Assembly: GCF_004102945.1 (NCBI RefSeq)
Contig: NZ_CP019384.1
Location: 1,890,001-1,922,000 of the forward strand
DNA length: 32,000 nt
From: Candidatus Velamenicoccus archaeovorus
Lineage (GTDB): Bacteria; Omnitrophota; Gorgyraeia; Velamenicoccales; Velamenicoccaceae
Reading direction: 5' to 3'
Shown here: one piece after another, positions 1-32,000 of the stretch
Position numbering within the stretch: position 1 is the first letter of the stretch
Layout of the letters: the number at the start of each line of letters is the position of its first letter
Position numbers and translations under genes: made by a program
Notes under the pieces: generated by a model
What the model was told of the DNA's origin: nothing
The model's database searches: none
The model's input: the letters and a program-made list of their open reading frames with translations, nothing else

Positions 1-38
1 GATAATAATTCAGGATATTCAAAATATTTGCCGCTCAT
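1..38 (-). CDS. 5' end of an unidentified gene that runs off the left edge (MSGKYFEYPELL...)
   Basis: ATG at 38-36 with AAGGA about 7 nt upstream. The frame is open to position 1, but only 12 codons are visible. Confidence 0.25.
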   Translation of the reverse strand, partial: MSGKYFEYPELL

Positions 39-120
39 ATAAATCCTTCATAAAAAATGCCATAAATCCTGAATTCGATCGGGTTATGGTATATGACATG
101 TTACTAAGCCCTAAAGGCTT

Positions 121-960
121 TTAATCCAATTTACCTTCTTCTAGATCACCTGGAGGCTCAATCCCTAAAAATTCTCTATAAATCCTATCCTTATAATCTT
201 TGCCAATTTCGTTCACGGCACTTATAAATGCCTTATATGTTCCTGTTCCGCCGATTTTTTCCCAGAACTCATCCCCGATAAGTACAACATCATCATTTTT
301 CATATCAAACCAGCGAGCGGGGAAAGCCCATGCGTAATCAGCACGTTTGCCATAAGGGTTATACGGCAACGCATAATAGGCACCATCGACTTGTAGTGGT
401 TGCATGCTGTAAAGCTTCAAAATTTTTTCTTTACTGACCTTCGTTTGATCGCTATTGGGCAAAGGAGCCTTTAACTCAAAAGCATATTTTTTATTACTAC
501 GTTTATCCTCAGCATAAACATCGCAGATAACAGTCGTGGGGATAAGCTTCTCGCTCTTACCTTCTAAAATATATTGCAATTCCTTTTTCCAATCAGGACG
601 CACCTTTTCCTTGCCTCGCCCGGAATGCTCCAGGGTATTCAAAACCTCTTGAATTCTTCGTAGCCGTTCTGAATTTACTTGTCCTTTTATTGACACACCC
701 TGCTCACCATGTCCAAGCCCATTATTGGCCGCTACAATGGCTAATTTCTCCCAAACATTACCAAATGGAGTAACGAACCGCCTTTCGAAATGAGATCCTT
801 TAAATATCTCATCCGGCACCAGAGCCGCATATAGCGGCTTCTCTGCTTTGTGGTCTTCTTTAATAAACGGATCCTCGACTAAAACCTTATGCATAATTCT
901 GTCCATCATCGATTTGATGACAGACTGGATCGCCTCTTTCATTTTTTGTTTATCTGTCAT
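121..960 (-). CDS. Type II restriction endonuclease, PD-(D/E)xK fold (TdeIII-like by recollection)
   Basis: Candidate nuclease motif ICDVY...AFELKA (D...ExK). The preferred start is the ATG at 960, which has GGGAGA 5 nt upstream and forms an ATGA overlap with the methyltransferase stop. The ORF track extends to 972. The gene lies directly downstream of a DNA methyltransferase. Confidence 0.6.
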   Translation of the reverse strand: MTDKQKMKEAIQSVIKSMMDRIMHKVLVEDPFIKEDHKAEKPLYAALVPDEIFKGSHFERRFVTPFGNVWEKLAIVAANNGLGHGEQGVSIKGQVNSERLRRIQEVLNTLEHSGRGKEKVRPDWKKELQYILEGKSEKLIPTTVICDVYAEDKRSNKKYAFELKAPLPNSDQTKVSKEKILKLYSMQPLQVDGAYYALPYNPYGKRADYAWAFPARWFDMKNDDVVLIGDEFWEKIGGTGTYKAFISAVNEIGKDYKDRIYREFLGIEPPGDLEEGKLD

Positions 961-2153
961 ATTTTCTCCCATATTAAAATGCTCTCATAAAAAGCGCCTT
1001 CTCGGCGGCCTGTTCGTCTATTTACATGACGATCGACTCGCCCTACAGATTTGAAGCCTACGTCTTCTGCCTTGTACAAGTTAAATTTATCGTTAACAAC
1101 GATTAGGGCAAGTCCTTTTTTAACCATAAAATCTCTGGTATGCGACAGAACATCGTTTATACCTTTAATATAATCTTTGCGAGCCTGTTCCGACTGTCCA
1201 TTTTTTGCGGGGCCGATTTCCCTCGTCTCATTATTTTGTAAACCCAATAGTTCGTAAGCATATTTGTGTTGGTCGTGATAATCAATAAGTCCCAGATAGG
1301 GCGGCGATGTAAAGATCATATCAATATTCTTCGGCAATTTTACTTCGCGGGAATCATCGTGAAAGATTACAACCGATGCTTCCGTTCGTAATTTTGCGTA
1401 TTCCTTTATTCTATCCAGCGTATCAAGAGTATACCTGTATAAAAACTTATAGGCTTCGCTTACTGGCTGACACGTTCGATTATGTTTATAACAAAAATAT
1501 GGTTCGATTTGAGGTTTTTTAGGGAAATCCAAATCATAGTGCGTCACAAGGCGAGCAGAGCGAGCAGAGCGCGATAAAATTACTTTCAATAAATCTTTAT
1601 ACGTGTATTTATCGATCAAGTCTTTAAAATACAGTAATTCGTTTTGCGTGCTCTGGGAGAACCATGTTTTGACGTATTCACTGCTGGTTGATAAACGGCC
1701 ATTACCTCCATTTTTTGGAGAAGAGGGGCCATATTTAAAAGTATATAATTTTTTCAGAATATCTCTCAATTCCGTTTCCAGTAAATCTAAATCATATTTA
1801 GCCGTCTTAACTTGAGAAAGCAAAGTGTTGAACGAAGAAATGTCTGTGCCGATTGAATCAACCCCAAGAATATTTGCCTCCACAAGGGTTGTTCCAGATC
1901 CACAAAATGGGTCGTAAACTAATTTTGGCTGATATTTCCTAAGGAAAATTTCGACTAATTGAGGAATAAATTTCCCCATATATGGATGCAGTCTATGGAC
2001 ATGCTTTGTCCGTTCGTTTTCCGGAAGATCTCTTTCACGCCAATTCAGGTTCAAATCATCAAGTCTAGTTTTTGAATTAACACTTGCGAAATCGGTAAGA
2101 GGGGTTTGTTTATATTGGATCGATATTTTTTCTGCTACTGCGTTATCATACAT
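957..2153 (-). CDS. DNA methyltransferase (N6-adenine or N4-cytosine class), cognate of the adjacent endonuclease
   Basis: AdoMet motif I DPFCGSGTTLVEA, followed about 200 residues later by catalytic motif IV FTSPPY. This motif order, with a large intervening region, fits an alpha-type amino-methyltransferase. GAGGAG Shine-Dalgarno sequence upstream. Confidence 0.85.
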   Translation of the reverse strand: MYDNAVAEKISIQYKQTPLTDFASVNSKTRLDDLNLNWRERDLPENERTKHVHRLHPYMGKFIPQLVEIFLRKYQPKLVYDPFCGSGTTLVEANILGVDSIGTDISSFNTLLSQVKTAKYDLDLLETELRDILKKLYTFKYGPSSPKNGGNGRLSTSSEYVKTWFSQSTQNELLYFKDLIDKYTYKDLLKVILSRSARSARLVTHYDLDFPKKPQIEPYFCYKHNRTCQPVSEAYKFLYRYTLDTLDRIKEYAKLRTEASVVIFHDDSREVKLPKNIDMIFTSPPYLGLIDYHDQHKYAYELLGLQNNETREIGPAKNGQSEQARKDYIKGINDVLSHTRDFMVKKGLALIVVNDKFNLYKAEDVGFKSVGRVDRHVNRRTGRREGAFYESILIWEKI

Positions 2154-2183
2154 ACTTTTCTCCTCTATCCTTAAATAAAATTA

Positions 2184-2807
2184 CTACATATTTGGAATCG
2201 TTGCCACGACCACTCCCTGAATCTGAAAATCCCTTGTTAGAACAATAGGCTGGTGCTGTTTATTTTTTGATCTGGGTTTTAAAACAACCGTCTCCCCTGC
2301 CTCGTGAAACTCCTTAACAGTTGCTTCATTATCAATCAGCGCTACAACAGTATCACCATTCTTCGCTGTTACTTGTTGACGAACTAAAACAAAATCTCCG
2401 TCACCGATGCCTTTCTGATTCATCGAGTCACCTTTTGTTTTTAGAAGAAAATAACGATGTGGCGGACAGGCTAATTTTATGCTAACCGGTATTTTAGCTT
2501 GTATATTTTCTTCGGCAAGCATTGGAGCGCCGCAAGCTACAACTCCAACCAATGGGACATCCACGGTCTGAGCACGTATCCTATCATCACCAACACTTTT
2601 GACAAACTGCAAGCTTCCATCGTCCCTACGACGTAGCACACCTTTCTCAATCAGCTTGTTAACAATCAACGAGGCAGAACGAGGCGAACGATATCCAAGA
2701 GAAGACATGAGTTCACGCATGGATGGGATGCGTCCGATGTGCAGGATGAAATTGCGTATTTCGCGGATGGCTTCTAGTTCCTTATTCGTTATAGCGGTAG
2801 TCTGCAT
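2184..2807 (-). CDS. lexA: LexA-type repressor (winged-helix N-domain plus S24 self-cleaving peptidase)
   Basis: Cleavage-site region VACGAP, catalytic Ser in KGDSM, and catalytic Lys in ATVKEF. The N-terminus ELMSSLGYRSPRSASLIVNKLIEKG matches the LexA DNA-binding domain. The track ORF starts at a GTG at 2825; the ATG at 2807 is preferred. Confidence 0.85.
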   Translation of the reverse strand: MQTTAITNKELEAIREIRNFILHIGRIPSMRELMSSLGYRSPRSASLIVNKLIEKGVLRRRDDGSLQFVKSVGDDRIRAQTVDVPLVGVVACGAPMLAEENIQAKIPVSIKLACPPHRYFLLKTKGDSMNQKGIGDGDFVLVRQQVTAKNGDTVVALIDNEATVKEFHEAGETVVLKPRSKNKQHQPIVLTRDFQIQGVVVATIPNM

Positions 2808-2902
2808 GTATACAGTATTATACACTTAGGATAATTTGTCAATGATTTTTTTCAGTAATTAAACATATCTTTCTGGAAGGGCGCGCTGGAAATACTTGCG
2901 AA

Positions 2903-2939
2903 ACAAAAAACCTCCGCCAGCCTACTTAGCCAACGGAGG
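2903..2939 (-). terminator. Intrinsic terminator after the wHTH/TIR-like gene pair
   Basis: On the minus strand, CCTCCG...CGGAGG forms a stem that G-U pairs can extend. It is followed by TTTTTTGTTT and lies 22 nt after the stop at 2962. Confidence 0.5.
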
Positions 2940-2961
2940 ATCTATTCTTCAAGACGATTTC

Positions 2962-3717
2962 CTATTTATTGGATAATTTTTTTGCAATATTTTTGATGCT
3001 GTTATCCGGATGCTTAAGGAGCTTTTCTTTATCGTAGGCGATAAAATCGGGGTGGAGGGATATGCGGTACTGCTTTGAGCCGTTGTTCTCTATAAACTTC
3101 TGGCCGTCTTTATCCAGTAGGCTTCCCTGCAAAGCCGTCCTGAGATTACTGTAAATCTGAAATTTCTCGACATCGGCAATTATGCTGTCCGAGCCCAAGC
3201 TATGCCGGTGAACCCAGCCCTCTTTTGTTTTTTTTAATTCCAGCGCAAGGCGCAAGAACAGCTTAAACACCGAGTCGCCAAGCTTTATCTTGTGGTTATT
3301 CACTTCGATTTCGTTGCTCCGCCTCATGGGAATGGTGCCGGGTATATAGACCTTATCGTAGCATTTGTATTCAAAATCCTTATAATCCTTATTTTGCTTC
3401 TCTGTCAGCTCCCTAATGACAAGGTCCATGCCTATATCCGGCTTCAGCAGCCCAGATATAATCTCTCCGAGCAGCCTACAGATTTGAGTATCAAAGGTTT
3501 TATGGACAAGGTTCGTCTTCTTTAAGCGCTTTTTAAGGATACCAGCTTCATTGCTTGATACAGGCGTAAAAACAACAAGGATGCTATTATTTTTGAAGAT
3601 GTATTTTAAGGTAGACAACTTAAGCAGTTTTCCATTGCCGACATTAAGGATAAAAACCAACCCCATACGCTTTCCGCTACGAGTTTGATTTGCTATATAA
3701 AAATACCCTTTTCGCAT
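2962..3717 (-). CDS. Uncharacterised protein: about 130-aa alternating beta/alpha N-domain plus OmpR/PhoB-like winged-helix C-domain; partner of the TIR-like gene
   Basis: The C-terminal pattern IKLGDSVFKLFLRLALELKKTKEGWVHRHSL...IYSNLRTALQGSL...ENNGSKQYRISL follows the Trans_reg_C winged-helix layout. The N-domain has no motif I can name. The gene starts 24 nt downstream of the TIR-like gene. Confidence 0.45.
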   Translation of the reverse strand: MRKGYFYIANQTRSGKRMGLVFILNVGNGKLLKLSTLKYIFKNNSILVVFTPVSSNEAGILKKRLKKTNLVHKTFDTQICRLLGEIISGLLKPDIGMDLVIRELTEKQNKDYKDFEYKCYDKVYIPGTIPMRRSNEIEVNNHKIKLGDSVFKLFLRLALELKKTKEGWVHRHSLGSDSIIADVEKFQIYSNLRTALQGSLLDKDGQKFIENNGSKQYRISLHPDFIAYDKEKLLKHPDNSIKNIAKKLSNK

Positions 3718-3741
3718 TCTTGCCCTTTATTACGCGCCTAT

Positions 3742-4203
3742 CTAACTTAATTCTTCTATCCATTTTTCCAAAGCCTCGGGGTCCCAAGCCAAGCGTTGTG
3801 TCGACCTGCATTCCAAGGCCTTAGGAGCTGTTGCTTTTTCGCAGCCTTCAAGAAACATACCGCGAATATTCATCCACGCTTTACCAGACAAAAGCGCGTC
3901 TTTCATCTTATAAAAATTGTTGACTTCCCATTCCACCCAGGCATTCTTATAAGTCCCATCTCCGATTAAAACAACTAATTTGGCACACTGCTCAAATTTT
4001 TTAATAATCTCTTCTCGTATTGCTCTTGAACGACCGTCATTTAGCTGGCACTGTATCAATTTTTCGCTCCCGTCAGCCGATATTTCTTTAAAGCAACAAT
4101 CGTGAGCCTCAAACACATGTTTCGATTTACCTTTAAGAAAATTAAAGGCTTCGACTTGCTTCTGATCAGTCTGGTCAAAACTAACAAATACGTTTATTGC
4201 CAT
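3742..4203 (-). CDS. TIR-like domain protein (DUF1863 / Thoeris ThsB-like)
   Basis: INVFVSFDQTD parallels the FFSFHYxD opening of ThsB. LVVLIGDGTYKNAWVEWEV parallels ThsB CVLIGSQTFNRRWVRYEI. The preferred start is the ATG at 4203, which has GGAGCGGAGG upstream; the track ORF extends to 4266. Confidence 0.65.
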   Translation of the reverse strand: MAINVFVSFDQTDQKQVEAFNFLKGKSKHVFEAHDCCFKEISADGSEKLIQCQLNDGRSRAIREEIIKKFEQCAKLVVLIGDGTYKNAWVEWEVNNFYKMKDALLSGKAWMNIRGMFLEGCEKATAPKALECRSTQRLAWDPEALEKWIEELS

Positions 4204-4320
4204 GGCCTCCGCTCCTTTACATTTAAACCCGTTAATGGCAACTCTGCTATTGCGCAGACAGCCCATTATAAGGCCCGAAATACAGGCCGCAGGTTATTTA
4301 CCCATACTGCTTTAATATTT

Positions 4321-4497
4321 TTATCCGCCTAAAACCTCTTTTTCCGCTTTAAGCCATATATTCCAATCTTTTCCTTGAGGTTTCCCTTCTTTTTCCCAAA
4401 GATAATATGCTTTCTTCTGCACCTCAACAAAGAACTTTTCAGATCCGGCGGAGGTTTCTTTCTTATCGGTTGTAATTTTCTTTATTTTTGCAGCCAT
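4321..4497 (-). CDS. DUF2934 family small protein (58 aa; below the ORF-track cutoff)
   Basis: Translation: MAAKIKKITTDKKETSAGSEKFFVEVQKKAYYLWEKEGKPQGKDWNIWLKAEKEVLGG. The AYYLWEKxGxPxGxDxxxWLxAE signature is characteristic of DUF2934. Confidence 0.6.
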   Translation of the reverse strand: MAAKIKKITTDKKETSAGSEKFFVEVQKKAYYLWEKEGKPQGKDWNIWLKAEKEVLGG

Positions 4498-4576
4498 TGG
4501 ACGCTCCTTTCTGTTATGTAATTACTATTAACCGCCATACCTAAAATGCTTTTCGCGCACCTCCTTTCAATAAGAT

Positions 4577-4864
4577 TTAATCTAATATAGTAATGCCCTT
4601 GGCAAGCATTTTTTTATCTTGAGTCTTTATAAAATCTATATTGATCTTGTTTCCGGCTTTTATATCGCAAAGGCCAGCGTTTTTATTGCCCTTTCCTATA
4701 ATCAGTGTTTGGGCATCTACAGTAAAAATTGTCTTTATATGCTTCGCCTTGTTCCCGCTAACCCTTGTTTCCTCTGTAACTAATCTCTTGGCATTATTAT
4801 CTACGCTCTTTACTTTAACACCCAGTAATCTATCAGAAATTCTTCCTTTGCGTTTACAGCCCAT
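4577..4864 (-). CDS. Hypothetical small beta-rich protein (possibly DUF5666-like)
   Basis: 95-aa ORF starting 2 nt after the upstream gene. No diagnostic motif. Confidence 0.35.
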   Translation of the reverse strand: MGCKRKGRISDRLLGVKVKSVDNNAKRLVTEETRVSGNKAKHIKTIFTVDAQTLIIGKGNKNAGLCDIKAGNKINIDFIKTQDKKMLAKGITILD

Positions 4865-4866
4865 TT

Positions 4867-5082
4867 TTAAAGTACTTTAGAAACAACCATATCTTTAAGC
4901 CAAAGGCTCGTTACTCCATGGTCGTTTTTTAAGGTTAAAACTATATCCTCATCATTGCCATTATATTCATACTGCTCAATATAATTCCCCGTTGAAATTA
5001 CCCTGATATTTTCAATAATGCCGGTGCTGTCTCCAGAATATTTTATCGTGTCTCCTATGTTTAATGTCACATTCCGGCTCAT
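4867..5082 (-). CDS. Hypothetical small protein
   Basis: 71-aa ORF with a strong AAGGAGG Shine-Dalgarno sequence 7 nt upstream of the ATG. Confidence 0.45.
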   Translation of the reverse strand: MSRNVTLNIGDTIKYSGDSTGIIENIRVISTGNYIEQYEYNGNDEDIVLTLKNDHGVTSLWLKDMVVSKVL

Positions 5083-5135
5083 TTAGTATCCTCCTTGATT
5101 TTTTAAGCCTTCCAAGCTGGCCATTGATCTTATTT

Positions 5136-6488
5136 TTAGATTCTCAGCAAAAACAAGAACTTATTAGCAATCCAGAAATATATTGTAATGCCCAAGATAT
5201 CAATTATTGTCGTAAGTAAAGGCCCGCTCATCAAAGCCGGGTCTAATTTAATCTTTTTTAATATAATGGGGAGGCTGGCGCCTATCACTGCGGAAATGAT
5301 AACAGTTAACCCCATGGAAAGCCCCACAGAAAGGCTCAAGCCCCAGTTGTATTCTTGAAAAAATACCCTTAATATGCACGCTAAGGCCAAAATGCCGCCT
5401 AACAAGATTCCCAGCATTGACTCTCTTAAAGCTACCTTGAGAAAATCGTTTATTTTTATCTCGCCCACCGCCAAACTCCTGATAACTATCGTCGAGGATT
5501 GGGTGCCTGCGTTACCAGCCGTATCAACAAGCATGGGGAGAAAAAAACTTAATGCAATCCATTTTTGTATAGTCAGCTGGAATTTTTGAAGAATAAAGCC
5601 TGAGGCAGATCCCAAAATCACCAATAAGATAAGCCAAAAACTTCTTTTCCAAAGTATATTAAACAGATTCGTCTCAAGATAAGGTTCTTCTATGGGGACA
5701 ACTGCGGCAATTCTTTGGAAGTCTTCTGTGGCCTCCTCATCAATAACATCTACCAGATCATCAAAGGTTATTATCCCTAATAATTTCTCATTATTATCTA
5801 TAACCGGCAGAGCCAGAAGATCATATTTTTTAAAAATGCCTAAAGCCTCTTCTTGATCCCGGTATACGTTAATCTTCTTCACATCTCTAAACATAATGTC
5901 TTTTATCAGCGCGCCTGCCTGGGCTAAAACTATTTTTTTAAGCGATACTACGCCTATTAATTTCCTTTCGGCATTTAATACATAAGCGTGATAAATTGTT
6001 TCTGTTTTTAAGCCGATTTGTTTTATGTGCTCCAGGGCGGCTTCAACAGTCATGTCTTCATAAAGCTGCACAAAGTCCGGAGTCATCAGCCTTCCCACGG
6101 AATTCTCGGGATAATTAAGTATCTGCTGGGCTATCTCTCTTTCCTCATAATAAAGATAGCTCATAAATTTTTTAACCAGCTCCGCAGGCATTTCTTCAAA
6201 TAATCCGGTCCTGTCGTCAACCGACATTTCATTTAAGATTGTCCTGATTTCAGATGTGGTTAAATCCTCGAGCATTTTTTCCTGTTCCTCTACAGGAAAA
6301 CTCATAAAGACTTCCACGGCTGTGTCGGGAGGAATCATGCGGAATACGATCATCTTCCAGGATGGGTTAAAAAGATGGAAGATAAAATACGCTATGTCTT
6401 CCGGATGCTGCGGGATAATCTCCTTTAATTCGGAGAGTTTTCTTTGCGTTATCAGTTCTTCTGCTTTTTTTATAATTTTCTTATTCAT
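5136..6488 (-). CDS. mgtE: Magnesium transporter MgtE
   Basis: MgtE N-domain, tandem CBS region (VGRLMTPDF..., LPVIDNNEKLLGIITFDD) and a C-terminal membrane domain with the MLVDTAGNAGTQS motif. Confidence 0.92.
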   Translation of the reverse strand: MNKKIIKKAEELITQRKLSELKEIIPQHPEDIAYFIFHLFNPSWKMIVFRMIPPDTAVEVFMSFPVEEQEKMLEDLTTSEIRTILNEMSVDDRTGLFEEMPAELVKKFMSYLYYEEREIAQQILNYPENSVGRLMTPDFVQLYEDMTVEAALEHIKQIGLKTETIYHAYVLNAERKLIGVVSLKKIVLAQAGALIKDIMFRDVKKINVYRDQEEALGIFKKYDLLALPVIDNNEKLLGIITFDDLVDVIDEEATEDFQRIAAVVPIEEPYLETNLFNILWKRSFWLILLVILGSASGFILQKFQLTIQKWIALSFFLPMLVDTAGNAGTQSSTIVIRSLAVGEIKINDFLKVALRESMLGILLGGILALACILRVFFQEYNWGLSLSVGLSMGLTVIISAVIGASLPIILKKIKLDPALMSGPLLTTIIDILGITIYFWIANKFLFLLRI

Positions 6489-6499
6489 ATCGCCTATGT

Positions 6500-6742
6500 T
6501 TAGAGATGATATTCTTTGGCCGCTTCCGGCTGATATAATATTTTCTTAATCTTAAGCCTTCTTACCCCTGCCGGGACTTTCCATTCGATAACATCTCCTA
6601 CTTTATAACCCAATATTGCTGTGCCGATGGGGGCTAAAATAGAGATTTTGTTTTGCTCAATATCTGCGTCTTCAGGATATACCAGTTGATAAAATTCGTC
6701 TTTACCCGTATCCATATCCCTGAGATAGACCTTTGAGTTCAT
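6500..6742 (-). CDS. C-terminal half of an Rnk/GreA-family regulator (GreA/GreB C-terminal domain)
   Basis: ISILAPIGTAILGYKVGDVIEW...YQPEAA matches the Rnk C-domain. Its ATG overlaps the stop of the upstream half-gene (ATGA). Confidence 0.7.
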   Translation of the reverse strand: MNSKVYLRDMDTGKDEFYQLVYPEDADIEQNKISILAPIGTAILGYKVGDVIEWKVPAGVRRLKIKKILYQPEAAKEYHL

Positions 6743-7017
6743 CGTAACGAATCAGGCGGGATTTTGTCGGTATCAACTATAATTGCCCTGTTTAATTCGG
6801 CTTCAAGCTCTTCGATCCGCGCCCATTCCGCATCGTTCCTTGAGTTCTTTATTTTCCTTACCTCTTTAATTAATCCCAATTCATCCCGCGAACTGAAGCT
6901 GTGCTCCAGCTCATCAAGGGACCGCCTGTCAATATCCTGCCGGGAACTCATATTTTTGATTATTTCTGTGAGGCGGTCAAAATCCGGCTTTGTTATATAA
7001 ATTTGCTTGTCTTTCAT
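6739..7017 (-). CDS. N-terminal half of the same Rnk/GreA-family regulator (coiled-coil part), cut off by a frameshift
   Basis: Begins IYITKPDFDRL and ends ...IPPDSLR*, exactly where intact Rnk proteins read ...DVVTMNS. See the related finding. Confidence 0.6.
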   Translation of the reverse strand: MKDKQIYITKPDFDRLTEIIKNMSSRQDIDRRSLDELEHSFSSRDELGLIKEVRKIKNSRNDAEWARIEELEAELNRAIIVDTDKIPPDSLR

Positions 7018-7057
7018 TGCGACTCCTTCTCTATATTTTCGGTTAGTTTTCTATTCT

Positions 7058-7486
7058 TTATATATATTGCTCGAGCCTTTTAATCCATAACTCTGATGTG
7101 GGCTGTATCTTTAATATCTGGACGCTGTATTTTGATCCGTCGAATTCTTTTACTTCTACGGTGTCTCCTTTTTTATGTCCCAGCAAAGCAATTCCTAAAT
7201 TAGAAAGCACAGAAACCCTGCCCAGCTCTTTACACTCAATTTTTGGGATGACAAATAAATATTCCTTCTCTTCCGCAGTTGATATATTTTTAAACCTTAC
7301 TGCAGAATTAAGGTATACGATATCAACGAGCCCAAGGGAAGCATCATCAACTTTTTTTGCTTTATTTAGCTTTTCTTTGAGGAATAAAATGCGCTTTTTT
7401 GTTTGTCGATCAGGAAAACTCCCGGCCTCATAGCCAATTATTAATTCCTTAATTCTCCTGTAGTCGCTTTTTTTAATTATGCACAT
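7058..7486 (-). CDS. Rnk/GreA-like regulator (intact paralogue)
   Basis: C-terminal VSVLSNLGIALLGHKKGDTVEV matches the GreA/GreB C-domain signature. Confidence 0.65.
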   Translation of the reverse strand: MCIIKKSDYRRIKELIIGYEAGSFPDRQTKKRILFLKEKLNKAKKVDDASLGLVDIVYLNSAVRFKNISTAEEKEYLFVIPKIECKELGRVSVLSNLGIALLGHKKGDTVEVKEFDGSKYSVQILKIQPTSELWIKRLEQYI

Positions 7487-7509
7487 TTAGCTTAACTCAT
7501 TCTTAATCC

Positions 7510-8181
7510 TTATGCGCTAATTTCCGCAATGTTGACAGTATGCGCAGCAATATCACCTACGCTCTGAATAACAAATAATAAAATAGATTCGCCTCTTTCC
7601 GCTGTTTCTGATTTTTTATTTGTTTCCATTAAATCATCCTGCATACGGCTGCATATCTTTCTTAGCTCCAGGCTTGCTAAAATAGTCTTCTTAGCTAACC
7701 CTGCGTCTTGTTTTAAAAAAGAAATGACCGAATCCCAGACAATATTTTGAAAAATTTTAGCAAATTGAGAAATATTGATTTTATACCTTTCGGGGATATC
7801 TGTATTTAAACTTAGTAGGCTTTCCGCAATACCAGCGGTTAAGTCCCCAATTTGTTTTAATTCAATATTAACGCTTATGCTTGAAGAGATGAATGTTAAG
7901 ACGCTGCCCTCGGGCTGATACTGTTTAATGATATTAGTAAGATATTCCCCGGAGGCGACGCAAAGAGCTCCTATTTTTTTGTTATTGTCTATTATCTCTT
8001 GTATCTTTTGGGCATCAAAGCGCATCAGGACGCTGGATGTTTTGCTGATAGCCTCCTGCGTTAAGCGGCAGCTTTTAAGCAAATCATCATTTAATTTCTT
8101 AAGATCTCTTTCAATGTCCATTATTGAAATATCCCTCATATCCATCCAATGCTTTTGCAATAACCAAATTAAAATATTCAT
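7510..8181 (-). CDS. PhoU-domain protein
   Basis: Two helical repeats end in PhoU-like motifs: LKQIGDLTAGIAESL and IQSVGDIAAHTVNIAE (compare ERIGDHATNIAE). Confidence 0.6.
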   Translation of the reverse strand: MNILIWLLQKHWMDMRDISIMDIERDLKKLNDDLLKSCRLTQEAISKTSSVLMRFDAQKIQEIIDNNKKIGALCVASGEYLTNIIKQYQPEGSVLTFISSSISVNIELKQIGDLTAGIAESLLSLNTDIPERYKINISQFAKIFQNIVWDSVISFLKQDAGLAKKTILASLELRKICSRMQDDLMETNKKSETAERGESILLFVIQSVGDIAAHTVNIAEISA

Positions 8182-8369
8182 GCCTCATTACTTTTTGATC
8201 CCCGCACTGACTTGATAATAATAGGCTTCATTTCTAATTGATAGAATGGGCAATCCATAAATTTCCCCACACAATACTGCTTTTTGCGTTTGATACTTGG
8301 ACGGAATAAGCCGTCTCCGTAACATCCGCAATAACCAATCGGCCTTGCAGCAACAAAATAAGGGCACAT
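8178..8369 (-). CDS. 'MCPY' Cys-rich mini-protein, paralogue A
   Basis: MCPYFVAARPIGYCGCYGDGLFRPSIKRKKQYCVGKFMDCPFYQ aligns without gaps to paralogues B and C. Its stop overlaps the start of the PhoU-like gene. Confidence 0.6.
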   Translation of the reverse strand: MCPYFVAARPIGYCGCYGDGLFRPSIKRKKQYCVGKFMDCPFYQLEMKPIIIKSVRGSKSNEA

Positions 8370-8382
8370 GATTCATTTCCTC

Positions 8383-8919
8383 TTATATTGCAGGGCTAAG
8401 GCGCGCTGCCGTCCTTACATCCCCTATGGCATAAAATGCGTTAGGGTCGAATTTCTTTATAATATCTAATGTCCGGTCCAATAACTTGCGCCGCACAATT
8501 ATAAAAATAATCTTTACAGGGCCGGATGTCCCCTGTGCGTCGATTGTGGTTGCGCCGTAACCATTTGCGCGGAAATACGTTAATAAGCCAGCCGGATCCT
8601 TGTCTGTTATAAATTGAACCGCTAAATTTCCTATAGCTATTCTTTTTTCTATGGTGATGCCGACAAAAGTCCCCATGCTGAATCCGGCCGCAAAAGCAAT
8701 ATAATTTATGGGGTTATTTAAATTCTGCATTATTTGGGTGACGCCTACAAGCCAAATCAGCATTTCAAAAAACCCTATAATTGCGGCAAGCGCCCTTATC
8801 CCCCGGGTAACAAAAATAATCCTCATTGCCGCCATGCTTACATCCGCTGCGCGGGCCAGAAAAATCAAAAGGGGGATAGCTATTTGAACAAAAATGTTTT
8901 GCGGTATATAAAACTGCAT
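8383..8919 (-). CDS. UPF0316 / DUF2179 family membrane protein
   Basis: Three N-terminal transmembrane helices plus a C-terminal soluble domain (GYGATTIDAQGTSGPVKIIFIIV), typical of UPF0316. Confidence 0.7.
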   Translation of the reverse strand: MQFYIPQNIFVQIAIPLLIFLARAADVSMAAMRIIFVTRGIRALAAIIGFFEMLIWLVGVTQIMQNLNNPINYIAFAAGFSMGTFVGITIEKRIAIGNLAVQFITDKDPAGLLTYFRANGYGATTIDAQGTSGPVKIIFIIVRRKLLDRTLDIIKKFDPNAFYAIGDVRTAARLSPAI

Positions 8920-8942
8920 ATCAAATTTCTCCTTTAGACCTT

Positions 8943-9137
8943 TTATTCTTTATTGCCAAAAGAATTATCTGTCGGCGCTTCAGGCTCTCCAGGGGATGTT
9001 TTTGCCTTAAAATAAGAGCAATCCTTAAAATTCCCCAAGCAAGACTTCTTCATTAACTCTTCGCTAGGGCAAAAGGCGCCTTCAGGATGACAACTGCATA
9101 CGGTCTGCGTTTTTAACTCAAGCAGATACGGACACAT
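8943..9137 (-). CDS. 'MCPY' Cys-rich mini-protein, paralogue B
   Basis: MCPYLLELKTQTVCSCHPEGAFCPSEELMKKSCLGNFKDCSYFK. AAAGGAGG Shine-Dalgarno sequence upstream. Confidence 0.6.
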   Translation of the reverse strand: MCPYLLELKTQTVCSCHPEGAFCPSEELMKKSCLGNFKDCSYFKAKTSPGEPEAPTDNSFGNKE

Positions 9138-9151
9138 GCCGCCTCCTTTTA

Positions 9152-9185
9152 AAATCCAGGGTTAGCATCTGCTAACCCTGGATTT
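9152..9185 (-). terminator. Perfect 15-bp hairpin, candidate intrinsic terminator or attenuator
   Basis: AAATCCAGGGTTAGC / loop / GCTAACCCTGGATTT, perfectly complementary. On the minus strand it runs into TTTT, then AAAAGGAGG (the Shine-Dalgarno sequence of paralogue B). Confidence 0.55.
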
Positions 9186-9208
9186 GCTTAAACAGCCTAT
9201 TATTTTTG

Positions 9209-9334
9209 TTATTGAGCGGGCGCCTCTTTATTTTCGCTCGCTTCTTCAATTATCGTAATAACATCTCCTACTGCGATACTGGCCTGTTCAAGCGCTTCTT
9301 TCAGCTGCTGAAGAGACATCTGTTTCTCTGCCAT
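9209..9334 (-). CDS. Candidate 41-aa small protein (MAEKQMSLQQLKEALEQASIAVGDVITIIEEASENKEAPAQ)
   Basis: GGAAGGAGGTG Shine-Dalgarno sequence 3 nt upstream of the ATG at 9334. The hairpin at 9152-9185 follows it. Below the ORF-track cutoff. Confidence 0.4.
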   Translation of the reverse strand: MAEKQMSLQQLKEALEQASIAVGDVITIIEEASENKEAPAQ

Positions 9335-9512
9335 ATGCACCTCCTTCCTGGTTTAAGCTTGTGTCAGTAAATGCCTCTATTTTAAAATACGGACAATCCC
9401 TGAATCTGCTAAAACAAAAATCATGCCTTCTTTGAAGACTCGGGCAAAATAACGTTCCTGGATAACAAGCGCATAAACTCTGGAGTTTTGAATTAATAAA
9501 ATATGGACACAT
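9288..9512 (-). CDS. 'MCPY' Cys-rich mini-protein, paralogue C
   Basis: MCPYFINSKLQSLCACYPGTLFCPSLQRRHDFCFSRFRDCPYFK. The preferred start is the ATG at 9512, with AAGGAGG 6 nt upstream; the track ORF extends to 9542. The non-conserved tail overlaps the 41-aa ORF. Confidence 0.6.
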   Translation of the reverse strand: MCPYFINSKLQSLCACYPGTLFCPSLQRRHDFCFSRFRDCPYFKIEAFTDTSLNQEGGAYGRETDVSSAAERSA

Positions 9513-9558
9513 AATGAACCTCCTTGCCCCCTTGTTTAACATAAGGGCCTTTTATTAC

Positions 9559-10287
9559 TTACGCGGGAGAATCTGTATATATTAGTTTTTCGATTTTCTT
9601 GACCAGCCCGGCTGCGTCTTCTGATTTATCGTAATACTCATCGGCATTAGGAAGGAAGAATTGTTGGTCATTTTGATTAAAAACGCTGGCGACTAATATT
9701 TTTATGCCCGGGAACTCTTTTTTTATCTGCTCATAAATTTCAAACCCGCTCTGTTTGGGCATGGCAAGGTCAAGGATTACTAAGGCAACCTCATTACTTT
9801 TCCTTAATATATCTAAACCGGCATTACCGTCATGGGCTTCAATGATGCGGTAGCCGTATTCCTCTAAATAGTGGCGGTATACCTTCCTGATACGGGGCTC
9901 ATCGTCAATCACCAATATGCTTTTTTGCTGTTTTATACTACGTTCGGCCTTCTTGATTTTTTCCAGCAGCAAATCCAGGCCTTGCGCTTTATCATAATAA
10001 TCAGCGGCACCCTCAATCATCTTCTTCTGCTCGTCAACAGGATAAACGCTTGCGACGATTACTTTGACTTTCTTGTAAGATCTCTGCATCATATCGTAAA
10101 AAATACTACCGTAAACCTGCGGCATTTTTATATCAAGTAGCATTATATCTACGGGCTCTTTATTTAATATACAGGATGCCTGGATGGCATCGGGAGCATC
10201 AAGAACTTCAAAGCCTTCATTTTTAAGCATCGTGTGATACATTTTCCTTACCTTATCTTCATCTTCAACAATAAGAATTTTGGTCAT
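9559..10287 (-). CDS. Response regulator with two tandem receiver domains and no output domain
   Basis: Two REC units: ILIVEDE...MLLDIKMP and ILVIDDE...VILDLAMPKQSG. Confidence 0.85.
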   Translation of the reverse strand: MTKILIVEDEDKVRKMYHTMLKNEGFEVLDAPDAIQASCILNKEPVDIMLLDIKMPQVYGSIFYDMMQRSYKKVKVIVASVYPVDEQKKMIEGAADYYDKAQGLDLLLEKIKKAERSIKQQKSILVIDDEPRIRKVYRHYLEEYGYRIIEAHDGNAGLDILRKSNEVALVILDLAMPKQSGFEIYEQIKKEFPGIKILVASVFNQNDQQFFLPNADEYYDKSEDAAGLVKKIEKLIYTDSPA

Positions 10288-10484
10288 TTTTGCTCCTCTA
10301 AATGAGCGGGCGGCTGCAGAGTTAAACTACATTTCCTAATAAATCTCCACAGCCACCCAAATTTTCTTTTTTTCTTTTTATCCTGCCATAAGTATAACTT
10401 ATGACGGATTAAAGAAACGTTAAAAAGAAATTAAAATTTTTAATAATTAGCTGTTCGAAAAATGGGGGAAGAATTTAAGATTTG

Positions 10485-11516
10485 TTAATTAAGAAGAGGG
10501 ATGGAAACGGAAAAATTAGAGCCTTGCCCCGCACGGCTGGTTACTGAAATTTCACCTCCATGCAGTTCGGCTATTGATTGGGCGATGCTCAAACCTAATC
10601 CGCTGCTGGGAGAACTGTCTTTAGTCTTTCCTTCGATACGGAAAAACTTTTCAAAAAGTTTTGGCATATTCTCTTCTTCAATGCCAATTCCTGTATCCAC
10701 GATAGAAACAAGGGCTTTTTGGTTTTCGTATTTTAAACTTATACCAATGCTGCCGTTATCGGGGGTAAATTTTATCGCATTATCTATTAGATTTAAAAAT
10801 AAACGCCTCAAGTGCAGCTCATCCGCGTTGATTGTGCCTGCCTCTTGCGGAATATCAATGTTTACTATTATATTCTTTGGGGAAGCTAAAATTTTCGCCT
10901 GCTCATAAATTATCCCTATAAATTGAGTTAATTCGATTTGCTCAAATTTCAGAACATCTGGCTGGTAATTCATTTTAGTCAGCAGCAGCAAATCCTCGAT
11001 GATTTTAAGCATCCTCTTGGTCTCTTCCAGGCTGACGCTGATGACTCTTTTATATTCTTCTTTGTCTCTTTCCTTTTTTAAGGCAAATTCCGACTCCCCC
11101 CGGATAATGGCTATCGGGGTTTTTAATTCGTGGGCGATATATGAACTCGAATCCGTGATATACTCGAATGACTCCCCCAGCCGCGAAACCATATCATTAA
11201 AAGCTTGTATCAAACTGCGCAACTCTTCATCAACATTCTCTGCTTTGACTCTCAGGCTTAAATCTTCATGAGTAACGTTGTTGGCGGTATCGGTAATTTC
11301 TTTAATTGGCCTTAAAATCCTTGCAACAATCACCCGGCCGATAAAATACCCGAATAATAAAGTTATAGGGATAGGGATTAATATATAAAGCAGTTTATTG
11401 TCTTTTAGCGCAGCCGAAGGAATAATAAATAAGAAAGCAATATATAAAGATAATAAAACCCCTAATATGGATGCGTATAATATGCTGATTTTTAATTTAA
11501 TGGTTTTAGCGCGCAT
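10485..11516 (-). CDS. Sensor histidine kinase (2 transmembrane helices, HAMP, HisKA, HATPase_c)
   Basis: H-box AHELKTPIA, N-box LIDNAIKFTP, G1 box DTGIGI and G2 box GLGLSIA. Confidence 0.9.
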   Translation of the reverse strand: MRAKTIKLKISILYASILGVLLSLYIAFLFIIPSAALKDNKLLYILIPIPITLLFGYFIGRVIVARILRPIKEITDTANNVTHEDLSLRVKAENVDEELRSLIQAFNDMVSRLGESFEYITDSSSYIAHELKTPIAIIRGESEFALKKERDKEEYKRVISVSLEETKRMLKIIEDLLLLTKMNYQPDVLKFEQIELTQFIGIIYEQAKILASPKNIIVNIDIPQEAGTINADELHLRRLFLNLIDNAIKFTPDNGSIGISLKYENQKALVSIVDTGIGIEEENMPKLFEKFFRIEGKTKDSSPSSGLGLSIAQSIAELHGGEISVTSRAGQGSNFSVSIPLLN

Positions 11517-11518
11517 TC

Positions 11519-12187
11519 CTATTCCTTTAAAACATACCCTTTCCCATGAATGGTATGGATAAGCTGCTTTTTCTGTCCTTTATCAATCTTATTGCGCAAA
11601 AAATTCATATACACATCAATAACGTTAGTGAAGCTGTCAAAATCCTCATGCCATACGTGCTCAGAAATCATAGTCCTAGTGACGACATGGGTGGCATTAA
11701 GCATAAGGTATTCCAAAAGGGCAAACTCTTTACTGGTGAGCTGGATTTCTTTTCCGGCCCGGGCAACTTTATGCCTGAGCTGATCCATTTCCAGGTCGGC
11801 AATCTTAAGAATGCCGGTTTTGTCCTGCTTATTTCTCCTCAGCAGCGCGCTGATTCTGGCTAAGAGCTCTTCAAAAGCAAACGGCTTAGCCAGATAATCA
11901 TCGGCGCCGGAATTCAAACCTAAAACCCTATCCCGTACCCTGTCTTTGGAGGTAAGCATCAAAACAGGCACATTTATTTTCTTGCTCCTGAGTTCCCGAC
12001 ACACAGTAATACCGTCCTTAACCGGCAGAATAACATCAAGGATTATAAGATCATATGGGTTAATTTCAGCTTGGAATAAAGCCTTCTCTCCGTCATTGAC
12101 CACATCAACCACATAATCTTCTTCTTTCAGGCCGCGCTGGATAAAACTGGCCATCTTTATTTCATCTTCAACTAATAAAATTCTCAA
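11519..12187 (-). CDS. OmpR-family response regulator (CusR/CopR-like)
   Basis: Receiver domain MRILLVEDE...LDVILPVKDG...KPF, plus a winged-helix C-terminus ending IHTIHGKGYVLK. Located 2 nt upstream of the kinase gene. Confidence 0.9.
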   Translation of the reverse strand: MRILLVEDEIKMASFIQRGLKEEDYVVDVVNDGEKALFQAEINPYDLIILDVILPVKDGITVCRELRSKKINVPVLMLTSKDRVRDRVLGLNSGADDYLAKPFAFEELLARISALLRRNKQDKTGILKIADLEMDQLRHKVARAGKEIQLTSKEFALLEYLMLNATHVVTRTMISEHVWHEDFDSFTNVIDVYMNFLRNKIDKGQKKQLIHTIHGKGYVLKE

Positions 12188-12208
12188 AACCCTGCTCCTT
12201 TTTTAATA

Positions 12209-13669
12209 TTACTGCGCAAGCTGCGAGAAGATGTTTTGCAGCATAGTTAAATCACGCTGATTAGCAAGGACCAAAAGGACATCTCCCCCTTCTATAATTG
12301 TATAGCCATTTGGAATGATAAATTTATCGTTGCGGGAAATAAGCACTATCAATGCATCCGGGGGAACGCTTAATTCAATAATTGGCCTGCCGACAACGCC
12401 TGCATTATACGGGACAATAATATCGGTTAATTCGGCATCAATACCTTCTGTCTTTTCGAATTCAAGGGGATAACGTGTTTTATTAGTCCAGGGAAGGTCC
12501 AGTTTCAATACTTTAGCGACAACCGGGATAGAAGTGCCTTGGATAAGAACCGAGGCGATAACAATAAAGAAGACAATATTAAAAATGCTGTCTGCCTGCG
12601 CGATACCCGCCATGAAAGGAAATGTCGCCAGGATAATCGGAACCGAGCCCCTAAGGCCAACCCATGCGACCATGGCTTTTTTGCGCATGTTCATTTTAAA
12701 CGGCAACAGACACAGCAATACGCTGACAGGACGGGCAACCACCATAAGAAGAAACGTCAATAACAATCCCGGGCCTATTAACGGAATAATATGGGAAGGA
12801 AAAACGAGTAGGCCCAATGTTATAAACATCGCGATTTGCATCAGCCATGCCAGGCCGTCATGAAATCTTGTAATCATCCTCTTATTCGGAAAGTCTGCCT
12901 GGCCAAGCATCAGGCCTGCAACATACACCGCCAGTATCCCATTGCCTTTCAGGAAAACTGCGATTACATAAGTCAAAAGGATCAAAGAAATAACCACGGC
13001 CGGATACAGCCCTTCGTAGTACAATTTCAGGCGGTTAATGGAATAAACAATGACTTTGGCCATCAAATAGCCTATAACCGCGCCCATGCCCATATCCAGA
13101 AAAAACCTGGGAATCAAAGCGGCGATACCCATATTCTTGGCAGTCAGGATAGCAAGAAAACCGACGGTCAAAAATACCGCCATCGGATCATTGCTGCCGG
13201 ATTCAAATTCAAGTAATGGCTTCAGGGGCTGTTTTAAGCTTATTCGTTTTGACCTTAAGATACTAAATACTGCTGCAGCATCAGTGGAGGAAACAATGGA
13301 GCCGAGAAGCATTCCTTGAAGCAGAGAAAATTTAAAGATATACACGGCAAAAAAACCTGTTATGACTGCGGTTAGCAAAACTCCTAAGGTGGAAAGAATA
13401 ATTCCCGGCCAAACTATCGGCTTAGTATCTTTCCAGTTAGTATCAAGGCCGCCGGAAAAAATGATAAAAATAAGGGCGATGACTCCGATGGATTTAGCCA
13501 GCCGCGCATTATCAAAATAAACCCTGCCGATCCCTTCCGATCCGGCGAGCATCCCGATTACCAAGAATAGCAACAAAGCAGGTATAGCGAACCTGTCCGA
13601 AAGCTTGCTTGAGACAGCGCTCACGAATATTAGCACCGCAACCCATAATAAAATTGTTTCAAACGCCAT
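12209..13669 (-). CDS. nhaP2: K+/H+ antiporter, NhaP2/CvrA type, with a TrkA-C domain
   Basis: The N-terminus resembles CvrA (IPALLLFLVIGMLAGSEGIG...FDN). About 12 transmembrane segments. C-terminal TrkA_C-like region IIEGGDVLLVLAN. Confidence 0.85.
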   Translation of the reverse strand: MAFETILLWVAVLIFVSAVSSKLSDRFAIPALLLFLVIGMLAGSEGIGRVYFDNARLAKSIGVIALIFIIFSGGLDTNWKDTKPIVWPGIILSTLGVLLTAVITGFFAVYIFKFSLLQGMLLGSIVSSTDAAAVFSILRSKRISLKQPLKPLLEFESGSNDPMAVFLTVGFLAILTAKNMGIAALIPRFFLDMGMGAVIGYLMAKVIVYSINRLKLYYEGLYPAVVISLILLTYVIAVFLKGNGILAVYVAGLMLGQADFPNKRMITRFHDGLAWLMQIAMFITLGLLVFPSHIIPLIGPGLLLTFLLMVVARPVSVLLCLLPFKMNMRKKAMVAWVGLRGSVPIILATFPFMAGIAQADSIFNIVFFIVIASVLIQGTSIPVVAKVLKLDLPWTNKTRYPLEFEKTEGIDAELTDIIVPYNAGVVGRPIIELSVPPDALIVLISRNDKFIIPNGYTIIEGGDVLLVLANQRDLTMLQNIFSQLAQ

Positions 13670-13689
13670 AATTAACTTTTCCTATTAGG

Positions 13690-14325
13690 CTATTCCCGTG
13701 TTTGTTTTGTATCGTGATCTTCGTGTTCTGCCTGCATAGTTTCTTCGTGATGCCCGCCTTTGCCAGCGATAGCGGTATGAATGCCCTCCACATAATGTAT
13801 ATATTGGACATACGCCTCAACATACTCCCGTCCAGTCTCAACGCTTTCATCTTTATGCTTTCTAGTCTCAATCGCACGATTAAACCGCTCTGTAACGCCT
13901 TCTGTTAAGTGGTGGGTCATTTTATCCGTTAATTCAGTAACCGAACCAGCATCGAACGCCTTATCCGCCTCTGCCACTATCGGCTCAACCTCTCCTGCTG
14001 GTTTTAAGCCCGTGAAAGAAGCGCCTTCACCAGCCCGATGAATACGGATAAGCGTCTCAAAGAATTTCTTCTCCGAGGCTTCTTTGTTTTGAGGATTCTT
14101 CGTCCTTTCAACCGTGGCCATTTGAAAGGCCGAACGAACTTCTGACTCAGCATCTTTTTTAACCCATTTCAAAATCGGCGTAACGTCGTTTTTCTCTAAA
14201 GCAACCTGCGCATCCTTGACTACCGGTCCGTCCATCGTGTCACAGTGGGCAAATACCTTACCCGGCATAAAAGTCATCGCCAAGAATAAGACCGAGATAA
14301 ACACTGCACCATTGATTTTGCTCAT
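13690..14325 (-). CDS. Secreted His-rich protein of unknown function (DUF6448-like by recollection)
   Basis: Signal peptide ...MTFMPGKVFA, then HCDTMDGPVV. His-rich C-terminus GKGGHHEETMQAEHEDHD. AAGGAGG Shine-Dalgarno sequence. Confidence 0.55.
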   Translation of the reverse strand: MSKINGAVFISVLFLAMTFMPGKVFAHCDTMDGPVVKDAQVALEKNDVTPILKWVKKDAESEVRSAFQMATVERTKNPQNKEASEKKFFETLIRIHRAGEGASFTGLKPAGEVEPIVAEADKAFDAGSVTELTDKMTHHLTEGVTERFNRAIETRKHKDESVETGREYVEAYVQYIHYVEGIHTAIAGKGGHHEETMQAEHEDHDTKQTRE

Positions 14326-14410
14326 ATAATGCCTCCTTTTTCTTCGATCCGGACGGCTATCTTTAAGATTTCTGCTGCCTTAAATATCTCTGCCATCAAG
14401 AACCCCTTTT

Positions 14411-14758
14411 CTATTTTGCTTCAAGGTATTCTTTTAGAGCCTGCGCATTATTGTGTTTGTCGTCTTTTGCAGCATACAAAAGCGTTATGTTGCTTTCAGA
14501 CTTTTTTGGAATTTGAGCGATAACATCTTTCTTTTTATCAAGCTCATTAAAATATCTGCGTTTAAACTCTTTCCATTTTGCCGGGTCATGGGCAAACCAT
14601 TTTCGCAGATGGTCGCTTGGGGCAATATCTTTAAACCAAAGATCGATCTTTGCCTTTTCTTTGCTTATGCCTCTCGGCCACAGCCTATCAACAAGGATTC
14701 TGAAGCCATCAGCTTTCATAGGACTTTCATAAATTCTTTTTATTTTTATCATCTTCAC
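14411..14758 (-). CDS. yeaO: DUF488 family protein, YeaO-like
   Basis: [17 protein letters not shown]...LRKWF...LLYAAKD closely parallels E. coli YeaO ([17 protein letters not shown]...LLYSAKN). Confidence 0.8.
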
Positions 14759-15084
14759 TGGTTTTTAATCATAACTAAAAGCATCTTAAATTTCTGCATA
14801 GCCTTCAAAGCGTGCGGTTTGTTTGCAGGTATGATGATCATTTCGCCTTTTTTCACAATAGAAGGCTTACCGGAAATCTTAATTTCGGCCCGGCCATCCA
14901 CAAGATAAACTAGCGCGTCAAACGGAGCCGTATGCTCGCTTAAACCCTGTCCTTTATCAAACGCAAATAGGGTAACGGTGCCAGTATCTTTCTTCACGAT
15001 TTCCTGACTGACGATTGCGTCAGCCTGATACTTGAGTAGATCCGAAAGGACGAATGCTTTAGCTAATAATTTATTTACCTTCAT
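14755..15084 (-). CDS. Cupin-domain protein
   Basis: Cupin_2 layout: [24 protein letters not shown]...[14 protein letters not shown]. Confidence 0.75.
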
Positions 15085-15616
15085 TTTTCTCCCATTCTAA
15101 AACGATATTCTTATATATGGCGTGGATAAACTGGCGGTCAAAATCGTTAAACTCAACCAGCATAGCGGATTGTTCATCTTTGGTGAAATAATTCATCACC
15201 GGCAAAAAGAAATGCTTATCTTCTTTTTCAATATGCTTGGGATAAAACTTCACAAGGATACCCATATTCCCTACAATTACCTTGACCGAATCTTTTTCTC
15301 CAGCAAGATATTTATTTCTGGCCTCAACGAGCTTTTGGGTATTTTCTCTGCCGAGAGCGTGCTCTTTGACAAGCTCATCCATGATCCTTTTGTGCTCTGT
15401 GGACAACTGTTTTTTAGCCAAATCCCTGAATAGAATATCTTCTTCCTTGCCGTGGTGCAGGCGGTCGGCATAGGTCTTTATAAAATCAACCGCTGTCCGG
15501 ATAAACTCCATATCAGGCGCAAGACCTTGCCCGATCTTTTGCACTTCCTTGCCCATAAGAGCGATCATCCGCTCTATAAGCCTGTGCTCAATCATTAAAG
15601 GGCCGACTGGTAACAT
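15071..15616 (-). CDS. Hemerythrin-like (HHE cation-binding) domain protein
   Basis: PLMIEHRLIERM...HHGKEEDILF...HIEKEDKHFF: repeated His/Glu ligand motifs of hemerythrin-like domains. Confidence 0.7.
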   Translation of the reverse strand: MLPVGPLMIEHRLIERMIALMGKEVQKIGQGLAPDMEFIRTAVDFIKTYADRLHHGKEEDILFRDLAKKQLSTEHKRIMDELVKEHALGRENTQKLVEARNKYLAGEKDSVKVIVGNMGILVKFYPKHIEKEDKHFFLPVMNYFTKDEQSAMLVEFNDFDRQFIHAIYKNIVLEWEKNEGK

Positions 15617-15682
15617 GGCTTTCCTTTCATTTGATAAATCTACAAATGATTCAAATCATCCCTTTAAATTTGTGGATACTTT

Positions 15683-15850
15683 TCAATTCCGGCCTTTTAA
15701 ACGCCTCCTGTCTTCCTCGATCAATTCCCTAATAATGGAAACTATCGAGTAATGTTTCTTCTGCTTCTGCAGCTGGAGCGATTTCTCTTTAAGATAAAAA
15801 TATTGGTTTTCAGTAATTTCAATGGTAGTTTTTTTCATTTTTTTAGTCAT
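15683..15850 (-). CDS. Candidate ribbon-helix-helix (CopG-like) small protein, 55 aa
   Basis: MTKKMKKTTIEITENQYFYLKEKSLQLQKQKKHYSIVSIIRELIEEDRRRLKGRN has a beta-strand-then-two-helices pattern. Below the ORF-track cutoff. It sits at the host/prophage junction. Confidence 0.4.
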   Translation of the reverse strand: MTKKMKKTTIEITENQYFYLKEKSLQLQKQKKHYSIVSIIRELIEEDRRRLKGRN

Positions 15851-15960
15851 AGAGTAACTCCCGTGGGCTTCGAAAGACGTTAAAAAACAATATTCCCATA
15901 TTTACAGTTATTTGTTACCATTATACCATTCTTTTTAGTGTAATGCCATTTAAAAATAAA

Positions 15961-15993
15961 AAACCCGCCGGTTAAATTAACCGGAGGGTTTTT
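15961..15993 (-). terminator. Bidirectional intrinsic terminator closing the phage late operon
   Basis: AAACCCGCCGGTTAA-A-TTAACCGGAGGGTTT palindrome with one mismatch. It is flanked by an A-run on the left and a T-run on the right, giving U-tracts on both strands. It lies about 55 nt after the stop at 16048. Confidence 0.7.
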
Positions 15994-16047
15994 ATTTTGG
16001 TATTTTTAAGAATCAGGGGGCTGCAGAAATAGCTGACAGGATATTTT

Positions 16048-16380
16048 TTAGAAATCTACCCTTATACCGGCCTTAGCGCCTACACCTTTGCGGTCGTCAG
16101 ATTCAGCAAAACCATACCCCTCTACAAAAGGACTAACTTCGATCCCGGATTTCTTTTCCTCTTTCTTCTGATCTACCGTCACCTGCGCTCCCGGCTGAGC
16201 GATGATATGCGTGATCTGTTTCGTGGTCTGCGTAGGCATAAAGAATGCCCGATATATTGTCAGGCCCGCAAAGCCGACAAGCGCAATACCGGTCGCATAA
16301 CGCAGTGTCTTGACCCAAGGCAAAAACTGAAAGAAGCTCCCGGCGAATTTTAATAAACTAAACTTTTCGCTTTCCGACAT
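16048..16380 (-). CDS. Phage membrane protein (one transmembrane helix; C-terminus ends ...GIRVDF)
   Basis: 110-aa ORF with hydrophobic segment ATGIALVGFAGLTIYRAFF. Last gene before the terminator. Confidence 0.45.
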   Translation of the reverse strand: MSESEKFSLLKFAGSFFQFLPWVKTLRYATGIALVGFAGLTIYRAFFMPTQTTKQITHIIAQPGAQVTVDQKKEEKKSGIEVSPFVEGYGFAESDDRKGVGAKAGIRVDF

Positions 16381-16468
16381 TCTGCACCTTGCCTTTCAGC
16401 CAGAGATATAAAAACATCCCTAACCCTCCGACTATATTCCCTAAAGTAAAAGCTATAAACACCTTCAT
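16358..16468 (-). CDS. Candidate 36-aa single-transmembrane peptide (holin-like size)
   Basis: MKVFIAFTLGNIVGGLGMFLYLWLKGKVQNVGKRKV. GAGGAGGTGG Shine-Dalgarno sequence 5 nt upstream and an ATGA overlap with the upstream stop. Below the ORF-track cutoff. Confidence 0.35.
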   Translation of the reverse strand: MKVFIAFTLGNIVGGLGMFLYLWLKGKVQNVGKRKV

Positions 16469-16671
16469 TTTTCCACCTCCTCTTTTTTCGGTTTAACCTC
16501 AGCCCTTTCCAATATGCCTATAACAAGATTCATATCTTTTATAAGGCCTTGCTTAATCAGTTCGTTCATTTTTAATTTATAGAGCAGGCTCTTGTGATCC
16601 CGGATAACCAAGGCAAGCCGCCGATACTCATGCAGATCAAATTCAAGCCTTACTTTACTGATTTCTTCCAT
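16465..16671 (-). CDS. Phage hypothetical protein
   Basis: 68-aa ORF in operon register. No motif. Confidence 0.4.
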   Translation of the reverse strand: MEEISKVRLEFDLHEYRRLALVIRDHKSLLYKLKMNELIKQGLIKDMNLVIGILERAEVKPKKEEVEK

Positions 16672-16939
16672 CTCGGCTTCTTACCTTTAAATCGTTTCTT
16701 AAATCGTCGATTGCCTTCAAAATTCGGTCGTTTTCTTTTTCAAAGAATTTGCAGTGCAGATCAAACTCCGCCTTTGAAACAAACTGGCTGCGCGGCATAT
16801 GTATCTGGTCATTCGCTAGGTGCTGAAAGAGCTTCTCGTCAATGCGGCTCACCTGCGCCATAATCGTGCCGAGCATAAAAATGGCGATTGTTACTAAGAC
16901 CGGCGTAATATATTTTGTCCAGTTCCCGCTATTCTGCAT
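16655..16939 (-). CDS. Phage membrane-anchored coiled-coil protein
   Basis: The preferred start MQNSGNWTKY at 16939 avoids overlap with the upstream gene. N-terminal transmembrane helix ITPVLVTIAIFMLGTIMAQV, then a helical region. Confidence 0.45.
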   Translation of the reverse strand: MQNSGNWTKYITPVLVTIAIFMLGTIMAQVSRIDEKLFQHLANDQIHMPRSQFVSKAEFDLHCKFFEKENDRILKAIDDLRNDLKVRSRDGRNQ

Positions 16940-16943
16940 AAGA

Positions 16944-17126
16944 CTACACCACCATCTTCGCAAGATCGTCATCAATCAAAGCAATATTTTCATCTATCTT
17001 CTGCCTCTGCTTCAAAAACATATCTTTTGCGGTTTTAAGGTTTCCCTTTGAGTACTCCTGTTTTTCGCCGTTAGGATAGGTAACGATTTTCTTTCCATTC
17101 TTATATTCCACTGTGGCTTTTGCCAT
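16944..17126 (-). CDS. Phage hypothetical protein
   Basis: 60-aa ORF with AAAGGAGG upstream. Confidence 0.4.
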   Translation of the reverse strand: MAKATVEYKNGKKIVTYPNGEKQEYSKGNLKTAKDMFLKQRQKIDENIALIDDDLAKMVV

Positions 17127-17139
17127 TTTCTACCTCCTT

Positions 17140-17694
17140 TTAAGACTGACCGCCTCTGACAGGCCGGACAAAACACATATCGCTAACTCTGCTCCAGACT
17201 GTTTTATAACCATCATATGGATACATACACCAGGCTCCGTCAAGCCATGGCGCACAGACAGTTGACGACCAATTAGGCGTCCATGTATCCGGAAATGGTA
17301 TGAAATACATTGGATCAAATGCCGGATCATACCTTGAATGGTCTACAATTGATAAAAGTTCGTTAATATTCGGCATGCGCCAGTCGTCATGACCGGCAAA
17401 GTCAAGATTCTCGCAGGCGTTGATCGCGTCATACCAGTACATAGACGATCCTAACCCTGCTGCCTGTGGATCCTTTATCCACATAAGACCTGTGGCCATA
17501 TCGATTATTGTTCCGTCACCGTTATCAATGAACCTCTGTCCGCCGCCAATTGGATATCCTTTCTGATAATAACCGTCGTCTCCCATAACATAGACCATAT
17601 ATTGTCCCGTCTTCGGGAGCCCGCCGTTTGAAGTTATCTCTGTTACCCGCTTTATTATCCTGCTTGCTTTCCTGTGCTTAAGATGCAGTTGCAT
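17140..17694 (-). CDS. DUF1566 (Lcl C-terminal, lectin-like) domain protein; likely distal fibre or receptor-binding component
   Basis: DNGDGTIIDMATGLMWIKD...WYDAINACENLDFAGHDDWRMPNINEL...WSST...VRPV matches the DUF1566 signature. The preferred start is the ATG at 17694, with GAGGAGG upstream; the track start at 17703 is a GTG. Confidence 0.65.
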   Translation of the reverse strand: MQLHLKHRKASRIIKRVTEITSNGGLPKTGQYMVYVMGDDGYYQKGYPIGGGQRFIDNGDGTIIDMATGLMWIKDPQAAGLGSSMYWYDAINACENLDFAGHDDWRMPNINELLSIVDHSRYDPAFDPMYFIPFPDTWTPNWSSTVCAPWLDGAWCMYPYDGYKTVWSRVSDMCFVRPVRGGQS

Positions 17695-17708
17695 TTTTAA
17701 CACCTCCT

Positions 17709-17999
17709 CTATGCTTCGTAAGTTGCTGTAATTTTTCCTGACTCGCTCCCCGTCTTGATCACCCTGAAATCTTTTATGTGATAAATAGAGGGCAGTTCTA
17801 CAATATCCCCGTCTTCTAAAAGGGCGCCGGATGACGGTGTAGGATTCTGCCCGTTAACGAAATACCTCATCTGACCGCCTTCCGCATGAATAAGCGCAAA
17901 AGAAGCAGGCACACCGATGCCCGGATCATAAATTGACGGCGTCAAACTCCTGGCAACATCATCAACAATGATCTCCTCGTGATTAATAACCTTTCCCAT
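17709..17999 (-). CDS. Phage hypothetical protein, 96 aa, 2 nt after the second radical SAM gene
   Basis: ORF in tight operon register. No diagnostic motif. Confidence 0.45.
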   Translation of the reverse strand: MGKVINHEEIIVDDVARSLTPSIYDPGIGVPASFALIHAEGGQMRYFVNGQNPTPSSGALLEDGDIVELPSIYHIKDFRVIKTGSESGKITATYEA

Positions 18000-18001
18000 A
18001 G

Positions 18002-19354
18002 CTAAGTTCCTCCTTTAATTTTTACCGCCGGACCGCTTTCAAATACTGTCTTTGTGGGCGGCGGTATCTTTTGTTGAACATCATCCCAATCTCTTAAGCA
18101 AAATTTGACATTCCTATTTTCAGAGTAAAACCTCTCTAAATCCGCTGCTTTCATCCTTTCATGCGCGCAAGGATAAAAGGCCGGATTAAGGTCTTCTAAA
18201 TCTATGTGCTTATACTTTTCGTAGTCAGGAGTGCCCGGGATCGGCGTATATGGCAGAGTTACTGCCTCTGCTCCATAGCTTTTAATCAGGTCAATAGTGT
18301 GTTTAATGTCTTCCGTGGTTTGGTTTGGCGCGCCAATGATTAGAAAAGAACGAAGCCTCTGGAAATGCCTCTTTGCGATATTCATTGCCCGTTCCCAATC
18401 GGCAACAAAACAATTTCTTCTCCATTCTTTAATGATAATATCGCTGGCGCTCTCAATCGGGATATTGACCGAACGAAACCCGGCATTAACCATCTTCTCT
18501 GCAATCTCATCAGTTAATAAGCGCGCCTCTACGCCGCCGTAGGAATAAAGCTCGATGTTTAAACCTTCTTGGATAACCTTATCGAGAATAATTTTAAAGT
18601 GATTTTCGTATCCGTAGAGGATATTGGCGTCGAGAAAGATAAACTTCTTTATTCCCATTGACGTATAGTATTTAAGTTCACTCACCACTTCATCCGGACT
18701 GGTATTCACTTTTGTGCAGCCTTCCACAATGTGAACGGCGCAATACGAGCAATGGTTAGGACAGCCCACCGAGGTCCCAAGGAATATCCTCTCAGGAATG
18801 TTATCTCCGAATAAATCCGTATCTATCTTGATAAAATTATCGTTTACAGTCTTTTCTTCTAAGGTCATTATTTCATCGGCCCCTGATGCCACAGCATGTT
18901 CCGGACAAAGAATAGCGTATAGGCCGCCGACCTTTACCGGAACCTTCGGCATTGTCCTTTTACACTCGGCTACGATCTCATAAACTGCCCGCCAAAGAAA
19001 AGTAAAGGTATTGCCTACAAAGATCTTGTCAGGCTGAAACTCCTCCAGTTTTTTTGTCAGCTCTTGGATCGGCAAGCCCAGCCTGTGAAACTCCCTGCAG
19101 AGTTTTTCATTCTCAAAGTTGCCGCATTTCTTATAACCGATGAATTGCGATACCGGCATGCCCTTGAAATACATTGCGTCAGGCTTGTTCTCCATAAACT
19201 TCCTCGGCCGGTAAAGAGGATACATGTTAAAAAGCTCAACTGCATGGCCTTCCCTGCGCAATTTTGTCGCAACCTTGTAAATACCCACCGGCGAATTCCG
19301 ATACATCATCGTTATAGTGGTATATTCATATGGAACGATGCATAAATACTTCAT
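18002..19354 (-). CDS. Radical SAM enzyme with an N-terminal B12-binding-like domain (class B architecture)
   Basis: CPNHCSYC (CX3CX2C) at about residue 200. It is preceded by a Rossmann-like region (PVGIYKVATKLRREGHAVELFNM) like the cobalamin-binding domain of class B radical SAM enzymes. Confidence 0.8.
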   Translation of the reverse strand: MKYLCIVPYEYTTITMMYRNSPVGIYKVATKLRREGHAVELFNMYPLYRPRKFMENKPDAMYFKGMPVSQFIGYKKCGNFENEKLCREFHRLGLPIQELTKKLEEFQPDKIFVGNTFTFLWRAVYEIVAECKRTMPKVPVKVGGLYAILCPEHAVASGADEIMTLEEKTVNDNFIKIDTDLFGDNIPERIFLGTSVGCPNHCSYCAVHIVEGCTKVNTSPDEVVSELKYYTSMGIKKFIFLDANILYGYENHFKIILDKVIQEGLNIELYSYGGVEARLLTDEIAEKMVNAGFRSVNIPIESASDIIIKEWRRNCFVADWERAMNIAKRHFQRLRSFLIIGAPNQTTEDIKHTIDLIKSYGAEAVTLPYTPIPGTPDYEKYKHIDLEDLNPAFYPCAHERMKAADLERFYSENRNVKFCLRDWDDVQQKIPPPTKTVFESGPAVKIKGGT

Positions 19355-19357
19355 GGC

Positions 19358-20644
19358 TTAGTCCTTAGGCTTCGCGGTAAGCAAAGACAGCCCCTTCTTT
19401 ACATCCTGCAACTCTTTCACCAGGCGGATCATACAACGGGCCATTACGTCTAACTTGTCCTCTACAAGCTCCGCAGGCTCATCTTTGTTGACCTTATATA
19501 TAACGCCTTTATCTTTTAGGTCTGCCATTTCGCCCTCTTTAAGTAATAATTTACCTTCCACAAGCAGCCTCCTTATTATTGGCCGTAAGGCACTGGATAT
19601 CCTTTCATTCATTTCGCAGTAGCCGTTGTCAGGAACCGCCGCGGGATCCTGATTTAAATACATGTTTGTCGCAAAACACCTGTTGCAGGAAAACACCTTG
19701 CAGTTAAGGCATTTAACCGCCTTCTGGCGCATTTCTTTGATTTTCTTAAAAGCCTTGCCGTTTTCGTCTATCCCTTTCCAGACATCGCCCAGGCAAAAAT
19801 CATATTTTTTAGAGTAGGCAACGAATCTGTGGCAAGGATAGATCTTGCCCTCAGTTGAAATGCCTATTAAGTATTCCCCGGCCCTGCAGCCTTTCTGCCG
19901 GTTAAATGAATTGTCTACTATCCTCTCCAAAGAATGGTGCAGATAGTTAAAATACTGGTTATGGCCTCTCTGGTAATACAGCTCGATGCATTTTTTAAGC
20001 TCATCTATAAATGTGCTGATTACCTCGTCATTCCAGTCGCCTTCTACAATGGGCGTGAGGTTTGTCACAGGCGTGCCAAAAGAAAGCAAAGCCTCAAAAT
20101 CTTTTGAGAGTGATTTTATGTTCTCAGGAGTGACGGTCATGCGCACGCCCACACTTTTAAAAATCTCCCGGATCTTTTTAATGTTCTCTGAAATGACCTT
20201 ATAGCTTCCCTCATCATTGGCAAATACCCTGTTGGCATTGTGAGTTTCCTCGCAGCCGTCCAAAGACACCTGGAAGTGCCAGTTGAAATTGCCATATGGG
20301 CGGATACTTTTAAAATAGTCTGTCATCTCATCTGTCAATACCGTCCCGTTGGACAAGATATGAATACCGGCCCTAAAGTTCAGCTTATCGCATACATCCC
20401 TAAGGTAATCGATACCGGCCCTGACCGTAGGAAAATTAAGAAGCGGCTCTCCGCCAAAGAATGTAAAGGTCAGACTTTCAAAAGGCCGGGCAAACATCTC
20501 CTTTTCATAATGGCCTACCAGCCAGTCTATGCCCGCAACCATAGTCTCGGGCGTCATGTCGCCTGCGCGGTTTTCTTCATAGCAGTATTTACAGCGCAGG
20601 TTGCATTTATTGGTCACAAAAATATAGGCAGACTTTGGCTTCAT
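19358..20644 (-). CDS. Radical SAM enzyme with a C-terminal SPASM/twitch-type auxiliary Cys cluster domain (anSME-like; no visible RRE)
   Basis: CNLRCKYC at residues 13-20 and FFGGEPLL. C-terminal GCRAGEYLIGISTEGKIYPCHRF...CLNCKVFSCNRC...GYCE. The start lies 1 nt after the stop of the Cys-rich fibre protein gene. Confidence 0.85.
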   Translation of the reverse strand: MKPKSAYIFVTNKCNLRCKYCYEENRAGDMTPETMVAGIDWLVGHYEKEMFARPFESLTFTFFGGEPLLNFPTVRAGIDYLRDVCDKLNFRAGIHILSNGTVLTDEMTDYFKSIRPYGNFNWHFQVSLDGCEETHNANRVFANDEGSYKVISENIKKIREIFKSVGVRMTVTPENIKSLSKDFEALLSFGTPVTNLTPIVEGDWNDEVISTFIDELKKCIELYYQRGHNQYFNYLHHSLERIVDNSFNRQKGCRAGEYLIGISTEGKIYPCHRFVAYSKKYDFCLGDVWKGIDENGKAFKKIKEMRQKAVKCLNCKVFSCNRCFATNMYLNQDPAAVPDNGYCEMNERISSALRPIIRRLLVEGKLLLKEGEMADLKDKGVIYKVNKDEPAELVEDKLDVMARCMIRLVKELQDVKKGLSLLTAKPKD

Positions 20645-20645
20645 T

Positions 20646-21221
20646 TTAATCTCCGCAATCGCATTCGCTGCAGCACTGCTCCTGGCAGGTGCAGGTACAA
20701 GTACACGTACAAGTGCAGGTACAAGTGCAAGTGCACTCGCATTCGCAGCAGACTATATGCGTATGCCCCGCTAAATTCTCTAAATGAGTCCTTAACTGTT
20801 CGTGAGCCGATGCCTTGATCCAGGTAATAAGCGCAACAACCGGATCATCCTCAAAAGCAAAGCCGGGCGCAAAAGCGTCAGAATTAACGCTGTATGCAGG
20901 CACATAGTGATAATGGCCGTTAAACGCCTTGATAAAATTTATGATCTCGTTTGTATGCGAGGCCTTTGGCGGCGTCTCATCTACAATAATCTGCGCGTTT
21001 GACTCGGCCCATGCCACCGATACATCCGGCAATTCTGCGTTTGAATTATTGCCGTTGAATACATGATAATGGCCGTCCAAGGCCTCTAAACAAGCCCTCA
21101 GTTCAACAATATGCGTCTTCTTAATAGGCGTAACATCCTGAACTAATGGATCGTCTGTCCATGCTGCAGGTATTGGATTTCCGCCTGAACTTTTTGGAGG
21201 CCCGCTTGTATAATTTCCCAT
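20646..21221 (-). CDS. Fibre-like protein with three HxH-ending repeats and a 16-Cys C-terminal tail including (Cys-Thr)x8; candidate radical SAM substrate
   Basis: Repeats end LDGHYH, FNGHYH and LAGHTH. The C-terminus reads IVCCECECTCTCTCTCTCTCTCTCQEQCCSECDCGD. AAGGA Shine-Dalgarno sequence. The gene is flanked by a fibre gene upstream and maturase-type genes downstream. Confidence 0.8.
   Translation of the reverse strand: MGNYTSGPPKSSGGNPIPAAWTDDPLVQDVTPIKKTHIVELRACLEALDGHYHVFNGNNSNAELPDVSVAWAESNAQIIVDETPPKASHTNEIINFIKAFNGHYHYVPAYSVNSDAFAPGFAFEDDPVVALITWIKASAHEQLRTHLENLAGHTHIVCCECECTCTCTCTCTCTCTCTCQEQCCSECDCGD
20685..20735 (-). repeat. Imperfect hexanucleotide coding repeat (TGY-ACN)x8 plus TGC
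   Basis: Minus strand reads TGC ACT TGC ACT TGT ACC TGC ACT TGT ACG TGT ACT TGT ACC TGC ACC TGC. Synonymous codons vary between units. Confidence 0.9.
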
Positions 21222-21230
21222 GTTTTTCCT

Positions 21231-21803
21231 TTATGCGTATACCGCTCTGGGCGGCGCATTCTCAAACCGGGAATTTGCGCTTATATATCTTAGACCCTGG
21301 CCGTCTTGAACAGAGCTAAGATGCACTGGAATTGTTTCATAAAACCCTTTCACGCCGCTTGCATTCGTTCCGTAACTCTTGTTATTCCCCGGCGAAGCTG
21401 CCCCGCCTTCCAGCTTTTCAGTGCCGACACCGCCGTCCTTTAGCTGCAGCTTGTCTCCTGCTGAAATCTGAAATACCATAGCATCTATCAGGCCGTCTAA
21501 ATAATCCGGCGCTGTATCGCTGACATCAGCTTTCAGCTTATTCGGCGAATTGGCCTCCGGCAGGACCCCGGCAGCAGAAGGAATGCTTGCCAGTCCGGTT
21601 AAAGCTGCGCCGCTCACTTTATTCGGTGTAACTATCTGCGCAAGCTTTGTGTCTTCAATCCCCGCTCCGGGCGCCACTTTCGCATTGGTAATTAAGAGAT
21701 TCGGGTCTGTGCCTAACTCCAAGGCTTCCCAGTTTGCCCTGCAGGCAGCCGGGAAGTTAATCAAAAGCATGTCATTTTCCGGCTTTGTTTTGTCCCAAGC
21801 CAT
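21231..21803 (-). CDS. Tail fibre protein (proximal part)
   Basis: The N-terminus MAWDKTKPENDMLL...CRANWEALE resembles conserved fibre N-termini in my recollection. Gly/Ala-rich extended sequence. GGGAGGT Shine-Dalgarno sequence. Positioned after the J-like gene. Confidence 0.55.
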   Translation of the reverse strand: MAWDKTKPENDMLLINFPAACRANWEALELGTDPNLLITNAKVAPGAGIEDTKLAQIVTPNKVSGAALTGLASIPSAAGVLPEANSPNKLKADVSDTAPDYLDGLIDAMVFQISAGDKLQLKDGGVGTEKLEGGAASPGNNKSYGTNASGVKGFYETIPVHLSSVQDGQGLRYISANSRFENAPPRAVYA

Positions 21804-22050
21804 CGGATACCTCCCTATTCTTATAGCTTTCAGCTACTTTATTCATGTCGTAAAGATCCGCGCCGTGCTCGCGCAAAGTCTCGATCCAGCAGACATCATG
21901 CATAAATAAAGCCTGTGCGTAGTTATACGCCTGCTCAATGCAGGTAAACACCAAAGGCCGCTTTTTGGGCGTGCGCAAAATAATGCTTCCTCTTATCAGC
22001 ACATAGGCCATATCAGCGGGGATCTCCTGTTTGCATCTTGAGCAAATCAT
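21772..22050 (-). CDS. Phage hypothetical protein with an N-terminal CxxC
   Basis: 92-aa ORF with an ATGA overlap to the upstream gene. Its 3' end overlaps the fibre gene start by 32 nt. Confidence 0.4.
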   Translation of the reverse strand: MICSRCKQEIPADMAYVLIRGSIILRTPKKRPLVFTCIEQAYNYAQALFMHDVCWIETLREHGADLYDMNKVAESYKNREVSDGLGQNKAGK

Positions 22051-22262
22051 TCCCGAACCCCTTCCGCGCTTTCCGCATGTTTAATAAACTTTTGCAGCAG
22101 GCCGTTAAGCACCGGTTTGCTAAAGTCAGCGTTCTTAATCCCGATAGTCTTTACCCGGGTTATTTCGCCGCCATCATTGACTTTATAAAGAATGACGCCG
22201 CTTGCAAAGACGCCGTTGTCAAACTCAATGATTACCTTACTTGGTATAAGTTTCTTTCCCAT
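22047..22262 (-). CDS. Phage hypothetical protein
   Basis: 71-aa ORF starting 2 nt after the stop of the J-like gene. Confidence 0.4.
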   Translation of the reverse strand: MGKKLIPSKVIIEFDNGVFASGVILYKVNDGGEITRVKTIGIKNADFSKPVLNGLLQKFIKHAESAEGVRE

Positions 22263-22264
22263 CT

Positions 22265-25200
22265 TTAAACTCCGTGACTGTGCCAGTCAAAAGCACCGGT
22301 CTGCGCAACGCCTTGAGCATTAAACAGTTTGACCTTAAAACTTGTCGTAGACTTATCAACAAACTGCGTATAAACACCTCCCCCGGAAGTTATCTCAATA
22401 TGCACATTCGGCTCCTCGTGGTAAGTCTTGGTAAAAAATACCTCTTTGCCCTCGTTCGCGTCAGAAACTGCATCGCTTCCAAAATCATCCACGTCCGGCA
22501 AATCTGCAAGGTACTGTAAAGTTGAGCAAGTCACATAATCGCCTAGGTTTTCGCGCGTAAGGACCATCTTAATTTGAAAGTATCTGCAGTAATAATCTCC
22601 CGGCTGATAATCTGCCCATTCGGACCAGTTGATATTATCCTCAGACAAGCGTATCTTGAAGCTGGCTACATTTTGCGTCTCTTGCCCTGTAAAGCGGTAA
22701 GACAGGCTGTCATTAAACCGCGCATCCGGGTCGCTGTTAAACCTTCTGCCGGTTGATAAGGAAATGATAGCCTCTATCTCAATAAATGCCGCTGCTACAT
22801 ATCCTATATCCCGCACAGGCGTATCATATTCTCCGGAAAGAAATCCGTCGGAAATTACCAGCGTCTCAAAACTGACTTCAAGATTTGTCTTTACGCCTGG
22901 CCATAATGGATGCTCCTGATATTCAGCAACTATATTCCTAAATGGGATCTCGCCTACAGTAAGGACCGACTGTGTGGGGTTTTCAGAATAGTTGCCTGAA
23001 GTATCAATGGCCTTAATCCAGAATTTCTGGTCAATGCCTTTTTTAAGGCCCGTGGTAAGATAATGCGTCCCCTGCTGGAAAGTTATCACCTCGCCGCTTT
23101 CCCAGTCTACTCCCCGCCTGATTTCGTATCCCCAGACATCCACATCCGAGATCTCGCTCCAGCCGAAATAAAGCTGATCCCTATTCTGATTAACCAAGAA
23201 AGTTGAAACGTCGCTGGGAGGCGCGGATTTGCCCACAACAGCAATAGAGGCTTCGGGAGCCGCGGTCAGAGAACTTTCCTCATCCATATCCGTTAATGAA
23301 GTAACCCTGACTTTATAGGTATGCCGGTCAACGATATCGCCGATGATTCTAAAATACGATCCGGTGGTTTCCCCTCTTGCTCCCCAACTTAAGCCCCCGT
23401 CATCGCTTAAATAAATTTTTGCTCTGGCAAAGGATTTGACATAATGATCAACAAATACCGGCCGGTCAAACCAAACATCAATGGCATTCTCAATGGTGCC
23501 GTCGGTCTTCTTAACCAGAGATTCGGTTAGTGTAAGATTTGTTACAGTTGGAATTTCCCCTGATAAAGAGGAATAATTATTTTGAGGCAGGATGATATCA
23601 GAGTCGTCATAGACAGCTTCGTTATACTCCAAGGCCTGAATCTGCACTTCATTCTTGCCTTCTCTTTGAATAGCTACAACCCTAAAGTCTTTCTTGACCT
23701 TATTCGTCTCGCCTATGGCAAAAACGTCAAAACCCTGCGGCGTATTTGTAAATGCCTGGCAGCTAATTTCTGTATATGTCCCGGCCGGAGAAGTAATTAA
23801 TCTTTCATCGATTGAATCATCTGAAAACCTGATTTGTATTTTGTAGGATTTGCCGTCTTCAATGGTCATCGGCCGGTCCAGCTTAATTAATACCGTTGTG
23901 GAGCCGTCCTTTACCCTGCCTGAAAATCCCCACTGCGGCACATCATGCGAAAGAGAAATGATATCCCCTGCCTGGCATGCAACCGCGTCAATACCTGCCT
24001 TAAAAACAATTGAGCGGTTGATATACTTTGCTACCTTTAAGGCATAGCGCGCTGCGCGGATAGCATAGCTTGCACCGGTAGTAAATAAACGGACCTGGCT
24101 TTTACGCATCGGCGCGCCGTTAGCTAAATCCTCCTCATCGATATAAGCGATAGTCTCCTGGCGGTAGTTTTTCTCTTTATCCGTAAACTGCACCTCAATC
24201 ACATTCGGCACTTCTTTAATCGTCTTCCAACTCTGCACAAAACTGTCTTTGACAATATTACCCATACCGAAAAGCTGAGTCGGCAAAGTCTGTTTATCTA
24301 TCTTGAAAGCAATCCCGCCTGCGCTGTATACCGGCATGGCGTTAAATACAGCGCTCAACTGAATCAGAATATCTAAAGCTTTATGATTGGAGTCAATGAC
24401 AACGTCTAACCTAAAGCGTTTCTCAAAACCGCCTTTTCCGTCAGCAACTTTCTCCTCGCAATACTGCGACATCTCCAAGAGCGAAGCGTTATCCAGATGC
24501 GTTGTTAAAATAAACTCCCCTAGCCCGTAACGGTTACTAATAATGAAATCCCTCAGGCACCATACCGGATTAGCTGAATATTTCTGGACATAGGTTATGC
24601 CGTCCCATTCAAGCAAAGTATCGTCGGATAAGAGCCGGTAATTGCTTCCGTCCCAGTAATAATCCTCCCAGCTGACCTGCGCGCCGGAATTCCTGATGTC
24701 CGGCACCAAAACCTTTTTGCCTTTAACAACTGCGGTAACATTCGGGGTTCCGCCGTTAAGCTGATCTGTGGCCAAAAGCTGTAGCCCTAAAAGCGCGGTA
24801 TTCGGATAACTTAAGTCATCGGTCTTAAGTTCATCTATTTGAAACAACGTTAAATCACCTTGCCGAAGTGGTGAAAGAGAACTGTCGTCTGAAGTGCGGG
24901 TGATTCTGATGTCGTACTGCCCGGGAGCAAGCCCTGCTTTACGGAATACCCTGCGCACTGTAGAGCGGGATTTTTCAGAGATAGTAGTCTCGCCTAAATC
25001 AATATAAGTGCCTTCGGAATGCAGCTTGTATTCAACCTTATAAGTGACGCTCCAACTCTGGATATCTCCGGATCCTGAACTCTGCTGGTAAAGCCCGTTA
25101 TTCAGCCTTAAGTGAATTTCAAAACCTTCCACATCCAAATCCACAGTGGTATAAATATAAGGGCTGTCTTTTACCAGGTTGGCATTGACCGGATAAAGGT

Positions 25201-25885
25201 TGTGCAGATCCTCGAAGTTACTGACAAGGCTCTGATAGTTTGCGCCAAAACGCTTTGAAACCGTTACTCCGCTGAAGTTAGCGATGGGATTATTATTAAT
25301 CTCTATTGCTTCAATCGATTCGATTTCCCCTTCACAAAGAGCAAGCAGAACATTCAAATAGTGGCTGTCGCCGTCTTCCCAAAGGAATTGATTGATGATG
25401 TTGCCGCCGATCCTGTGCTCGCCGTAGACAACCGCCACCGGCACCCCTACCTCCTGGATAGTCTGCACACCGTCCCAGCCGTAAGTAGGCGATCCTTCAT
25501 CTATGCCGGTTGCCGAACCTAAATTGAAATCCGGCATTTTCGGCTGGTTCATATGCTGATAAATGGCATAGCCCATTGATAGCACAAAGAACGTAAATAA
25601 GAATGGATGCGCTACGGCCACGGCCCATACTGCGGAAACTATAGCGGAGATAATCGCCACCACCGGCGCCTTTACTTCCGGAATAATGGTAATCTCGTCT
25701 TCATTATCAAGATATGCGGACAGATTCTCAATGCGCTTGCCGCTGACAATAACGCGCTTATTCTCATAATCAAAGCCGGACTCAATCAAGACTTCCTGAA
25801 GCGTCTTGTGGCGGGAGTAAGAAACCTCCTTAACTTGAGCCTCTTCTAGCTTAAACGGATTTTCTATATTCCTTATGGTCAGCAT
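22265..25885 (-). CDS. Tail tip / host-specificity protein, lambda gpJ-like, with an N-terminal gpI-like module
   Basis: YPNTALLGLQL and NPVWCLRDFIISNRYGLG parallel lambda J YPNTALVGVQV and NMAWCLWDMLTHPRYGMG. The N-terminus has a hydrophobic stretch plus VPVAVVYGEHRIGGNII, as in lambda gpI. The ORF is open to 25975; the ATG at 25885 minimises overlap with the K-like gene. Confidence 0.85.
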   Translation of the reverse strand: MLTIRNIENPFKLEEAQVKEVSYSRHKTLQEVLIESGFDYENKRVIVSGKRIENLSAYLDNEDEITIIPEVKAPVVAIISAIVSAVWAVAVAHPFLFTFFVLSMGYAIYQHMNQPKMPDFNLGSATGIDEGSPTYGWDGVQTIQEVGVPVAVVYGEHRIGGNIINQFLWEDGDSHYLNVLLALCEGEIESIEAIEINNNPIANFSGVTVSKRFGANYQSLVSNFEDLHNLYPVNANLVKDSPYIYTTVDLDVEGFEIHLRLNNGLYQQSSGSGDIQSWSVTYKVEYKLHSEGTYIDLGETTISEKSRSTVRRVFRKAGLAPGQYDIRITRTSDDSSLSPLRQGDLTLFQIDELKTDDLSYPNTALLGLQLLATDQLNGGTPNVTAVVKGKKVLVPDIRNSGAQVSWEDYYWDGSNYRLLSDDTLLEWDGITYVQKYSANPVWCLRDFIISNRYGLGEFILTTHLDNASLLEMSQYCEEKVADGKGGFEKRFRLDVVIDSNHKALDILIQLSAVFNAMPVYSAGGIAFKIDKQTLPTQLFGMGNIVKDSFVQSWKTIKEVPNVIEVQFTDKEKNYRQETIAYIDEEDLANGAPMRKSQVRLFTTGASYAIRAARYALKVAKYINRSIVFKAGIDAVACQAGDIISLSHDVPQWGFSGRVKDGSTTVLIKLDRPMTIEDGKSYKIQIRFSDDSIDERLITSPAGTYTEISCQAFTNTPQGFDVFAIGETNKVKKDFRVVAIQREGKNEVQIQALEYNEAVYDDSDIILPQNNYSSLSGEIPTVTNLTLTESLVKKTDGTIENAIDVWFDRPVFVDHYVKSFARAKIYLSDDGGLSWGARGETTGSYFRIIGDIVDRHTYKVRVTSLTDMDEESSLTAAPEASIAVVGKSAPPSDVSTFLVNQNRDQLYFGWSEISDVDVWGYEIRRGVDWESGEVITFQQGTHYLTTGLKKGIDQKFWIKAIDTSGNYSENPTQSVLTVGEIPFRNIVAEYQEHPLWPGVKTNLEVSFETLVISDGFLSGEYDTPVRDIGYVAAAFIEIEAIISLSTGRRFNSDPDARFNDSLSYRFTGQETQNVASFKIRLSEDNINWSEWADYQPGDYYCRYFQIKMVLTRENLGDYVTCSTLQYLADLPDVDDFGSDAVSDANEGKEVFFTKTYHEEPNVHIEITSGGGVYTQFVDKSTTSFKVKLFNAQGVAQTGAFDWHSHGV

Positions 25886-26358
25886 ATCCTGTCTTTTAAC
25901 CTGTAAAATCCCTCTATCTTCGTCTGCCACGAGGGGTCGTTTATCCTTGAAATAATCACTCCCGGTCTTGCGCAATGGATAAACCTTCCATTGCTCAAAA
26001 TTATGCCTGCGTGATTGGCAATTTTCCTTGAGTTAACAAACAATACTCCGTCGAGCATCTCAGGCGTCTTAACGCTCACCCAGTCATGAAAGTAATGCTC
26101 TTTAAAATAATCCTTACCCTGCGCTCCCCAGATCTTGCTGTATTCCAAATCCTCAATATCAAACAGCCTCACCCCTAGATCAGCGTAGACAAGCTTTAAG
26201 AATCCCCAGCAGTCAAGCCCTTCTAAGGACCGGCCGCGGTGCCGGTACGGCAGCCCAAGATATTTGCCGATAATAAATTGCTCTACATCACGTAGATGCG
26301 CCTTGCCGGTACCGACGGAAACGCCCCGAATCTCTGATAATTGTTCAGTTGTTTGCAT
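25879..26358 (-). CDS. NlpC/P60 tail-tip peptidase, lambda gpK-like (no MPN/JAB domain)
   Basis: Catalytic Cys in GLDCWGF, His in ANHAGII and His in FIHC. The start is uncertain: ATGs at 26358 and 26379, and the track start at 26406. All three overlap the L-like gene. Confidence 0.75.
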   Translation of the reverse strand: MQTTEQLSEIRGVSVGTGKAHLRDVEQFIIGKYLGLPYRHRGRSLEGLDCWGFLKLVYADLGVRLFDIEDLEYSKIWGAQGKDYFKEHYFHDWVSVKTPEMLDGVLFVNSRKIANHAGIILSNGRFIHCARPGVIISRINDPSWQTKIEGFYRLKDRIC

Positions 26359-26894
26359 CTCTGTTTTGTCTTGTTGCATGTAAACTCTGCTCCCGAATAA
26401 CCGCACTCCGCGGCTTTAAACTTCCAGCTACAGTAATTGCGCGAATACCGCCTTGCCGGAAGGTCTACGCCGAGAACGTCAAACTTTCCTGTCAGGGTAA
26501 GCTCCACATTGTTTTGGTCTGCCGTATAGCTGTCGATGTAAAATATGTCGTCCATAAAGGCGTCCGGATCAGATAATTGATCCAGCCAGACCATGCGTAT
26601 CGTGACTTTTTTGCCACGGAAATCGAACTGCTCCAAGTAAAGCTGGATCAGCCTTGAGACATTGGCGAGGCGCACCTTAACCTGGTCAATCTGGCCTTGA
26701 TTGTTCTCGCCTACAAACTCATGAGTTATAGGAAACCGCGAATAAGTAATGCCGTTATAAATTACATCCTCGTCAAAGCTCGCAAGATAGAGATCGTTTG
26801 TGCCGTCATATTTTTCAAGCGTATATAAAAATATCGGCGCATTCTCGCGCTTGGCTTTCTCCTGCTTGAATGTAGCGTCTATTTCTCGCGGCAT
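26283..26894 (-). CDS. Minor tail protein, lambda gpL-like, with a C-terminal 4-Cys cluster
   Basis: CSWKFKAAECGYSGAEFTCNKTKQRC...RFGAFPSVP. gpL-family proteins are known to bind an Fe-S cluster through such C-terminal cysteines. Synteny between the M-like and K-like genes supports the call. Confidence 0.7.
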   Translation of the reverse strand: MPREIDATFKQEKAKRENAPIFLYTLEKYDGTNDLYLASFDEDVIYNGITYSRFPITHEFVGENNQGQIDQVKVRLANVSRLIQLYLEQFDFRGKKVTIRMVWLDQLSDPDAFMDDIFYIDSYTADQNNVELTLTGKFDVLGVDLPARRYSRNYCSWKFKAAECGYSGAEFTCNKTKQRCKQLNNYQRFGAFPSVPARRIYVM

Positions 26895-27232
26895 TATTTC
26901 ACCTCAACAAACTCGCATTCAAAGTCATACACTCCGTATGCCTTGCGGCTAAACTGAAAGCTGTCCTCAACAAAACGCACGGTGTATTCAAACGAATCAT
27001 TAGGATTCGTCCAGGTGAATGCCATGAATGCCCCAAACCTGCTCTTAAAAAAATCTAAAACTTCTGCCATCTCCGCCTGGGTCCTGTTATTAAATCTGAG
27101 TGTCCATTTTGCTAAAGGATTCGCCCATTTACGCCGTCTCTGCTCTGCTCCGTTTTCAAACTCAGACACAAGCGTTTTGTATTCCACCGCCTCATCAATG
27201 AGAAAATCCGGAAGATGAGTAAAATCGCTCAT
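26894..27232 (-). CDS. Minor tail protein, lambda gpM-like
   Basis: FENGAEQRR...WTLRF...EVLDFFKSRFGAFMAFTWTNP parallels gpM FGDGYSQR...LESFLEEHGGWKSFLWTPP. It directly follows the tape measure gene. Confidence 0.7.
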   Translation of the reverse strand: MSDFTHLPDFLIDEAVEYKTLVSEFENGAEQRRRKWANPLAKWTLRFNNRTQAEMAEVLDFFKSRFGAFMAFTWTNPNDSFEYTVRFVEDSFQFSRKAYGVYDFECEFVEVK

Positions 27233-28773
27233 GTATAACTCCTGATTACCGACCGAATCTTGCCGTTGTTATAAATGTCATCCGCAATGGCGTTTGATAA
27301 CATCTTGCGGTTTCGCCATACGTCCTGCGCGTCCCACGCCTGGATAACTTGATTCACATTTATGGTTATGCCTGCTTTGGCAGGCTTTCCTTCATTTAGA
27401 GATCTTAAGTTGTCCGGCCCGCCCAAGGCAGCCATACCGCGCCTGGATAAAACTCCTTCTCCGGTCTGGGCAATAACCGGCACCTCATCAGGCGCAAGCC
27501 CTGCGTGCGCTCGGACAGGTAAGATCTGGCCGCCTGAGTGATAAATCATTCCGCCCTGATGGAAAAACGGGATCATACCGGGAAAAATTGAACCGATAGT
27601 CTTAACAAGAATCATCCTGGCCAAGACCTCAGCAAGGACCTCCAGCATCATATTGCCTAATTCAGCGAAATAATCTCTTACATCATCAATCTGTCCTTTG
27701 AACGCATCGCTAAAAAAGTGCTTAAATACGCTTCCCAATGACCGGGCAACGCCTTCCCCCATAGACTGAATCGCGTCAAACTTCTGCGCCACTTCCTCAA
27801 TCTTTACATCCTTGCCTAAATTCTTAAGGGCATCAATAAAACCATTTATCGCATTCTTTGCCTTGTCGTATCCTTTAACGAGGCTGCCCTCGCCGGTCAC
27901 CAGGACGTTTGAAATCTTATTGCCTACCCTGTCCATCTCCGCATCAGAGGCTTTGATCAGGCCCTGCAGATTATCGCGGAAGCGTTTGATGTGCTCTGAT
28001 GCCTCCCTGTATGGCTCGCCGAGTTTTCCGGGAAGCTTGCCCAAAACATCGTAAAATTTCTCTAGCCCAAGGGCCAGCTTGTCAAAACCCACCAAGAGAT
28101 ATTTGATAAGTTTGACAAATCCGATGTAGACCATCTCCGCGCCGATCTCAACTGCATTCAGGACCGGCACCGCTGCATCTCTGAATTTGAGAAATACAAC
28201 AATAAGAATTGATACGGCAACAGCAATCCCGGCAATCCAAGGATGCGCCAGGGCAAATAAGGCCAGCTTGCCGACCAAGCCAATAATAAGCCCGCTCAAA
28301 CGTATCAGCCGCCCTATCAAAGCAACTACAACTCCGCTAAGCGTCATAAAAATGCCAGTCACTGCAATAGTCTGAACGATCATTTGCTGTGTTGCCGGTG
28401 TCAGGCTATTCCACATATTAAGCAGATTGCCAAAGACATTGGCCAGCTTATGCGCAACCGGCACTAATGCCTCGGCAATACTTACCCGCAGGCCGATAAA
28501 GGCGTTATCAAGGCGTTTAAGCTCGTTTGAAACGGAGAGGGAATATTTCTCTGCGGATTTAAAGGCAAGAGCAAGGGGCCCGGTCAATGCGCCGCCCATA
28601 AAAACAAGGTTCTGGCCGACCTGCGCTATCTCTCTGCCTACCTGACGAAGCGTGCCACCAAGCTGCTTGCAGGAATTGGCGAACTTCTGCAGATTGCCTT
28701 CTATCCCCTGCAGGCGCTTTGAGACCTCGTCTTTTAATTTCATGATGATTTCGAGTTCTCTGTTAGTAGGCAT
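27229..28773 (-). CDS. Tail tape measure protein
   Basis: 514 aa. Helical N-terminal part and a central cluster of hydrophobic helices. Positioned immediately after the G/GT chaperone pair and before the M-like gene. Confidence 0.8.
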   Translation of the reverse strand: MPTNRELEIIMKLKDEVSKRLQGIEGNLQKFANSCKQLGGTLRQVGREIAQVGQNLVFMGGALTGPLALAFKSAEKYSLSVSNELKRLDNAFIGLRVSIAEALVPVAHKLANVFGNLLNMWNSLTPATQQMIVQTIAVTGIFMTLSGVVVALIGRLIRLSGLIIGLVGKLALFALAHPWIAGIAVAVSILIVVFLKFRDAAVPVLNAVEIGAEMVYIGFVKLIKYLLVGFDKLALGLEKFYDVLGKLPGKLGEPYREASEHIKRFRDNLQGLIKASDAEMDRVGNKISNVLVTGEGSLVKGYDKAKNAINGFIDALKNLGKDVKIEEVAQKFDAIQSMGEGVARSLGSVFKHFFSDAFKGQIDDVRDYFAELGNMMLEVLAEVLARMILVKTIGSIFPGMIPFFHQGGMIYHSGGQILPVRAHAGLAPDEVPVIAQTGEGVLSRRGMAALGGPDNLRSLNEGKPAKAGITINVNQVIQAWDAQDVWRNRKMLSNAIADDIYNNGKIRSVIRSYT

Positions 28774-29506
28774 TAATCCTCTTTTTCTTTTGCCAGCGCA
28801 ATCTCGCGTTCGATTATCTTCATTGCCTGGATAAATTTAAGCGGCTGATCTAACCAGCCGCCGGGATTAGGCAGATATCCTTTCTCGAAAAAAAGATACG
28901 CGTTCAAATATTCTATGCTCGCTCTAGTAACAAGTTTCCTTGGACACCGCCTGAATTCCCAGTCCTTTAACTTCCAGACGCCCTCAATCGGCGAATCTTC
29001 CTCGCAGCCGCGCTCCAGCTTTAAAGCGTCTGAGCACGTCTGGCAGTCGAGCTTAAACTTGTGCAGCCCGACCGCCAGGATCAGTTTTTTTCTTCGTCCC
29101 CGCTCAACGAATTCTCGGCTAAAATCACTTCCGAAAGCTCGTCTATCAAAGCCTTGGGCAGCATCGAAATAATCTCATCGGTAACAGCCGTATAATTCTT
29201 CCCGTTTATTGCCGTTGAAACCGTGTCAAACTTAAGCGGCTTCTTATCCCGCGGATCCAAAAAGTTGTCAAAACCCTTAAGCCCGAACTTGACCACTAAA
29301 AGATTACGCTTTGAGGCGTTAATATTTGCCTTAGCCGGATCCTTCGGGTTCTTGGAGCTGAATTCAAAAGACGTGGTTTGATCCTCGATATAAGCCCTTA
29401 AATAAGAATCCAAAAGTCCGACGTGAAAGATTGTGGAATTATCCTTATCCGGATCGAGTTTTGACTTATAAGGCTTGGCTTCATAAATGTTTATTCCGGT
29501 AAGCAT
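28773..29506 (-). CDS. Tail assembly chaperone, gpGT-like (-1 frameshift fusion product)
   Basis: The -1 frame is open for 103 codons, from the slip site to a TAA that overlaps the tape measure ATG (TAATG). That frame has no ATG, GTG or TTG start for its first 59 codons. Confidence 0.7.
29081..29506 (-). CDS. Tail assembly chaperone, gpG-like (zero-frame product)
   Basis: 141-aa ORF between the tube and tape measure genes. It ends ...GDEEKN* with the slippery heptamer in its last codons. Confidence 0.75.
   Translation of the reverse strand: MLTGINIYEAKPYKSKLDPDKDNSTIFHVGLLDSYLRAYIEDQTTSFEFSSKNPKDPAKANINASKRNLLVVKFGLKGFDNFLDPRDKKPLKFDTVSTAINGKNYTAVTDEIISMLPKALIDELSEVILAENSLSGDEEKN
29084..29090 (-). 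other. Programmed -1 ribosomal frameshift slippery heptamer A_AAA_AAC
   Basis: Zero-frame codons are GAA AAA AAC TGA. An 11-bp stem (GGCGGUCGGGC / GCUCGACUGCC, two G-U pairs; 29042-29076) begins 7 nt downstream. Confidence 0.7.
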
Positions 29507-29522
29507 GGGCTACCTCCTTTTT

Positions 29523-30665
29523 TTATAACGCTAAAATGCTTAATTCATCATCCCCGTATAAAAGCGAGCCGTTGAGACTGAACGTGCTCTTGGCTATTTG
29601 CAGGCCGTCCCTATCTTCATCTTCAACCTTGGTATACTGCGCGCGGGGAATATAAAACCTGAACTTATTCCCGGCGACAGATCCCACTGTAAAATCAACC
29701 ACCATCTCAGCGCCTGAAAACCACTTGGCATGAAAATCATACGCAGCAGATAAAACCATCTCCGGGTTAAATGAACCTAGGACATTTCTGCCGGTAACAG
29801 CAAAAGACAAGATCCCGCGCTGGTCATTTATATCGTCTCGCTCTGCCAGGATGCTACCGAAATCGATATCCATTTCTCCGACCTTAGCGGAATAAGCATC
29901 CACTGAGAAAAGCGCGCTTAAAAACGCCGGGGGCTTGGTAGTTTCGTAAGTGACGTTGCTAAGAAATGCCGTATCCGCTACCCCTGCTTCTACGCCCTGA
30001 AAATCAAAATCAAGAAGTACCGGCTCTCCTGACTTAAAGCCAAACTTTACCTTGCCCCGGCATCCTTTTAAAAGTTTTCGCAGGCCGTCCTCGTAGCAGC
30101 CCTGGGTAAGAGACGGAATGCTATCTGAGATCGGCTTAAACTCATTGCCGACAGTTGACGGCACAGATGATGTAGCGGCAGTTGCAGTTGACGTACCTCC
30201 GGTAATTACTTCTCCGCTGACAAAGGTCCCGGAAATAGTAACAAACAGGATCGCGGTTGCGCCGTTAGCGGTATTAATAACAACTCTCCCTTTAGCCGCA
30301 GATGTGCCGCCGGTAATCGTTTCTCCATGCTGAAAAGGCCCGTTGGTAATCGCACCTATATTCATGGACTTTAGAGTATTAACCCCAAATCCGCAGGCCT
30401 GAAGCAGCTTGCCCCATTCCGGCACAGTAGCAGCTGCGCCTGAACCTCGTAACTCTAAGCGGAATGATAATCCTGCAGGCCGCTTGCCGGGGATTTTGCC
30501 TATGTTCGAAAATGTCTGTCTGGCAGGGTTGCGCTCAAACATTGCAATATCAAAACTCACCTTCGGGTTATAGACTAAAAGCCTGGCATCTGCCGCAGCC
30601 AAAGTTTCAGCGGTGCCTTCTACCGCTTCTATTTTTGCTGCTAATTGACGCTTACGTGTAAGCAT
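29523..30665 (-). CDS. Major tail tube protein with an inserted duplicated GExITGGTS module
   Basis: Called by synteny: it lies immediately upstream of the G/GT genes. 380 aa. AAAGGAGG Shine-Dalgarno sequence. Internal repeat: GPFQHGETITGGTSAA and GTFVSGEVITGGTSTA. Confidence 0.6.
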   Translation of the reverse strand: MLTRKRQLAAKIEAVEGTAETLAAADARLLVYNPKVSFDIAMFERNPARQTFSNIGKIPGKRPAGLSFRLELRGSGAAATVPEWGKLLQACGFGVNTLKSMNIGAITNGPFQHGETITGGTSAAKGRVVINTANGATAILFVTISGTFVSGEVITGGTSTATAATSSVPSTVGNEFKPISDSIPSLTQGCYEDGLRKLLKGCRGKVKFGFKSGEPVLLDFDFQGVEAGVADTAFLSNVTYETTKPPAFLSALFSVDAYSAKVGEMDIDFGSILAERDDINDQRGILSFAVTGRNVLGSFNPEMVLSAAYDFHAKWFSGAEMVVDFTVGSVAGNKFRFYIPRAQYTKVEDEDRDGLQIAKSTFSLNGSLLYGDDELSILAL

Positions 30666-30678
30666 GATTTAACCTCCT

Positions 30679-31137
30679 CTATCCCGAAATTTCGGGATCG
30701 TTTTGTTTGTGCTGATAAAATATCTCCAGCTCTATGATGATGCCTGCCTGCGGCTGGCCTTCCAAAGTTTCAAAAAGGACATTGGACTTGATATTCGTAT
30801 CTTTGGCAAAACCCCCGCGCGTGTAGTCAACCATAAGCGATTTTTCGATATCTCCCAAAAGACTATTTAAGAGCGCGTCTGTCGGCTGCGGATCATCCTG
30901 CGCCTGCCTTGTCCAGACATCAAGATAGACGGTAAACTTGCAGGTTGTAAAAGGGTTAGGCACCGGCTCTTTTTCTTCGGGTCCGGCATTAATCACTATG
31001 CAAGGGATCAAGACAAGCGAATTCCCGGACTGCCGCCACCTCTGCACGCTGGCAATGTCATTGTGATAACCGTTTGCGATTGAGATTGCCTCAAGCGTTG
31101 TCTTTACGTTCTCTAAAATGCTTTCTCTGACCGTCAT
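30679..31137 (-). CDS. Tail terminator / tail completion protein (DUF3168-like, by position)
   Basis: 152-aa ORF directly upstream of the tube gene, with an ATGA overlap to the upstream gene. Confidence 0.4.
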   Translation of the reverse strand: MTVRESILENVKTTLEAISIANGYHNDIASVQRWRQSGNSLVLIPCIVINAGPEEKEPVPNPFTTCKFTVYLDVWTRQAQDDPQPTDALLNSLLGDIEKSLMVDYTRGGFAKDTNIKSNVLFETLEGQPQAGIIIELEIFYQHKQNDPEISG

Positions 31138-31739
31138 ACTTTATTCAGCGCCTTTTCAATTGATTTGTTTAAAATATCTATCCGCTCATTCTGCATGTCA
31201 TCCCATGTTTTATAGAACATGAGCCTTGGCCGGATGCGCACGCTGTTTTTCAAAACAAAAATAGGGATCAGCTCGCGCAGTTTCTTTTTAACCTTGGCCA
31301 GGAATGTCTTGCCTTTCAATTGAATGGGGATAACATTTTTAAGCAGCCGCGGCTGCTTGTATTGTTTCTTAAGCCTGCCGTCAGAGGTAAATAGTTCTTT
31401 CCTTGCCGAAAGCGGCACGGCAAGCTTGCCGCCCCCTGGATTTTTAAGCGTTGCACCCTGTTCATGCATGCGGGCAATCTTTGAATCCGAGAAAATCACC
31501 ATGCCCATGCCCTCGATATCCTGCGACAGGAGGCTTGCCCTGCTGAAATGCGTAAAAATCCCATGAGGCCTGCCCTTTATCCCTGGCGGGCCCTGAAGCC
31601 GTGTTTGTTTGAAGATTTTTAAGAATTTGCGCGTGGCATGATCCATCCCGTCGGCAATTTTGTATTTTAGCTCTTTCGGAAAAAGCCTGATTGCCCGCTC
31701 TAAATTCTTTGTGTTAATCTCCAGTTTTAGCTCGCTCAT
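31134..31739 (-). CDS. Head-tail joining / tail completion protein (HK97 gp10-like, by position)
   Basis: The preferred start MSELKLEI at 31739 forms an ATGA overlap with the upstream stop; the track start is 31760. Weak resemblance (MHEQGA) to the gp10-family core. Confidence 0.4.
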   Translation of the reverse strand: MSELKLEINTKNLERAIRLFPKELKYKIADGMDHATRKFLKIFKQTRLQGPPGIKGRPHGIFTHFSRASLLSQDIEGMGMVIFSDSKIARMHEQGATLKNPGGGKLAVPLSARKELFTSDGRLKKQYKQPRLLKNVIPIQLKGKTFLAKVKKKLRELIPIFVLKNSVRIRPRLMFYKTWDDMQNERIDILNKSIEKALNKV

Positions 31740-32000
31740 TTCTGCAAAAGCAAATGCCATACTCCTTCGTCTTGTCCTAAGATATCCGCCACTACCCAGT
31801 CAATTGCGCCTCCGCCGACAACCTCTGCAAGCGAAACAATATCCCCGCCTTTGTTAATAGACGCGGCACCGGATGTTTCATCATTGGCAATAAATATCTC
31901 ACATTGGTTTATGAGAACGCGGCCCGCATCCTCGTAGGCAGGGTCTATGCGCTTGCGGTTCACAAGCGCTTTAATAACTTTCGCTGATCCGCCTTTAGGC
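31736..32000 (-). CDS. 3' part of a phage head-tail connector-region gene, open at the window edge
   Basis: The frame stays open upstream of the GTG at 31963 to position 31999 (PKGGSAKVIKAL-VNRKR...), so the true start is probably outside the window. Confidence 0.4.
   Translation of the reverse strand, partial: PKGGSAKVIKALVNRKRIDPAYEDAGRVLINQCEIFIANDETSGAASINKGGDIVSLAEVVGGGAIDWVVADILGQDEGVWHLLLQK

Follow-up and report, generated by a model that had tools for sequence, protein, structure and literature searches.

Two radical SAM enzymes encoded with a Cys-repeat protein in phage tail modules: a candidate thioether-stapled tail-tip component

Proteusins of the polytheonamide type combine an NHLP leader with a radical SAM epimerase and B12 radical SAM C-methyltransferases. 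In phage tails, gp38 of T2 and S16 is a monomeric tip adhesin that works through polyglycine sandwiches, and its gene, a tail-fiber accessory gene, lies just downstream of the fiber gene. Among enzymes that form thioethers, PapB joins Cys sulfur to Asp Cβ, CteB joins Cys sulfur to Thr Cγ, and QhpD joins Cys sulfur to the methylene carbons of Asp or Glu inside a protein subunit; QhpD makes several such links, and its substrate QhpC stays in a larger assembly, where the cross-links stabilize structure (PMC8172795). It is established that phage fibers bind metal through HxH motifs, and in T4 gp37 pairs of them coordinate iron octahedrally (PMC11705849). In the literature, we found no earlier description of an enzyme-modified phage tail component of the kind considered here.

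The window is a stretch of 32,000 nucleotides from Candidatus Velamenicoccus archaeovorus. All genes of its cassette region lie on the minus strand (ORF inspection), and a preliminary description of this DNA proved right in every detail, each feature lying at the position given. That description had placed a radical SAM cassette inside a tail-fiber operon. The arrangement is borne out: genes upstream of the 191-aa gene match a tape measure, minor tail proteins (M, L, and K/I positions), and J, and the three-gene order is confirmed, with gaps of 1, 3, and 2 nt separating the 191-aa gene, the SPASM enzyme, the second radical SAM enzyme, and the 96-aa ORF, in that order (Table I). The cassette is flanked by lambda-like J/fiber genes on one side and a DUF1566 lectin-like gene on the other. 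Host-type genes lie left of the terminator-like hairpin, GC content steps from 0.38–0.43 to 0.45–0.49 at the prophage border, and the cassette sits at the end of a prophage whose origin is probably Omnitrophota. An anaerobic host, as previously implied, would agree with close relatives coming from a Candidatus Omnitrophota MAG and prophages.

The neighboring genes are also retained. The 190-aa fiber-like protein has a weak phrog_36859 match and keeps 80–94% identity among relatives; by eye, it is similar to the N-terminal part of the 715-aa fiber of locus L014. The 96-aa ORF has no family match in Pfam, NCBIfam, or PHROG, and is 51–97% identical across L002–L017. The Lcl_C/DUF1566 gene is kept downstream of the cassette in relatives, and its product is a probable receptor-binding accessory protein.

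Table I. Features of the cassette region and its surroundings (window coordinates)
Feature	Position	Strand	Remarks
191-aa substrate gene	20646..21221	-	ORF; N-terminal triple-repeat domain (residues 1-157) and 34-residue Cys-X tail
Cys-X repeat tail, residues 158-191	20649..20750	-	presumed modification site
N-domain repeat 1, residues about 14-57	21051..21182	-	closes with invariant H51-x-H53
N-domain repeat 2, residues about 62-109	20895..21038	-	closes with invariant H103-x-H105
N-domain repeat 3, residues about 114-157	20751..20882	-	closes with invariant H153-x-H155
Radical SAM/SPASM enzyme, 428 aa	19358..20644	-	PF04055; presumed thioether-forming maturase
Second radical SAM enzyme, 450 aa	18002..19354	-	PF04055; motif CPNHCSYC
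96-aa ORF	17709..17999	-	conserved partner in siphovirus-type loci
Lcl_C/DUF1566 lectin-like gene, 187 aa	17140..17703	-	PF07603, E 1.2e-25
190-aa fiber-like gene	21231..21803	-	ORF; 9-nt gap, directly upstream of 191-aa gene
J-like tip attachment/host specificity protein, 1236 aa	22265..25975	-	PF24801 E 2e-21, PF13550 E 5e-12
Recombination cassette	17910..20685	-	blastn of window vs L041
Bidirectional terminator-like hairpin	15968..15984	.	phage late operon end and prophage border

The last 34 residues of the 191-aa protein (CCECECTCTCTCTCTCTCTCTCQEQCCSECDCGD) hold 16 Cys and include (CT)x8, in line with the Cys-rich C-terminal core originally reported. This tail begins two residues after the HxH of the third N-domain repeat and is disordered in the AF2 model. 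It is present in 48 of 48 full-length homologs and kept in all 16 full-length representative clusters, with 10–17 Cys in each; family-wide, 92% of the X residues in C-X-C are T, E, Q, D, or N. The tail DNA is merely an imperfect 6/12-nt repeat, and 14 distinct genes encoding an identical tail peptide show synonymous polymorphism at most of the 34 codons. Conservation in all 48 homologs, together with this polymorphism, indicates that the tail is more than chance. Loci sharing the enzymes of the window have N-domains 79–96% identical to its own, and the only tail differences are a single Q-to-T change, two lost CT units and, in L010, one Cys-to-Ser change with a read-through extension.

The 191-aa protein has no match in Pfam, PHROG, NCBIfam, PDB, or BFVD by sequence or fold, and the name “fiber-like” that it first received has no Pfam, PHROG, or NCBIfam match behind it. 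AF2 returns a confident monomer (pLDDT 87, pTM 0.79). The N-domain comprises three homologous repeats of ~45 residues (hhalign between repeat profiles: probability 98.8–99.4%, E 1e-17 to 1e-22), each ending in one of three HxH motifs that are invariant among homologs. The triple repeat implies a single-chain pseudo-threefold unit, and the domain is predicted to be compact and single-chain rather than a trimeric fiber shaft. By analogy with trimeric fibers, the three HxH motifs probably converge on one metal site. No cultured phage carries the protein; the position of its gene suggests that it is located in virions.

The SPASM enzyme carries CNLRCKYC at residues 14–21 and the cluster GCRAG...YPCHRF...CLNCKVFSCNRC...GYC. 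Radical_SAM (PF04055) is above the Pfam threshold in both enzymes, with E 1e-22 in the second. The SPASM/twitch-type cluster assigned earlier holds in that a full SPASM set of seven Cys is conserved across the clade, but not at the level of the Pfam SPASM model (16.6 bits against a cutoff of 21.5). About 30 proteins make up the dedicated clade to which the enzyme belongs; it lacks an N-terminal RRE and extends by about 85 aa at its C-terminus. Among NCBIfam models it matches PapB best (208 bits, cutoff 340), and after that the nif11, CXXX-repeat, QhpD, and SCIFF maturases; its best PDB match is CteB (5wgg, E 1.4e-24, aligned to CteB residues 98–439). These include the QhpD and SCIFF/CteB families previously named; anSME (65 bits, E 1e-5) and SkfB match more weakly. 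As judged from sequence, the enzyme is a ranthipeptide-maturase relative, nearest to the thioether formers PapB, QhpD, and CteB. All enzyme scores fall far short of the NCBIfam equivalog cutoffs, which makes the reaction type an extrapolation.

In the second enzyme, an N-terminal Rossmann-like domain of the B12-binding type precedes the radical SAM core (AF2 pLDDT 88). Its family is small, at 29 proteins, and CX3CX2C supplies the only invariant Cys. The radical SAM part of its original assignment, based on CPNHCSYC, stands, but no family model confirms cobalamin binding (PF02310, 24.1 bits against a cutoff of 32.1). Foldseek matches are MtaB/MiaB/RimO, MgmA, TsrM, AprD4, CysS, TokK, and OxsB, among which the non-cobalamin folds (MiaB, AprD4) fit equally well; the B12 label is ambiguous and applies at fold level only.

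About 65 related loci were identified. Every contig reaching >1.1 kb past the gene has radical SAM genes (2 to 5), comprising SPASM and/or B12-type homologs with zero counterexamples, although many loci are near-duplicates from overlapping collections and the counts therefore overstate the number of independent observations. Distant Cys-tailed relatives found by profile search only (P0198, P0179, P0173, P0025) have 1–5 flanking radical SAM genes, and neither enzyme of the window falls into a family with another established substrate encoded nearby. Inside a single N-domain cluster, each tail class has its own enzymes: classes A, B, and B2 go with SPASM clusters 0, 1, and 3, respectively, and with B12-type clusters 0, 1, and 4, and no locus is discordant. 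In L041, the N-domain is 83% identical to that of the window, whereas the enzymes are only 31–35% identical and the tail end is different. Comparison of the two by blastn gives homology at 25983–20686 and 17909–17139 and none between, the region lost being ~13 codons at the distal end of the tail, the two radical SAM genes, and the beginning (5′ end) of the 96-aa ORF. The enzymes track the tail, not the N-domain. That tail and enzymes travel and are swapped together across many unrelated phages points to an undescribed modification, installed by enzymes on what is probably a component of the phage tail. Tail conservation, constant radical SAM adjacency, tail–enzyme co-variation, and the recombination cassette all support the substrate-then-maturases logic of a RiPP locus first proposed for this DNA.

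The explanation we favor, with slightly more than even confidence, is a RiPP-like thioether stapling of a tail-tip protein that retains its leader. The three genes would form one functional unit, carried in phage tail-tip, fiber, or baseplate modules. In the C-terminal 34 residues, Cys alternates with Thr, Glu, Gln, or Asp, and the newly translated chain is predicted to be unstructured. The SPASM enzyme would dock on the folded N-domain, a leader that is never removed, and then add multiple intramolecular bridges along the tail from Cys sulfur to side-chain carbons; the second enzyme would modify the protein further, most likely by C-methylation. Both chemistries are suggested by family resemblance. 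The product would be a redox- and protease-resistant stapled peptide borne on a monomeric cap at the distal end of the tail, where it may help to recognize the host or penetrate the envelope. The strict C-X-C-X register makes the Cys-X3-Asp spacing of PapB inapplicable and the ring topology would be unlike that of any characterized ranthipeptide, while the presence of 3–5 radical SAM genes at some loci means that the chemistry may exceed thioether formation plus methylation.

It is fairly unlikely that the substrate and enzymes form a real unit whose chemistry is other than thioether cross-linking, whether Cys-to-Cα sactionine formation, epimerization, anSME-like Cys oxidation, S- or C-methylation alone, or the readying of a Cys array to bind metal or Fe-S. 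The family scores under equivalog cutoffs, the anSME and SkfB matches, and a register that fits no known ranthipeptide motif would agree with such chemistry, as would the metal-oriented look of the HxH motifs and Cys array; L019, L020, and L024 encode extra small radical SAM enzymes, which hints at further kinds of reaction. However, PapB (208 bits) and CteB match far better than anSME or SkfB, and the strong bias to T, E, Q, and D between Cys residues is toward known ranthipeptide acceptor types (PMC8172795). A plain metal-thiolate tail needs no dedicated enzymes and would not be expected to co-vary with them, and the metal-thiolate spine previously suggested would leave these enzymes unexplained.

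At least five phage backbones carry related loci, in each case within a tail or baseplate module. Genes for baseplate wedge subunits and virion structural proteins flank L014 and L015 on either side, Baseplate_J and PTL_trimer occur at L020, and in L022 the homologous gene follows a fiber-like gene. The tail-fiber region is nevertheless a common cargo site in phages, and since the stretch past the J/fiber genes is the classic “moron” position, location is weak evidence of a structural role. We regard it as unlikely that the cassette, which occupies such a site, is phage-borne RiPP cargo, with the N-domain as a large leader (NHLP and Nif11 leaders are precedents) and the modified Cys-rich peptide cleaved off and set free on lysis, outside the particle, to serve as a toxin, signal, or metal chelator. 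The precursor-then-maturase order and enzyme families are classic RiPP logic, a nif11-type maturase is second among the NCBIfam matches, and the model shows a disordered tail that could be separated from the domain. Against this, no protease, double-glycine site, or exporter was seen in any locus examined (in the gene lists inspected, no gene had a peptidase or exporter annotation in Pfam or resembled one by eye), structural genes lie on both sides of the cassette in at least five unrelated backbones, so that it is not at operon ends, and the N-domain has invariant HxH motifs of its own. Moreover, the N-domain is homologous to a domain capping the extreme C-terminus of long fiber-like or surface-like proteins, as would be expected of an exposed structural module more than of a disposable leader.

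That the enzymes act elsewhere, on another tail protein, DNA, a host molecule, or an anti-defense target, and are linked incidentally within a mobile fiber module is very improbable: phages carry radical SAM genes for other purposes (PMC3322345) and viperin-type defense models give weak generic matches, but these reach 46 bits on the radical SAM core only against 208 for PapB, the enzyme clusters are one-to-one with tail classes inside one N-domain cluster, the recombination breakpoint falls inside the tail-coding region, and the adjacency survives changes of gene order and phage backbone.

Read as retained-leader thioether stapling, the locus resembles PapB/PapA (freyrasin) and CteB/CteA (SCIFF/thermocellin) in placing a SPASM enzyme beside a Cys-rich C-terminal core, in the CX3CX2C and seven-Cys auxiliary-cluster motifs of the enzyme, and in interleaving Cys with ranthipeptide acceptor-type residues (Thr, Asp, Glu; PMC8172795). 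Unlike PapB and CteB, the window enzyme lacks the leader-recognition domain, an N-terminal RRE, the alignment running from CteB residue 98; instead of a short leader peptide, the substrate has a folded domain of 157 residues ahead of the tail, and its register is C-X-C-X, not Cys-X3-Asp. The system is phage-encoded in a tail module, without protease or exporter, and has a second radical SAM enzyme as obligate partner. QhpD, whose model the window enzyme matches at 133 bits (far below the cutoff of 453), is likewise a radical SAM/SPASM enzyme, but the window has none of the qhp operon partners (dehydrogenase subunits, QhpE protease, QhpG), and its substrate is unrelated to QhpC in sequence and viral in context.

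Proteusins share a large N-terminal domain before a heavily modified C-terminal core (modification being presumed here) and several radical SAM enzymes including the B12-domain type; some loci of this family have 3–5 radical SAM genes. Compared by description, the window has neither a nitrile-hydratase-like leader nor a leader protease, its core is Cys-rich, and its SPASM enzyme appears to be of the thioether type, not a PoyD-type epimerase. The His-Xaa-Ser system (HxsA–D) also pairs a short-repeat peptide with multiple radical SAM enzymes, and a 35%-identical relative of the second enzyme lies in an Hxs-like cluster with HxsD and an HXS-repeat peptide; in contrast, the window has no HXS repeats or HxsD, and its HxsB match is 98 bits against a cutoff of 370. 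MgmA, the methyl-coenzyme M reductase glutamine C-methylase, like other class B radical SAM enzymes has the Rossmann-like domain and radical SAM core of the second enzyme; MgmA also acts on a whole protein and is both the best PDB sequence match (9ccb, E 9e-10) and one of the top fold matches of that enzyme, but the family score is 56 bits against a cutoff of 360 and MiaB/MtaB and AprD4 folds match equally.

As in T4 gp37, HxH motifs occur in a phage tail-module protein, here three per chain after repeats; they belong to one predicted compact chain, not to three chains of a β-helical shaft, and the protein matches no solved fiber in fold or sequence. No sequence or fold similarity to gp38 was detected, and gp38 has no enzyme-modified Cys tail. 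The 191-aa gene nevertheless resembles that of gp38 as a small gene straight after a fiber gene whose monomeric product would cap a trimeric fiber, and a pseudo-threefold single chain would solve the monomer/trimer symmetry mismatch.

The Cys-tailed protein, the radical SAM/SPASM enzyme and a second radical SAM enzyme are encoded consecutively (see table), separated from one another and from the following ORF by 1, 3, and 2 nt, with only 1 nt between the substrate and SPASM genes. The K/I-like ORF overlaps the L-like ORF by ~120 nt and the J-like ORF, which has a TTG start, by ~100 nt; the true starts are probably located downstream of those listed, unless the overlaps represent lambda-like coupling. 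Between the last phage ORF and a host hemerythrin gene lies a hairpin at 15968-15984, with a perfect 7-bp stem (CCGGTTAAATTAACCGG) and T-runs on both strands, which is likely to be a bidirectional terminator closing the operon at the prophage border. The genes to its left are bacterial (a restriction-modification pair, MgtE, PhoU, a two-component system, a Na/H exchanger, and the hemerythrin), and GC content rises from 0.38-0.43 on this side to 0.45-0.49 among the phage genes, so that one end of a prophage falls within the window. The host restriction-modification pair (121-2153, ~14 kb from the prophage end) consists of a TdeIII-type type II endonuclease (PF09520, E 8e-73) and an N6/N4 DNA methylase. 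Close relatives of the phage genes come from Candidatus Omnitrophota MAGs.

Phage genes surrounding the Cys-tailed protein, in window positions
Feature	Position	Strand	Basis
Tape measure	27229-28773	minus	PHROG match
Minor tail protein, lambda M position	26894-27232	minus	PHROG match
Minor tail protein, lambda L position	26283-26894	minus	PHROG match
Minor tail protein, lambda K/I position	25879-26406	minus	PHROG match
J-like protein, 1236 aa	22265-25975	minus	PF24801, PF13550
Small ORF, 71 aa	22047-22262	minus	ORF call
Small ORF, 92 aa	21772-22050	minus	ORF call
Fibre-like protein, 190 aa	21231-21803	minus	ORF call
Cys-tailed protein, 191 aa	20646-21221	minus	ORF call
Radical SAM/SPASM enzyme, 428 aa	19358-20644	minus	ORF call, Pfam
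Second radical SAM enzyme, 450 aa	18002-19354	minus	ORF call, Pfam
96-aa ORF	17709-17999	minus	ORF call
Lcl_C/DUF1566 protein, 187 aa	17140-17703	minus	Pfam
Four small ORFs	16048-17126	minus	ORF call

The last 34 residues of the 191-aa protein, CCECECTCTCTCTCTCTCTCTCQEQCCSECDCGD, include 16 Cys, and every motif quoted in the preliminary description is present in the window sequence. A search of 5.8 billion proteins yielded 48 homologues of 168-207 aa, all of which end in a Cys-X tail starting two residues past a conserved His-x-His, so that the possibility of homologues generally lacking the tail can be set aside. Their tails contain 10-17 Cys, with the exception of one truncated entry with 8, and the residue between cysteines (459 cases) is Thr (242), Glu (98), Gln (48), Asp (26), or Asn (7) in 92% of instances. 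An origin from slippage-prone simple DNA repeats was rejected, as the DNA repeat is an imperfect one, at 80-86% matches, and the tail codons differ by synonymous changes that leave the peptide intact; the synonymous/non-synonymous count is itself biased, the genes having been chosen for an identical tail, and the unbiased view is the listing of tails over loci. The tail of one close relative (L010, 10001-10603) carries a Cys-to-Ser change and a read-through extension (…CCSESDCGDKNETEINLYFCNK), attributable to a sequencing error or to decay of this copy.

The tail follows a 157-residue N-terminal domain built from three homologous repeats of ~45 residues (profile-profile probability 98.8-99.4%, E 1e-17 to 1e-22), each closed by an invariant HxH motif (H51/H53, H103/H105, and H153/H155). 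AlphaFold2, run with the family alignment, predicts a compact, confident monomer with one helix per repeat (pLDDT 87, pTM 0.79) and models the tail at low confidence. The 191-aa protein has no match in Pfam, PHROGs, NCBIfam, or PADLOC, a PDB profile search returned nothing below E 0.04, and Foldseek searches with the model gave nothing significant (nothing at E <3 in the PDB, nothing at <0.08 in BFVD). No homologue is encoded in a 50,697-record phage collection, and the gene is not known from any cultured phage. Comparison with trimeric, HxH metal-binding fibres of the T4 gp37/gp12 type revealed no sequence or fold likeness to solved fibre tips, the HxH motif being the sole shared feature.

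Against 1.8 billion representative sequences, the N-domain profile recovered 16 full-length clusters and, at E below 1e-3, over 2,300 repeat-bearing proteins. The repeat of this superfamily spans ~35 residues, with a consensus like sWTDPtItanSTkIrkvHIdELRsAi (window 20751-21182; relatives P0174-P0306 from the profile search), and mostly occurs in three copies, lacking HxH, at the very C-terminal end of long proteins of secreted or fibre-like type that also contain Ig/FN3-like or beta-propeller-like regions. In the subset of profile-search sequences compared, 76 end without a Cys tail, and in 34 a Cys-rich stretch follows the last repeat. The repeat in these distant relatives has no Pfam model either. 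Given the number of proteins that bear it, usually at the C-terminus, the triple-repeat domain is a widespread, unannotated terminal module, and its fold is predicted to be new.

Both enzymes exceed the Pfam radical SAM cutoff (PF04055, 29.5 bits), with 53 bits for the 428-aa and 81.5 bits for the 450-aa protein. In the 428-aa enzyme, the CX3CX2C motif (CNLRCKYC) occupies residues 14-21, too close to the N-terminus for an RRE (PqqD-like leader-binding domain) to precede it, and none is present. Its description as a SPASM enzyme is borne out by the seven cysteines expected for two auxiliary clusters (C253, C271, C312, C315, C320, C323, and C343), each of which is invariant or conserved to at least 90% among 30 aligned sequences of its clade, but not by the Pfam SPASM score, which is below cutoff. 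This clade is a dedicated one of ~30 metagenomic proteins, beyond which scores fall to the PapB/QhpD level at ~30% identity. The best NCBIfam matches are PapB, nif11-type, CXXX-repeat, QhpD, and SCIFF maturases (PapB model NF047865, 207.8 bits vs. an equivalog cutoff of 340; SCIFF TIGR03974, 125.8 vs. 425). CteB is the best solved relative, with an alignment covering CteB residues 98-439 only; the leader-binding domain, which precedes residue 98, lies outside it. The SPASM domain is followed by a C-terminal extension of ~85 residues. A Cys-rich core encoded beside the enzyme, a trait of PapB/SCIFF-type systems, is present here, in a linkage that is conserved and co-varies with tail class. An anSME-type chemistry was rejected, since the match (65.5 bits vs. 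a cutoff of 349) is far weaker than those to PapB or CteB and the tail has no sulfatase-type C/S-x-P/A-x-R motif; a defence system was likewise rejected, the matches being only to the generic radical SAM core. SPASM enzymes with 25-30% identity are found in human-gut phage contigs (MT835472-MT839674) and in the code-15 Phage Phass-1 (L027, OQ749652.1, 68353-69546), surrounded by hypothetical genes.

The 450-aa enzyme, which has a family of 29 proteins, carries the motif CPNHCSYC, with C198, C202, and C205 invariant. Its naming as a B12-binding-domain radical SAM enzyme holds for the radical SAM core and is less secure for the B12-binding domain: PF02310 scores 24.1 bits vs. a cutoff of 32.1, with precomputed PF02310 matches in relatives, and the AlphaFold2 model (pLDDT 88) matches the cobalamin enzymes MgmA, TsrM, CysS, TokK, and OxsB and, equally well, MiaB/MtaB/RimO and AprD4. 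The enzyme is not a methylthiotransferase, because only the radical SAM Cys triad is invariant in the alignment and an auxiliary-cluster triad in the N-terminal domain is missing; the MiaB/RimO NCBIfam matches span the core alone (residues 189-387, 68 bits vs. a cutoff of 251) and do not extend to a TRAM domain. One relative, with 35% identity, is joined to a further radical SAM domain in a single protein and belongs to a His-Xaa-Ser-like peptide cluster in a cellular genome, which suggests that the 450-aa enzyme derives from a peptide-modifying lineage. The window itself does not encode a His-Xaa-Ser system, as HxsB scores 98 bits vs. a cutoff of 370 and both an HXS repeat and HxsD are lacking; only this distant relative belongs to such a cluster. 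The cellular cluster (L026, 5595-14224, GCA_964640195.1) encodes an HxsD-domain protein, an 87-aa peptide ending HTHSHISHTSHGSHSSHGSHSSGGGGGGGGC, the fused relative, and four further radical SAM genes.

Loci collected with the family profile comprise 15 viral, 3 genomic, and 42 metagenomic entries, many of them duplicates across collections, plus loci of distant relatives. Wherever the contig extends more than ~1.1 kb past the substrate gene, tblastn detects a homologue of the SPASM enzyme, the B12-type enzyme, or both, and the 11 loci with no enzyme match all end within 810 nt downstream of it. The linkage holds across different phage backbones and gene orders: in L014, other genes separate the substrate gene from the two enzymes and two more radical SAM genes are present, and in L015 the SPASM gene comes first, ahead of the substrate gene. 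Five radical SAM genes, one of them intein-split, accompany P0025, a Cys-tailed protein from the profile search, together with a second triple-repeat/Cys-rich protein. Distant Cys-tailed relatives found with the N-domain profile only have three (P0198), five (P0179), or one (P0173) radical SAM neighbours.

Two side observations concern the P0025 loci. The 82-kb phage contig L024 encodes two different triple-repeat proteins with Cys-rich C-termini (3136-3903 and 8001-8546), each followed by its own radical SAM set, of three and two genes, respectively. The SPASM gene beside P0025 is split by an intein (PF14890 with a LAGLIDADG domain; L024 8589-10880 and L025 3985-6309), and a free-standing LAGLIDADG gene is located nearby.

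Three contigs (L041, L042, and L044) encode N-domains 77-84% identical to that of the window but a different tail end (...CHCDCTCTCTCRCEPEM). In L041 and L044, which reach the enzyme genes, the enzymes are merely 31-35% identical to those of the window, whereas loci with equally diverged N-domains and the window's tail end have enzymes that are 82-87% identical. Aligned by blastn with L041, the window is homologous without interruption from J as far as 20686, and homology resumes at 17909; the segment without homology, 20685-17910, covers the final ~13 codons of the tail, the two enzyme genes, and the first part of the 96-aa ORF. Clustering at 60% identity places three tail classes within one N-domain cluster, each class having its own SPASM and its own B12-type cluster, with 0 discordant loci. 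From this exclusive pairing it follows that the enzymes track the tail and not the carrier domain. The gene anatomy, its conservation, the specificity between tail and enzymes, and the phage tail context are direct observations; the co-variation is the strongest evidence that the three genes form a unit, and we regard this unit as very probably one of enzymes and substrate. That the enzymes act on something else is contradicted by the same co-variation and is highly improbable. Nor would the metal-thiolate spine envisaged in the preliminary description, taken alone, need dedicated, co-swapped enzymes.

By analogy with PapB, CteB, and QhpD, the SPASM enzyme would bind the folded N-domain, perhaps via its C-terminal extension, and form several thioethers between Cys sulfur and side-chain carbons along the tail. 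PapB links Cys to Asp C-beta, CteB links Cys to Thr C-gamma, and QhpD links Cys to Asp/Glu inside a protein subunit (PMC8172795). The ring pattern would have to be new, with acceptors at odd offsets (i+1, i+3, i+5), because the C-X-C-X register of the tail excludes the Cys-X3-Asp spacing of PapB. We slightly favor thioether chemistry on the tail; a different chemistry on the same substrate is a minority possibility, though one with some weight. The second enzyme would add a further modification, for which C-methylation is the most plausible candidate, albeit a rather doubtful one. The N-domain would be retained and bind metal, and the product would be positioned at the distal end of the phage tail.

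Throughout the loci, the gene context is that of a tail tip, fibre, or baseplate. Beside the lambda-like J in the window, baseplate wedge subunits and "virion structural protein" families flank the genes on both sides in L014 and L015, Baseplate_J and PTL_trimer occur in L020, and a fibre-like gene lies upstream in L022. The gene directly after a fibre gene usually encodes an accessory or tip protein, of which tfa and gp38 are examples. On this gene context, the 191-aa protein is probably incorporated into the virion. A monomer capping a trimer would be expected to take just this form, a pseudo-threefold domain in one chain with three HxH motifs; iron is bound by HxH pairs in T4 gp37 (PMC11705849). 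Were the 191-aa protein instead the precursor of a released RiPP with a giant leader, a protease and an exporter would be expected, but no peptidase/protease or transporter/exporter gene was found by annotation or eye in the window, L014, L015, L019, L020, L023, or L024; the loci inspected do not, in the strict sense, encode a RiPP whose leader is cleaved and whose mature peptide is exported. Leader removal by a host protease may occur. A released product would also leave unexplained both the structural gene context and the kinship of the N-domain with terminal modules of long proteins, and we consider it unlikely. Our tentative overall reading, itself short of an even chance, is that diverse phages of anaerobic bacteria build a tail-tip protein whose Cys-X tail is thioether-stapled, and possibly methylated, by 2-5 phage-encoded radical SAM enzymes and remains joined to a pseudo-trimeric cap that consists of one chain and binds metal.

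Should this reading hold, a virion structural protein would for the first time be seen to carry a RiPP-type modification made by radical SAM enzymes, with a new retained-leader mode of RiPP recognition that dispenses with an RRE, and a swappable cassette of tail plus enzymes would diversify the host-contact surface of the phage. A dedicated and widely conserved enzyme set acting on a tail-module protein would add a new post-translational chemistry to phage particles, and RiPP-type enzymology would serve construction, not secreted products. For enzymology, it would provide maturases that must recognize a folded domain instead of an RRE-bound leader, with natural tail/enzyme swaps that already map enzyme-to-core pairing. 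Ecologically, it suggests that phages infecting anaerobes such as Omnitrophota mature their virions by an oxygen-sensitive process, and that host range may diversify along a new route. A side result is the exposure of the triple-repeat C-terminal domain, with its new predicted fold.

In the family libraries searched, none names the substrate and none places either enzyme above a family cutoff, and a targeted full-text search of the literature did not turn up any phage tail protein described as matured by radical SAM enzymes. The known contexts of radical SAM/SPASM maturases are bacteriocin-like peptides, cofactors, and a single enzyme subunit, QhpC; we know of no characterized precedent for a C-X-C-X substrate register. 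As enzymology, a SPASM maturase that acts on a Cys-rich core is familiar, and QhpC provides a precedent in which the substrate is a protein. New here are the C-X-C-X core, the obligate second enzyme, and the modular tail-plus-enzyme cassette, along with the viral tail context and what appears to be a retained, folded "leader" recognized without an RRE.

Follow-up and report, generated by a model that had tools for sequence, protein, structure and literature searches.

A phage tail-module protein with cysteine at every second residue of its C-terminal tail is encoded next to two radical-SAM enzymes and may be a RiPP-like thioether substrate

The window, the whole 32,000-nucleotide stretch of DNA analysed here, has two distinct halves. 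The left half (1 to ~15.6 kb) consists of cellular genes, and the right half is a siphovirus-like tail module encoding a tail terminator, a tape measure, minor tail proteins and a TipJ-type central tail fibre protein of 1236 aa (22265..25975, minus strand). The last was recognised by its Pfam domains (FNIII-A_GpJ and Phage-tail_3) and by a match to phrog_31 (E = 4e-149), and the genes for the tape measure and minor tail proteins lie upstream of it. A tail module on the right together with cellular genes on the left identifies the element as a prophage. We found no tRNA genes in the window, and an Rfam search of 15000..23000 returned nothing.

Five further genes follow on the minus strand, after a gene for a 190-aa protein (21231..21803) that has only a weak PHROGs match, is syntenic in close relatives and, from its position, is possibly fibre-related. 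Directly downstream of that gene lies the ORF that is the subject of this study (20646..21221, 191 aa), which encodes a body of three HxH-containing repeats and a C-terminal tail with cysteine at every second residue; we propose that it is the substrate of the enzymes encoded after it. These are a radical-SAM/SPASM enzyme of 428 aa (19358..20644) and a B12-binding-type radical-SAM enzyme of 450 aa (18002..19354). They are followed by a 96-aa protein (17709..17999) with no family in Pfam, NCBIfam or PHROGs and by a 187-aa protein with an Lcl_C/DUF1566 domain (17140..17703; Pfam PF07603, 90.5 bits), both of which are kept with the cassette only in closer relatives. The sequence-only reading that drew attention to the cysteine tract gave neither its strand nor its context: the tract is encoded by the minus strand, its locus lies within a phage tail module and the body of the protein is a triple internal repeat. 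We do not regard a plus-strand ORF at 20240..20818 as a gene, since it runs antisense to two conserved ones and its own Cys-rich stretch mirrors the Cys and Thr codons of the opposite strand.

Translation of the minus-strand ORF ends in GHTHIV-CCECEC-(TC)x8-QEQCCSECDCGD, followed by the stop codon. In the codon table, the Cys-rich tail comprises residues 158-191 (20649..20750, minus strand), and the eight TC units are residues 164-179. Sixteen cysteines are present, at positions 158, 159, 161, 163, 165, 167, 169, 171, 173, 175, 177, 179, 183, 184, 187 and 189, and they span 20655..20750; the 16-Cys tail first described is confirmed, with the coordinates given for it. The earlier suggestion that all cysteines lie on one face of an extended strand is conjectural; AlphaFold2 predicts the tail to be disordered on its own, with pLDDT of ~50 and no strand.

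The body (residues 1-157) is built from three homologous repeats of ~45 aa. In each of them a helix precedes an HxH motif, and the sequence pattern is W-x-D-D-P...T-x-I-K-x-x-H-x-x-E-L-R...G-H-x-H. Using hhalign, we delimited repeat 1 at aa 17-57 (21051..21173), repeat 2 at aa 67-109 (20895..21023) and repeat 3 at aa 117-159 (20745..20873), all on the minus strand, with homology probabilities of 99.4% for 1 versus 2, 99.2% for 1 versus 3 and 98.8% for 2 versus 3. The repeats end in H51-Y-H53 (21063..21071), H103-Y-H105 (20907..20915) and H153-T-H155 (20757..20765), respectively, and the third runs directly into the Cys tail; the HxH motifs previously noted ahead of the tail are real. Each of these histidine pairs is at least 90% conserved among homologues. 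An AlphaFold2 model built with the family alignment has a mean pLDDT of 87.6 and a pTM of 0.79, with residues 1-160 above 90, and likewise places one helix in each repeat ahead of the HxH segment.

Database searches did not assign the 191-aa protein to a described group. It has no family in Pfam, NCBIfam or PHROGs, and no metallothionein match in Pfam or NCBIfam. Searching PDB sequences with a profile yielded nothing above noise, and a Foldseek search of the model against PDB and BFVD gave nothing at E <= 0.001. Similarity to known fibre families was not detectable in any of these resources. A tblastn search of 50,697 GenBank phage records found no match, and the GTDB species-representative genomes contain no relative.

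At the DNA level, the TC run is a tandem repeat with periods of 6 and 12 (Tandem Repeats Finder, 20685..20735). Its hexamers are, in order, TGCACT, TGCACT, TGTACC, TGCACT, TGTACG, TGTACT, TGTACC and TGCACC. It had been suggested that no two adjacent 12-mers are identical and that this scrambling reflects selection against replication slippage. The first part holds for 12-mers in register, all of which differ from their neighbours, but the first two hexamers are identical. The second part does not survive comparison with a neutral expectation computed from the codon usage of the adjoining phage genes: under random synonymous choice, 1.13 identical adjacent hexamers are expected and 1 is seen, and the probability of finding no identical in-register 12-mers is 0.92. 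Close relatives have a mean of 0.6 identical adjacent hexamers in the run. Since the scrambling matches random synonymous choice, it excludes a recent expansion and gives no sign of selection against slippage, and we rejected it as evidence of slippage avoidance.

Comparison with homologues indicates that it is the peptide that is maintained. The tail pattern is kept in 47 of 48 homologues, which reach down to ~35% identity, and in 14 IMG/VR loci, far beyond what chance would give; the every-second-residue phase of the cysteines is retained, and CCECEC is nearly invariant among the 48. We compared tail codons in eight sequences from independent metagenomes, the window included, that have the same tail length and 86-96% protein identity. 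Thirty of the 40 codon columns vary synonymously only, and a single column changes an amino acid (Q180T, in locus L015). Three other loci (L018, L019 and L022) have six TC units rather than eight, an in-frame change of 12 nt; one of them, L019, also has C187S and has lost its stop codon, which adds 13 residues. Repeat number therefore varies among orthologous tails while the phase of the cysteines is kept and the frame is never disrupted. Tails of equal length that differ almost only synonymously, together with in-frame loss of units, point to protein-level selection and not to an artefact. We conclude that the Cys tail is under strong purifying selection at the protein level, as the sequence-only reading had supposed.

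The residues between the cysteines are also restricted. In the longest CxC runs of the homologue tails, Thr (239), Glu (71), Gln (61) and Asp (30) make up 401 of 451 interleaved residues (~89%), and Ser occurs only six times. Two kinds of ending recur: one is a long CxC run that closes with ...RCEPEM or ...CDAEI, the other a shorter run to which QE(D/Q)CCS(Q/E)C(W/D)..D is appended. The tail in the window joins a long CxC run to an ending of the second kind.

The tail gene and the SPASM gene are nearly contiguous. The TAA stop codon (20646..20648) is separated by one base from the ATG of the SPASM gene (20644..20642), and the last two codons of the tail gene, G190-D191, form a GGAGA Shine-Dalgarno-like motif (20650..20654, minus strand) for the gene downstream. 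GGA/GGG GAT TAA is preserved in close relatives. From this arrangement, we infer that the two genes are translationally coupled.

We identified relatives of the SPASM enzyme using NCBIfam, Pfam and PDB. Its best NCBIfam match is PapB (NF047865), at 207.8 bits over the full profile against a cut-off of 340. The nif11-type maturase profile follows at 148.2 bits, then the CXXX-repeat maturase (TIGR04115; 138.1 bits, cut-off 350), QhpD (TIGR03906; 132.6 bits, cut-off 453) and the SCIFF maturase (TIGR03974; 125.8 bits, cut-off 425), so that every equivalog score is below its curated cut-off. Anaerobic sulfatase and sactipeptide maturases match more weakly, at 65.5 and 66.5 bits. Pfam reports Radical_SAM at 53.4 bits and SPASM at 16.6 bits, the latter below threshold. 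The best PDB match is CteB (5WGG), aligned from CteB residue 98, past its N-terminal domain; the enzyme in the window lacks the N-terminal recognition domain of CteB. Six diverged orthologues retain the CX3CX2C motif (C14/C18/C21) and seven SPASM cysteines (C253, C271, C312, C315, C320, C323 and C343). A collection of 5.8 billion proteins contains ~28 unannotated clusters that score above 230 bits to the enzyme, several of them from contigs whose lengths equal those of contigs with homologues of the tail protein. Scores then fall steeply, and the closest homologues with a name are Paenibacillus PapB (~127 bits, ~30-31% identity) and then QhpD. By these comparisons the SPASM enzyme is nearest to the thioether synthases PapB, QhpD and CteB, and we propose that it is itself a thioether synthase.

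For the 450-aa enzyme, Pfam reports Radical_SAM at 81.5 bits and B12-binding at 24.1 bits, below the 32.1 cut-off; the latter domain is weak in orthologues too. NCBIfam gives a PhpK-like match at 92.7 bits and a match to the methyl-coenzyme M reductase Gln C-methyltransferase at 56 bits, and the best PDB match is 9CCB (MgmA), a weak similarity of 41 bits. This enzyme may be a methyltransferase or catalyse another second tailoring step.

Association of the three genes is consistent. In all 20 loci with downstream DNA, the Cys-tail gene is followed by orthologues of the SPASM enzyme and then of the B12-type radical-SAM enzyme. The tail genes around the cassette differ: the context is TipJ-type in the window and in locus L008, a contractile-tail baseplate with gpV, PAAR, gp25, gp6 and P2-I in L003, a Collar-domain protein in L007 and a collagen-like fibre in L005. 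The cassettes of L003 and L009 carry an inserted aldo-keto reductase and a 235-aa protein. No conserved protease or exporter/transporter was found in the cassettes examined.

The repeat domain is widespread. A profile search of 1.84 billion representative proteins identified 16 clusters of the family proper (E < 1e-30) and a repeat module common to 2,285 representatives (E <= 0.001). In many of these the triple repeat lies at the C-terminus of a long protein and has no Cys tail; one Cys-less example of 580 aa (P0137) is encoded directly before an SH3/amidase/holin lysis cassette, where tail fibre genes usually lie. Of 138 further representatives, 21 carry six or more cysteines within their final 45 residues. 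A CxC theme recurs in most of the 21 tails, the interleaved residue being Asn, Asp, Ser, His or Thr. His, Asn and Asp are abundant in the tails of distant relatives, one of which, P0154, ends in a tail of CxxxC type. We found radical-SAM neighbours in four of four distant relatives with Cys-rich tails (P0106, P0154, P0069 and the L001 paralogue) and in neither of two relatives without Cys tails. The samples are small, four against two, and the direction is consistent: the radical-SAM association tracks the Cys tail and not the repeat domain in the relatives sampled.

Several precedents bear on what these enzymes might do. Thr, Glu and Asp are all known to serve as thioether acceptors: Cys-Asp/Glu linkage is documented for QhpD and PapB, and the thioether of Tte1186/CteB joins Cys32 to Thr37 (PMC8172795). 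QhpD forms its Cys-Asp/Glu thioethers within one protein, QhpC, and its homologue PapB installs six Cys-Asp links. PapB accepts an acceptor residue at i+1 to i+7, which is necessarily C-terminal of the donor Cys (PMC12373016). Action of QhpD on QhpC and of MgmA on methyl-coenzyme M reductase provides a precedent for radical-SAM enzymes that work on folded proteins.

We therefore consider it somewhat better than an even bet that the Cys tail is a RiPP-like substrate carried by a fibre-associated protein of the phage tail module and stapled by thioethers from Cys to Thr, Glu, Gln or Asp. The C-terminal 34 residues of the 191-aa protein would act as a built-in RiPP-like core. The SPASM enzyme would remove a hydrogen at the beta- or gamma-carbon of one of the interleaved residues (Thr, Glu, Gln or Asp) and would then bond that carbon to the sulfur of a nearby Cys, as in PapB, QhpD and CteB, giving a ladder of up to about a dozen staples; the B12-type enzyme might methylate the tail or tailor it in some other way. 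The product would be a rigid appendage, such as a tail fibre tip, resistant to reduction and proteases and displayed on the tails of phages from oxygen-poor habitats. By analogy with HxH motifs that bind iron in T4-type and pyocin fibres (PMC11705849, PMC6116203), a metal ion might be bound by the six histidines of the three motifs. We propose the formation of thioethers, the sites of the links and the methylation step from family resemblance, and membership of the 191-aa protein in the virion is putative, from the position of its gene in tail modules. Acidic residues next to the non-repeat cysteines had earlier been likened to Cys-Asp/Glu cross-link sites. That idea fits the adjacent enzyme, whose nearest characterised relatives are PapB, QhpD and CteB, while the chemistry itself is still conjectural.

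Other explanations have to be set against stapling. The tail could instead be a metallothionein-like metal-thiolate module that extends the HxH sites, with free Cys thiolates binding Fe, Zn or Cu, possibly between chains, and with the radical-SAM enzymes acting elsewhere or only assisting assembly. The CxC and CC motifs and the three conserved HxH motifs do resemble metal-binding sequence, which counts against stapling, as does the observation that the His-, Asn- and Asp-rich tails of distant relatives suit metal binding at least as well; the iron-binding HxH sites of phage and pyocin fibres and the predicted disorder of the tail on its own point the same way. However, a gene for a thioether-type SPASM enzyme is linked to the tail gene in all 20 loci and apparently coupled to it translationally, radical-SAM neighbours follow the Cys tail in the relatives sampled, and Pfam finds no metallothionein family. 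Lys, Ser, Gly and Ala are common spacers in metallothioneins, and few of these occur among interleaved residues that are ~89% Thr, Glu, Gln and Asp. We regard metal-thiolate binding by free cysteines as unlikely, although it retains a minor share of the probability. A similarly minor share goes to the possibility that the tail is a substrate for different chemistry. Cys might be converted to formylglycine, as anaerobic sulfatase maturases do, it might form sactionine links to an alpha-carbon, or the B12-type enzyme might methylate it on S or C. Alpha, beta and gamma linkages are indistinguishable from sequence alone, the partner enzyme resembles methyltransferases, and the SPASM enzyme also matches sulfatase and sactipeptide maturases. 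Those matches are weaker, however, and the thioether maturases (PapB, QhpD, SCIFF and CXXX-repeat) are the best by a wide margin. The bias of the interleaved residues towards Thr, Glu, Gln and Asp suggests that these residues themselves take part in the reaction. Also on the side against stapling are the position of the SPASM enzyme below all NCBIfam equivalog cut-offs, its lack of the N-terminal domain by which CteB recognises a substrate, the sub-threshold B12-binding domain of its partner and, for the fibre-associated role of the 191-aa protein, the failure to detect similarity to known fibre families.

A precursor, a maturase from RiPP-associated families and a second maturase are the standard layout of a RiPP locus, and the cassette could accordingly be prophage cargo, in which the 157-aa body is an oversized leader and the modified Cys peptide is cleaved and released as a toxin or signal. 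We think this improbable. The cassettes have no conserved protease or exporter and always lie within tail-gene blocks, and these blocks belong to unrelated tail types; the body is a confidently folded domain in the AlphaFold2 model; and the same domain is also found at the C-terminus of long proteins, one of which is at a tail-fibre position. As for a functionless tract, created by misassembly or by recent microsatellite expansion, the period-6 tandem repeat in the DNA is in favour, but more than 10 independent assemblies encode the same tail peptide while diverging heavily at synonymous sites, and the tail is kept in homologues down to ~35% identity. These observations refute the idea, to which we assign a negligible probability, and agree with the sequence-only reading, which had argued against both origins.

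The stapling that we favour leads to a broader and more tentative proposal: that phages of oxygen-poor habitats use RiPP-type radical-SAM enzymes to build a dense thioether ladder, and to methylate, on a tail-fibre tip protein of the virion. We think this a possibility worth stating, with the chances somewhat against it. Literature searches on radical SAM, SPASM or RiPP together with phage tails or tail fibres found no description of such a system, and apparent matches were to unrelated systems. If the proposal is true, this would be, as far as our searches reach, the first virion structural protein for which a radical-SAM modification is described, and the locus would be the founding member of a wider class in which a triple-repeat domain with a periodic-Cys tail is accompanied by one to three radical-SAM enzymes. 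With cross-linking of the tail, radical-SAM peptide chemistry would reach beyond small secreted natural products to a structural component of virus particles. A new type of thioether-synthase substrate would be defined, in which Cys occupies every second position of a tail joined to a folded domain, and there would be a hint of how phages of anoxic environments toughen or specialise the apparatus with which they recognise hosts. The hypothesis concerns a compact three-gene set, which may provide an enzyme that staples very dense Cys/Thr/Glu sequences. The triple-repeat domain, widespread and unnamed, is worth annotating.

Comparison with known systems places the locus near several of them. Its likeness to the HxH sites of the T4 gp37 tip and R-pyocin fibres lies in the three conserved HxH motifs of a tail-module protein; here, in contrast, the motifs are in one chain, in three internal repeats that have no sequence or fold similarity to those fibres, and metal binding is putative. 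Among solved structures, the one closest to the 450-aa enzyme is MgmA, which acts on a protein side chain as the B12-dependent radical-SAM Gln C-methyltransferase of methyl-coenzyme M reductase; the similarity is weak, at 41 bits. The CXXX-repeat system (TIGR04115) and the Cys-every-fifth CefA/CefB system share a substrate with fixed-period Cys and a SPASM maturase, matched here at 138 and 92 bits, respectively, and the CxxxC-type tail of P0154 is a further likeness; they differ in that the Cys period here is 2, the scores are far below cut-off and the substrate carries a large folded domain. SCIFF/thermocellin CteA/CteB and Tte1186 offer the best structure match, CteB, and a reported Cys-Thr thioether that is relevant to the (TC)n run, whereas the enzyme here is without the N-terminal recognition domain and its proposed substrate is not a 45-residue peptide with six cysteines.

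Freyrasin PapA/PapB, a ranthipeptide system, includes the maturase that is both the best family match and the nearest named homologue of the SPASM enzyme. Its substrate also has many cysteines with acidic acceptors close by, and PapB tolerates an acceptor at i+1. The differences are a score of 207.8 against the cut-off of 340, a folded protein of 191 aa in place of a short peptide, CxC rather than CxxxD spacing with Thr and Gln as the main interleaved residues, the additional B12-type radical-SAM enzyme and the setting in a phage tail module. Ranthipeptide- and sactipeptide-type RiPPs in general share with the maturase here the CX3CX2C motif and the set of SPASM auxiliary-cluster cysteines; unlike them, the locus has a folded body of 157 aa where a short removable leader would be expected, and no conserved export or protease function. 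In QhpC/QhpD, the gamma subunit of quinohemoprotein amine dehydrogenase and its maturase, a SPASM enzyme acts on a small structural protein that remains part of a complex, with several Cys-to-Asp/Glu thioethers of the kind proposed here, but the locus has no quinone cofactor, dehydrogenase or QhpE/F/G, its Cys density is far higher and its origin is viral. As judged from its genes, the locus lies outside each of these named families, yet it resembles a ranthipeptide or a QhpC/QhpD system.

The tail protein and the enzymes encoded beside it differ in how closely they resemble their counterparts in related loci from IMG/VR. In L008 and L020, the tail protein has 64-71% identity to that of the window, whereas both radical-SAM enzymes have only 31-34% identity (L008:8554-9666; L020 about 6372-7673). 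Given this disparity, we suggest that the enzymes in these loci either diverged much faster than their proposed substrate or were swapped for those of another lineage. The radical-SAM/SPASM gene product is 763-774 aa long in three other related loci (L001:8589-10880, L002:3985-6309 and L007:2197-4488); according to precomputed Pfam matches (Intein_splicing, LAGLIDADG_3), each of these genes contains an intein that carries a LAGLIDADG homing endonuclease. In L019, a close relative, the tail protein (L019:6001-6600) carries C187S and has lost its stop codon, adding 13 residues (KNETEINLYFCNK); either the gene is decaying in this locus or the variant stems from a sequencing error.

A plus-strand ORF of 192 aa (window 20240-20818) overlaps, in antisense, both the start of the radical-SAM gene and the sequence for the Cys tail. 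Since its CRYKYTYKCRYKCKC stretch is the mirror of the Cys/Thr codons, this ORF is very likely not a gene. After the cassette, on the minus strand (17140-17999), come genes for a 96-aa protein without a family and a 187-aa Lcl_C/DUF1566 protein. Both are retained only in closer relatives (L011, L014, L015, L017-L020 and L022), and hence could be additional components of a tail or an adhesin.

The phage tail module occupies window positions 16000-32000, and positions 1-15600 hold cellular genes, encoding a TdeIII restriction enzyme and methylase, MgtE, a two-component system, a Na/H exchanger, a DUF6448 protein and hemerythrin. A two-way terminator-like hairpin at 15968-15984 (CCGGTTAAATTAACCGG), which has a T-run on each strand, is a possible marker of where the prophage ends. 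The DUF6448 protein (13690-14325, minus strand) has a C-terminus rich in His, Glu and Asp (GGHHEETMQAEHEDHD) and a likely signal peptide. Its gene is adjoined by hemerythrin and cupin-like genes, and together these may form a metal-related host island.

The phage contig of L001 carries a second, paralogous cassette (L001:3136-7275), in which a 255-aa protein has a triple WTDxP...H..ELR repeat and, after it, a Cys-rich stretch (SSSCICESEQCEHCADCGY...); three radical-SAM genes come next. The triple repeat, for which there is no Pfam model, is a widespread module, found in 2,285 representative proteins with an E of 0.001 or better. Its motif reads (S)WTDPxITAxxTKIRKVHIDELRxAI (for example, in representatives P0055, P0059, P0085, P0137 and P0160), and it is often found C-terminally in long proteins.
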